Virus record (IMG/VR): IMGVR_UViG_3300037261_000179
Coordinates: 1 to 57,088 of that record
Direction: 5' to 3' (one strand)
DNA: 57,088 nt
Origin: a virus
Taxonomy: Duplodnaviria > Caudoviricetes
Shown one piece after another: positions 1-57,088 of this stretch (the stretch's first letter is position 1; the number at the start of each line of letters is the position of its first letter). Below the pieces are notes generated by a model. That model was not told the origin of the DNA, did not search any database, and saw nothing but the letters and a program-made list of their open reading frames with translations. The translations under genes were made by a program, and so were the position numbers.

Positions 1-165
1 ATGCTGCTGCTCGAAAGAAAACCCAAAAGCAATGCGCAGACATCGTGCGCAAATACTACCCGCAAGCGCCAACCCTTTAACTTTGTTCGTCGCAAACCCG
101 GTCTTCCCACAAGCGCAAGTCGGCAGGAGCCGAGCCGGGGGCGAACTACTGAACCAAATACTAAA

Positions 166-372
166 ATGAACGCTCAAAAATCACTTCCCCTCGTTGGCCA
201 ATGGGCCGGGCGAATCGTCAAATACTCGAACCCAGAGCCGGGCGAAGAGTCCTTCTGTTTCCTTGTTATTGAGGACAACGGGGACCGGCTTCATATTGAG
301 GACTACCAGAACCAGGCTTTTCTAAAGCCGGTTGAAACAGTGGCACGTGAGGACGTGGAGCTTGCATCATGA
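166..372 (+). CDS. Hypothetical early protein
   Basis: ATG at 166 after an A-rich leader within ORF 1..372; stop overlaps the next start (ATGA). Confidence 0.6.
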   Translation: MNAQKSLPLVGQWAGRIVKYSNPEPGEESFCFLVIEDNGDRLHIEDYQNQAFLKPVETVAREDVELAS

Positions 373-1073
373 ACCCTTCCCGCGCACTGCGCGTACTGAT
401 AACGCACGAGAAAAGCGGTATGGTACGGCGCGCATTTGCCGCACTCGGCCACGACGCATGGAGCTGCGATTTGCAGCCGGCAGATGACCAAAGCCCACAA
501 CATTTTCAAGGTGACGCATTGCGGGCTATTAATCAGGGGTGCCCGATGGCTCGCCTTGATGGCTCGCGTATCTCCAGATATGAGCCTTGGGAATTCATTG
601 GCATGCACCCTGTTTGCACGTTCCTGAATGGGGCGGGCATTCACTGGAATAATCGCGGGCGCGGCTGGAACCAGACAGAGCAGGCGATTGACGACGTGCA
701 AGAACTCATGCGCGCGGCCAAAGACGTTCCGTACTATCTTGAAAACCCGGTCGGAATTATTTCAACGCGCATCCGCAAATCCGACCAGAGGATTCAGCCT
801 TACGAATTTGGCGACGATGCGAGCAAGAAGACGTGTCTTTGGTTGTCCGGTCTGCCGGCGCTGGTCAAAGATCCTGCCCTGCGCGTATCCGGTCGAATAG
901 TCGAATGGCCCAGAGGATCGGGCAAACTGGTTGAACGCTGGTCAAACCAGACCGACAGCGGACAGAACAAGCTCGCGCCGAGCGCCGACCGTGCGGCCAA
1001 GCGGGCCGCGACGTATCCCGGAATTGCCAGCGCCATGGCCGCGCAATGGTCCATCTACCTTTTATCCCTATGA
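369..1073 (+). CDS. Phage DNA cytosine methyltransferase-like protein
   Basis: LRVLITHEKSGMVRRAFAALGHDAWSCD (SAM-binding region variant), HPVC (PC motif), LENPVG (ENV-like), IQPYEFG, KKTCLWL, TYPGIASAMAAQW are typical of this phage family. Confidence 0.8.
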   Translation: MNPSRALRVLITHEKSGMVRRAFAALGHDAWSCDLQPADDQSPQHFQGDALRAINQGCPMARLDGSRISRYEPWEFIGMHPVCTFLNGAGIHWNNRGRGWNQTEQAIDDVQELMRAAKDVPYYLENPVGIISTRIRKSDQRIQPYEFGDDASKKTCLWLSGLPALVKDPALRVSGRIVEWPRGSGKLVERWSNQTDSGQNKLAPSADRAAKRAATYPGIASAMAAQWSIYLLSL

Positions 1074-1228
1074 CTATTACACAACTCCGCCAAATCTCCC
1101 GCCAGCTCTACGCCGAGCCCGCAAAGCCGTTCGCCCAGGCGCGGCCTCTGGTCCGTCCGTCCGATCATTTCAAACGCTATTCCCAAATCACCCATTTGCC
1201 CCGCAGCGGGGCGGAACAGAACAAATAA
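1070..1228 (+). CDS. Small hypothetical protein
   Basis: ATGA coupling to the upstream gene; fills the gap to the next gene. Confidence 0.5.
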   Translation: MTITQLRQISRQLYAEPAKPFAQARPLVRPSDHFKRYSQITHLPRSGAEQNK

Positions 1229-1240
1229 ACATTTAATCCC

Positions 1241-1894
1241 ATGGCCTCAATCCAACTCAAAACCATATTCGGCGACGTAATAATCGAAGGCGATTTTTCG
1301 TCCATCGCGGACGCCGTTAAAGCGGCAATGACTGCCAAAAAATCCCTCAGCTATGCGGACCTCCGCTCTGCGGACCTCAGCTATGCGAACCTCAGCTATG
1401 CGGACCTCAGCTATGCGAACCTCAGCTCTGCGGACCTCCGCTCTGCGAACCTCCGCTCTGCGGACCTCAGCTATGCGAACCTCAGCTATGCGGACCTCAG
1501 CTATGCGAACCTCAGCTCTGCGGACCTCCGCTCTGCGAACCTCAGCTATGCGAACCTCAGCTCTGCGGACCTCCGCTCTGCGAACCTCCGCTATGCGAAC
1601 CTCAGCTCTGCGGACCTCCGCTCTGCGGACCTCCGCTATGCGAACCTCAGCTCTGCGCTTCATGCGTATTCGCAAATTGCTTTTACGGGGCATGGTGAAT
1701 GCGGCAGAATGCTGATGGCCATCCAACTCAAGAAAGACGGAGCAATTGCATTTTTCTGTGGCTGTTTTAACGGCACGGAAAAGCAACTACGCCAGTATAT
1801 TAAAGACGGTGCGGCGCATCTGCGTAAAACCCGACTCTTGGCGCTTGAGACTTCGCTTGTCTTGATTGCAGCCGAAAACGACAAACAGGACTAA
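1241..1894 (+). CDS. Pentapeptide repeat protein
   Basis: 20 full L(S/R)(Y/S)A(D/N) pentapeptides plus a C-terminal CGCFNGT domain common in phage pentapeptide proteins. Confidence 0.95.
   Translation: MASIQLKTIFGDVIIEGDFSSIADAVKAAMTAKKSLSYADLRSADLSYANLSYADLSYANLSSADLRSANLRSADLSYANLSYADLSYANLSSADLRSANLSYANLSSADLRSANLRYANLSSADLRSADLRYANLSSALHAYSQIAFTGHGECGRMLMAIQLKKDGAIAFFCGCFNGTEKQLRQYIKDGAAHLRKTRLLALETSLVLIAAENDKQD
1346..1657 (+). repeat. 15-bp coding tandem repeat, about 21 units, CTC(A/C)GCT(A/C)TGCG(G/A)AC
   Basis: Read directly from the sequence; no spacers between units. Confidence 0.97.
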
Positions 1895-1898
1895 CCCC

Positions 1899-2291
1899 AT
1901 GCCCGACCAAAACAAAAGTCAGACGCCATTGCGAACAGTGCGGGAGATCAAAAAGGCCAAATACTTCGCGCAAAACTATCCGGTCGTGAGTGCCAACTTC
2001 GCTCTCGGGTTAGAGAAAGAAAAGAACGCGAGGATAGAAGCTCAGGAGGTGCTAATTGCAGAGCAGAACAAACTCGGTTTCGAGCGTCAAGAGTGGGCGC
2101 TTAAAAACGCCGATACTATTCGCGGGTTGAAAGAGCAAAACGCCGCCCTCGTGGCCGCGCTGAAAGCACTAATCGCCGCCGCCACCAAATTCACTATCGG
2201 CTGTAACTGCCAGGGGGCAGCGGCGGACGATGACTTTTCGGATGAACTTGACCGCGCCCGTCAAGCCCTCGCCCTAACTCGCCCCGTTTAA
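1899..2291 (+). CDS. Hypothetical coiled-coil protein
   Basis: ATG at 1899 just after the upstream stop; C-terminal ALVAALKAL...ARQALAL is typical of phage early proteins. Confidence 0.65.
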   Translation: MPDQNKSQTPLRTVREIKKAKYFAQNYPVVSANFALGLEKEKNARIEAQEVLIAEQNKLGFERQEWALKNADTIRGLKEQNAALVAALKALIAAATKFTIGCNCQGAAADDDFSDELDRARQALALTRPV

Positions 2292-2314
2292 CCGAAGCCT
2301 TCAACCAAGCAGCT

Positions 2315-2560
2315 ATGACAACCCTAATTCTATCCGTCCTCGACCTCTTCCTGGTCTCCGTCCTCGCGCTGTGGTTTATTGGTAGTCTCCTAACATCCAT
2401 CTTTCTCTTCATGAAAGACTCCTGCTCAAGTAAAACCCCGCTACCGTTAAGAATGCGCTTGGTTTATGTGGCGTATTTTATCAGCTTACCAGTCTTAATT
2501 CTTTGCCTCTTAATCGAGCGTCGTGACCCAAGCAACGAGCGCACGCCGCTGGGACTTTAA
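2315..2560 (+). CDS. Small membrane protein, two hydrophobic segments
   Basis: Two long hydrophobic stretches in 81 aa. Confidence 0.65.
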   Translation: MTTLILSVLDLFLVSVLALWFIGSLLTSIFLFMKDSCSSKTPLPLRMRLVYVAYFISLPVLILCLLIERRDPSNERTPLGL

Positions 2561-2564
2561 TACC

Positions 2565-3227
2565 ATGAGCACACCAAAACACGAGGCGGCGGCGAATGGA
2601 GGTCAGTCTTTCATTCGCCCAATTTGCCAAATGACCCCGACAATCCACAAAATATCTGACACGCCGCCGCAGTTAAGTGCCAGAGAAATGGCGTTTAAGT
2701 TCCTTAACTGTCCGCTCCACATCAAGCTAGAGATCGCAAAAAAGGCAGGTCTCTTGGAAGACGGCGACATGTCGATGACTCCCGATATTGAGATGTGTAA
2801 GACGTTCTTCCGTCGCGCCACTGAGCGCAACAAAGTCAGTGAGCTGAGCGCGGCAATACGAGAGTTTGCGCCCGACGCCCCGCAACCGCCCGCGAGCGGA
2901 GCGGGGGAGACGATTTTACCTATGAAAACCGCAATCGAATTAATCGCCGCCGAGCGCACTCGGCAAATCAAGAAAGAGGGTTACGACTCCGCGCATGATG
3001 ACCAGCTAGACGACAATTCTTTGGGTCGTGCTGCTGCCTGTTATGCACTCGACAGCAAAATCACGGACAAGGAAATTTGGGGTCGTCCTTTGCTTGACTT
3101 GATTTGGCCCTTTGACCCCGAATACTGGAAGCCAGACGCGAGCCGGATTCGTAATCTCGTCAAGGCTGGCGCGTTGATTGCGGCACAGATCGAAAAACTT
3201 CAACGCATTGAAGGAGGTCAGTCGTGA
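2565..3227 (+). CDS. Two-domain protein: GAAD-like helical adaptor fused to a common phage AERxRQ/WP domain
   Basis: N-part REMAFKFLNCPLHIKLEIAKKAGLLEDGD...FFRRATERNKVSEL; C-part IAAERTRQIKKEGY..HDD...AAACYA...WP..WKP...LVKAGALIAAQIE; possible internal ATG at 2922. Confidence 0.7.
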   Translation: MSTPKHEAAANGGQSFIRPICQMTPTIHKISDTPPQLSAREMAFKFLNCPLHIKLEIAKKAGLLEDGDMSMTPDIEMCKTFFRRATERNKVSELSAAIREFAPDAPQPPASGAGETILPMKTAIELIAAERTRQIKKEGYDSAHDDQLDDNSLGRAAACYALDSKITDKEIWGRPLLDLIWPFDPEYWKPDASRIRNLVKAGALIAAQIEKLQRIEGGQS

Positions 3228-3973
3228 GCGCCGATAAGCCCGCCCCAATCGCGGCCAGTCCTGCCGGGATGGGGACGCCGAGGACAGACGCAGCCGTTCA
3301 GGTTTATCACCATTGCCCGGCAGTTGATATTGGTTTCTCCCGTACCATGGAACGCGAACTAACCGAAGCGCAGGAGGAGGTTGCGCGGCTTGGTGATTGT
3401 TTTGTTGATTCAACCAAGCGAGGTGTTGCGCTTGAGGCAGCCTGTGCAGATGACCGGCGCAATTGCGAAATCATCTATGAACACATTCAGGCGCTTTGCC
3501 CTTGGGTTGAATCTCCTGATATGTCCCTCACGGAAGAAATTATCATTGGACTTCGTGGTGTTGAGATTCGGAATAAAGAGGCCGTCGATATAATTAATCA
3601 AGCGAGGGCCATGATTGAGACACAGCAGCACAACGAACGCCAAGTGAAACAGGCTTGGGAACAGCAGGTTGACGCCCTCAAGCAAGCCCACGCCGAAACG
3701 CTGGCGAAGCTCGCCGACGCCACCAACGAAGACCGCAACGGCATGGCGGAAATGCGGGCGCTGGTGGAGTCGATGCGGGGGGATTCGGAGCGGCTGGATT
3801 ATCTCGAATTGCTTCATCACCCGTGCCAACCCGAAACAGAGGATGAAGTTAGCCACATGTCGGTCACGATCTGCCTGCCAATGGGCGAGGTCTTAGTGAG
3901 AGATGTTTCTGTTCGCGCCGCCATCGACTCAGCCCGGGAGCAAGCGCCCAAGAACGGAGGGGACAAGCCATGA
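3224..3973 (+). CDS. Hypothetical coiled-coil phage protein
   Basis: TPRTDAA and DSERLDYL...RAAID modules are typical of phage early proteins; overlapping start and stop codons. Confidence 0.75.
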   Translation: MSADKPAPIAASPAGMGTPRTDAAVQVYHHCPAVDIGFSRTMERELTEAQEEVARLGDCFVDSTKRGVALEAACADDRRNCEIIYEHIQALCPWVESPDMSLTEEIIIGLRGVEIRNKEAVDIINQARAMIETQQHNERQVKQAWEQQVDALKQAHAETLAKLADATNEDRNGMAEMRALVESMRGDSERLDYLELLHHPCQPETEDEVSHMSVTICLPMGEVLVRDVSVRAAIDSAREQAPKNGGDKP

Positions 3974-4164
3974 AGCGCTACCACAAATTTTATCCTATGA
4001 AAACCCTGCTAAAAACTGCCCTGCTCCTTGTTCTGATCACCTGCGCCACCGGCTTTCACGGTGGCCGGGAAGTCCGGGTCCCTGAACGCATCCACGTAGT
4101 CTCCGGCCAGCGCATCAATATCTGGATCGTGGTCTGGGTCACGATCTGGGCTCCGTACTGGTAA
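3970..4164 (+). CDS. Small hydrophobic, possibly exported protein
   Basis: MKTLLKTALLLVLITCATG signal-like segment if it starts at the second ATG. Confidence 0.5.
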   Translation: MKRYHKFYPMKTLLKTALLLVLITCATGFHGGREVRVPERIHVVSGQRINIWIVVWVTIWAPYW

Positions 4165-4193
4165 TAACCCCCTCCGCCTAACAATTTTCTACC

Positions 4194-4334
4194 ATGAAAA
4201 ATCCCCTCTACCTTCCGCCAAAGTACCAGTGCAAAATCGACTGGCGCCGGCCTTCCGAGGTCATCCCGTTTGGGCTGGCGCTGCTCGGCCTTGGCGTGGT
4301 CCTCTTTGGCATCTTAACGTACGGAGGCTCCTGA
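4194..4334 (+). CDS. 46-aa single-TM protein (not in the ORF track)
   Basis: MKNPLYLPPKYQCKIDWRRPSEVIPFGLALLGLGVVLFGILTYGGS; ends 1 nt before the next ATG. Confidence 0.6.
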   Translation: MKNPLYLPPKYQCKIDWRRPSEVIPFGLALLGLGVVLFGILTYGGS

Positions 4335-4335
4335 C

Positions 4336-4716
4336 ATGGACTCAAACATCATCACCGCTCGTGACGGGCTTCTCTGGCGCAAGGGCCAGATGCTTGATGT
4401 TTTTCCCGCCGACGGGCTGGCTTATGAGCGCGGCCTGGGCTGCTGCGAGCAGCTGGTGCGCCTGATCGAAAAATGTCCGCTGATTGGTGCGATCGAGCTG
4501 GACGACTGGGATTGCACGGCGTCGGAAGCTGACGGCAGCGTGGCGGTCAACGAATGGCACGTTGTTGTGGCCGGCGCCGTCCGCCTGGCTCGAATGGAGC
4601 TGCATGAGCTTTTCCCAGAGGCGGCGGACTTCGTGGATGGCTGGGTCAAAAGCCGGCGTTATCGGCGGCTTATCGACCTGCGGAGGGATTGTCAGCGCCC
4701 GGAGGTCCTGCCGTGA
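4336..4716 (+). CDS. Hypothetical protein
   Basis: Tightly packed ORF in the + strand operon. Confidence 0.65.
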   Translation: MDSNIITARDGLLWRKGQMLDVFPADGLAYERGLGCCEQLVRLIEKCPLIGAIELDDWDCTASEADGSVAVNEWHVVVAGAVRLARMELHELFPEAADFVDGWVKSRRYRRLIDLRRDCQRPEVLP

Positions 4717-5003
4717 ATACAAGCCCCGACATTTTCCAGCCGGGTGACCGGGCAATCTGCATCGAGGCGGAGAAGGTCTGTCCGCGGCCTCTCCGCTGGC
4801 GGCTCTGGCGCTGGCTGACCGGGCGGAAGGACCCGCCCCGGCCGGCGTTCGCCGACGTGTGTTTTGTCTACAACGTTTTCGACGTGGCGCCGGGCGTGCA
4901 GTTCATCACGGTCACCAACACCGGGCTGGACCGGGTGTACCAGGCCAAGAAATTTCACCGGATCACGCCCGCATGCGTGGCGAAGGAGAGACATGACCTC
5001 TGA
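4713..5003 (+). CDS. Hypothetical protein
   Basis: GTGA overlap start; FQPGDRAICI N-terminus is typical of small phage beta proteins. Confidence 0.6.
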   Translation: MNTSPDIFQPGDRAICIEAEKVCPRPLRWRLWRWLTGRKDPPRPAFADVCFVYNVFDVAPGVQFITVTNTGLDRVYQAKKFHRITPACVAKERHDL

Positions 5004-5406
5004 AATCTTTTGTCTGGCAGAGGCGGCTTCCCTCCGCTCCGGCGGCTTTTCGCTGCTGCACACGTTCTCCAACTGGGGCACGGTGTCCTTTCCAACCACG
5101 GTGCTGGGCATGGTCTGCGCCCAGGTGCGCTTTTCTGCGGACAAAGGCGAGGCAGGGCAGCATGCGCTCCGGGCCGACCTCGTTTCGCCGGACGGAGAGG
5201 TGGTCTGGTCCTCGGACGAATCTCCCTGCACGGCGGTTTTCCCCACGGACAACAGCCAAACCTCCGCCGTGCATGCGGTCTGGCCCATGGCGGTCCAGCT
5301 CTTTGTCGCCGGCAATCACGAGCTTCGACTGGTCGTCAGCAGTCAGGAGACCAACAGCCGGCAGGTGCTGGCCGCCACGCCCTTGGGGATTGTGCAAGTT
5401 TCCTAG
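4993..5406 (+). CDS. DUF6941-like beta-sandwich protein
   Basis: IFCLAEAA...GGFSLLHTF...FP...LVSPDG pattern, recalled by eye. Confidence 0.55.
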   Translation: MTSEIFCLAEAASLRSGGFSLLHTFSNWGTVSFPTTVLGMVCAQVRFSADKGEAGQHALRADLVSPDGEVVWSSDESPCTAVFPTDNSQTSAVHAVWPMAVQLFVAGNHELRLVVSSQETNSRQVLAATPLGIVQVS

Positions 5407-5449
5407 TTTTAGTGTTGCAATACAGCTAAAACCTTCTACCGCTTTTCCC

Positions 5450-5647
5450 ATGCCCGCCCCGACGATCAGGATTGAAGTTACTTTCGACCGCACGGACGGT
5501 GACCGGCCTACGGTCTGCACGATGTTCGACCTGCAGGTGGCCAACGGCATGCTGGAAAAGATCAAGGCGATGGAGGATCTGGTCGTCAGTGCCGTGGTTA
5601 TCACCAACCTGACGGACAAGGAGCTGCGGTACACTCTTTCCAAATGA
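5450..5647 (+). CDS. Hypothetical protein
   Basis: ATG after an AT-rich intergenic segment. Confidence 0.6.
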   Translation: MPAPTIRIEVTFDRTDGDRPTVCTMFDLQVANGMLEKIKAMEDLVVSAVVITNLTDKELRYTLSK

Positions 5648-5900
5648 AATTCGGCGAAATTCCACCCCTCCCCACGCCGCTCCTGCCCAAGCCCGTCCCG
5701 ACTGCCTTCCATGAGAACCTTAAATCTTCCGTCATCTTGGTCGAAAATGAGCTTCTATGCGCGCCTAAACTATTTGGTCGATACGCACCAGGCTGCCGAC
5801 CACAAGGCGGCGCGGCAGCTGATCGGCAGGCAGAAACAGTCACCCCGTATCTCTTCAATGAGGACCCGGGAAGTGCGCCTCCCTTACGCTGACAACTAAA

Positions 5901-6335
5901 ATGAGAGTCCTAATCTGCGGCCTGTCCGGCTCCGGCAAAACCACCCTCGCGCAAGCCCTGCAGCACGAGCTAACCAACGCGGTGCACCTGAACGGTGACA
6001 CGCTGCGGGGCGAAGCCCGGGACACGGATTTCTCCGTGGAGGGCAGGCTGCGGCAGGCGGTCCGGATGCGCCAGCGCTGTGACCAGCTGCATCGGGAAAA
6101 CGCCGGGGCCTGCGTGCTGCTGGACTTCATCGCCCCCTTGTCGGCCTGCCGGGAGATCGTGGCGGCGCACATGATCATTTTCATGGACACAATCTCGATC
6201 AGCAAGTACCCCGACACTGACGCCATTTTCCAAAAACCCAACGAAAGCCTGCGGATCGTGACCCTGCGGGATTTTCGGTACTCCACCAAAAGCGTCGCCA
6301 ACATCATCGCCCAGTTCAGAAACCTCCTGCCATGA
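5901..6335 (+). CDS. Adenylyl-sulfate (APS) kinase-like P-loop kinase
   Basis: ICGLSGSGKTTLA Walker A, LNGDTLR, DFSVEGRLRQAVRM and FIAP match CysC-family motifs; shorter than cellular CysC. Confidence 0.8.
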   Translation: MRVLICGLSGSGKTTLAQALQHELTNAVHLNGDTLRGEARDTDFSVEGRLRQAVRMRQRCDQLHRENAGACVLLDFIAPLSACREIVAAHMIIFMDTISISKYPDTDAIFQKPNESLRIVTLRDFRYSTKSVANIIAQFRNLLP

Positions 6336-6796
6336 GCTTCAGCCCAAACGAAATGCCGGAAATGACCGGCGAGCCGGACCCGGCCAAGCCAATCGGGGGC
6401 AGCCCCGACTTCACCACGCCCGAGGAACGGGAGGCCCGGAGGCTGAAGGCCCAGGCGCAGAACGAGGCGGACTTGGAATTTCAGGCGGAGCAGCGCCGGA
6501 TTGCAGAGCAGCGCGAGCGCTTCGCCAAGGAGCGGGTACGCCTGACGCACGGTATACAGCACAACATAGTGAAAGTTCCGGCTGTTCCCAAGCTCGTGCA
6601 CTTGCTCGTCGCCAAAACCCTTGTAGCTGGCACTGACCGCTACGACCTGACCGTGGTTGGGTTCTACTCCAGCCGGGAAAATCTGGCGGAGCACATCGGA
6701 CCGGCTGCGGTAAAATACGCGGAAATCGGGGGAGCGGTGGGCATCATTGATTTTGACCTGACGCTGGTGCAGGATGCGCCGCCGCGAGAACCCTAG
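6332..6796 (+). CDS. Hypothetical protein
   Basis: ATGA-coupled ORF. Confidence 0.7.
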   Translation: MSFSPNEMPEMTGEPDPAKPIGGSPDFTTPEEREARRLKAQAQNEADLEFQAEQRRIAEQRERFAKERVRLTHGIQHNIVKVPAVPKLVHLLVAKTLVAGTDRYDLTVVGFYSSRENLAEHIGPAAVKYAEIGGAVGIIDFDLTLVQDAPPREP

Positions 6797-6851
6797 AATT
6801 AAAGTTGCAAAACAGCTTGACCTTCTCCGTTTAATTCTTCTACCTCCTATC

Positions 6852-7562
6852 ATGCCTCCAGAAACGCCTGTTCCTGCCCCACACTCCCCCACGGTCTCCC
6901 CCACCGATCCTGTGCCGGTCCTTTCGCTCATGCGCGACCAGTTAGCCGCAGCGGCGGAGCTTCTCGCCACGGAGCTGTCCGGCCTGGAGCAGGCGGCGAA
7001 GCCCACCACCTACCAGACCTACCGTTGGCTGGGCGGGGCGATGACCAGCTGTCAGGCCAAGCTCGTGGCGCTGGCCGATGCGGCAGGGGTCAAGATCTGG
7101 CCCGTGGCCGACGCCGGAATGATTCTTTTGCAGATGCACCTGCTGGCCGCCGACTTTGAAAACCGGGTGATCCAGTGCTTCAACGCCAAGGGCCAGCTGG
7201 ATCAGCTGCCGCCAGGGGAACCGGGCGAACCCAAGTTCGAAAAGGACCTGAAAGCCCTGATTGCCGTCAACAAGGCGTACACGGAGCTGCTGCACGAGCT
7301 GGCGGCCCTGTCCAACGCCCTTTCGTCTGACACCTACAGGCTGGGGATTTCCGAGGAGGAAAGGGCTGCCGCATGGCGGGCAGCGCGCAAGGCCAAGCTG
7401 GAGCAAGTGTATGAGGAGGCCAAAAAGGCGCTGGCCGAAGCCAGGGAGTACACGGAAAAGGTGCAAAAGTCCGTCGATGAAGTTGCCCGGCAGCTGGAAA
7501 CCAACGACCAGCTGACCTTTGGTGAAATCGACGGAGGCCATGCGCCGGAGATGGGGGAGTAA
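6852..7562 (+). CDS. Hypothetical helical/coiled-coil protein
   Basis: ATG at 6852 downstream of a TTGACC-containing intergenic segment; strong GC3 bias. Confidence 0.75.
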   Translation: MPPETPVPAPHSPTVSPTDPVPVLSLMRDQLAAAAELLATELSGLEQAAKPTTYQTYRWLGGAMTSCQAKLVALADAAGVKIWPVADAGMILLQMHLLAADFENRVIQCFNAKGQLDQLPPGEPGEPKFEKDLKALIAVNKAYTELLHELAALSNALSSDTYRLGISEEERAAAWRAARKAKLEQVYEEAKKALAEAREYTEKVQKSVDEVARQLETNDQLTFGEIDGGHAPEMGE

Positions 7563-7566
7563 CGCT

Positions 7567-7737
7567 ATGAAAATTTCATTAGAGCAACTGAAGGAAATGG
7601 AGTTGGCGGCAAAGCCTCTCGTGGAGTGGCTGACTAAGAACGGCGATCCTCACAGCACTATCACAATAGATGCTTCTGCTGTCGTGCTGTCGGAAGGTAT
7701 TGCATCCACCCCGGTACGTCGGGTTTTGAAACTTTGA
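7567..7737 (+). CDS. Small conserved-looking phage protein
   Basis: AAKPLVEWLTKNGDPHSTITID pattern. Confidence 0.65.
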   Translation: MKISLEQLKEMELAAKPLVEWLTKNGDPHSTITIDASAVVLSEGIASTPVRRVLKL

Positions 7738-7738
7738 T

Positions 7739-7999
7739 ATGAGCCGCAAACTCACATGCTGGAAAAAGATGCTGCACGTTCGCCCGTCGATCCTGCAGCT
7801 GATCGACACGGCGGCAACGATTCCCTTGCTGGAGGAAGCCGCCAAGCGTGCCGCCAGCGCCAAGGACGCTTCCGCCGAGACCCGGAGGCGCTGGGCTGAC
7901 GCTGTAGAGCGCCGGCTATTCATTCTGCAGCATACGCCGAAGAAATTTGTACCGATTCCGGACCCTTCGCCTGTTCATACCGATGACAACGAAAATTAA
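7739..7999 (+). CDS. Hypothetical protein
   Basis: Packed ORF. Confidence 0.65.
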   Translation: MSRKLTCWKKMLHVRPSILQLIDTAATIPLLEEAAKRAASAKDASAETRRRWADAVERRLFILQHTPKKFVPIPDPSPVHTDDNEN

Positions 8000-8654
8000 A
8001 CCAACGCCTTTACGTAAGCGTTTGCTCATAGCTGCCGCCGCAGTGTGGGGACGTTTTTACCGTGATGGAAAATTTCACGGCTCTCCGGAAAGTTCGCCGG
8101 ACAATGAAAAAGCCAGTGCTGTTGGGCACATTGACGGCAACATGCTCACCGATCTGAGCTTGGCGAAGGCTTCCGACTCAGCGGTTGAGACCAACGCAGT
8201 CAAGGAAGTGGAGCTTAAAAAGGCGGAAGAGGCTTTTCAATTTGTCATGCGAAAGCATGCTATTAGGAAAAATAGCGAAGAACTGGCAAAAGCTGCGTTT
8301 GATGCGGAGAACCCGTGGTTTAGATTCCGAAACCAGCTTGGCGCTTGGGAGTATCGCCGAAGCAAGGTAGTGGAGAGAAGTGGTCCATTAGCAGCCGAAC
8401 GCTGGGAAAAACAAAACCCAAAGCCGGTACAGCAAGTCGGGGGCTATAAGCCGACACTTTTAGTCGTCGAGGAAAGCCCGTTCACTCCAGAGCGCGAAAA
8501 AGAGCTGGAGCGGCAGTGGGCAGCATTGCAGAACGAGTGCTCATTCTGCCAAGGCCACGGCTGGAACGGAGATTTTACCAAGAGAAACAATCCAAAGCAG
8601 GTAACTTGCAAAGCCTGCAACGGCACCGGACAAACACCACCATGCAAGCCGTGA
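7983..8654 (+). CDS. Hypothetical protein with a C-terminal DnaJ-type zinc finger
   Basis: CSFCQGHG and CKACNGTG (two CxxCxGxG motifs). Confidence 0.7.
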   Translation: MTTKIKPTPLRKRLLIAAAAVWGRFYRDGKFHGSPESSPDNEKASAVGHIDGNMLTDLSLAKASDSAVETNAVKEVELKKAEEAFQFVMRKHAIRKNSEELAKAAFDAENPWFRFRNQLGAWEYRRSKVVERSGPLAAERWEKQNPKPVQQVGGYKPTLLVVEESPFTPEREKELERQWAALQNECSFCQGHGWNGDFTKRNNPKQVTCKACNGTGQTPPCKP

Positions 8655-8881
8655 CTATCCTCACCCCGCTGGTCTTCTGGCCGACAGTGAACGTCAGCCA
8701 CGAAGGTTCGATCGTACCCCGCTACGTGTCGTGCTCCGGAGAGCAGCACATTTACCCACCCGCGACGCCGGGCACAATTTTGCTGGAAGCCTCCCCTGGC
8801 CGGCACCTAGTCAAGCTGGAGGGGCACGACGCCTTCCGGTTCTGCGGCCCGGATGAATTCAAAGTTCTCAACCCCGAGTAA
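8642..8881 (+). CDS. Hypothetical protein
   Basis: Packed ORF. Confidence 0.55.
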   Translation: MQAVTILTPLVFWPTVNVSHEGSIVPRYVSCSGEQHIYPPATPGTILLEASPGRHLVKLEGHDAFRFCGPDEFKVLNPE

Positions 8882-8886
8882 ATCCC

Positions 8887-9366
8887 ATGGCCAAAATCGA
8901 AATCAACCAAGTCGCCGAAATCATCAAGCGGCACAAGATCGAACCCTCCGTTCTGCGTGAAATCGTAGAGGAAATGAACGCTGCAACGCAGCCGGCGGAA
9001 GGGGAGGATGTGGCCCCGCCTGCTCAAAAAAAGCAGTACGTAGTGCTCTTCTCCGATCCCGAGGGCAAGCTTGGTTCGCTGGCAGATTCGCTCGTTGCAT
9101 GGGTGCTGCAGTGCCCCGAGGAAGCTAGCCCGCATTCCGTCGTGGATCGTATCCACAAAGCCTCCTACGACTTCAACGCCTCGAAACGGGGCCGCATGCT
9201 GCCGGTTAAGTCCGTGGGCGAGGCGCTGGAAAGCGTCGGCACCAAGTTTTTCAAGGAGTCCGAAATCTGGGTGAAGACCAAGCTGCCCGTGTTCGTGATG
9301 CTCACCGACAACACTCTGCCGAAAGATGAATTTCACCACATCGACAAGCGGAGGGCTGCGGAATGA
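8887..9366 (+). CDS. Hypothetical protein
   Basis: 159-aa ORF with strong codon bias. Confidence 0.8.
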   Translation: MAKIEINQVAEIIKRHKIEPSVLREIVEEMNAATQPAEGEDVAPPAQKKQYVVLFSDPEGKLGSLADSLVAWVLQCPEEASPHSVVDRIHKASYDFNASKRGRMLPVKSVGEALESVGTKFFKESEIWVKTKLPVFVMLTDNTLPKDEFHHIDKRRAAE

Positions 9367-9584
9367 GCTGCCCGTTCTGCAACGACGAGCGCCTGCCGGA
9401 AGTCATTGAGGTTTGCCCCGAGACTTCGACAGAGAAACCTGTCTTTCAGTGCGCCTGCCTGTGCTGCGGTGCCCAAGGGCCATGCTCCTCTGCCAAAGAC
9501 GACGCCCGGCTGTTGTGGGACTTCCGGAGTACCGCATCCTCTTCCGCGTGGCGGGAAGCTTTTCGCAAAGAAACCGGAGGTTAA
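9363..9584 (+). CDS. Lar-like (restriction alleviation) zinc-ribbon protein
   Basis: CPFC...CLCCGAQGP...A...W pattern. Confidence 0.7.
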   Translation: MSCPFCNDERLPEVIEVCPETSTEKPVFQCACLCCGAQGPCSSAKDDARLLWDFRSTASSSAWREAFRKETGG

Positions 9585-9587
9585 TCT

Positions 9588-9842
9588 ATGAGCGAAAAAC
9601 TGACACCCCTCTACGTTCCCATGGAAGCTTCCGAAATCTCCCCGGACTGGATCGGTTCCATGCGGGCCATGGTTGAAAACCAAGGCATAGAGCTTCGGGG
9701 CGACGGCCTGGGCATCTTGGCGCTGGACCGGAACGGGCGCAAGGAATGGTGCAAAATCCACCTGCCCGGCGGCGGATTTGACTTCGTGTCGGTAAAGGAC
9801 CGTGACGAGGTGTTGGAAAAACTGGGGTGGAGAACGCCATGA
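9588..9842 (+). CDS. Hypothetical protein
   Basis: Packed ORF with GGAGG upstream. Confidence 0.7.
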   Translation: MSEKLTPLYVPMEASEISPDWIGSMRAMVENQGIELRGDGLGILALDRNGRKEWCKIHLPGGGFDFVSVKDRDEVLEKLGWRTP

Positions 9843-10147
9843 ATCTTTTCCGCCGCCCTGCCGAGTGTTCCAAGCCGGTGCCGCAGCTGCTGCAGGCCCC
9901 GCCCAAGCCTGCGTCCACCGCAGTCCTGAACGCCGGACAGGTGGCGTTGTTGCACCCGGCCGTCAACGCCCTGATCCATGCACCGATCTCACTCCAGACC
10001 ACGGCGCAGCTGTACGACACCCTCCGCAACAGCGTAATCACTCCGCCGGCCCCGTGGCCCCAGCAACTCTATCGGTTTGACCATTTGGTTTCGCTCCCTA
10101 CAAAGGAGAACGAAGTCTCCGTCCTGTTCGTCTTCTATTCCCTATGA
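9839..10147 (+). CDS. Hypothetical protein
   Basis: ATGA overlaps at both ends. Confidence 0.6.
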   Translation: MNLFRRPAECSKPVPQLLQAPPKPASTAVLNAGQVALLHPAVNALIHAPISLQTTAQLYDTLRNSVITPPAPWPQQLYRFDHLVSLPTKENEVSVLFVFYSL

Positions 10148-10518
10148 GCACCCTCCCCAAATTCCGTTTCATCCTCCAAACCGTCCACAGTGACAACCGG
10201 ATTTCCGAGGTCGTGCTGGCCAAGACTGACAGCCGCGACCGCTCGGCCATGATCCGGCGCAAGCTCGAGCACGCCTCCGGCCTGACCCGGCAGAACAAAA
10301 AGGTGCGTGTCTGGGAAGTGAGCCTTGACCGCTTCCGGGTGTTCGTTGCCGCCCCCAAGCTGCCGCCGGTCCCCGGCGCGCTGCTGCCCTCAATCGACGC
10401 CCTGGCGGACGCCCTGGACGCCAACCCCAACACCCTGCGGGCCGCCATCTGCAAGGGCAAGGGGGCCAGCAACGGGCGCGTGACCGTGCGTGGGGTGACC
10501 TATGCCTACGCCAAATAA
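10144..10518 (+). CDS. Basic, putative DNA-binding protein (C-terminal HTH-like)
   Basis: SIDALADALDANPNTLRAAICKG resembles a NUMOD1/HTH-type motif. Confidence 0.55.
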   Translation: MSTLPKFRFILQTVHSDNRISEVVLAKTDSRDRSAMIRRKLEHASGLTRQNKKVRVWEVSLDRFRVFVAAPKLPPVPGALLPSIDALADALDANPNTLRAAICKGKGASNGRVTVRGVTYAYAK

Positions 10519-10705
10519 GCGGGGCAGACCGAAGGTTTACCGCCAGCGTGTCGCTGTCACGTTCAGCAAGGCGGAGCTGGAGCGTATCGACACCCTCCGC
10601 AAGGCCAAGCCCCGCGGGGTCTACCTCGGGGCGTTGGTGATGACCCAGCCGCTCGATCCGTTTACGAAGTTTCGGCAATTGCAGAGAGCGGACAAACGCC
10701 CGTGA
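10502..10705 (+). CDS. Small DNA-binding protein (AT-hook-like plus ribbon-helix-helix-like)
   Basis: KRGRPK followed by RVAVTFSKAELERIDTLR. Confidence 0.6.
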   Translation: MPTPNKRGRPKVYRQRVAVTFSKAELERIDTLRKAKPRGVYLGALVMTQPLDPFTKFRQLQRADKRP

Positions 10706-12084
10706 GCCTCACCTTACGCGACTACCAGCAGCCGCACTTCACGCGCCTGCTCTGCAGCCTGCTCACCAACGGGTACGCGCATGACGGGGCCGAAACTGGC
10801 ACGGGGAAAACGTTTACAGGCGCAGCCTTGGTGAAAATTCTCGGCGGGGAGACCCTGATCGTCGCCCCGTTATCCGTTCTACCCGCATGGCAGGAAGCTT
10901 TGGAAGGCTTTGGAGCGACCAACTACACACTGATGAATTACGAAAAGGTCTGGCGCCGTCTCGGGGAAGTAAAGCCGTGGGGCGCAGGATCGTTTTTCAG
11001 GTACCACAAGAAATGGGACAATGTTGTATTCGACGAAGCACACCGCGGGGGCAGTGAAACGTCCTTAAACTCCAAAATGATCATCGCGGCCAAGCGCCAA
11101 GGCGCGCGCATCCTCAGTCTTTCCGCCACAGTCGCGGAGAATCCCATGCAGTTAAAAGCGTGGGGCTTTGTCTGGGGGCTGCACGATCTGAAGAACTGGA
11201 CGGAGTTTTTGCTGAAATGCCAGTGCAAGCCGGGGACGTTCGGGGGCTGGACTTTTTCCAGCAAGGCCCACCCGATGATATTAATTGGGCTGCACGAGGA
11301 GATTTACGGCAAAGGCAAGGGCAGCCGGATGATCAAAAAGGAAATCCCCGGATTTCCCAAGACGCAGCTCGAGGTCCGGATGCTGGGGTGCCCCGACAAG
11401 CAACTCACCAAACTGGGGGCAGAGCTGCTGGCCTACTACAACGAGCGCACGGTAAAGGCCCACAAGATCGCCGCCTCCGTCAAGAAAGCCAAGGAGGATG
11501 CCGCGCGCAAAGGCGTGGAAGTGGACCCGAAAGCCGCAAACATGGATCTGGCCCGGGTCATGCTGATCCGCCAGGCGCTGGAGACGGCCAAGGTGCCGCT
11601 GATCGGTGAAATGATCGAGGATGCCTTGGAGACTTCGAAAGTGGCGGTCTTTTGTAATTTCAACCGGACGATAGACGAACTTTTGAAACTGGCTGAGAAG
11701 CGCGGCTGGAAATACGGGGTGATCAGAGGAGACCAAACCAAAGGAACCGGGAGCGAACGTGAGACGGTGATCAAGGATTTTCAGGCCAACAGGTTGGACT
11801 GTGTTTTCTGCAACATAATGGCGGGAGGGGTGGCTGTGTCCCTGCATGACCCGGTAACCCAGTACCCGCGCACATCCCTGATCTGCCCGACATTTTCAGG
11901 CACGGACTTGAAACAGGTGCTGGGCCGGGTGCAAAGGGCGGAGGGCGGGTTCAGCCAGCAGCTGCTGATATATTTCGACGACTCCTTTGAGGGCCACATC
12001 GCCCGCACCGTGAAACAAAAGCTCAATGCCATCGACCTGATCAACGACGGGGACCTGCAGGGCGTGTTCAAAGAGGCCGCCTAG
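10702..12084 (+). CDS. Superfamily 2 DNA helicase
   Basis: LRDYQ Q-motif, ETGTGKT Walker A, DEAH, SAT, QVLGRVQR motif VI. Confidence 0.93.
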   Translation: MSLTLRDYQQPHFTRLLCSLLTNGYAHDGAETGTGKTFTGAALVKILGGETLIVAPLSVLPAWQEALEGFGATNYTLMNYEKVWRRLGEVKPWGAGSFFRYHKKWDNVVFDEAHRGGSETSLNSKMIIAAKRQGARILSLSATVAENPMQLKAWGFVWGLHDLKNWTEFLLKCQCKPGTFGGWTFSSKAHPMILIGLHEEIYGKGKGSRMIKKEIPGFPKTQLEVRMLGCPDKQLTKLGAELLAYYNERTVKAHKIAASVKKAKEDAARKGVEVDPKAANMDLARVMLIRQALETAKVPLIGEMIEDALETSKVAVFCNFNRTIDELLKLAEKRGWKYGVIRGDQTKGTGSERETVIKDFQANRLDCVFCNIMAGGVAVSLHDPVTQYPRTSLICPTFSGTDLKQVLGRVQRAEGGFSQQLLIYFDDSFEGHIARTVKQKLNAIDLINDGDLQGVFKEAA

Positions 12085-12094
12085 GAATTTATTT

Positions 12095-12140
12095 TCAGAA
12101 ACCGGCTTGACTTTCCCAAAACGCCGCGCAACCTTTCTGC
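12095..12140 (+). promoter_or_regulatory. Candidate promoter for the nuclease/SSB genes
   Basis: AT-rich intergenic segment with TTGACT at about 12107; the -10 match is weak. Confidence 0.4.
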
Positions 12141-12157
12141 TTAGCAACACTTAATTT

Positions 12158-13522
12158 ATGAGTAATACTGCCCCGTCCGTTCCCGCCAATTCCGCCCTCG
12201 GCTCCGACGGGCGTGTACACCACAACTTCGGTTTCTCGTTTGCCGCCGTCCTGGCCAAGTGCCCCGCCGCGCGCCGTCGCGTCAAGGCCGCCAAGAACCT
12301 CGCGCAAGCCGGGGAGCGCGGCACCGAGCTGCACGGTGTCTTGGAAAAGCTGGCCCTTGACTGGGCGGTAAATTACCAGGTGGGGAAGCCCCTGACGCTT
12401 TTGGAAACTTTCGAGCGCAACACGGGCGCAGGTTCCTACAAGGGAACCCCGGCGGCCGACATGCGCTCCCTGGAAAAGGTGGTCACAGAAATCAACCCTT
12501 TCTTCAATCCCGAGCCCGGCATGCTGCTGGGAACTGAGGAAATGATCGAGTTGCACGACGCCGACGGCGAGGTCCTGTCGTCCGGCTGGTACGACCTGTT
12601 TCTGAAGCTCGGAAAAACCGTCCTGGTCATCGACCATAAGTTTGTCCGCAAGGAGGTGGACGACGCGGAGGAAAACCGGCAGGGGCACTGTCTCGCCGTC
12701 TCCGTCTGGCAGGGCTATCAGGACGTGGAGGACGTGATTGTTCTCTTCACCATGCCCGAATGCGGGTCCTCGATGCACACATTTTCCCGCACGCTGGACG
12801 AACAGCGCCTGACTGCGGAGCTGACGGAAATTTTCACCAAGGCCGAACGCCCCTTCAAGACCCTCCACGCCGGGGACCACTGCGTCCTCTGCCAGTTCTG
12901 TGGAGACTGTGAAGCCCACACCTCCGCCCTGCAGACAGCAGTGACGGTTATCAACCCCATGGCGGTGCCTTCTAACTTTGCGCCGCACCTGATCCGCACC
13001 CCCGAGGACATGGCGGTCTTGCGCTACTGGGCGGACACGCTTTCCCCGATCATCGACGCCATCAAGGAAGCCTCAACGGAGTTTGCCAAACGCGGGCAGG
13101 GGATCAACTGCACGGTCAACGGCCAGTACGTCGAATATGCCGTCCAGAGCCGCAGTCTCTCCCGCAAGATCACCTGCACGCCTTTGGAATTGTATGAGTT
13201 CGTGAAGGACTGGATGCCGTACGAGGCTTTTCTGATGGCCTGCAAATGCAGCATCACAAACTTGGAGGACGTGGTCGTTCAGCTCATGACCGACCGGATT
13301 CTGGCGGAGGGAGGAAAGCCCAACGCCACCAACATCGCCGCCGCCTTCGCCGCCCAGCTGACCGAAAAAGGATTGCTGGAACGCGAGGAAGGGCGCACCT
13401 ACTTCCTGAAACGCGTCAAAGCCTCGTCCAAGGAAGCCAAGAAAAAGAAACTGATAAACGTCACGCCCGGAATTGAAGACGGGCTGGAAGCCCCGATCGA
13501 CGGCCAGGACCAAGCTGTTTGA
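12158..13522 (+). CDS. Cas4-like PD-(D/E)XK exonuclease (DUF2800-like)
   Basis: N-terminal KCP, GTELH, GWYD...IDHK nuclease core, Q motif, C-terminal CxxC....C; lies between the helicase and the SSB-like gene. Confidence 0.8.
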   Translation: MSNTAPSVPANSALGSDGRVHHNFGFSFAAVLAKCPAARRRVKAAKNLAQAGERGTELHGVLEKLALDWAVNYQVGKPLTLLETFERNTGAGSYKGTPAADMRSLEKVVTEINPFFNPEPGMLLGTEEMIELHDADGEVLSSGWYDLFLKLGKTVLVIDHKFVRKEVDDAEENRQGHCLAVSVWQGYQDVEDVIVLFTMPECGSSMHTFSRTLDEQRLTAELTEIFTKAERPFKTLHAGDHCVLCQFCGDCEAHTSALQTAVTVINPMAVPSNFAPHLIRTPEDMAVLRYWADTLSPIIDAIKEASTEFAKRGQGINCTVNGQYVEYAVQSRSLSRKITCTPLELYEFVKDWMPYEAFLMACKCSITNLEDVVVQLMTDRILAEGGKPNATNIAAAFAAQLTEKGLLEREEGRTYFLKRVKASSKEAKKKKLINVTPGIEDGLEAPIDGQDQAV

Positions 13523-13556
13523 ATTTCTCGTCCGATAACAATAAACCTCAAATCCC

Positions 13557-14954
13557 ATGCCCAAAGAAGTCATGCGCTCCGGCGCCCCGCCCACGACGAC
13601 AGCCGCTCCGGATGCCGCCCCGAAACCCGTCACCACTCCTGTTCCCGAGCCGTCATGGCGCGCGGCCATGCGTGCCGACCTCGACAAGATGAAACTCGAT
13701 CCCAAGCTGATCGAAGCGGCCCTGACTGCAGAAGACAACCGGCGTGCCAAACTGCAGCCCGGCGCTGCCACTGTGGCCAAGTCACAGGCTGCCGCAGCCC
13801 CTGCAGCGGCAAAGCCCGTCACCCCGGCGGCACAACCGGCAGCCAAGACTGCTGCGGCCCCCGCTGCCCCAACCCAAGCGGAGATCGACGCCAAGGAGTT
13901 TGCCGAGTTCCAGGCGGCCAAGGCGCTGAAAGCCAAAAAGGCGGCTGAAAAGGCTGCCAAAGAAGCCGCCGACAAAGCAGCTGCAGACGCTGCGGCCCTT
14001 GCTGCCGCCACGCCCGAGCCTGCTCCAGCCGACGTTCCCGACGAGGAAGCTTCCACCGAAGTCCCGGCCGGCGCGGACACGTCCTTCCTTCCGCCGGAAG
14101 AGGACGCTCCTGCTGCCGCTCCGGAACCTGCGCCTGCCCGTCAGCTGCCCGCCACTCAGCACGAGGGCAGTGACGAGGACGCCGGCCCGGGGGCCATGGT
14201 GGTTCGCAACCACTGGACTGACATGTCGGAAGGGGCCATCACTGGCCCGATCGACCGCTCGGACTTCAAGACCCCTCAGATCAAGATCGTGCAGGGCTCG
14301 GGCCCGCTGTCGGAAAAATTCAACCAAGGCACGCTGATCCTGCAGGACATCGCCATCTTCGGACCTCCCGATCCGGACAAGCCCGGTCCTCCCATCAACT
14401 TCGTGCCCGTCGCCGTGCAGAAGTATTTCCGCGAGGATCTGAAACGGGACCCGGTGACCAACCAGCCCCCGAAGGACGCAGCGGGCAACCCGATGCAGCC
14501 CCGCAATGCCAACACCCCGGAGGAAGTCATGCAGCTGGGCGGAAATCTGGAGTGGTCCGTCGATGCCGGCGGCAACCGCCTGAAGCCTTCGTGGTCCCCT
14601 GCGGCCCGCTGTCTCCTGGTCGTGGAGATGCCGGAAAAGTTCGAAAATGCGGATCTCTTTCCGATGCTTATGGAACTCGAGGGCAAGGAGCGTCGGTTCG
14701 CGCCGGCCGTCATGTACGTCAACGGAGGCCAGTATCGTGCCTTCGTGAAGCCGATCATGGACGCCACCAGCTTCATTCTGTGCGAAGGCTCCGGGCCTGA
14801 CCGCCGGATCTTGCTGCACAAACGCCTGTGGAAGCTTCAAGTCGTGAAGGAAAAGTCCGGTGACAACATGGTCTTCAACCCGAAGATCACTATGCTGCCG
14901 GAGTTGACCGCCCCCGACCTCCGCGAGTACGCCAAGTCCCTCCGCGGGGCTTGA
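13557..14954 (+). CDS. Putative ssDNA-binding/annealing protein with a long Ala/Pro-rich N-terminus
   Basis: DFKTPQIKIVQGSGP domain; position in the nuclease-SSB-primase-PolA cluster; function inferred from synteny. Confidence 0.55.
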   Translation: MPKEVMRSGAPPTTTAAPDAAPKPVTTPVPEPSWRAAMRADLDKMKLDPKLIEAALTAEDNRRAKLQPGAATVAKSQAAAAPAAAKPVTPAAQPAAKTAAAPAAPTQAEIDAKEFAEFQAAKALKAKKAAEKAAKEAADKAAADAAALAAATPEPAPADVPDEEASTEVPAGADTSFLPPEEDAPAAAPEPAPARQLPATQHEGSDEDAGPGAMVVRNHWTDMSEGAITGPIDRSDFKTPQIKIVQGSGPLSEKFNQGTLILQDIAIFGPPDPDKPGPPINFVPVAVQKYFREDLKRDPVTNQPPKDAAGNPMQPRNANTPEEVMQLGGNLEWSVDAGGNRLKPSWSPAARCLLVVEMPEKFENADLFPMLMELEGKERRFAPAVMYVNGGQYRAFVKPIMDATSFILCEGSGPDRRILLHKRLWKLQVVKEKSGDNMVFNPKITMLPELTAPDLREYAKSLRGA

Positions 14955-14976
14955 TTTTCTGTACCGAATAAACACC

Positions 14977-15009
14977 AGCCCGGAGCGCACGTTGGCCCCG
15001 GGCTTTTTA
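14977..15009 (+). terminator. Intrinsic terminator
   Basis: AGCCCGG...CCGGGCT stem followed by TTTT just after the stop codon. Confidence 0.75.
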
Positions 15010-15013
15010 GCCT

Positions 15014-15475
15014 GTGACGGTCGCACAAAAAAAATACTGGTTTGGCCGCAAGTACCGGCGCTCCCTGTTCAGTACCCCGACAATGAAACGTTACCTCAAT
15101 GGCGAGCATGGCAAGTCCTGCGCAACGCCTGACTGCAAAAACAAAAGGGCGGGGAAGGCCAACTTCTGCTCCACCTGCCGCAGCCGGGCTTACCGGGCGA
15201 AGCATCCGGGCCGAGCCGCCTACTACAATCTAAAGCACCGGGCCAAGGAGCGAAAGATCAAGTTCGAACTTACCCGCTTTGAGTTTTTGGAGTGGTGTCG
15301 GAAGACCGGCTACGACAGACTCAAAGGCCGCCACGCCGAAGGCATGTCGGTGGACCGAATCCGTGAAAACGAAAGCTACAACATAAACAACATCCAGATG
15401 ATGACCCTCAGTGAGAATTCCGTGAAATCGCACAAGTGCGAAATCGAGCCGACTCCTGAAGGAGAAACATTCTAG
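15014..15475 (+). CDS. HNH-type endonuclease-like protein with an N-terminal Cys cluster
   Basis: RAKERKIKFELT...SVDRI...Y...NIQ....EN..K pattern; start may be at the internal ATG. Confidence 0.7.
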   Translation: MTVAQKKYWFGRKYRRSLFSTPTMKRYLNGEHGKSCATPDCKNKRAGKANFCSTCRSRAYRAKHPGRAAYYNLKHRAKERKIKFELTRFEFLEWCRKTGYDRLKGRHAEGMSVDRIRENESYNINNIQMMTLSENSVKSHKCEIEPTPEGETF

Positions 15476-17712
15476 TGATCGTCCTCTCCAACAAGCCGGA
15501 GTTCCCCATCTGGCCCAACCTCGGGGAAAAGACCGCCAAGATAGGCGTTCTGCCGTGGGACTGGGACGTGACGGAAGAGGATGTCACCCGGGTCCGGTCG
15601 ATGAACAAGCCGGACCGCAAAAAGTACATGGAGCGGACTGACGTGTCTTGGAACGTCTACTCCGCGGCTAAGGGAGAAAACTGGTACCACCCCATTTCCA
15701 ATGAAAACCCACCCTTCTCCGTCATGGCGTTCGTGGCCGACTACGATCTGCCTATCGACTTTACTTTCGTGGAAGCCGCCTGCAAACAGACACTCAAGCT
15801 GCACGGTTGGTGCCCTACTCACATCGAGACCAGCCTTTCAAAGCATATTAGGTGCGTGTGGTTGTTTCAGAAGCCTGTACTTTGCACAGGGAAGAAATTC
15901 GCCGACGAATTTCTCAAACGAGTTGGCGCGTTGGTGGGGGCTGACGCATTTCTACCAGGCATTGATCGGAAGTCTTACGACGTGGCGATGCGATGGACGA
16001 ATGGAGGGTATTGGCATGAACTGGATTTCGCCCGCCCCGTACCCGCGGATGTTCTGGTCGGGATCGCAGTCAAAACGCAGGCCGCAATATCGACGAAGAA
16101 GTCGGACATTCCGCTAGAAAAAGCTTCGGAGCTATTACTGGAAAAATATCCCAATTTCGCCAAGTTTGGCGTTCTTAAACAGAATGCCGTGGGCCTCCGG
16201 TTTTGGGACGAAAAAGCCGACAACCCCAACGGAGCCATGTGTGTGGACCGAGGATTTGCCTGCGTGACAGGCGACAAGCCCCTCATGACATGGGAGGAGC
16301 TTTTGGGGAAAAACATCGTGGAGAAGATGCGCCTGACCAACTACGGCGAAGTTTCCCAGGACATGTACTTCGACGGAAAATCCTACTGGGTGAAGAAACG
16401 GGAGCTATTCTACAACTGGGACCGGCAAGACACGCTTCTCCGTATCGCCGCTTTTGGGTACGAGCGCTCACGGCAGAAAGGCGAATCCCAGAGCGCCGCC
16501 GAGCTGATCCTGAGCCATATTCATGAGACCAACCGCATCGACGGTGCGGCGCCGCTGCTCTACCGGCCCGAAGGGGTGGTCGATTACCAGAACAACAGGG
16601 TTCTGAATATCAGCCGGGGCCGGCCTTTGGCCATGGCCGACAAACTGGATTCCAGCCCGGACGACTTCCCTTGGATGTGGTCCTTTTTCAACGTGTTCTT
16701 TGCCCGGCCTGACTTGCGGCCCCTTGACCATTTCCTGATCTGGTGGCGCCGGTTTTATGAGAGTGCCATAAAAATGAAACCGACAAACGGTCACGCGGTT
16801 TTTATTTGCGGTCCCAGGGAATGCGGAAAAAACTTGGTGTCGGAGCTTATTCTGCCCGTGGCCATGGGAGGAATGGCCCCGAATCCATACCGGTACCTGA
16901 TGGGAGAGACGGACTTTTCGGACGACATTTTTGCGTCCCCGATCATGGCCATCAATGACGAGGACGCCCCGCCCGAGCACAAAAAGACCATTTTCGAACA
17001 GAAGATCAAAGCCCTCGTGGCGAACAATGAGCACAGCTACCACCCGAAGTTCATGAAAAAGGTCCGGATCACTTGGGACGGGCGGCTGATCGTGACACTA
17101 AACGACGGGCCAAAGGACGTAGGGCTGCTGCCCATGCTGAATCCTAACACGGTGGACCGGCTTCATTTCTTCCGGGCGCAACGTCACGACCACGAGTTTT
17201 TCGACAAACAGAAGAACAGGGAGATCGTCGAACGGGAGCTGCCGTTCCTCCTCCGTTGGCTTGTGGACACATACAAGGCCCCAACGGATCTGCTATTGAA
17301 TGGGCGCTTCGGAATGAAAAGCTTCCATGATCCTGAACTCGTCAAGACGAACCGGCAGGAGCAGATCAGTTACAACCTGCTGGAGCTGCTGGGGGCTTGG
17401 ATGCAGAATCCGCAGTGGAACGGAGGGGCGGCGACTTGGACCGGAACACCGACGGACCTGCTGCGGGCCCTGAGCGCCGACGAAACGCTGGAAATTTTGC
17501 TCAAGACTTGGGACCCCACGAAGCTGGGCCGTGCGCTGGGCGACTTGGCCAGAGGGCAGACACCAGGCGTCAGCTACGATCCTGCGCACAAGAGCAGACG
17601 GTACGTACTCAGCAAGGCCGAAATTACGGCGACGGTGCAGGGGCTGCCAATGGTACAGAAGGCTGTCACGCAGAATTTGAATCTTCAACCGGCGGGAGTG
17701 GACGACGAATGA
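15475..17712 (+). CDS. Primase-helicase (N-terminal primase-like, C-terminal SF3/DUF5906-like P-loop)
   Basis: FVADYD and H.R.VW primase-like motifs; GPRECGKN Walker A; INDE Walker B; TLN sensor. Confidence 0.85.
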   Translation: MIVLSNKPEFPIWPNLGEKTAKIGVLPWDWDVTEEDVTRVRSMNKPDRKKYMERTDVSWNVYSAAKGENWYHPISNENPPFSVMAFVADYDLPIDFTFVEAACKQTLKLHGWCPTHIETSLSKHIRCVWLFQKPVLCTGKKFADEFLKRVGALVGADAFLPGIDRKSYDVAMRWTNGGYWHELDFARPVPADVLVGIAVKTQAAISTKKSDIPLEKASELLLEKYPNFAKFGVLKQNAVGLRFWDEKADNPNGAMCVDRGFACVTGDKPLMTWEELLGKNIVEKMRLTNYGEVSQDMYFDGKSYWVKKRELFYNWDRQDTLLRIAAFGYERSRQKGESQSAAELILSHIHETNRIDGAAPLLYRPEGVVDYQNNRVLNISRGRPLAMADKLDSSPDDFPWMWSFFNVFFARPDLRPLDHFLIWWRRFYESAIKMKPTNGHAVFICGPRECGKNLVSELILPVAMGGMAPNPYRYLMGETDFSDDIFASPIMAINDEDAPPEHKKTIFEQKIKALVANNEHSYHPKFMKKVRITWDGRLIVTLNDGPKDVGLLPMLNPNTVDRLHFFRAQRHDHEFFDKQKNREIVERELPFLLRWLVDTYKAPTDLLLNGRFGMKSFHDPELVKTNRQEQISYNLLELLGAWMQNPQWNGGAATWTGTPTDLLRALSADETLEILLKTWDPTKLGRALGDLARGQTPGVSYDPAHKSRRYVLSKAEITATVQGLPMVQKAVTQNLNLQPAGVDDE

Positions 17713-19610
17713 GACGCGACGCCATGATCGACAGTGAGTGGTTCTACAGCGCGGACCTGTCCATTCAGCACATGTGCGCGAAAAAGTATTTTTCGCAGTC
17801 GTACAGCTATCTCTGGAGTTTCGTCACCGACGGCTACCGCTGGGCCGGTACGCCGCAGGAATTCCGGGAAAACTACGTGGCACAGGCCATCATCGCGGAT
17901 TCCAACACCAACCTTTGGGCCGTCAATTCGAACTTCGATTTTCAAGGCGCCGAGAAAGAGTTTCCCGAACTGGGGATCACAAAACGGCCATGGCAGTGCG
18001 TCTCCGACTACGCTGTGCATCACCAACGCCCGCGCTCCCTCGCCTCCCTTCACTATACGCTGACTGGCCGCCCCCACTCCAAGACGATGCGAAACGTCAT
18101 GAAGGGCCGGCATTTTTGCGAATTCTTGGGCTTTGAGCAGGACAACGTAAAGGCCATGAATCTGGCGGACTCCGATGTGGCGCTGGAAGATCTGGGTGAG
18201 CTGCGCAAGCTCGGCCCGATGTCCCAAACGGAGAGGGAAGTGGCCGCGCATACCCGGATGATCTGCCGGCGAGGGATCAACACGGACCCGGAGTACATTG
18301 AGAAATGCCGCCAGGCGCTCACTTGGATCAGGCACAACGCGAAGCAGAAGCTGCCATGGTTCGAAGTTGACACGCCCCTCTCCGTGCAGGCTTTCAACAC
18401 TTGGTCCTGCAAACAGGGCGTCGCTCCGCCCAACAATCTCAAAAAGGACGGCGCGGATTTTACCGACTGGATGGAAGCCAACCCCAAGCTTGCACCGGTC
18501 ATGCGGGCCCGTCAGGCATTTGAGTTGTCCAACAGGAAACTTTCCCACATTGAAAAATTCCTCTCCAAGTGCCACGAAGGGATTTACTACCCGGACCTCC
18601 TCTACTGCGGAGCTCCGCACACCCGCCGCTGGTCGGCCAAAGGCTCCAGTGACGGCTCCCAAACCGACGGCGACGACACGCACTCGGGCTTCAATATCCA
18701 AAACATGGACCGGGAGCCCCTGTTCGGGGACATCGTGCCTGATTTCATTTCACCCCTCCCACCGGTCAAAAAAGGACAGCCGCAGCCCGGCATCTTTTTC
18801 CGTAATTTCCTCGTCCCTCGGCCCGGAAAAAAGTTCGTAGTCCTGGACTTTGCCCAAGTAGAACCACGCTGCCTGTTCTGGCTGGCCCAATGTGAAAAGC
18901 TGCTCCAAATGGTGCGGGAAGGATATTCGATCTATGAGGCGTTTGCCCGGACCACCGGAATGTGGAACGAGCCCGGCAAACTCAAGGAGACGGCCCCCAC
19001 TGCCTACTATGTGAAGGTAAAGAACGCTGCAATCGGCAGCGGCTACGGCATGGGTGGCCCGCGGTTTTCCAAGTACGCCAAGATTCCGGTGCAGGAAGCC
19101 ACGGACCTGATTCAGCTGATTCGCGCCAACAACCCCAGCGTTCCCGGGTTCTGGCGCCGGCTGCAAAGCCTCTGTGTCCGCGCGGCGCAGGAGAAGGCCC
19201 CGTTGGAAATTCAGATGCCCAACGGCAGTATGTTTCGGTATTTCAATGTCACCAAGTACGAGCGCCACACTGACGAGGGTGCCGTGATGTACGCCTACCG
19301 GGGCGACAAGGTGCTGGGAGAGTTGAATCCGAAGAACACGGCAGACATTTACGGCGGACGGCTGACGGAGAATGTGACTCAGCGCATGGCCCGGGACCTT
19401 GTGGCCGAAGCCATCCTCCGCTTGGAAAAAGCCGGCCTGCCCGTGTGCTTCCATGCCCATGACGAAATCGTGGTTGAAGTGGACGAAGCTGACGCCAAGG
19501 AGGCTTTCATCAGAGGCCGGCAGATCATGGAAATGGTCCCTGACTGGGCGTACGGTCTGCCAATTGGCACAAGCGGTGGGGTTTATGATAGGTATTGTAA
19601 AGCCGATTGA
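17709..19610 (+). CDS. polA: Family A DNA polymerase with a 3'-5' exonuclease domain
   Basis: DSE/NFD exonuclease motifs; TRRWS, NIQN, DFAQVEPR (motif A), KNAAIGSGYGMG (B), ENVTQ, HDE (C); ATG at 17709 overlaps the primase stop. Confidence 0.93.
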   Translation: MRRDAMIDSEWFYSADLSIQHMCAKKYFSQSYSYLWSFVTDGYRWAGTPQEFRENYVAQAIIADSNTNLWAVNSNFDFQGAEKEFPELGITKRPWQCVSDYAVHHQRPRSLASLHYTLTGRPHSKTMRNVMKGRHFCEFLGFEQDNVKAMNLADSDVALEDLGELRKLGPMSQTEREVAAHTRMICRRGINTDPEYIEKCRQALTWIRHNAKQKLPWFEVDTPLSVQAFNTWSCKQGVAPPNNLKKDGADFTDWMEANPKLAPVMRARQAFELSNRKLSHIEKFLSKCHEGIYYPDLLYCGAPHTRRWSAKGSSDGSQTDGDDTHSGFNIQNMDREPLFGDIVPDFISPLPPVKKGQPQPGIFFRNFLVPRPGKKFVVLDFAQVEPRCLFWLAQCEKLLQMVREGYSIYEAFARTTGMWNEPGKLKETAPTAYYVKVKNAAIGSGYGMGGPRFSKYAKIPVQEATDLIQLIRANNPSVPGFWRRLQSLCVRAAQEKAPLEIQMPNGSMFRYFNVTKYERHTDEGAVMYAYRGDKVLGELNPKNTADIYGGRLTENVTQRMARDLVAEAILRLEKAGLPVCFHAHDEIVVEVDEADAKEAFIRGRQIMEMVPDWAYGLPIGTSGGVYDRYCKAD

Positions 19611-19637
19611 CCAAATGGAAAACTTTCTTGTGTTGCA

Positions 19638-19814
19638 ATGTTGACATCCGAGCAAATATCGTCCATTCGTCTTTCAACCAAGCCCGACAGCGTCCTCGCC
19701 CGGCGCTTCAAAGTTTCCAGAAAAGAAATAATCAACGCCCGTTCCAACCATGAAAGAAGCTACCACTGCCTCTCCCTACCTGTTCGTCAACCTATCGAAG
19801 GACGCTCTGCTTAA
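19638..19814 (+). CDS. 58-aa HTH protein (not in the ORF track)
   Basis: MLTSEQISSIRLSTKPDSVLARRFKVSRKEIINAR has an HTH pattern; overlaps the next gene by 65 nt. Confidence 0.55.
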   Translation: MLTSEQISSIRLSTKPDSVLARRFKVSRKEIINARSNHERSYHCLSLPVRQPIEGRSA

Positions 19815-20148
19815 AGCCCTCACGGAAGCTTACGCGACCAGCCAACCGATTAATGAAAAGCTGGTCGATATCAGCCTCCACATCGCGGGAATCACGGCGG
19901 AGATTTACCGCCGCTCGATCGTCAAACAGTCCGGTCTGCCGGTTTCCCGGGTCCGCACGGTGATGAAGATTTCATTGAACGTACACCCAAACAAGGGCCT
20001 CCAGCTCGTCGCCCAGCGGCTGGCCCAGCTGAAGGACCAAGGCATAGAGATTACCGCGGTCACCTACGACGAAAACACGTCGGAATTTTCCTTCTACACC
20101 AAACCCGAATTCCAAATTACCGATGAAGCGCCGACGGAAAAAGTCTAA
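19750..20148 (+). CDS. Hypothetical protein
   Basis: 132-aa ORF with an ACCATG start. Confidence 0.75.
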   Translation: MKEATTASPYLFVNLSKDALLKALTEAYATSQPINEKLVDISLHIAGITAEIYRRSIVKQSGLPVSRVRTVMKISLNVHPNKGLQLVAQRLAQLKDQGIEITAVTYDENTSEFSFYTKPEFQITDEAPTEKV

Positions 20149-20422
20149 GATTCTCGGGCTGTTTGGCCCGATTACAGAACTGGACCGGCACTTGTTTATG
20201 AAACACAGAGTCATCTACAAACTACCACCAAGCCGTCCGATCACTGCCTACCAGTGGTTCGGGTACGTTCCGGATCGGAGGGGACTTATCGCGCGTCTTT
20301 CACTCCTTTCAAAAGAACAGACCACCCAAAAATTCAACTGGTTCGAAAAGAAACTCCGTTCCTCCAAAAAGCACATCAAGCGCTACACCCAAAAATTCAA
20401 GAAAAGGAAAATTTCCAAATGA
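20123..20422 (+). CDS. Basic hypothetical protein (start uncertain, alternative ATG at 20198)
   Basis: Lys/Arg-rich ORF; stop overlaps the next ATG. Confidence 0.45.
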   Translation: MKRRRKKSKILGLFGPITELDRHLFMKHRVIYKLPPSRPITAYQWFGYVPDRRGLIARLSLLSKEQTTQKFNWFEKKLRSSKKHIKRYTQKFKKRKISK

Positions 20423-20748
20423 GCAATTTCAACAGTCAATCAATGGTGAACTGGCTTCGGGCCATGGTCATGGCCATGCCCCACGGCGGGAAAAAGGAAG
20501 TAGCAGACATGCTGGGATTGTCCCCCTCCGGCCTGTCCAAGCTTCTGTCCGACCCCGAGCGCGGATTTGACGAAAAAACCCTCCGCGCCGTCGCGTGGGT
20601 CGAAACCACCAAGGCGTCCCGGTACCCGGAGGAAACCTTCCCCATCATCGCCTCCGTCAACGTGGGCCCCTTGGTCGTGGAGACGCGGCAGATTGCGGAG
20701 GGCACGAAACCGTTCTACACTTGGCGCCTGAAGGACGAGCCAAAGTGA
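20419..20748 (+). CDS. XRE-like HTH transcriptional regulator
   Basis: KKEVADMLGLSPSGLSKLL helix-turn-helix. Confidence 0.8.
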   Translation: MSNFNSQSMVNWLRAMVMAMPHGGKKEVADMLGLSPSGLSKLLSDPERGFDEKTLRAVAWVETTKASRYPEETFPIIASVNVGPLVVETRQIAEGTKPFYTWRLKDEPK

Positions 20749-21296
20749 ACGTCTTGGCTGTCGATCCTGGAATGTCCGGTGCCGTAGTGGTAGTATGGGC
20801 CCGCGGGATTCACGTCCGGCGGGACTTCAAGCATCCCGAGGATATGACCCGAGCAGTGGACGAACTGTCACAGCATGCTGATACCGCAGTTATTGAAATG
20901 GTGGCCTCCCGCCCAGGACAAGGAGTCGCCAGCCAATTCAGCTTTGGGTTTTCTGCGGGATGTGCTACGGGAGCGCTCTTAAGCAACGGCTTTTCCCAAT
21001 TTGATGAACGGAAAAAGCCTCTGTTCGAAGTCTCGCCCCTGCGCTGGCAAAATTATTACTGGGAACTACTCGGAGGGCGCCCGGAGGAAACATCTTTCGA
21101 CTCTATAGCTGTTGCAACTCAGTTTCACCCGCCGTCTGTCGAATTCCTGACCCGGGTCAAAGACCACAACACGGCCGATGCCATCCTCATGGCCCTTTGG
21201 TACATTCTGACGCAGCCCAAGGAAGGCTCAATCCGACAAAAGGACCGAACTCGCCTTGGTTGGCTGCACAAGCGATTCAACAAGCCTGAAATATAA
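20745..21296 (+). CDS. RuvC-like Holliday junction resolvase
   Basis: VLAVDPG, VIE, GQGVASQFSFG, P..W, DHNTADAILMA. Confidence 0.88.
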   Translation: MNVLAVDPGMSGAVVVVWARGIHVRRDFKHPEDMTRAVDELSQHADTAVIEMVASRPGQGVASQFSFGFSAGCATGALLSNGFSQFDERKKPLFEVSPLRWQNYYWELLGGRPEETSFDSIAVATQFHPPSVEFLTRVKDHNTADAILMALWYILTQPKEGSIRQKDRTRLGWLHKRFNKPEI

Positions 21297-21336
21297 TACT
21301 TGACGAAATTCAAGTTTGACGGAAGCTGGCTTCACC

Positions 21337-22035
21337 ATGAAACAACTTCCCTTCGCAGTCATCTACGGCGGCACTCTGAATCCGAATGTCGTCCTGTCTT
21401 CGACCAACACCATCATCGCCGGTACCGTCACGGCCATCAACCTGGCCATCGCCGAGCTGAACGCCAATTTCGCCAACTACGGGTACGCTGCTACCCCCGC
21501 GCTTCCGACCATCCCCGCCATTCCGACCCCGGGCAGTCTGGCCCCGAACGGTATCGCCTACCTGCAGAGCCAAGTCCCCGGCGGCGTCACCTGCGGGCCC
21601 TCGACCAGCTATTTGCTGATCGACGCGTTCCTTTCGGTCGGGTACGCCGATCCTTCCGGCGATCTCGACCGCCTCACTTCCGAGCAAACGGTGGCAAATT
21701 TGCTCATTGCCCGCGCGGTGCTCAGCACTGCCGCCGCCGTGGCTATCACGGTCCAGCCGACCAACCAAACGATTGCCCACAACGCGGCCGGAGCTATCGC
21801 CCTAACCGCCACCGGTACCGGTCGTACCTACGAATGGTACATTCAGCTGCTTGGTACCTCCGCTTTCCAGCGCGTCACCGATGCCGGTCCATTCACCACT
21901 TCTGCCACCGCATCCCTCACGATCACGAATCCGGTCTTGGCTACCTACAACGGCTCCAAGTTCATCTGTCTCGTGCGTAGCGCTTCTGGCGGCCAGGTCC
22001 TCGGATCAACCGTCGTCACCCTCACCGTCTCGTAA
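21337..22035 (+). CDS. Ig-like domain protein, paralogue 1 (putative virion decoration)
   Basis: C-terminal ITVQP...YEW...ASLTI...YNGSKFICLV...LTVS Ig pattern. Confidence 0.75.
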   Translation: MKQLPFAVIYGGTLNPNVVLSSTNTIIAGTVTAINLAIAELNANFANYGYAATPALPTIPAIPTPGSLAPNGIAYLQSQVPGGVTCGPSTSYLLIDAFLSVGYADPSGDLDRLTSEQTVANLLIARAVLSTAAAVAITVQPTNQTIAHNAAGAIALTATGTGRTYEWYIQLLGTSAFQRVTDAGPFTTSATASLTITNPVLATYNGSKFICLVRSASGGQVLGSTVVTLTVS

Positions 22036-22064
22036 GGCCCTTTGGCAGTTCAAAATTTTCCACC

Positions 22065-22757
22065 ATGAAACTCCTCCCCTTCGCCGTCATTTATGGCGGC
22101 CTGCTCAACACCAACGTCATTCTGTCCTCGCTGAACAACGTTCACACCGCGACTGTCGCCCAGCTGGCGCTGCAGATTGCGGAGGTGAACACGAACTACA
22201 GCTTGTACGGGTTCAACGCTTCGCCGGCCATTCCGTCGCTGCCTGCAATCCCGACCATGACATATACGGCTCCCCAGGCCATCGCGTACTTCCAAAGTCA
22301 GCCCAACACCACGAGCTACAATCACGGCCCTTCGACCAGTTTCCTGCTGATCGACGCCGACACGGCGAACGGGTTTGATGACCCGAACAACGCCCTGAAC
22401 GGCATCCTCACCGACGCCAACTTGGTGGCGATTTCAGCGGCGGCGCGGGCACTTCGGGCAAACATCACGACCCAGCCCACCGCTGCGGTCACGATCGCGC
22501 ACAACGCGAGCGGTAACCTCGGTACTGTGGTTGCCAGTGGAGCGGGCAATACCTTTCAGTGGCAGTACCGGCTCCTAGGCACCGGGGCTTGGCTCAACGT
22601 ACCGGCCACCGGGCCTTTCTCCAATGTGACCACGGCGACTCTCACGATTGCCAATCCGGTATTGGTCACCTACGACCAAACCGTTTTCCGGTGCGTGGTG
22701 CAGAGCACAGGCTCCGGTCCGGTGTGCTCCTCCAGCAGCACCCTCACGGTCACGTAA
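22065..22757 (+). CDS. Ig-like domain protein, paralogue 2
   Basis: Aligns end to end with the previous gene (MKxLPFAVIYGGxLNxNVxLSS, GPSTSxLLIDA, IAHNA, ITNP/IANPVLxTY). Confidence 0.75.
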   Translation: MKLLPFAVIYGGLLNTNVILSSLNNVHTATVAQLALQIAEVNTNYSLYGFNASPAIPSLPAIPTMTYTAPQAIAYFQSQPNTTSYNHGPSTSFLLIDADTANGFDDPNNALNGILTDANLVAISAAARALRANITTQPTAAVTIAHNASGNLGTVVASGAGNTFQWQYRLLGTGAWLNVPATGPFSNVTTATLTIANPVLVTYDQTVFRCVVQSTGSGPVCSSSSTLTVT

Positions 22758-22785
22758 AACACTTGGCGGTAGAACAGCGTTACGG

Positions 22786-22822
22786 GCGAGACCCGGGATC
22801 GAAAGGTCCCGGGCTCTTCGTT
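22786..22822. terminator. Hairpin at the convergence of the two arms (likely bidirectional terminator)
   Basis: GAGACCCGGGATC-GAAA-GGTCCCGGGCTC stem with a GNRA loop between converging stop codons. Confidence 0.8.
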
Positions 22823-22823
22823 C

Positions 22824-25800
22824 CTACTGGTGGAACAGGATGTTTCGTACCGACTGCGCCGTCTGCCGGCGGTTCGCCTTGGCCATCTCGTACTGCTGCA
22901 GCTCGTCGGCCGACAGTGTGGCTTTGAAAGCCCGTTCCCGCGCCAAACTGCCCGTGAAAGGCGTTGTTTCCTCCTGGTGGTAATAGTCCGCAATCGCCCG
23001 TTTGGCCATGGCTTCCTTGGCCGAAGCTGGGAGCGGGCCGGGGATGGCCTGTGCCTTCTGCTCGAGCAGATCCCCGAGGGCCTGCTGAGATTTTTCAAAA
23101 TTGCCGGCGTTGACCGCCTTCGACAGGGGCAGGTATGGGCTTGGCCGGTCTTCTCCGCGGAGAATTCCCAGCTTGTCGTTGAACTGCCCGGCTTTGATCT
23201 TCATTTGCTGCTCGGGAGTGATCACCGAAGTTTCTTTCAGCCCCATGGCGCTGGCCAGCGGCTTGGCGGCGCCGCGCGCCAGCCCTTCCAGACTGAAATC
23301 GTTGGTCAAACCCTCCGACGTGTTGCCGATAAAAGGATTCAGCTGTTTGGCCGCCGCTATCGCGTTTTGGGTCATTTGGCTCTGGCCGGGCAGAGCGGTC
23401 TTGGCCTGCTTGAACCCGGAAGCATTGTACCCTGTGGCCAGCGTCGCTGCGGTGTTTACGGCCGGACCGGCAAAGGGATGAATGAAACCCCCGATCATGT
23501 CCTTGGCGGCACTGTCGGCAATCCTCGCCGCTCCCTCGCCGCGCTGTACGCCTGCGGAAATAGCGTTCACCCCCGTCAGACGGAGACCGCGGCGAACCCC
23601 TGTCCACTGCTGGGGGTCCACGATGATGGCCTTTCCGTTGGTGTCAGTCTTGCCCGTGTCGATCGCGCCGAAAGCGGTCCCTGGGCGCCCCATGGGCTTG
23701 CCACTCAGGGCATAGTTTATCGCCATGGGGATGGCCACGAGATTGGCCACGAGTCCGGCGACTTCGACGGCGCGCATCTTCACGCTGGCCGCCGTACTGG
23801 CCGACTCTATCCCCGGGTTCGCCGTTACTCTCCGCAGGGCGTTGGTGTTGAAAGTGCGTCCGGCGACAATGAACGGAGAAACGCCCCACTCTTTTAGTTT
23901 AGCTGTGATCTGCCCCATCAGGCGCGTGTTGTACTGGCCGACTTGGTTGATGAACTCGCGCCGGCCGTGCTCGCTGTCCTTGGCCAGGTTTCGCTCCACC
24001 AAATTGTCATACATGTCGTTTCGGACCAGTCGGGCCGCCCGGTCCACCGCTTGGATCAGTTTGCCCATGCCCCGGACATCCGTGCGCTCCGCACGCCCGG
24101 CCCCGATCCGCGCAATCTCAGCCAAGTCTTCACGGATCTGGGGGGAATCGAGAATCACCTTGCGGGCTTTCATGCTCACGCGCGCAATGGCGTCCACCAC
24201 ATTGACGCCAGGCAGCTTTCTAACCATGTCGGCGACCACGGACTTTCCCCCTTGCTGGCCGGAGATCGAGGTGAGAATGTTGGCGACGTGGTAGAGGGCG
24301 TCCACCGGGCCTTTCAGCTGGATCGTGTTCAGAACATTGGAAATATGTGTCACCGCCGCGTGCTTAAAAGTCTCATCCAGATTCATGGCCCGCACGACCT
24401 CGGGGTAAACCTTTGGGTCAACGAAAAGATTGCGAATGATCATCCGCCCGCCAAGTCCCCGGCGCTCGATCTGCAGTTTGCGCCCCACCTGCCCGTGAAA
24501 TTCCGGGGCGGTCTCTCCCACAGGTAGAATCTGGCCCAGTCCACTTTCCGTTAGCTTGTCGTAGAGCTGGCGCTTCGCCGTTTCCTCAAAATTGCCGGAA
24601 ACCATGGAGCGCGCTATTTCATTGTAGTCCGTGACGTAGTTGTCGGCCGAGCCGTAGGCTTTTTTGGTGAATGCAGACCCGCGCTTGAGGGGTACCGTGA
24701 AATCCCCTTTCCCGCCCTTGCCAAGTCCGCCTTTCAATACCTCGCCCTCCTCTGTGATCGGAAGCAAATTCGCAAACGCCCCGGTGGCATCGCCGGCCTT
24801 GGCCAGTTGCCCGCCAAGATTTTCGTGCATCTCTTTCGCAAAGGGCTGGAGCAATTCCTTGTGCCGGTCGAGCGCCGATTTTATTTCCGGGTCGTTGAGC
24901 GCCGCCTTGAAATCAGCCTCCGTCTTGAACGGAGAATTCTCCTTGCCGATAAGCGTTGTTACATTCTGGGCGTGGTCGAGAAACGGCTGGGCGCCTTCCC
25001 GGTCCCCCGTCATGGCCGTGTCTGAAGCCTGCTTGAGGAATCCGCGGCGCATCGTCTGCAGCCGGTCCTCCACGAGCACAGCTCCCAGCTTCTTGGCAAA
25101 TTCCGAGTCGTGCAGGTGATCCCCCAAAACCTTGCCGGCGTAGTCCCGGGCGATTTCCGGCGCGGCAATCTTGGCGGAGGCGTAGCGCACAAGGGCGTTG
25201 CCGGCGTCTTCGTTGAGGGCTGAAGTTTTTGGCGCGGATTCGTTGGCCAGTCCGCGCATCATCGAATTGACCTCCGGGCTGCTGCCGTGGAGAACATTGC
25301 TCATGAGCGACAGCGCGCGGGTGCCCGGGGTTGTCGCCTTGGCCGTCGCCTCGTCAATCTTAGCGTGGGCGTCTTCATTAAAATCCGCCAAAAAGTCAGT
25401 GATCTGCTCCGGCGAAGCGTTGCCCACGGACGAGCCTTCGTTGTGCAACTCGCGGGACGAGCGGAAAAGGGCCTCCAGCCGTGGGGTGATTTCTTCACCG
25501 AACTGCTTGACCATCTCCTTGGACCATCTGGCGAAATCCGTGATGCCTCTTTCGAGAATGGCCGCGCCTTTGACTGCGTAGGCTGCGCTTTGCTCCGGAT
25601 CGAACAGTGCGTTTACCTGCCCGCGCTTTTTGGCCAGAACTTTGTCAGCCCACGCCTCGGCCGCAGAGTTCGAAATTAGTCCCTTGCCAGCAAGTGCGGC
25701 CTGGATGTCCTCCGGCGAGGCATTGACGCTGATCCGCGTTTTCAGACGGTCACCGGACATGCCCTGCGGGTCGATATCCAGCTGTTTGGAGAGCGCGAGC

Positions 25801-32949: not shown

Positions 32950-34497
32950 TTATAGATTGTTCCTGGGCATGCTGGAAACTCCGCCGCCTCCACCCCCGCC
33001 GGTATTTTGGTATGCACCTGCCCCGTAGGGAACCGTCCAAGTAGCATCGGCCAAATCTGTCGTGAAGTAGGCCGAATTATTCACACCAGCCGCAATAACT
33101 GGCGATCCGGAATTTGGTTGATACGTCCCGCTTAAGTTCGGATTACTGACATTGAAATTTGCATCAAAGGCCGCTCCAAGCGCCTGCCAGCCGGCAATGT
33201 TGTAGAACACGCCGGCGGAGGTCGAACTCCATGCAAATTGACTTCCACCGCTCAGCCCGTAGCCAAAATTATTCGTTCCGTTGTAGACGACGGACGCATT
33301 GTACTGAACGATAACTTGGGTCGTTAGCCCGCTTGAAACGTTGTTGTTGACGTAATAGGTGTCACCTCCGCTTATGTCGATCATCGCCCCCGAGCCAACG
33401 CCGACCGCCGTATTATTGTAGACGCGAAATACCCCACCAATCGACGGGTAAGAATTCAAATACATGCAGCCGTTATTCGGTGCACCGCTGGAATCGACCA
33501 AGAAAAGATTGTCGTAAATCAACGCATCCTTGACCTGATACTGGATGAAGAGGCCAGTCGTGGCGTTCGCTCCGAAGCCCGGACCAATGACGTTGTGATC
33601 GTAAGTCACATTCTGCGCGTAGCCGGTGGACGGCAAATAACAGAAGGTGAAAAAGCCATCATGGTGCGAGCTGTCAATCGAGTCGTCCCAATTTTTCCAA
33701 TCATGGAAATAGCAGTGGTGGACGTGCATCCCTGAGAGAGTGGACGTGTTGTAGTGATTCCCCGCCCATCCGCAAATGTTGGTATTGTACGCCGTGCAAT
33801 AACTGTACTCCAAGTTCGTCGTGGTATTGTAGTCGATGTCGAAGCCATTGCCGCAATCTGAGAAAACGCAGTTCGTCACCAGGTCATTCCCATAGGAAGA
33901 GAGACCGCCATAATAAAGCAGGTGCACCGCGCTCGCGAGCGTGATCCCCGCCGGCGGATCATTCTGCGCCCGGACGTAAAGGTTTTTAACCACTAGATTC
34001 TTGATTATGATGTTTGAGCTACCAGCCATCCATATTCCGACAGAGTCCGATTGATGGGCCAGGCCGGTCCCGTTGGCCGTGTTTTGAATGAACCCGTTTG
34101 ACGTACCTGTCGCGCCATACCCGCCGATCATTCCCGTCGCCCCGCCGTCGATGGTGATATAGGACAGGTCCGCAAAGCTGATTGCTCCATAAGGACTCGG
34201 CCAGAGCGGGCTAGTGAAATTCGCCCCGGAGTCAAAAAGGATCGTAACCGGATTGCCCGAAGTCCCGCCGGCTTGTGGGGAAAAATTTGATGTGATCGTC
34301 CCTACGACATGGATCGTGTCCCCAGGGCTAACTTTTCCAGCGCCCGCGCCCCAGTTCGATGGGTTGTTTGCTTCGGTGACGCTCCATGGATTCCCGATTG
34401 TGCCATTGTGCGAACCGCTGCCAGACTGGGTGAAGTACAGGTCTTCGGCTTGTAATGTAACAAGCAGCGCGAAAAAACTAATTAAATATCTCAGCAT
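32950..34497 (-). CDS. Parallel beta-helix (pectin lyase-like) protein with a Sec signal peptide
   Basis: MLRYLISFFALLVTLQA signal; PGDTI, beta-helix Asn ladders, HHDG, C-terminal SPVIAAG...GAYQ. Confidence 0.85.
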   Translation of the reverse strand: MLRYLISFFALLVTLQAEDLYFTQSGSGSHNGTIGNPWSVTEANNPSNWGAGAGKVSPGDTIHVVGTITSNFSPQAGGTSGNPVTILFDSGANFTSPLWPSPYGAISFADLSYITIDGGATGMIGGYGATGTSNGFIQNTANGTGLAHQSDSVGIWMAGSSNIIIKNLVVKNLYVRAQNDPPAGITLASAVHLLYYGGLSSYGNDLVTNCVFSDCGNGFDIDYNTTTNLEYSYCTAYNTNICGWAGNHYNTSTLSGMHVHHCYFHDWKNWDDSIDSSHHDGFFTFCYLPSTGYAQNVTYDHNVIGPGFGANATTGLFIQYQVKDALIYDNLFLVDSSGAPNNGCMYLNSYPSIGGVFRVYNNTAVGVGSGAMIDISGGDTYYVNNNVSSGLTTQVIVQYNASVVYNGTNNFGYGLSGGSQFAWSSTSAGVFYNIAGWQALGAAFDANFNVSNPNLSGTYQPNSGSPVIAAGVNNSAYFTTDLADATWTVPYGAGAYQNTGGGGGGGVSSMPRNNL

Positions 34498-34498
34498 T

Positions 34499-35089
34499 TT
34501 AGTGAAATTTGAAGTTTACAGGACCGTAAGCGTGGTTGGCCCCACCCGTAGTGCCGGTGCTGCCACCGCCGGCGGCCCCGCCTGAATCGTAGCAGCCGTT
34601 ATCTACTGAGATAACTGCATTGGCCGTGACGCTCGTATCAGAATCGTAGAAGTGATCCACCCCCGTTGCCTCTACCGACATACAGCGATAGATCGTTGAG
34701 GCACTAACTGTGATTGGAGTGGCCAGAGTAACATAAACATAACCATCGGCATCCGCTGCATTACTCATGTTAATCGTGGCCGATCCATTCGTCACCGGCG
34801 CTCCAGCAGAGCCCGTATAAATTGCAACAAAATGCGAAGCTGAATCACCTGCTGCCTTATATCTGCCAACGGCTGTAATTACCTTGGACGCTCCTCCAAC
34901 CGTGAATTGAAATCCTGTGGCGAAGCCGCCGCCATCAGCCCTAAGTGTGCCGGGCGTCTGTCCGGTAATAACATGGGGATCGCCCCCACTGCCCGCCAAC
35001 ACCGTCTTGGAAGGGAAGCGCGCCGACTTGTAGGGCACCTGAGCGAAGATGCCGGTACAGAGGAAAATAAAAATGATTAGATTTTTCAT
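34499..35089 (-). CDS. DUF4082-like beta-sandwich protein with a Sec signal peptide
   Basis: MKNLIIFIFLCTGIFA signal; GFQFTV...ITAVGRY...YVTLATPITV...Y pattern. Confidence 0.7.
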   Translation of the reverse strand: MKNLIIFIFLCTGIFAQVPYKSARFPSKTVLAGSGGDPHVITGQTPGTLRADGGGFATGFQFTVGGASKVITAVGRYKAAGDSASHFVAIYTGSAGAPVTNGSATINMSNAADADGYVYVTLATPITVSASTIYRCMSVEATGVDHFYDSDTSVTANAVISVDNGCYDSGGAAGGGSTGTTGGANHAYGPVNFKFH

Positions 35090-35090
35090 T

Positions 35091-35330
35091 TTATGCTCCC
35101 GCAGAATCCGCCCATGTACCAGAATACCCCGTACCCATCTTAGCGATCCAATGGGCACCATCGCTCTCCATCGTTAGGTAATCACCAACTGCGCTTGTTG
35201 TATCTTGCAGGTAGTGATTGGCAGTCAGAGCGGTTGCGCCGTTGTAGGGCAGTTCAGCGTAGCCGGGGACTAGGTTGCCAGTAATCATTTTAAAGAGTGC
35301 GTCGGCGAGTGCTTGTTGGCCGGGGGTCAT
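35091..35330 (-). pseudogene. Probable C-terminal fragment of a fibre-like gene
   Basis: 79 aa ending in a fibre-like LTMESDGAHWI strand; no signal peptide; preceded by two aborted starts. Confidence 0.4.
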
Positions 35331-35400
35331 GGGAGCGCGGCGGCGAAGATAGGGGCAAGGAATGTTTCATGAGCTGGAGAGGAATAGGAGCGGGCGCATG

Positions 35401-37260
35401 TCAGTTAATCTTGATTGCTGAAATGCTCGCCGCTGAAACCGTTACTGATCCGGCGGAAGGAGTCGCAGTGACGGTGCCTTGTATACCAATAGTATCAGTT
35501 GTCTTGAGGGTATTGTATAAAGCTGTGAGTGTGACCGTCGGCCCGTTTGTCGCCAGAGTGGTCATTACCGGAATCTGGTCGCCGAAAATACTGCCGGACA
35601 AGTCGGCAGCCGTGTTATTCGTTCGGCGCAGTTTGTAATTCACGGAGGATGCCGTGGCATAGGTTGCGCCCACATAGCTCGTCTGAAGTGTGGCGGTGAT
35701 CAAGTATGTGCCAACTTCAGTCAGTGTTACGCTTGGACTGGTAGTGCCAAAAGTGACCGTGCCATAAGACCCCGTCAGGGTGTATGCCGTGCCCCCGGCA
35801 ACTTTGGTGTATGACGTTCCCGTTGCTATAGTTGATCCTGCCGCCATTGGTCCGGCCAGCAGCAAATTGGGACAACCTTTAAGACTGTAGATATTATTCC
35901 CCCCTGATGCCGAATCGTCAAACGCCGTATTGACGCAGTTTAAGAAAAACACCCCATTGCCGTTGCCGTATATTAGCGGGTACCAACCATTCTGTCCGGT
36001 ATTTGGATCGCTAAAATTGCAATTAAGAAAATAGAAATACTGGACGTTGGTATTAGTGAGGTCGCCAAAAGATATGGCGCCGGTAGCGGTCTTTACCGCC
36101 CAACAATTATTCAATACCACAACACCGCCGTTTGTTTTGGAGCTCAGGTCGCCAGCTGCACCAATTCCACAATTATTAATGGCAATAAAGTTTCCCACAT
36201 TGGAGGAACCACAGCTTAATTGACCAATGTTATTAATATCCTGCAATAAAATCGTCGGCATTTTGCCGGAGGACGTTGTCCCGATTTGTACGGCGGCATA
36301 GGCAAAGTTTATCAGGGATATGGCGTTGGCCGAAGCATCGACTGATTTAAAATCAGTCTGAAAATCTAATGCGGAGTTGGCATCACCAATCACTGTGATA
36401 GAAACCGGTCCGGTCATTCCAGTACCGACGGTCTTTTCAACGAACCAAACCGCCGCACCGCGAATATTAATAACGTGCGTGGTAGTTGAAGTGTTAGCAA
36501 AATTGAGCCTAAGCTGATACTGATTTCCAAGGGTAGTAGGTCCATCGTTAGCACTACCGTAGGCTCCCGATCCCCAGCCACAGATATAGATAAATTCATT
36601 CCAGCCCGTATTGGGCAAATCCATTTGGAAATAGCTGCCTTCGTTTGTGCCCGGTGTATCCAGAATAAAAATTGATCCAGCCGCGATGGATGAGGCATTG
36701 ACCGCATTGTAAGCAGCCAGCGGTGTTTTGAAGGATAAAAACGGGTTGCCAAGCACGGCAGTAGAGTCGTTGCCGTATTGATTGGAAAGATAGGCCACTA
36801 TTGCATTGTTTGTGATCGGAAGTGCTGCCCCCTGCTGCACGCCGACGACGGTGTAGGGGACGCCGGTGCCGGTGGGGGTGGGAGTAAAGGCCGCAGTACC
36901 CAACGTTCCTCCCGCTCCTATGTTAAGCGTACTCGCGTCCGTACCAGCAAGGGTCAGCGTATTTGAAAATGTCAGCGTCTTCGCGGCTGCTCCTGTCAAA
37001 GTAAAGCTACCGGCCGTAAAGGTGTTTCCATTGTATGTCGTGCTTGCCAGATTTTTGGTTGTCTTGTTGAAAGTAAACGTGGAATCTGCGGCGAAAGCCC
37101 CGGTATCGTTGAACTGAACCTGCGTACTGGACCCGCCGGGCGTACCACTACCCCCGCCCCCTGCCGACACAGATCCGATCGAAGCTGCGCCACCAGGATT
37201 TGACACACCGTCTCCAAACGCCAGCAACGGCAGAAATAAAAGTAAGAATAGCTTTTTCAT
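35401..37260 (-). CDS. Tail fibre-like protein with a Sec signal peptide
   Basis: MKKLFLLLFLPLLAFG signal; PGGSSTQVQFND.GAF fibre motif; AT-rich beta-helix-like middle. Confidence 0.8.
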   Translation of the reverse strand: MKKLFLLLFLPLLAFGDGVSNPGGAASIGSVSAGGGGSGTPGGSSTQVQFNDTGAFAADSTFTFNKTTKNLASTTYNGNTFTAGSFTLTGAAAKTLTFSNTLTLAGTDASTLNIGAGGTLGTAAFTPTPTGTGVPYTVVGVQQGAALPITNNAIVAYLSNQYGNDSTAVLGNPFLSFKTPLAAYNAVNASSIAAGSIFILDTPGTNEGSYFQMDLPNTGWNEFIYICGWGSGAYGSANDGPTTLGNQYQLRLNFANTSTTTHVINIRGAAVWFVEKTVGTGMTGPVSITVIGDANSALDFQTDFKSVDASANAISLINFAYAAVQIGTTSSGKMPTILLQDINNIGQLSCGSSNVGNFIAINNCGIGAAGDLSSKTNGGVVVLNNCWAVKTATGAISFGDLTNTNVQYFYFLNCNFSDPNTGQNGWYPLIYGNGNGVFFLNCVNTAFDDSASGGNNIYSLKGCPNLLLAGPMAAGSTIATGTSYTKVAGGTAYTLTGSYGTVTFGTTSPSVTLTEVGTYLITATLQTSYVGATYATASSVNYKLRRTNNTAADLSGSIFGDQIPVMTTLATNGPTVTLTALYNTLKTTDTIGIQGTVTATPSAGSVTVSAASISAIKIN

Positions 37261-37646
37261 TTGGAAACGGAGTCGTCGGTCGTGATGTCGAGAGTGACGG
37301 AGCCCCCGGCGGAGATGGCCACGTATGGTTTGGAACTCGCCCCCACGCCGTTAGGGAAAGTTTTAACCCATGCCGTACCCGCTTTTAGCAGGTAGCCTGT
37401 CGTTGTGGTCGGATCGGTGCCGGTCGGAGTTGTGGAATTTGGAAAGGTACTCCCCCCGTCAAACGAAAGCCTCACATCCACCGAGCCCGTGTTCTGGACA
37501 GTCACCTGACGGCAATCCGGGCCAAAGGTGATAATAGGCGTCGCCGTTGAGAGCGTACCCGTCACCTGCTTGATGGTGGCGCTCGCGGAGAGCGTGAAGG
37601 CAAGGCACAAGGCCGCCGCAAGAAAGAATCGTAGTGTGTTTTTCAT
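37257..37646 (-). CDS. Small beta protein with a Sec signal peptide
   Basis: MKNTLRFFLAAALCLAFTLSASA signal; VTVQNTG...V...F.G......GYLLKAG pattern. Confidence 0.8.
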   Translation of the reverse strand: MKNTLRFFLAAALCLAFTLSASATIKQVTGTLSTATPIITFGPDCRQVTVQNTGSVDVRLSFDGGSTFPNSTTPTGTDPTTTTGYLLKAGTAWVKTFPNGVGASSKPYVAISAGGSVTLDITTDDSVSK

Positions 37647-37653
37647 GGTAAAA

Positions 37654-40600
37654 TTAGTTGTTGTTGAGCTTGATTGATGGCGTACCGTGGCCGCCATCCG
37701 CAATTGAAAGCCCGTCCATCGAAACGTTGTTAGTAACCTTGGTCGGAGCTGCAGTGTAATCCGTTATGATGTAATTGCCTCCGCTCGCTTGGCTGCTCAC
37801 CGTCCCAACAATCGCCGTGTTGGTCAGAGTCACCGCCGAATTGGGCACGAGCCGAACACTTTCGTTGTTCGATGCGGAAAGCAGGTTGATGCTGTTACCG
37901 ATCAGCTTAAGCCCATTCCATGCGGTAGGACTTGAAATGTCGGTTCCGGTGTCGATGCCGCGGCAGAACTGCGCCCGGCCCTGGCTGAGATGGCAGCCCT
38001 CAACTGTAAGGTTTTGCCAGTCGGCAATGACGAGGCAGGAACCGGACGCGATGTCGTCCACATCGGCCTTGATCGTGCAATCAGTTGAGTTCACGAACCA
38101 GATCCCGTGACCGCCGCCGACCGTGCTGGAATTGCGCACCTTGACGTTCAGCAATTTCACCCGCGTATTGCGCGTGCTGGAGTTTATCTCCCCACGGACA
38201 CCGGACTGTTTCACGGTGTCAATGTTCACGCCGTTGACGAGAACGTCAGTATCGCCCGCCAGCCAGATGCCTCGTCCCCAAGTAGAAGCTGGAGCGATAT
38301 TGCAGGCCGTGGTGTTAGCGATGCCGCTTGTCCCGGTGCCACCGCTGCCAAGATAGGTCACCGGTAGGGTCGTCACACTGCCCGAATGCGTCGCGCTCCC
38401 GCTCATGGTGAAGGTCTGATAGTTGGTCAGGCGCGTTGCAGACACGTTCACCACGACGATATTGCCCGAGACGAGACCGGAATAAACCGATGCCAGAGAA
38501 AAGCTGTTTGAATCAGTATCGTTTATATAAATGTTTGTGGCACTTGAGGGCGTAGCGTTGTTCAGGCGAAATGTTCCACTGGCCGGGCTGCTGGTCGTAG
38601 TCGTGCTGAAGGCGTAGGAAGGCAGATAATCGTTTGGGGAGCCACCCGCGCCGTTGGCCGTCGTCAGGCACTGCCCGTAATCCCGTGAACGGACAAGTCC
38701 GCCCTCCACGGTGATGTCAGTCGAAGTGTCGATCCCGTAACCGTCATCGTCCTGCCCCACCAGATGGCAGTTATAGACGGTGCCTCGAGTGCAACCGCTC
38801 AGGTGAATTCCATCGGCGTAACAAACGGAAGTACTGATATTGTTCAGACGCACATCAGTCGCATTGACTGCGAAAATGGCGAATTCCCCCGAATGTTTTA
38901 TTTCGACATCGTGCACGTAAGGAAAGGAGCCCTGTAACTGCAAGGCATGAGCTCCGGTCGTCCGCGCCGTGCATCCGCCATCGACCGTCAGATTGCAGAT
39001 TGTGATATGGTCGGTGGTCGTATCGGTCTTGATGGTCTGGCCTGGCGAGATGCCTTGCAAAATAGTTACACCAACTCCATCACCGCAGATCGTGGTATTA
39101 CTGTGCCCGGTGAACGTGACGAGGCCGGCGGTAGCTGTGTTGAACACATAGTTGCCGGCCGGGAAATAGAGAATTCCGTAGTTGGCAGGCAGCGCAGAAA
39201 CGGCAGCTTGGATCGCTGTGGTATCGTCTGAACCGTTGCCCAGCGCCCCATAGTCCTTCACGTTGATCGTCAGATTCAGATTTGCTTTCCCCGTGCGCTG
39301 ATGCGCGAGTGTGTCAAAGGCAAGAGTATCGAGGAATTTGACAGAGAAAATTGGATTCCCAGAACTCGAGGTAAGCGAGATTGTTTCCGTGGTCCCGCCA
39401 ATTCCAAAGATCATATTTGGAGCAGCGCCGAAAGCACGGAGCGAAAACGAGCTTTTAGCATAGCTTCCACTTGCCCCGGAAGCATCCGTAAAAGAAAGTG
39501 TCCCCGTGTCCAGCTGGCTGGAGGTAGAAGTCACACCGATATGAATAGCCCCATTGATTGTCTCAGTACCGATAAACGTTTGGGAAGCATCCGTCCGCGC
39601 AATTGTCGCCGCCGCATCTGGGAAGGTGAAAGCTCGCACCGCCGTCAAGCCCGTCGCGGAAAAGAAAGCCGAGTTTGTCCCTCCATTCGCTGGGGGCAGC
39701 ACCCCTCCAACGTCAGTCGTCAGATTAATCTTAGCCAAGGAAGCCGGAGACGAAATCGCAATAGTCCCGTCTGCCGCCGCCCCTGTGTGCAAAACCTGCA
39801 CGAGAAAAGAAGTAGTCGTAACCGGGGCTGTTGAAGTGAGCGCCCCCGACGTGCCTAGGTAGTACTGTGTGTTTGCCGCCAAACTCGAAATTACATTCTC
39901 AAACCCACTCATGGTCACCGTGAACGGGTTTCCTGTCCCCGTTACCACGCCGTCAACAACCGCCGTGCCAGACGCAGCATTGTCTGATAAAACCCAAGCC
40001 GACCCATTGTTGAACACGCACTGGCCAACGGTGAAACTGTTGGCCTGCGACACGGCGCGGGTTACCGACGTGCCCGTACCACCCCCGCCACCGTTCCCAA
40101 GAGCGCTCACCACCTGAAAGTTGGTTCCATCATAAGCGACGACCACAACTTGCCCTGCACGAATATCATTCGCCGCCAAATCCGTATTTACCCCACCGAC
40201 CGCCTTTTTGAGAGTCTTGGCCCCGAGAGCATTGATATTCAAAGTCGAAGCCGACGTGTTGGCGTTGGCCGCCACAAAAGTATAGAGAGGCGTGCCCGTG
40301 GTATAAGTGGTGATCGCAGGAGCCAGCGTCATCACGTAGGTATTCGTGGAGCCTGAATCCGCCACGTACGTTGCTTGGTAGGAATCATCCGAAAGCATCC
40401 AACGGCTGTTCACCAGCTTCAATCTCGCGCTGTGGTTTCCTGCAGGCCCTGGCGTGTAAACTCCGCCCGCAATTGCCACATCCGGGTCCCCCTCTCGAAA
40501 GACACTCGCCCCTGAAAATGTCACCGTGGACGTTGCGTTGCACCCTTGGAAATAAAGCATAAAACTATCGCCATTCACCGCAGACGGAAGGGAAACACCT

Positions 40601-42354
40601 GTCGTTGTCCCGTTCACGAACGTCAGGAAAGAAATTTCCTGCCCGACGGAAGCGGAATTTCCCACCCCCGTTGTCCCGGTAATCTGCGGAATCGTGAAGC
40701 CGTTGCTGAAAGTCTGATGCCCTGTGAAAGTCTGAGCGGCGTCCGTGCGTGCGAGAACTGAATTTGTCGTGGGAAAAGTATGACTCGTCCCATCCGTACC
40801 GCTCAACGTCAGAGAATTGGTAAAGTTCAGTGTCTTGGCCGCCGTACCTGTCAGCGTGTACGACCCGGCGGTAAAGGTATTTCCGTTGAGCGTCGGCACT
40901 GCCACCGCTCCGGCAAACGTGACCGCTTTGGTCGATCCCACCATATTGACCACGGCATTGTTTTTTCCGTCGTAAACGTTGAAGTCCCGGAACTGGGTCG
41001 TACCTCCGTTGTACCCGTCGAAATTGACGTTCACCGACCCGTTGGCGTTGGTGGTCGTCTCTGCGATCTGGTTGGTCTTCAGAACCAGATTGGCGGCAAA
41101 AGTATTCCCCGTGTTTGTCAGCTGTGTGACACTCGCCACTGCCGGGGTCGTCTGCCCCAAGGTTCCGTTGAAAACTCCGCTGTTGATTGTCTGCGAAGTG
41201 ATCGTAGCCGGAATGGAAAAAACATTTCCTATGAGCGCCAGATTTGTTCCCGCCGTATAGCTGGAAGCGGCGCCGAATTGCGCAAAGATAACCGGATCTG
41301 TCCCGAGAACCGTAGGCGCAGTCTGGATCGCCCAACTGGTGTTCTTGTTGACCGATCCCCCGCTCACGAAATACAAGTATCCCACCTTAAGTTGAGCCGC
41401 AGTGTTCGAATCCGAAGCCCTGGACCACGCGCCGGCAGCACTCACGTAGATACCGTTCTGAGAAGTAGTCGATTGGTTTATCACCGCCACGCGCGAAGCA
41501 CTGGTCGTGAAAGTGTCAATCGTCTGCTCCCCGGACAGCGTAATGTTCGCTGTCGTAGCCACGGCAACACCTGTGCGCTGTGTGATACCGGCAGAGACGG
41601 AAGAAAGGTCTGTAAGCCGCGCTGCATCGTATGGGTTCACCGGAGCCGGAAGTCCCGTGATTGTCACCGCATTCATGGTCCCGCCGGTCACTGCGATCGC
41701 TGACGAGCTTTGCGTGGCGAGGCTGTTGAATGTCCCCACTGCCGCACTGGTGAGCCCCGGCGCAGAAGTGACACCCGCGTTTAGAGCTGACCCTGAAAGA
41801 GTCCCGGCCGCCGCCGTCACTGTGATATTGGAAGTGCCGTCGAACGTCACACCGTTTATCGTCCGGCCGGTCTGCAGCGCCGTAGCGGTACTCGCATTCC
41901 CCGTAAGACTGCCGGTAACAATTCCAGTCATATTGCCAGTAAGGTTGCCCGTTACATTACCGGTCAACGGCCCAAAGAAAACACCCGTAAAATTGCCCGC
42001 CGTGTACGTCCCGTTGGCAATCCCAATCCCCGACATGTCCATAGATGCCGGAAACGACAAAGTTACGTTACCACCAACAGTCAAAGAATTTATCTGGTTG
42101 GGAGTACCGGAAACAGAAAAACCAGAATTGGAACTCAAGGGTACCCATTGTCCGTCCCCGCGGAGAAAAGTGAGCGACGACGGGCTGCCTCTTCCCAACA
42201 TTGCTCCCGGGAAAATGGCCGACCCTCTTACGACTGAAGCGTTCACCGTCATGGTCCCATCAATCGTGGGGTTGTGGATCTGAGCCCTCACTTTTCCAGG
42301 AGCCCCGCTAACCAAAACCAAAAATGCGAAAAGTAGTCGAAAAAATGATTTCAT
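37654..42354 (-). CDS. Long tail fibre/tailspike with a C-terminal pectate-lyase-3-type beta-helix and a Sec signal peptide
   Basis: MKSFFRLLFAFLVLVSGAPGKVRA signal; TFLRGDGQW, GNASTATALQTGRTINGVTFDGTSNI, ATTANITLSGEQTID...NGIY fibre modules; NVKDYGALGNGSDDTTAIQAA...YFPAGNY. Confidence 0.88.
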   Translation of the reverse strand: MKSFFRLLFAFLVLVSGAPGKVRAQIHNPTIDGTMTVNASVVRGSAIFPGAMLGRGSPSSLTFLRGDGQWVPLSSNSGFSVSGTPNQINSLTVGGNVTLSFPASMDMSGIGIANGTYTAGNFTGVFFGPLTGNVTGNLTGNMTGIVTGSLTGNASTATALQTGRTINGVTFDGTSNITVTAAAGTLSGSALNAGVTSAPGLTSAAVGTFNSLATQSSSAIAVTGGTMNAVTITGLPAPVNPYDAARLTDLSSVSAGITQRTGVAVATTANITLSGEQTIDTFTTSASRVAVINQSTTSQNGIYVSAAGAWSRASDSNTAAQLKVGYLYFVSGGSVNKNTSWAIQTAPTVLGTDPVIFAQFGAASSYTAGTNLALIGNVFSIPATITSQTINSGVFNGTLGQTTPAVASVTQLTNTGNTFAANLVLKTNQIAETTTNANGSVNVNFDGYNGGTTQFRDFNVYDGKNNAVVNMVGSTKAVTFAGAVAVPTLNGNTFTAGSYTLTGTAAKTLNFTNSLTLSGTDGTSHTFPTTNSVLARTDAAQTFTGHQTFSNGFTIPQITGTTGVGNSASVGQEISFLTFVNGTTTGVSLPSAVNGDSFMLYFQGCNATSTVTFSGASVFREGDPDVAIAGGVYTPGPAGNHSARLKLVNSRWMLSDDSYQATYVADSGSTNTYVMTLAPAITTYTTGTPLYTFVAANANTSASTLNINALGAKTLKKAVGGVNTDLAANDIRAGQVVVVAYDGTNFQVVSALGNGGGGGTGTSVTRAVSQANSFTVGQCVFNNGSAWVLSDNAASGTAVVDGVVTGTGNPFTVTMSGFENVISSLAANTQYYLGTSGALTSTAPVTTTSFLVQVLHTGAAADGTIAISSPASLAKINLTTDVGGVLPPANGGTNSAFFSATGLTAVRAFTFPDAAATIARTDASQTFIGTETINGAIHIGVTSTSSQLDTGTLSFTDASGASGSYAKSSFSLRAFGAAPNMIFGIGGTTETISLTSSSGNPIFSVKFLDTLAFDTLAHQRTGKANLNLTINVKDYGALGNGSDDTTAIQAAVSALPANYGILYFPAGNYVFNTATAGLVTFTGHSNTTICGDGVGVTILQGISPGQTIKTDTTTDHITICNLTVDGGCTARTTGAHALQLQGSFPYVHDVEIKHSGEFAIFAVNATDVRLNNISTSVCYADGIHLSGCTRGTVYNCHLVGQDDDGYGIDTSTDITVEGGLVRSRDYGQCLTTANGAGGSPNDYLPSYAFSTTTTSSPASGTFRLNNATPSSATNIYINDTDSNSFSLASVYSGLVSGNIVVVNVSATRLTNYQTFTMSGSATHSGSVTTLPVTYLGSGGTGTSGIANTTACNIAPASTWGRGIWLAGDTDVLVNGVNIDTVKQSGVRGEINSSTRNTRVKLLNVKVRNSSTVGGGHGIWFVNSTDCTIKADVDDIASGSCLVIADWQNLTVEGCHLSQGRAQFCRGIDTGTDISSPTAWNGLKLIGNSINLLSASNNESVRLVPNSAVTLTNTAIVGTVSSQASGGNYIITDYTAAPTKVTNNVSMDGLSIADGGHGTPSIKLNNN

Positions 42355-42374
42355 GCTACCCGGACACTACGCAC

Positions 42375-42420
42375 AATACTTTCCTTTGCTCAAGTATTTT
42401 CCAAACGTCAAATACTTACC
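42375..42420 (-). promoter_or_regulatory. 18-bp-period motif upstream of the fibre operon
   Basis: GGTAAGTATTTGACGTTT-GGAAAATACTTGAGCAAA-GGAAAGTATT on the - strand. Confidence 0.7.
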
Positions 42421-42936
42421 TCATGGGAAAATTATGAACCCGACTTGTCGCGTTCCGGCAGAGGGCAACGCACTCCCATCCACGTTGTATATCATAAATT
42501 GTGCCACCGTTTTAAGGGTCAGAGGGTTCGCCCAGTCGTACGCTGCCACCATGATGCTTGGCAGGCTATCTTGCGGCACACCAAGAGCGGCGGAAGGTTT
42601 AGACCCGAGCTTCATTCCTGAAATGTCCACTCCATAAAGGAAGGATGTGAGCCCGCTGGAGTTGAGGACTGCCATGTCCAATAGCAAAGAGTAGGCTTTT
42701 GGGGGAGGAGTGACAAAATTCGGAAACTGTACCACAGGGGTATTAGTCGCCCTGCCCCCACGCGTCACTGCCGCGGCCGGTGCTGCAGCTTGTGCTGTGC
42801 TGTAGACAGACCGAAGCGCCTGGGCCACTTCCCTGGACCACTTCTTTACAACACTCTCCACCTTGGCCGCGTCAGAACCTATTGGTACGCCCGCCGGGTC
42901 TGGATAATCATTCACCACCAATGGATTCAAGGACAT
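42421..42936 (-). CDS. Putative tail accessory protein
   Basis: Coupled to the nozzle gene; synteny only. Confidence 0.6.
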   Translation of the reverse strand: MSLNPLVVNDYPDPAGVPIGSDAAKVESVVKKWSREVAQALRSVYSTAQAAAPAAAVTRGGRATNTPVVQFPNFVTPPPKAYSLLLDMAVLNSSGLTSFLYGVDISGMKLGSKPSAALGVPQDSLPSIMVAAYDWANPLTLKTVAQFMIYNVDGSALPSAGTRQVGFIIFP

Positions 42937-45353
42937 CAGTACGTCCCCCCAAGTCGCCCCATGAGGTGCATCCGAGAAACTCTCCAGCCACAGCCTACTT
43001 GGCTACTGGAAACCCTGATGCGCATATACCGACCAGTCCGCCTGATATTCACTTTTGCAACCCGTTGCTCCCCACTTTCAATGGGTAAAACAACTGGGTT
43101 TGACCATACCAAATCATCCCCCAAATTCATCCGTGACCCAAGTTGAACTTCTATCACGTAAGGGTTCACCTGAACTGCCATCGCTACAGCTTCCAGCGCA
43201 ACAGTGAGCGTGTCGGAATACTTGACCGACAAAGGATCACCGTCGGAAAAATCCCCCGTCTCGTACAAGCAAGCCATCGCATTTCCATCCCGATCAAAAC
43301 CTTGGTTGAGAAGCGCGAGTGTCGGACGATCAACGGAATTGTTGTGCTGAAACCCGGCCACCGTAAAGTTCTGAGCGCCTGAGCTCAAAATATCCTCCCA
43401 AAGCGCGTCCACCGGCCAAGACACAGGAGCTGACCACGTTCCTCCTGCGAAAGCGAATGTCGGGTTTGGGCTGAGGTTCAGCCTGCCAAACGCCGTAATC
43501 CCGTGGAGAACCAGATTCGCATGGGCGCTCGGATCGTAGTCGTCCGTCGTGCATGAATCCTCCACGTAGTTGTAAATGAAAACTCGATAAGGTGCATCGT
43601 TTGCAGCCGTACCAGCCACCGGGTACGCAAACCACACTTCGAAATCCTTTTCGTTGTGGTATCCTACAATTTCATCGACCCGGGTCAGATCGAGCTCTGC
43701 GAATACCTCCACCGCATGCTGGCGCCCAACTGGCTGAAGTTGCGATCCTCCGATATAGCGGTAAATCTCCCGGTTTCCGAAAAGGAAGATTTGCCCGATC
43801 CCCACTTTCACAAAGGAGTACTTCCCGATCAAGCCTTCGTCGATTACCTCTGTTCGTAGAAAAAATACCCCCTGGTCAAGCCCAACGTACTGAATGGACT
43901 GGATCGACCGGTTTTTGAAAATGTACGCATAGTCCCCCAACGTTTCCACCCACCAAAGAGGACCGTTGATAAACGCCCCAGCGTTCACCAATTCCCCGGC
44001 CCCGTTGGCATCAACGGACAGGATTGTGGTACCGATCGGTACTACCGTGGTGGCTGGCGCCGCCCCCGTCAGCTGGCTCACCGTCCCCTTGAAAGCGAAA
44101 AGTTCCTGCAGCGTGCCACCCATCGCGCTTATGTCGATCGACCCCGACGCGTTGTGCAGGCTCACAAAAGGCTGGGGAACGATAAACTCCCCTGCAAAGT
44201 GGGTTGATAGCGAGGTACCACTATTCCCCGTGTATGCCAAATTCACTATCCCGTCGGCGTAGTCTATTCCTGTAACGATATAAACGTCATTGCCCGCAAA
44301 AAGGTTAGGCCCGATGGAAATGTGTGCCCCCAACCCAAAAGGAAAAAGCCCCTCCACTTGGATAGTCACGTTCCCGCCAGGTGCTGGAATGGTAAAATCC
44401 GCTGCCAACGTACAGGCATTTGTCCCCGGATCGAAAGCGTCAGAATTGACTGTAAGAATGATGCTCGGGTTGTTGCTGAAATAAACCATTCCTCCCGCCT
44501 TGTAGGGAATGAAATCACGGATGAAAACTTCCCGGTCCCCGCCGGCCGGAACTGTTTGCGGAAAGCCTGTAACGTTCCCCACCTGCCCGGTACTTGGAAG
44601 AACATCGGTCACGCTCAGATACGTAACGTACCCGTTCAGATCAAAACGCATGAACTGCCCGATGGCGAGCAGCGCCGCCGTGGAGGAATCCACGTATACC
44701 CACTCAGTCTTAACGCCTACCGCCGGGACCGAAAAAGTTTGCAATGTTTTGAGCAGCGCCGATGTGGCCGTCGCCCCGACCGGTATCCATTCAAACGCAT
44801 CCCCCGTTGCACACCATTTGAGGGTGCTACCTCCCCAGATCAAAACATAATCCCGAAATGTCGTCACGCCCTGCCATGCCAGCAAGGGATCAAGCCCAGG
44901 CAAAAGCTTAGCCGCGGCGCTCACTCCGTCCCAGTAAACCATGGGTGATCGGGGCTGGGCAAAAATCACCTTGTCGAAAAAACTTGTAGCAACGATCCTG
45001 CTCCGGGCATTGGCCAAATTCGAAAGATAGTCATAAAGCTGAGTAAGTACCACATGCTTCGGGTCAGACGGAGAAAAAAGGCTGTAGAGCTTTCGCTGCG
45101 TGCCGATGATCCCAACATTTTGGGACGGTTGGTAAAACTGCGTCTGGTAGATCAAATTCGCCGGGGACTCGAGATTGGGCGACTGGACCAAAGTGACAAA
45201 CCCCATGGCGTTCTTTGCCACCCCTTTCTCAAAACGAACATTCGACGCCACCGTGGCGGCGCGCGGATCAATCTCGTCTGGACTGATACGGGTAACCTGC
45301 CCCAGAGTCGGAGCCACAATCGCAACTTCGAATCCGTCTGAAGCACGGCGCAT
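42936..45353 (-). CDS. Tail nozzle/stabilisation protein (P22 gp10 / T7 gp12-like)
   Basis: 805 aa, beta-rich; ASNVRF at the N-terminus and GRYMRIRVS at the C-terminus; follows the adaptors. Confidence 0.75.
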   Translation of the reverse strand: MRRASDGFEVAIVAPTLGQVTRISPDEIDPRAATVASNVRFEKGVAKNAMGFVTLVQSPNLESPANLIYQTQFYQPSQNVGIIGTQRKLYSLFSPSDPKHVVLTQLYDYLSNLANARSRIVATSFFDKVIFAQPRSPMVYWDGVSAAAKLLPGLDPLLAWQGVTTFRDYVLIWGGSTLKWCATGDAFEWIPVGATATSALLKTLQTFSVPAVGVKTEWVYVDSSTAALLAIGQFMRFDLNGYVTYLSVTDVLPSTGQVGNVTGFPQTVPAGGDREVFIRDFIPYKAGGMVYFSNNPSIILTVNSDAFDPGTNACTLAADFTIPAPGGNVTIQVEGLFPFGLGAHISIGPNLFAGNDVYIVTGIDYADGIVNLAYTGNSGTSLSTHFAGEFIVPQPFVSLHNASGSIDISAMGGTLQELFAFKGTVSQLTGAAPATTVVPIGTTILSVDANGAGELVNAGAFINGPLWWVETLGDYAYIFKNRSIQSIQYVGLDQGVFFLRTEVIDEGLIGKYSFVKVGIGQIFLFGNREIYRYIGGSQLQPVGRQHAVEVFAELDLTRVDEIVGYHNEKDFEVWFAYPVAGTAANDAPYRVFIYNYVEDSCTTDDYDPSAHANLVLHGITAFGRLNLSPNPTFAFAGGTWSAPVSWPVDALWEDILSSGAQNFTVAGFQHNNSVDRPTLALLNQGFDRDGNAMACLYETGDFSDGDPLSVKYSDTLTVALEAVAMAVQVNPYVIEVQLGSRMNLGDDLVWSNPVVLPIESGEQRVAKVNIRRTGRYMRIRVSSSQVGCGWRVSRMHLMGRLGGTY

Positions 45354-45362
45354 TGTAGTAGG

Positions 45363-46019
45363 TCAGGTCTTGACGATTTTGTTCATGCCCAGGGAAGGCT
45401 GCAGCAAGGACATTGCGGTCCCGGTCGCCCCGTACGTCGTGCTCACTGGCGCCCCCGTTCCAGATGGTACCGTGTTACCCCCGTGCGACAAAGTGGGAAG
45501 CTCCGACGTAGCGATCACATGCGTCTCCGCACCAGTGGAGCGCCCCAAGGTCCACGCAGTCGCCCCACTAGCCGAACCCGTACCCAAACCAACTGAAACC
45601 CTGCCGCGGAAATCAGGCAGCCCGAAAGTGGTCGTTCCGTTTCCGCCGTAGGTCGTGCCGAACAACGCCGCCAAGGCCGGGTAGGTAGCAATCAAAGGCG
45701 TGCTCCCGTCACAGATAAGCCAGCCAGTCGGTGCCGCAGATGCTCCGTAATCAACAATCATTCCTGGAATCAGTGTTGCTGGTGTTGCCCATGTGGGCGG
45801 AGTACTTACCCCGGCGGAAGTATAAACGGTTCCCGCTGCCCCGTATGGTGTCGTGACTGGATTCGGAATCGCCGTGGACTTCAGAGTCCCGTCCGTCAGA
45901 TTGAAACTGACTGTGAGAAAATCAATGATCTGCTGGACAAAAGCCCGAAACGTCGCCGGCCACGAAGCGATCGTCGCGTTGTCGAGCGGCTGGGTAGGGT
46001 CGAAGGGGGTGAGTGACAT
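45363..46019 (-). CDS. Tail collar domain protein
   Basis: PGMIVDYG...PTGWLICDG...YPALAALFGTTYGGNGTTTFGLPDFRGRV. Confidence 0.9.
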   Translation of the reverse strand: MSLTPFDPTQPLDNATIASWPATFRAFVQQIIDFLTVSFNLTDGTLKSTAIPNPVTTPYGAAGTVYTSAGVSTPPTWATPATLIPGMIVDYGASAAPTGWLICDGSTPLIATYPALAALFGTTYGGNGTTTFGLPDFRGRVSVGLGTGSASGATAWTLGRSTGAETHVIATSELPTLSHGGNTVPSGTGAPVSTTYGATGTAMSLLQPSLGMNKIVKT

Positions 46020-46021
46020 GG

Positions 46022-46723
46022 TTAGAATCCTCCAAAGCGCATCGTGCGTCCACGGGTTGCCCGCGACGCGTCATCCGCAGATGCTTGTGCAAAGTAGCCG
46101 GCGAATCCACCAGGCTTGCCGTTGATCATGGCCGTTGCCTCGTTCTTGGCCGCAATGGAATCCTCATCCGCTCCAAGCGAGTACATCAAAAATTTCGTAA
46201 ACTCCAAAACCAGCATGGGATACTTTGCCATCAGGTCATTTTCATCCGTTGGCAGCACAACCGGGGGAAGAAAACTGTAGGTGTCCAGATTGAAATTGGT
46301 GTCCGGCGGAAGTGTACCCATCGTCAAGGGCCCGGGGAAATTCACACTCCAGATTCCGGCCGGACTTTGTTCCAAAAATGCCGTGCGCTCGGAAACGTTG
46401 GTGCCTATCTGCTGCAAGCGGTTCACTTCTTGGCGGGTGAAAATTCTCCAGATGCTATTCCCAAAAAAGGCTGTCGAGCTGGCGGAAAGAGAATTGGCCC
46501 CGCTCTGCAGTTCCTTGAACGTCGCGGGCAGCGCGTACGCGTAGGGCCCAGGGCCGGTCACCGGCAGAATAAACTGCAGCGGCACCTTCATGCAGTTCCA
46601 CGAGCGCCGCTGCTGGATCTGGTTCAACGCCTCGTTGATCAAAATAGGCAGCGTCCCAAGCCACGGCTCCTGCGCCGAAGAAAGCCCCACCGCGGCCAAG
46701 GCTGATATGGTCTGGAGGTTCAT
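46022..46723 (-). CDS. Head-tail adaptor/ring protein, paralogue 2
   Basis: INEALNQI...YALPATFKEL...YP pattern. Confidence 0.7.
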   Translation of the reverse strand: MNLQTISALAAVGLSSAQEPWLGTLPILINEALNQIQQRRSWNCMKVPLQFILPVTGPGPYAYALPATFKELQSGANSLSASSTAFFGNSIWRIFTRQEVNRLQQIGTNVSERTAFLEQSPAGIWSVNFPGPLTMGTLPPDTNFNLDTYSFLPPVVLPTDENDLMAKYPMLVLEFTKFLMYSLGADEDSIAAKNEATAMINGKPGGFAGYFAQASADDASRATRGRTMRFGGF

Positions 46724-47358
46724 TCTTTTTCAGGTCGAAGGGCCGCCGTCGCCCGCTTGACATCAACCCCCGTGAGTTGCTGGAACTCGGTTAGAAACTG
46801 CATCTCGTGCAGTTTGTAAACCGGATCGTTGATCGACTCAAAGGCCAGGGACCTAGCCTTCAAGCGCACCAGATTGAAATAACGACTGACCAGCGGATTG
46901 GTCACTGTGACAGTTGGGTCGTCACAATTTGCCGGAAGCGCGAAGTAGTAGACCGTGAGCGTGTGGATAGCCGTCGCCGGAACCGCCAGATCAAGGTAGT
47001 AGTTTTGCGCTCCCCCCGTAGCATCCTGCGTATAAATGAACGAGTAGGGCGGGACCAACCCAGCACCCAAAAGCTTTTCGACCTCTGAGCGGATGAACAC
47101 GGGCGCAAGGGCATTCAGTACGGAATCAAACACGGGATACCGCCCATTCTGCAGTTCCTTAAAATCTGCCGGGAGCGTGACCCGGGTCTGCCCGATTGCC
47201 ACCGAGGCCGGGCCGATCGCCTTCATCTCGGCAAAGGAATGCTTCTGCGCAATATCCCGGACCGCCTGGTTGGCGAAATCCAAGTAGGACGAAAAAAGGT
47301 CATCCCGGTTTACCGTGATGTCCAGATCGTTGATCAGCCCTTGGAAATCGTTGCCCAT
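46720..47358 (-). CDS. Head-tail adaptor/ring protein, paralogue 1
   Basis: RDDL....DFANQA...LPADFKEL...YY...TNPL pattern. Confidence 0.75.
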   Translation of the reverse strand: MGNDFQGLINDLDITVNRDDLFSSYLDFANQAVRDIAQKHSFAEMKAIGPASVAIGQTRVTLPADFKELQNGRYPVFDSVLNALAPVFIRSEVEKLLGAGLVPPYSFIYTQDATGGAQNYYLDLAVPATAIHTLTVYYFALPANCDDPTVTVTNPLVSRYFNLVRLKARSLAFESINDPVYKLHEMQFLTEFQQLTGVDVKRATAALRPEKE

Positions 47359-47366
47359 AAATAATG

Positions 47367-47416
47367 AAAAACCGGAGGCGACTCCTGCGCGAGCAAGAAC
47401 CGCCGCCGGTTAAAAA
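47367..47416 (-). terminator. Intrinsic terminator after the capsid genes
   Basis: On the - strand AACCGGCGGCGGTTCTTGC-TCGC-GCAGGAGTCGCCTCCGGTT followed by T; the stem uses G-U pairs that work only on the - strand. Confidence 0.8.
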
Positions 47417-47440
47417 TTACCCGCGAGGTAGACCGGCCGA

Positions 47441-47638
47441 TCAGACGCCGTGCACGGCACCCGGCGCCCGCTTCGGGTTGGTGGATTCGTTGATCCCGTT
47501 CTTGCCTGTCTCAGTCTTTTCCGGGGGCATGCCGCCGGCATTGGCCAAAGCCTCTTCCGGGGTGTTGGACGGAGAATTTACCTTGCTCTTGGGAGGGACT
47601 TTCGCCCCGGCTGCTTTCGCATTCAAATTGGATGCCAT
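47441..47638 (-). CDS. Small basic low-complexity protein
   Basis: MASNLNAKAAGAK..., 65 aa, ACCATG start. Confidence 0.65.
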   Translation of the reverse strand: MASNLNAKAAGAKVPPKSKVNSPSNTPEEALANAGGMPPEKTETGKNGINESTNPKRAPGAVHGV

Positions 47639-47676
47639 GGTGAGGGAGGGTTGAGATGAAATTTTAGTGGTGAGAC

Positions 47677-48084
47677 TTACTGCAAAACGATACCGTGCCG
47701 ATCGGCCACGTCGAGAATCTTTTGGGCCAGCTCGGGGTCGGAGACCACATGAAGTGACGCGGGAAACTTGTACTCGGTGCCGTCGAGAAAGCGGATGACT
47801 TCGCCGGGATGGATGTTCTTGACGAACCTCCACACTTGCGCGCCAACAGACTCAACAGCCGGGGCCGGTAAAGGAGTGGCCTCCGGGGGCGCTGCCTGAG
47901 ATGCTAGAGACTCTGGCACGGCAACAGCTGGTTCCTCCGCAGGGGGAGGATTGTCGAATCCGGCCTGCTGCTCCGGTTTCTCGGCGTCCGGGTCGGGTGG
48001 GACAGCCACCGGAACTTCCGGGACTTCGGCTTCGACGGGCTGGACGCTGAGCAACTGGGCTGCAGAAACAACTTCTTTAGGCAT
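47677..48084 (-). CDS. Pro/Glu-rich protein downstream of the capsid gene
   Basis: ATG at 48084; disordered N-terminus and a small folded C-terminus. Confidence 0.7.
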   Translation of the reverse strand: MPKEVVSAAQLLSVQPVEAEVPEVPVAVPPDPDAEKPEQQAGFDNPPPAEEPAVAVPESLASQAAPPEATPLPAPAVESVGAQVWRFVKNIHPGEVIRFLDGTEYKFPASLHVVSDPELAQKILDVADRHGIVLQ

Positions 48085-48134
48085 GGGAAGGAACGGTTGA
48101 CGAGGATAAACAGCGCGGCGGGCAGCCGCCAGCA

Positions 48135-49343
48135 TCAGGTGGTGATCAGCTGAAGGTTGTAGGCGTGACCGAAGGCATTGGCGAACTTGAGTTTCATGCC
48201 GAGTTTGGCGCGGAACTGCTCCTGGTAAGCATCCTGACCACGGGTCTGGATGTTCCGTTCGAGGAACAGGGGTTCCATGGTCTTTTGGACCAAGTTTGGC
48301 ATGTCGATCACGAACATCGAAGCCTGGTAGGCCGCCATCTCCTGCAGGAGGGGATGGAAGGTCATTTCTAGGATGCCGAAGGGCGTCACAATGGTCGTGA
48401 TGTTCATACCGAACACCGTCTCATTGTTCATGATCCGGAAGCCGGCCGCCGCCGTGTTGGCGTAGTCGGACAAAGCCGAATACGCGAGCGGGCCACAGAG
48501 GGCGATCTTCTGGTTGGAACCGAAGACCATGAAGCTGCGCAGCCATGCCTTGAAGTTGGCCAAGGTGCAACCGCCGGCACCGTTGCCGTTCAGGATGTTG
48601 GTCGAGGATAGGCCGGCGCGCTGGATCGCATCACGAATGCCGCCGGTCTGGTAAATGTACCCGTTGGTGCCGACCAACCGGTTGCGGCGGCCGAGCAGGA
48701 ACGCTTTCTCGATGTCCCCACAAATCTTTTCGAGGGCGTAAATGCGCCGTTCACGCAGGGGCCCTTCCATGTCGGACCGGAGCACCGTGCCCTTAAAGGC
48801 GTTGGTGAGGAAGATCGAGCTGTTGAATGTCTCGATGAAATTCTTGAGCTCCTGCGGATTCTCGTACACCGCGCGGGTGGGGAGCGAACCTTCCTCGGCG
48901 GAGACAAACAGGCGGCTCCAAAGATCGGCGTTGTTGATGGCCGCGGCAGTCGTGCCGGCATGACCACGTTCAACGGCGACGGAAGCGCTGGTCGGGTCGG
49001 CCGTAACGCGGACGTACTCACCGGTCCGGGAATTTTCGATCACCGTGTTGAGGGACAGGCCCTGCCACACATTGTTACCCGAGCCATCATCGAAGGTGAG
49101 GGTCGTAACGCTGGAAGTGAAGGCAGCGTTGGAGTAGTAGTTCTGACGGACCGGATCACGCTCGAACCAGTTGTACTCGGTGGATTCGGCATTCTCCTTG
49201 CGGAGCATGGTCATCAACGCAAAGAGAACGGCACCTGAGCCTATCCCCTTGGCGTGACGTACAGTTACGTGCTGTTGCCATTCGCCAGTCAAATCATCCG
49301 TGTCGGCGTTTTGTACGCTAAGTAAGCCAGAAATTAAGGACAT
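48135..49343 (-). CDS. Major capsid protein (SU10/DUF5309-like)
   Basis: 402 aa after the scaffold; YNWFE, EEGS, N..E.F, DIEKAFLLG, TGGI, TPFG motifs; strong codon bias. Confidence 0.88.
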   Translation of the reverse strand: MSLISGLLSVQNADTDDLTGEWQQHVTVRHAKGIGSGAVLFALMTMLRKENAESTEYNWFERDPVRQNYYSNAAFTSSVTTLTFDDGSGNNVWQGLSLNTVIENSRTGEYVRVTADPTSASVAVERGHAGTTAAAINNADLWSRLFVSAEEGSLPTRAVYENPQELKNFIETFNSSIFLTNAFKGTVLRSDMEGPLRERRIYALEKICGDIEKAFLLGRRNRLVGTNGYIYQTGGIRDAIQRAGLSSTNILNGNGAGGCTLANFKAWLRSFMVFGSNQKIALCGPLAYSALSDYANTAAAGFRIMNNETVFGMNITTIVTPFGILEMTFHPLLQEMAAYQASMFVIDMPNLVQKTMEPLFLERNIQTRGQDAYQEQFRAKLGMKLKFANAFGHAYNLQLITT

Positions 49344-49396
49344 AAAAGAAGGTAGTTTGAGTTTTTTACTGGTTGAACTGCTGTAAGCGAAACTCT

Positions 49397-49435
49397 AATA
49401 CTTTCCATCTGTCAAATACTTTCCAAATGGAAAGT
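49397..49435 (-). promoter_or_regulatory. Repeat/palindrome motif upstream of the capsid gene
   Basis: AATACTTTCCA direct repeat 18 bp apart; ACTTTCCA-AA-TGGAAAGT inverted repeat; contains TTGACA on the - strand. Confidence 0.75.
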
Positions 49436-49456
49436 GAGTTTCTATGCCACTTAAAA

Positions 49457-50668
49457 TCAGAGTAGCGAAGCGATAATCCCCGAATCGTCAGACTTTCCCT
49501 TCCCACCCTTTCCTGGAGTCGCCTCCGGAACATTCGCGGCCGGCGGAGCCACTTTCGCCCGGGCCACTGGAGCCTTTGCAGCCACGGGCGCAGGTGTCGC
49601 CGGCTTTGCAGCTGGAGCTTCCGCTGGGGCTCCCCCTGTCCCCGCCTCCTCTGATTTCGGAGCCTGCAGATCGAAGCCGAACTTTTTGTAGAGACTGAAA
49701 ACCCGCGTGGCGCACTCGTCACTGAATTGCTCCAGCGACATGTCACGCACCCGATCAGCTTCCTTCTCCGCAAGGTAGGAAGCAGCCTGCTCCACGAATT
49801 CCCGTTTGTCCGCCAACTGCGGATACTTGGTGGCAAATCCGGTCCACGCTTTCTCATCCTCCGCCTTGGCCTGGGCGGAAATCAGGGGCTCGGTTTGAGC
49901 CGTCAGCTGCTGGAACCGCGGCTCCAGATCGGCGTACATCGACTTGCGCGCGAGCAAGACCGCCTGTGCCACGGAGCTTTGCAGCGCAGACTGGAAGGCT
50001 TTCACCGCCTCGGGGCCGCCGGCCAAAATCTTGTCGAGCGCAGGTTCGTCCAGTGTCACCGGATCGAGCTGCGGCGCCACTCCGGCGATCCATTCCCGGT
50101 CTTTCTTGATGGACTCCTGCCGGGTGGCCTCCGCCTGCTCCTTCGACGGCTCTGCTGCAGTTTCAACTTTCGCCACCACCGGAGCCGGCGTTTCAGGCTT
50201 TTTGTTAATCAGCGCCTCCAGTTCTTCCTCGGTATAATCCTTTCCCTTGAACTTGATCTTGGCCGGCGCGTCCGGTTTGGCCTCGGGAACCTCAGTCGCT
50301 TTCTCGGCAGCCTTGGCCGGAGCTTCCTTGGCCTTGGGCTTTACTGCCGTTTTCGCCGGAGTCTCTTTGGCCTTCGGAGCTTCCTTGGCGGCGGGCTTTT
50401 TCTCCAGAGTTTCCTTCACCACCGGCTTGACCGGCGTCTCTGTGGTTTCCTCAGCCCCCTCCTCCAAAGTTTCCTCAGGAGTCTCGGTCTCTTTGGGGGA
50501 AACGTCGTCCCCTTCCTGCGGGACGTTTTCCAACTTGGTGGGATCACCTTTACCGCTCAGGGACTTGGACAGACTCCAATCGGCTGGAAGCCCCATCGCC
50601 TCAGAGACTGAGACTGTTGGCGCGAGCGTTTTAGTGGCGGCTGGGGCAGGGGCGGCGGAGCTAGGCAT
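49457..50668 (-). CDS. Capsid scaffolding protein
   Basis: Acidic Ala/Pro/Lys-rich, KIKFKGKDYTEEEL motif; between portal and capsid. Confidence 0.75.
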   Translation of the reverse strand: MPSSAAPAPAATKTLAPTVSVSEAMGLPADWSLSKSLSGKGDPTKLENVPQEGDDVSPKETETPEETLEEGAEETTETPVKPVVKETLEKKPAAKEAPKAKETPAKTAVKPKAKEAPAKAAEKATEVPEAKPDAPAKIKFKGKDYTEEELEALINKKPETPAPVVAKVETAAEPSKEQAEATRQESIKKDREWIAGVAPQLDPVTLDEPALDKILAGGPEAVKAFQSALQSSVAQAVLLARKSMYADLEPRFQQLTAQTEPLISAQAKAEDEKAWTGFATKYPQLADKREFVEQAASYLAEKEADRVRDMSLEQFSDECATRVFSLYKKFGFDLQAPKSEEAGTGGAPAEAPAAKPATPAPVAAKAPVARAKVAPPAANVPEATPGKGGKGKSDDSGIIASLL

Positions 50669-50927
50669 TGGGGTGTTTTATGTTGGCGGGACGGTTGAGG
50701 ATTCCCAAGGCAATCGACAATCCCGTGACGATGCCCTGCTGTTTCTGAAAATTAGCCGGATCACTGAGCGTCAGTTTTTTCTGCTCCATGGCTTCCCGTG
50801 CCTCGATCTCATACTGGATAACCTTACGAAACGGAGACTCGTCCATCTTGCTCCATACCACCGCGATTTCCTGCGGTGACATGTCGGTGGCTTCTTCGAT
50901 CGTACGGACCAGAATTGGGGCGGGCAC
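50661..50927 (-). CDS. Small conserved-looking protein between portal and scaffold
   Basis: Helical with QG...GL; synteny. Confidence 0.65.
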   Translation of the reverse strand: MPAPILVRTIEEATDMSPQEIAVVWSKMDESPFRKVIQYEIEAREAMEQKKLTLSDPANFQKQQGIVTGLSIALGILNRPANIKHPNA

Positions 50928-51009
50928 GGACCGATGTTTCCACGTAGCATTATATTCTTTGCAACCCTAAACCTACTTTACATGCCACGAAAACTCACTT
51001 TTTCATGCG

Positions 51010-53277
51010 TCATGTATTCACTGGCCGGGCCTGCACAGGCTCTGCGGTCTGTTGCCTCGGGCCGGAAAGGATGGACGCAAGCCCCGGCTTGGGACCGGGC
51101 GACTGCCGGTGCCCGTTGTTCGCTGGGTGGTGTGACGGCCTCTGCCCTACCCCAAGGGGCGCCACGCCCGGAGCCACAGGATGGCCGCCGGGATGAGGCT
51201 CCGCCATACCGGGAGGGAGTGGGCCGCCTGTTCCCGTTTCCTGCACCCCAATGTCCGCCATGATTTGAAAACGCTCTGCCGCTGTGAGCTCGGCAATGTC
51301 CGCCTTGAGTGACAGCGAAGGCTTCAGCGGTGGCACCGGTTTTGGCTGTCTGGCCGCCTCCGCCTGGGCCTGCGCCATCGCCGCCTGCACTTTTTGAATG
51401 TCCTGATCCCGCCAGCGGTAGCGCTCGGGCTGCATACCCGAGACCCGGAAAAGATCGAGGAACACGCGCCGCGGGTCGATATTGCCTTGGCCGGGCTTGA
51501 AAATGTCGGGGAACATTTGCATGGACTCGACCGTCCGGGTGAGCGCCGCCACCCGCTTGGCATCTGGCCCCGGCAGCGCGCCATCGTGTGCCCGGTAGGT
51601 GAATTCCCCCTGGATCACGTCGTTGTTGATCGTGTACTTTCCATCTGCAAACATGTCCATCACATCCTCGTCCTCCCCGACAATCCGACGGATCAACTCC
51701 GCATCAAAGAACTGCTGGAAGTTGGATGTGAGACGTTTGGTCTGTGGAACAATCCCACCGACGGAGAGAAGCCGCGCTATTGCCGACAGGCGCCCGGCCG
51801 CCATCTGCTGGGTGTTGGCAAACTCCGTGGCCGTCGTGCTGCCACCAGAAGTCTGGCCCTGCAAATTTTGGTTCGCCCCCGAAGTCGCCTCGGCAAAAGA
51901 AATGAAGCCCTTCATCTCCTCCAAAAATCCGGCCGTCATGTCCACCATCGGGACCTGCTTGATCACGTCGTTGATCGGCATTGTCTCGCCTTCCGGCAGA
52001 ATCGTGATGAACTTTCCTTCCTTCTCCGGGTCCTCGAAATCTGCCACGTCGATGAGCCGCGACTTGGCGATGAACACATTGCCGATCGTGCGCGTGACCG
52101 CTTCTTGGTGGCGGTTTTTCAGGTAGTCCACGTAGTCCTGAATGTTTTTCAAAACCATGACCCATGAAGGCGACCACTGATAAAAAGGTGACGGCCTGGC
52201 CTCCCCGACCGAATAGGGAAATTGGTCGTGCTCATAGGTGGACTCGTTGAAAGCCAGCGGCTCCTTTTCATTCCCGATGATCAGCTGGAAAACTTCCGGA
52301 TCGGTCCGGTCATCAATTTCGTAGTCCTTCGGCACAAGCCGCACCCACAGCTCCACAAAGTCGATCATACCCGGGTCCTTTGCGTCGGCGCGCGAATCGA
52401 CCGGCGTTGCCACCTTGCCCCTTTCGTAGGCCGTCCGGGAAATAAGATCCTGCCCGGTCGGGCCCGTCGCCGTGCTGGAGGTCGGATACGCGATGGACTT
52501 GGAAGGTTTTTTCTTGAGCTCATTCACCGCGCGGGCCGACAGATACATCGGATCGTCCGCCGGCAGTTCACTCCGTCCCTTGATGTACGTCCAGGGCTTG
52601 ACCATGCGGTGCCCGGCGAATCGGCCTTCCTGCATGCGGAACAGCGGCATCAGCGGGTCGATATAAAAATCGTACGGGGAAACAATTTCCACCCGGTTGT
52701 ATCCCCCGACGCGGGTCTTGACTTTCTTCTGTTCAGTCACCGGCTGGCCGGATTCGTCAAGCACCGGCTGGCCTTCATCGTCCGTCTTGGGCACGTCCTG
52801 CCAGACGCCCTTCATGATCGGAGCGTAGCAGTCGTAGAAAACCCCGCGGTTGTAGACCAGGGAATTCTCCACCCACATCCAGCCCAGCTGGTACATGCCG
52901 GAAACCTGCTGCTCGGAATTCCATCTCAGAAGCTCGTTCATCAGCCGCGCCGCCCCCTCGTCATCCGGGCCGCCGGCATCGACCTTGTGCGGGTTGTCAT
53001 CGCCGAACAGCGACTGCGTGATAAACGCCGTCATGGTGTGGACATGCGTCGCCGTGATCGGCAAAATGAAACGGCGGGGCTTTCCTTTGGCGAGACTCAC
53101 GTAGTCCTGTTTCGTGAGCGTCGCATAGCACATGAGGATGTCATGCGCGGCATCCATGTCCGCCGTATAATAGTCCAGCGTCGCCCGGGCGTGCGTGATG
53201 TAGTCCTGCCCCAGCTTGAGCACCGTCTTGCGAAAGGTCTCGTCGGAATCCAGCCGCGATGTCAGGGAAGTGGGCAT
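51010..53277 (-). CDS. Portal protein
   Basis: 755 aa after TerL; VSPYDFYIDP, ELW, FPY, SG....QG....TTATE motifs of podovirus portals. Confidence 0.9.
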   Translation of the reverse strand: MPTSLTSRLDSDETFRKTVLKLGQDYITHARATLDYYTADMDAAHDILMCYATLTKQDYVSLAKGKPRRFILPITATHVHTMTAFITQSLFGDDNPHKVDAGGPDDEGAARLMNELLRWNSEQQVSGMYQLGWMWVENSLVYNRGVFYDCYAPIMKGVWQDVPKTDDEGQPVLDESGQPVTEQKKVKTRVGGYNRVEIVSPYDFYIDPLMPLFRMQEGRFAGHRMVKPWTYIKGRSELPADDPMYLSARAVNELKKKPSKSIAYPTSSTATGPTGQDLISRTAYERGKVATPVDSRADAKDPGMIDFVELWVRLVPKDYEIDDRTDPEVFQLIIGNEKEPLAFNESTYEHDQFPYSVGEARPSPFYQWSPSWVMVLKNIQDYVDYLKNRHQEAVTRTIGNVFIAKSRLIDVADFEDPEKEGKFITILPEGETMPINDVIKQVPMVDMTAGFLEEMKGFISFAEATSGANQNLQGQTSGGSTTATEFANTQQMAAGRLSAIARLLSVGGIVPQTKRLTSNFQQFFDAELIRRIVGEDEDVMDMFADGKYTINNDVIQGEFTYRAHDGALPGPDAKRVAALTRTVESMQMFPDIFKPGQGNIDPRRVFLDLFRVSGMQPERYRWRDQDIQKVQAAMAQAQAEAARQPKPVPPLKPSLSLKADIAELTAAERFQIMADIGVQETGTGGPLPPGMAEPHPGGHPVAPGVAPLGVGQRPSHHPANNGHRQSPGPKPGLASILSGPRQQTAEPVQARPVNT

Positions 53278-53291
53278 TTCAAAATGCCTGC

Positions 53292-53756
53292 TCAGTCCTC
53301 CAGACCGGCGTCCTTCGGGCTCACTTTTTCCTGGGGCTCGCCGGCCGGCTCGTCCTTCTCCTCGGCGTCCTCCTCTTCAGGAGTCTCCGCGGCCTCTTCC
53401 TTCGGGTCCTCCTTGGACTCGTCCTCTTCAGATTCCTCCCCACCGTCTTCAGCCTCCACGTCGGTCAGGACCAAAGAAACTTTCTGAGGAGAATCTTTCG
53501 TCGGCACCTCACTGCCGTAGGACTCGCCTTGGGAAACAGACTTGACCACGTAGTGCACCGTCGCCTGTCCGGAGTCACCGACCTTCAGACTGCAGGCACA
53601 AAATGCGTCCACCTGAGAGCCGGTTAGCTGGATGCTGATGCCCGTCTTCGGTTTCGCCTTGTCTTTGCCGCCCTTGCCGGAAGGCGCATCCATCGCCACC
53701 GTGGGCGAACTGGCGCCGTACTTCTCTTCATCAGAAATCAAAAGGGACTTTTTCAT
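53292..53756 (-). CDS. Acidic hypothetical protein
   Basis: LKVGDS small beta domain with an Asp/Glu-rich tail. Confidence 0.7.
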   Translation of the reverse strand: MKKSLLISDEEKYGASSPTVAMDAPSGKGGKDKAKPKTGISIQLTGSQVDAFCACSLKVGDSGQATVHYVVKSVSQGESYGSEVPTKDSPQKVSLVLTDVEAEDGGEESEEDESKEDPKEEAAETPEEEDAEEKDEPAGEPQEKVSPKDAGLED

Positions 53757-53818
53757 GGTGGGAAAATTTGAGGGGAGTAAACTACTCACAACGGCAAATT
53801 TGCCGCAGAGTCAAACCA

Positions 53819-53998
53819 TTACATTTTCGACCAGCCCTTGCACGCCAGATTTCGTGCGGTCCCCAGACCATACTTTTTCTTCTCGAGGTTCCCCATGTTC
53901 GCCACCGGGTTGGTCAGGGGCACGTTGGAAAGGCCGGGCTTTTTGCCCGCCAAGCTTTTCAGCGACGCCAGCTTGGGAATGCCGGTCAGGACACTCAT
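53819..53998 (-). CDS. 59-aa basic protein (not in the ORF track)
   Basis: MSVLTGIPKLASLKSLAGKKPGL...KKKYGLGTARNLACKGWSKM; ATGA-coupled. Confidence 0.65.
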   Translation of the reverse strand: MSVLTGIPKLASLKSLAGKKPGLSNVPLTNPVANMGNLEKKKYGLGTARNLACKGWSKM

Positions 53999-54159
53999 TT
54001 CTTCCCCCTGACCGCCAGCTTCTGGAAAGAAGCGAGGCCGTATTTCTTGCGCCCGATCGCGGCGGCAAGGGCGCCGGGGTCCGTGACACCGGGCTTGCCG
54101 CCCAGTTTCTTTTTCAGCGAGGCGAAGCGCACGCCGCTGCCAAGTTTTGCAGTGCTCAT
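53995..54159 (-). CDS. 54-aa basic protein (not in the ORF track)
   Basis: MSTAKLGSGVRFASLKKKLGGKPGVTDPGALAAAIGRKKYGLASFQKLAVRGKK; starts 1 nt after the TerL stop. Confidence 0.75.
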   Translation of the reverse strand: MSTAKLGSGVRFASLKKKLGGKPGVTDPGALAAAIGRKKYGLASFQKLAVRGKK

Positions 54160-54160
54160 T

Positions 54161-55780
54161 TCAGTAGTCCTTTTTCATCGGGTTGATTTTCACCGTCCGG
54201 TTCGCAATCACTCCGGTACTCGGCTTATTTTCCTCGAATACACGCTTGGCCAGCCGAAGGCAATTAATAATCGGATACCGAAAAGCGTCGGCCATATGGT
54301 CGGCCCCCTCGCACTGCGGGCCCTTGATCGGCGTCCCGGCCGAGTATCCCGCCTCGCCGGGCAACGGCCAGCGGTACTGCCCCAGGAGCGCCGTGTGCAG
54401 CCGTGGGCAGTTGGCCTTGTCTACCGCAAACACAAACCGCCCGTTCGGGTCCTTCTCCCGCATGAGCCTGTTCCCCACGGTGATCGTGGTATCGAGGCTG
54501 CGAACCTTGGTCTGGAACTGCGGCCAGAATCCATTCTTGTTCAGCACCTGCAGCGAACTGCCCTTGTCGCTCACCTGGGCGCCGGCCGGGTCGCAGAAAT
54601 CCATCACCCCGGAACAGATCGACCGGTTGTTCCAGAAGGGAAATTCCCGCTCGGTAATTTCCCGCACGGCGTCGCACTGCTTCTCCACGTCCGACATTTC
54701 GCAGTAGTACTCGTGCAGCACCCACCAGTATTCCACCGCGACCACGGTGTTGATCTTGGGCAGCTGGAAATCCAGCCGGAAGTAGGCGGAGAAAGTGTTG
54801 GCGTGCGTGCTGCCGAAGTCCCAGCCGCGCACCAGATACGCCCCCTGCGGCCAGCCCAGATTTTCAAAGGCGTGCTTGTCCTCGCGGAACGAGCGGTACA
54901 CGGGCGTCCCGTCGAACAGCTCCGCGTACTCGCCCAGCAGGTATCTCCGCCGATGCGCCGGCTTGTGGGCGTACTGGTTCTCCAAATTCTCGATGTACTG
55001 CGGAGGAAGGTTGTGCTTGTTCTCCGCCGTCCGCAGGTGCCAGAACCGGTGCGTCTCGTCCTTCTCCTCCTTCTTTCTGGCCTCCAGCTTGGCGATCCAG
55101 TGTCGGGGTGACGGAGGGTTCGTGTCCAGAATCACCGAGTAGTCGTCGATGAAATTCCCATACGCATCCTTCCACCGCAGGCAGGCCCGCGCCAGGTCAA
55201 GGTCGTTCTCCTGCATCAGATCCGCCTCGATCATCACGAACATCGAGCACTCATACCCGCGCAGCTGCCCCTCCGACTTGTCCTCGTCCTTCAGCCCGCG
55301 GAACTCGATGTAGCTGCACAGCCGGTCCCCCTCATTCTCAATCCAGGCGATCGTCTCCATCCGGGTCTTGGCCCCCTCATTGCGGAATTCGTTGTACGCC
55401 TCCATCGCGTCCCGCGACGGAATGCGGACCGTCAGCCCGTCATTCCATTTCCGGAACAGCGACAGCTCCGCGTCCAGCTCCATCCGAAACCCCATCTTGT
55501 CGTACGTCTCGTTGAAGGTCTTCAGGCTCGTGTCCGTGTTCGCCACCTGCGTTTTGCGCACACACAAGACCTTCGCCCCGGCGTAGTGGACGCAGTGCCG
55601 GATGGCCTCCACACTCGTACTCGTTGTTTTGCCGCTACCCCGGCCTCCTATAATTGCCCGCACCGGAGCATTCGATAGGTGGAACTCCACGCAGCTCGGC
55701 CCCGGCCGGTACCACTCCGCATCCGTCTGCCGCTGCTTGCGGTAGGACGCCCGTACTGGTCGTTCAGCGACAGCACTCAC
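54161..55780 (-). CDS. terL: Terminase large subunit
   Basis: IGGRGSGKT Walker A, MIEA Walker B variant, DTNP motif C, GWDFG, DPAG and DHMADAFRY nuclease motifs. Confidence 0.95.
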   Translation of the reverse strand: MSAVAERPVRASYRKQRQTDAEWYRPGPSCVEFHLSNAPVRAIIGGRGSGKTTSTSVEAIRHCVHYAGAKVLCVRKTQVANTDTSLKTFNETYDKMGFRMELDAELSLFRKWNDGLTVRIPSRDAMEAYNEFRNEGAKTRMETIAWIENEGDRLCSYIEFRGLKDEDKSEGQLRGYECSMFVMIEADLMQENDLDLARACLRWKDAYGNFIDDYSVILDTNPPSPRHWIAKLEARKKEEKDETHRFWHLRTAENKHNLPPQYIENLENQYAHKPAHRRRYLLGEYAELFDGTPVYRSFREDKHAFENLGWPQGAYLVRGWDFGSTHANTFSAYFRLDFQLPKINTVVAVEYWWVLHEYYCEMSDVEKQCDAVREITEREFPFWNNRSICSGVMDFCDPAGAQVSDKGSSLQVLNKNGFWPQFQTKVRSLDTTITVGNRLMREKDPNGRFVFAVDKANCPRLHTALLGQYRWPLPGEAGYSAGTPIKGPQCEGADHMADAFRYPIINCLRLAKRVFEENKPSTGVIANRTVKINPMKKDY

Positions 55781-56613
55781 GGCCGGGCTTTGAAAATCTC
55801 AGGTACAGAAACCTTCGGCCCGGCCGGAGGCTTCCGGCTGATTATCGCCGCCAGCTTCGTGAAATCCACCGACACCCGCGCCTCCCCGCCGGTCCGCGGC
55901 TTGATCTCCACCAGCTCACCGTTGGCCTCCGGCTCCATGATCGTGTCGGGCGGGACTTCGGAAGACGTGCCGAAAACGGCGTCCCGCGCAACGGAGGGAA
56001 TCTCCGGCCCGTTATGCCACTGCTCCGTCGGCGTGACGTTCCGCGCCACCCGCGGCGCCTGCGCCACCGACGGAATGTTGATCGAAATAAACGTCACCGG
56101 CTTCTGCCCCTTCAAGTCCACGGGCAAATCCTTCGCCGGATCATGCGGAGGAAGGATCGGCGCCTTGTCGTCGCCCAATGCTGTCATCGTCGTAAGGTCA
56201 ATCCGGGCCGCCGCGGCGGAAAGGTTGCGGATCGTCACATCGTCCAAGGCAACTTTGTTTGCAACGGCGGCGTCGAGAGTCGCCTGGATGTTGGCCCGCA
56301 GCCCCTCCCCCACTTTGATCGCGGCCTCCCGGTTGGCCTTGATCCGCTCCGCCGCGTTGGCCAGCACAATCGAATTGGGACTCTCCAACATCGGGGCACG
56401 GAGATGCAGCTGGGGTGCCAGCCTGATCATCTGGTCCCACTCCGCCTCGTAAATCCGGCGCTTCAGTTTCTTCGCGTCGATGCCCATTTCGGTGGCGATC
56501 TCTTCTGCCGTCGCCCCTTTCACGTACATCAGGAAGGCAGACTCCCAGTTCGTGCCGGACGGAAGACGGCCTTTGACCGTGAGGGTCGGAGGGGTTGGCT
56601 GCGTAACGGGCAT
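55777..56613 (-). CDS. Putative terminase small subunit (N-terminal HTH)
   Basis: AFLMYVKGATAEEIATEMGI...W HTH; coupled to TerL; ATG at 56613. Confidence 0.7.
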   Translation of the reverse strand: MPVTQPTPPTLTVKGRLPSGTNWESAFLMYVKGATAEEIATEMGIDAKKLKRRIYEAEWDQMIRLAPQLHLRAPMLESPNSIVLANAAERIKANREAAIKVGEGLRANIQATLDAAVANKVALDDVTIRNLSAAAARIDLTTMTALGDDKAPILPPHDPAKDLPVDLKGQKPVTFISINIPSVAQAPRVARNVTPTEQWHNGPEIPSVARDAVFGTSSEVPPDTIMEPEANGELVEIKPRTGGEARVSVDFTKLAAIISRKPPAGPKVSVPEIFKARP

Positions 56614-56994
56614 GGTTGGGATAGTTGCAGAATGGGAAAGTTTTGCCAGAGGAAAATCGTACCAAATTTTTTTTGGAAATTTTTTGGCGGAGGCGGATTT
56701 GATGGGCCCCATGGTTAGGCCGGAGGGGACCCGCAGACCGTCGCGGGATTGAGTTGGCGGGCCGGTTTTGGAGTGGCCCGTCCGGCCCGTTGGCGCGTCC
56801 GATCCTTGCCAAGCTGGCAAGTTTGAGCGCATAAAGCAGCGTCAACGGCACGCATAAGCGCTGCAACATTGGCCCGCATGCCTGGCGGCATCCCTCCGCA
56901 TTGCATATCTTACCCGATCGATCCTGTCCATCCGTCAACTGTCGTGCCTTTGGTCCATCGGCTTGCCGCTCCTCAACCTTTCCACTACGTCAAC

Positions 56995-57053
56995 TTATTG
57001 ACACTTGGCAAGTGAGTTGATAAGTGGAAACTATTTGACGGATGGAAAGTCTT
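56995..57053 (+). promoter_or_regulatory. Array of 18-19-bp-period TTGAC/TGGAAA units at the right end
   Basis: 57025-57053 matches the reverse complement of 49397-49425 at 26 of 29 nt. Confidence 0.7.
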
Positions 57054-57088
57054 TTACTAGGGGTTTTCTCTAGAGGCTTTCGGCCCTA

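Follow-up and report, generated by a model that had tools for sequence, protein, structure and literature searches.

The DNA analysed here, referred to as the window, is the complete 57-kb contig (57,088 nucleotides) of an uncultured SU10-like podophage. Profile searches point to the structural module of an SU10-like (Kuravirus-type) podophage, with the capsid (SU10_MCP, 88.5 bits against a cut-off of 24.1), the portal (SU10_portal, 42.6 bits against 30) and one adaptor (46720–47358; SU10_adaptor, 41.4 bits against 27) lying above the Pfam cut-offs, while a second adaptor-like gene reaches only 20.3 bits with SU10_adaptor (cut-off 27). Placed after the nozzle gene is a cluster of five co-oriented genes on the minus strand, g1 to g5, in which each start lies at most 8 nt from, or overlaps, the preceding stop. 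The sole exception is g4, which is preceded by a gap of 310 nt with a small leaderless ORF inside it. The cluster and its surroundings contain the following features:

42421–42936, minus strand: p171, a leaderless protein of 171 aa whose first ~45–70 residues correspond to the anchor region of the fibres of relatives
42371–42420, minus strand: GGAAAGTATTTGAC-like motif in three tandem 18-bp units, immediately upstream of g1
37654–42354, minus strand: g1, 1566 aa, fibre shaft and pectate-lyase-type beta-helix
37257–37646, minus strand: g2, 129 aa from its ATG, a small leader-bearing protein after the fibre gene
35401–37260, minus strand: g3, 619 aa, a fibre with a TNF/C1q-like knob
35091–35330, minus strand: putative leaderless ORF of 79 aa, located between g3 and g4
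34499–35089, minus strand: g4, 196 aa from its ATG, leader and DUF4082-type beta-sandwich
32950–34497, minus strand: g5, 515 aa, leader and beta-helix-type body
32552–32860, minus strand: small hydrophobic protein that follows the cluster and resembles a holin by eye
32072–32539, minus strand: lipoprotein of 155 aa, lipoprotein-type leader with a cysteine after ...FVAG
31341–32111, minus strand: leaderless class 3 lipase (Pfam Lipase_3, 76.4 bits; phrog_21992)

Neither the 79-residue ORF nor the holin-like protein gave a family match in profile searches, and the former had no counterpart in any fetched locus.

The initial annotation held that five genes in the fibre position begin with Sec-type leaders, and that capsid, portal, adaptors, collar and nozzle do not. 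Leaders were scored with a self-written, untrained rule (not SignalP) that looks for a positive n-region, a hydrophobic stretch of 7–18 residues and small residues at positions −3 and −1, and the rule was run on 65 greedily called ORFs of the window. Both statements were borne out. Seven of the 65 ORFs scored 4.4 or more, namely g1–g5 (4.68–5.13), the lipoprotein (5.03) and a small early ORF at 3970–4164 (4.44), with the next best at 3.77; the six highest scores belong to the adjacent genes g1–g5 and the neighbouring lipoprotein. For the nozzle, collar, capsid, portal and both adaptors the score did not exceed 2.91 or was absent. The five leaders have a net charge of +1 or +2 and a hydrophobic stretch of 10–13 residues with a core hydropathy of 2.5–3.0, followed 2–6 residues later in all five by small residues at −3 and −1, so that each has the basic start, hydrophobic core and small residues that mark a predicted substrate of Sec and signal peptidase I. 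By reading of the sequences, the leaders contain neither a twin-arginine motif nor a lipobox, and the residue at +1 after the predicted cut is glutamine in g1 and g4.

That these hydrophobic starts reflect chance, mis-called starts or N-terminal helices that stay in the cytoplasm is very improbable. Such a reading is helped by the untrained nature of the rule, by the absence of a Shine-Dalgarno motif from every start in the genome and by the gene call for g1 in the public collection (P0053), which begins at Met105. Against it, five neighbouring genes are positive where the background of the rule is about 6% (10 of 160 genes of at least 200 aa, lying at least four genes from such clusters in other viral contigs), and in g1, g3 and g5 the ATG of the leader is the first start past the upstream stop. 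The close spacing of the genes likewise favours translation of the leaders. The Met105 start is disfavoured because residues 25–104 of g1 are conserved in homologues. In g2 and g4 a further start is likewise open upstream of the chosen ATG (a TTG 19 codons and an ATG 24 codons upstream, respectively), and use of these starts would extend the basic region. Taken with the basic start and a hydrophobic stretch of 10–13 residues, this would suit leaders that stay uncleaved and, as signal anchors, hold the fibres on the inner membrane at its outer face, for example as a platform for assembly or lysis timing. We regard such anchoring as improbable, given the small residues near the hydrophobic core in all five proteins and the behaviour of the homologues, in which the junction is conserved, the sequence of the leader is not, and leaderless members begin exactly at the junction.

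Whether homologues keep the leaders was a check put forward with the initial annotation, and they do so in all three families for which the comparison was made. In the g1, g2 and g5 families the leaders differ in sequence yet stop exactly where the conserved mature sequence starts. In P0055 and P0172, homologues of g1, the hydrophobic leaders differ, the A-Q junction is invariant and the mature start is conserved; the leader and the next 80 residues are conserved in kind. By tblastn, g2 is 44–46% identical to ORFs that stand immediately behind leader-bearing fibre genes in L060 and L061, and the leaders of both ORFs end before a conserved IKQVT motif. A strict leader is found at the called start in 28 of 50 homologues of g5, while P0007, P0010, P0014, P0020 and P0051 begin directly at the conserved mature motif, that is, at the junction itself. 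Among IMG/VR loci of the g5 family, a leader ending at this motif is present in 43 of 47; of the others, L049 has it on a separate N-terminal fragment of the split gene, L013 is truncated at the 5' end, and in L029 and L040, both truly leaderless, the upstream sequence leaves no space for a leader. Leaders also occur in company. Across 32 loci they were found on 27 of 37 adjacent co-oriented genes of at least 200 aa, against the 10 of 160 for distant genes, and in the two leaderless loci none of two neighbours bore a leader. The phenomenon is not peculiar to this phage but recurs in dozens of other viral contigs. A variable leader, a conserved mature start and leaderless homologues that begin at the junction are what a cleaved Sec signal is predicted to leave behind.

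The bodies behind the leaders differ from gene to gene. In g1 a leader of ~24 residues with a predicted A/Q cut precedes shaft repeats, a module at ~226–600 that recurs in numerous phage fibres and decoration proteins, and, from ~1030, a pectate-lyase-type beta-helix (Beta_helix, 26.1 bits against a Pfam cut-off of 25.9). The protein matches phrog_27782 (1.4e-20) and phrog_17264 (1.7e-17) and, by tblastn, annotated tail-fibre genes; 62 of the 69 non-truncated ORFs that carry its middle module are classical leaderless fibres. The leader of g3 (~16 residues) leads into a Gly/Ser-rich start, and the protein shares a fibre module with g1 and ends in a TNF/C1q-like trimeric knob (residues 481–619, modelled with pLDDT >90; VIA Z 13.6 to a TNF-like lectin and 11.6 to a cyanophage short-tail-fibre domain). 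C1q-domain phage proteins are also found in BFVD. The claim that the two largest proteins carry fibre modules thus stands, and the modules of g1 together with the modelled knob of g3 indicate fibre or tailspike homology. The nearest Atlas clusters of g2 are small viral proteins. The 25.8 bits of g4 with Pfam DUF4082 (PF13313) lie below the gathering cut-off of 28.4, but its Atlas feature score to DUF4082 clusters is 0.95 and its structural neighbours bear PEP-CTERM, TIG or Por_Secre_tail; this type of domain is typical of exported or surface (extracytoplasmic) bacterial proteins. In g5 a leader of 17 residues is followed immediately by a conserved beta-helix-type body.

Cysteine content also sets the cluster apart. 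There are 31 cysteines in the 2929 mature residues of g1–g5 (1.06%) compared with 13 in 5144 residues (0.25%) of ten leaderless virion proteins, a density about four times as high. In other loci the number of cysteines is even in 68 and odd in 29 leader-bearing proteins, compared with 105 and 126 for the rest; within the window it is even in only two of the five mature proteins, which we count against the explanation preferred below. The conservation of the leaders in kind, the cut at a conserved edge, the leaderless homologues, the DUF4082-type domain and the density of cysteines together argue that g1–g5, unlike the rest of the virion arm, are exported through Sec, which we consider highly probable. 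As the leaders look like genuine secretion signals, folding of the five proteins probably takes place outside the cytoplasm, the compartment in which the particle is assembled. This much of the earlier proposal was upheld, while the fate of the proteins after export is divided between the two possibilities weighed below.

The place of the cluster is best seen against the relatives of the phage. In L003, the nearest relative with a visible slot, the nozzle gene is followed by a leaderless, anchor-bearing fibre of 939 aa and then by homologues of p282 and p1629, whereas in the window the anchor stands alone on p171 and is followed by an extra block of 12.5 kb that L003 is without. BLASTP aligns p171 with the N-terminus of the L003 fibre (E 3e-9), and tblastn aligns residues 3–93 of the L002 fibre with p171 (E 1e-7). 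Apart from itself, p171 has no near-length homologue, and relatives were not found past its first ~70 residues. Because its relatives stop at that point and there is no confident fold (a single-sequence prediction was uninformative, with pLDDT 34), p171 may be a dead remnant. The beta-helix region of g1 has two short stretches in common with the body of the L003 fibre. No recognisable virion-anchor domain follows the leader in g1, g3 or g5, and the anchor motif of the lineage is on p171 and not on g1–g5, so that an N-terminal anchor for docking on the tail was not detected in the exported set.

The absence of the block from L003 and the bacterial homologues of g4 and g5, which occur on contigs of up to 3.7 Mb, might suggest a passenger cassette of bacterial surface-protein genes with no role in the infection cycle. 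We think this improbable, as g1 is made of phage fibre modules, the clusters known to contain g2-type proteins are all viral and many viral contigs have similar clusters in the same place. Lysogenic conversion is also unlikely, because no integrase was found among 50 ORFs scanned and the phage encodes its own polymerase and helicase.

In our preferred explanation g1–g5 are a single late module, and its fibre- and tailspike-type products carry Sec signal peptides that can be cleaved. The products would be threaded across the inner membrane, lose their leaders to signal peptidase I and fold in the periplasm, with g1, g3 and g5 as distal proteins for host recognition and glycan cutting and g2 and g4 as small partners. 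Since the particle is built in the cytoplasm, the exported proteins would meet the DNA-filled particle only once the inner membrane is breached at lysis, and the particle would by then carry p171 as a leaderless stub with the anchor motif of the relatives' single leaderless fibre. What can be read from the sequence is the presence of the leaders, the fact that they are conserved in kind, the fibre-type domains and the separation of anchor and bodies; export itself, cleavage, folding in the periplasm and especially the late joining of the proteins to the virion go beyond these features, and attachment after lysis would have to contend with dilution. For the chain as a whole, from export to attachment at lysis, we put the chance at somewhat below even. 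A broader form of this explanation, which we find rather doubtful, is an assembly in two compartments, with head, tail core and p171 made in the cytoplasm and the whole distal set exported through Sec, trimmed, folded in the periplasm and added only once lysis breaches the inner membrane; the leader would be an evolutionary switch gained or lost by whole fibre modules.

The alternative is that g1–g5 are exported but never enter the virion and work unattached in the infected cell, in its periplasm or envelope. There they might bind or cleave surface glycans, letting progeny leave without sticking to debris, or block superinfection. The cluster does not make up the entire host-recognition set, as p171 and a leaderless Collar-domain protein (45363–46019; 53–54% identity in relatives) stand outside it. 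The latter is a leaderless candidate for receptor binding and the virion need not, for that reason, use the exported set; it and p171 could serve the virion instead. The leaders are not followed by an anchor domain, and DUF4082 and the g5 family are common among exported bacterial proteins. The cluster adjoins a lysis-like cassette, which also fits an envelope role, and envelope attack may be unusual in this phage because no endolysin family was recognised among the 50 ORFs scanned. Free proteins would cooperate with the lipoprotein and lipase downstream, and the order of leader-bearing cluster, lipoprotein and lipase recurs in the viral contigs L006 and L060, whose capsid types or layouts differ (L060 has a 33% identical ORF at the position of the lipoprotein); in L067 a lipase homologue likewise lies downstream. 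On the other side, free enzymes do not need a shaft of 1000 residues or a trimeric adhesin knob, Sec alone reaches the periplasm and not the cell surface, and g1–g5 occupy the exact slot of the relatives' virion fibre. The motif upstream of g1 is also shared with the capsid gene. Its copies lie at 42371–42420, 49393–49424 and 57026–57057, and 13 matches were found at up to three mismatches compared with 3.85 expected, a number reached in none of 100 shuffles; the motif may have a regulatory role. A free-acting set is possible but in our view falls short of being likely.

The fibres of tailed phages are assumed to fold in the cytoplasm and to be attached there, and literature searches found no description in print of an export route for the fibres of any tailed phage. 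If fibre modules are routinely exported, the textbook pathway would gain an extracytoplasmic assembly step, some "auxiliary" glycan-degrading genes in soil and water viruses would need re-reading, and the engineering of such phages would have to preserve the export route. Predictors and annotation that discard leader-bearing proteins would then miss host-range determinants of many environmental phages. In one report the lack of a signal peptide has even served to argue for the phage origin of a protein (PMC6199706).

Several known systems share some of these features. Sec-exported and signal-anchor-release endolysins use the host Sec machinery and are not virion parts. The coat proteins pIII and pVIII of filamentous phages also use it, the receptor-binding protein itself being exported, and these phages, which lack a head and a tail, assemble at the membrane. 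Branched adaptor-plus-tailspike systems (SP6/K1-5, CBA120, G7C) resemble the gene layout of the window in having a short anchor-bearing protein and then several anchorless tailspike-like proteins; in those systems, however, every part is leaderless and assembly is cytoplasmic. Porphyromonas phages have genes with predicted Sec signals, some of which expose glutamine after cleavage as predicted for g1 and g4; in that study they are read as capsid (the signal being taken as removed by the prohead protease), spanins or unknown envelope modifiers, and the term "tail fiber" does not occur in its text (PMC10367356). The mosaic adhesive trimeric (MAT) fibres of Bdellovibrio combine a Sec signal peptide with a long phage-like trimeric fibre and an adhesive end domain (PMC10769870), and show that such fibres can fold after export. 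Compared at the C-terminal fold only, the g3 knob resembles the C-terminal domain of Bd2734 (Z 9.8, rmsd 2.9 over 118 residues). MAT genes are cellular and belong to a predator, and their products all have a beta-rich domain of ~130 aa directly after the leader (PMC10769870), while g1–g5 are phage genes in the fibre slot of their genome. The leaderless fibres and tailspikes of podophages, among them those of the related contigs L003 and L001/L002 and those of SU10 (PMC9509320), share with the window the slot after the nozzle gene and the same kinds of module, namely shaft repeats, pectate-lyase-type beta-helix and trimeric knob. Those fibres dock on the adaptor or nozzle through a cytoplasmic anchor N-terminus and have no leader, whereas in the window the anchor motif is on the separate p171 and the bodies begin with signal peptides. 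The window is thus a natural comparison between a single leaderless fibre fused to its anchor, as in the relatives, and an anchor and leader-bearing bodies encoded by separate genes.

The window is a complete contig of 57,088 bp in which no tRNA genes were found. Family searches identify its minus-strand arm as an SU10-like podophage structural module, and the fibre position of this arm is occupied by five genes, g1 to g5. Each of these begins with a basic, hydrophobic and small-residue N-terminus of the Sec signal peptide type, referred to here as the leader.

Features of the structural arm and fibre cluster
54161-55780 (-), terminase (family hits)
51010-53277 (-), portal (SU10_portal)
48135-49343 (-), capsid (SU10_MCP, 88.5 bits)
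46022-47358 (-), two adaptor-like genes (SU10_adaptor)
45363-46019 (-), Collar-domain protein, 218 aa (Collar domain)
42936-45353 (-), nozzle-position protein, 805 aa (phrog_3287)
42421-42936 (-), p171, a leaderless 171 aa protein with a fibre anchor motif, between the nozzle gene and g1
37654-42354 (-), g1
37257-37646 (-), g2
35401-37260 (-), g3
34499-35089 (-), g4
32950-34497 (-), g5

Beyond g1-g5 the gene order continues with a small protein of hydrophobic character, then a lipoprotein and a class 3 lipase, and after more small genes it ends in three large proteins without leaders (282, 437 and 1629 aa) that, judged by position and homology, are predicted to be internal or ejection proteins. 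The region directly after the cluster (30980-32860) contains the first three of these genes, the lipase matching Lipase_3 at 76.4 bits, and also a gene for a membrane-like, single-pass protein. Early genes on the plus strand include a pentapeptide-repeat protein (1241-1894, 107 bits), a GAAD adaptor domain (2523-3227, 27.3 bits) and an APS-kinase-like protein (5901-6335, 42.3 bits), and two adjacent paralogues at 21316-22757 (+), 239 and 230 aa long and alike at their N-termini, have no family match. A Pfam scan of 50 ORFs of the window gave no integrase or endolysin families.

The initial annotation had claimed five leaders for the fibre cluster, and inspection of the ORFs finds all five. The leader ATG is the earliest start of the ORF in g1, g3 and g5; in g2 and g4 a start further upstream is also open, the use of which would merely extend the basic N-terminus. 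To score signal peptides we applied an untrained rule of our own to 65 ORFs of the window. The six top scores (4.68-5.13) belong to g1-g5 and the adjacent lipoprotein, while the remaining virion proteins score 2.91 or less. The sole other strong leader in the genome is lipoprotein-like and lies on a small early ORF (3997-4164 (+), score 4.44), whose product could be a candidate lipoprotein of the superinfection-exclusion type. As the rule is positive for only 10 of 160 genes lying well away from comparable clusters in other viral contigs, five neighbouring positives are not explained by chance; that the leaders are an artefact is a minor alternative. Read from sequence, the five leaders lack both a twin-arginine motif and any standard lipobox.

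Homologues indicate that the leaders behave like genuine signal peptides. Of the 50 g5-family homologues in the public protein collection, 28 have a strict leader when read from their called start, and five (P0007, P0010, P0014, P0020 and P0051) begin with a methionine directly at the conserved motif of the mature protein, the sequence after the predicted cut. In IMG/VR the leader ends at this conserved motif in 43 of 47 g5 loci; in L049 a g5-type leader sits on a split N-terminal piece, L013 is cut, and in L029 and L040, which have no leader, the preceding gene stops right at the start of the g5 relative. In two g1 homologues (P0055 and P0172) the hydrophobic leaders are unrelated, the Ala-Gln junction is invariant and the start of the mature protein is conserved. 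In the public protein collection g1 is present only as a 1462-aa product starting from Met105, a call by which the leader is lost; the conserved junction and mature start of the two homologues argue against that start. Surveys that rest on gene calls of this kind would undercount leader-bearing fibres. Both homologues found for g2 (L060 and L061) have leaders ending ahead of a conserved IKQVT motif. That the leaders are uncleaved anchors is a further minor alternative to these junctions being cut.

Cysteine makes up 1.06% of the five mature proteins compared with 0.25% of ten virion proteins without leaders encoded in this genome. At other loci the cysteine count is even in 68 and odd in 29 leader-bearing proteins, against 105 and 126 in the rest; in the window it is even in just two of the five mature proteins. 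No common C-terminal sorting motif was seen by eye among 100 leader-bearing proteins of other loci, and a conserved C-terminal Asn triplet is confined to the g1 family. The simplest reading of the g1-g5 leaders, and in our judgement a highly probable one, is Sec export with cleavage by signal peptidase I.

The exported products would be largely fibre-like. By its domain composition g1 is assigned as a fibre, in which the leader is followed by shaft repeats, a module of ~160 residues and a terminal pectate-lyase-type beta-helix. The ~160-residue module recurs in many proteins annotated as tail fibres and in some that decorate the head, and 62 of the 69 non-truncated ORFs retrieved with it are classical leaderless fibres. 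A subfamily of g1 relatives (P0054-P0089; loci L058-L061, L067 and L068) has an N-terminal domain of ~150 residues right after the leader, and this domain also occurs on leaderless members of the collection. Leader-bearing and leaderless members of this subfamily possibly form a matched pair for the role of the leader, and some of the leaderless g1-like members (P0058, P0062, P0064, P0072, P0073, P0075, P0077 and P0092) may be truncated gene calls.

g3 has one module in common with g1 and a C-terminal domain modelled at pLDDT >90, which structure comparison of the model likens to a TNF/C1q-like jelly roll. Structural matches of this knob include a TNF-like lectin from bacteria (Z 13.6), a domain of a cyanophage short tail fibre (Z 11.6) and the tip of a MAT fibre from Bdellovibrio (Z 9.8). 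Its family (knob at 35401-35850, the g3 C-terminus) has 1633 representatives at E <=0.001 and 601 at E <=1e-10; a strict leader is present in 66 of the best 150 of these 601, and many others are plainly leaderless. The knob is C-terminal every time, on proteins of 146-1758 residues of which roughly half are leader-bearing. g4 is a putative DUF4082-type beta-sandwich whose structural neighbours are exported bacterial proteins, and g5 is a beta-helix-type protein for which a sequence search gave no relative with a solved structure.

A nozzle-based search for relatives returned only L001/L054, L002, L055, L056 and L003/L057, and the fibre slot is visible in just L003 and L002. Both have one leaderless fibre of >900 residues next after the nozzle gene, the first ~45-70 residues of which match the start of p171, and in L003 homologues of the 282 and 1629 aa proteins follow directly after this single fibre. 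Compared with these slots, the window encodes the anchor as a short protein of its own and has ~12.5 kb extra (29918-42354) before the ejection genes; that this block is a passenger cassette is a minor alternative. No relatives were found for p171 beyond its anchor-matching start, and the g1 enzyme region has two short stretches in common with the L003 fibre body. Folded alone, p171 has an uninformative mean pLDDT of 34, and a complex prediction of three copies each of p171 and g1 residues 25-170, run without controls, scored 0.00 in both runs and gives no indication of binding either way. A read-through product of p171 and g1 was rejected, as the frame is shared but two stops (TGA and TAG) lie between.

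Across loci, leader-bearing fibre clusters are, on the genomic comparison, a recurrent, module-level trait. At loci of g5 relatives, leader-bearing genes occur in runs of 2-5 large co-oriented genes, and leaders are present on 27 of 37 adjacent neighbours but only 10 of 160 distant genes. In the neighbour count 8 of 40 distinct loci came out as focal-negative, and a wider start search found leaders in several of these; L029 and L040 are the only verified leaderless g5-family loci, and in these two the neighbours are leaderless too. A tandem GGAAAGTATTTGAC-like motif with an 18-bp period lies upstream of g1 (42371-42420), upstream of the capsid gene (49393-49424) and near the contig end (57026-57057), with 13 matches to the motif against 3.85 expected; its presence at both g1 and the capsid gene suggests joint late expression. 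Between 29500 and 43200, promoter and terminator searches gave 9 and 13 sites, so close to the 8.6 and 15.1 of shuffles that operon boundaries could not be drawn.

The initial annotation proposed an exported fibre set that is added to virions or acts on the envelope. We tentatively favour a chain in which the g1-g5 products would be exported via Sec, their leaders cut by signal peptidase I, and the fibre-type proteins would join particles late, at lysis, the anchor staying behind on the leaderless stub p171; the steps after export are ones that we infer. Late attachment is preferred because of the virion-fibre-like build, the fibre slot and the anchor left to p171, a stub that has no leader. 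Only slightly less likely is the main rival, a free set acting on the envelope and tied to the lysis genes. It draws on the presence of a leaderless Collar-domain protein, on the anchor domains missing from the exported proteins, and on the recurring linkage to lipoprotein and lipase, the order of leader-bearing cluster, lipoprotein and lipase being common to the window, L006 (where the capsid family differs) and L060.

No close cultured phage was found, the capsid search returning six records at 21-27% identity, and neither g5 nor g3 has a match among 50,697 phage records. A g5-family scan of genome contigs gave three loci, one from a Patescibacteria bin and two from Solirubrobacterales bins; these name no host. 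Shine-Dalgarno motifs were not found in the window; together with Q at +1 in two of the five leaders, this gives only hints to the host.

In the full-text literature we found no description of tailed phages whose tail fibres have Sec leaders, and the supplements of PMC10367356 and of PMC11924767 may include leader-bearing genes; the available text of PMC11924767 has no mention of signal peptide, tail fiber, tailspike, mass spectrometry or structural protein. As far as the accessible portions of the two sources go, the nearest in print to g1-g5 are the leader-bearing genes of Porphyromonas phages, among which tail fibres are not named (PMC10367356), and the phage-like, exported MAT fibres of Bdellovibrio (PMC10769870).
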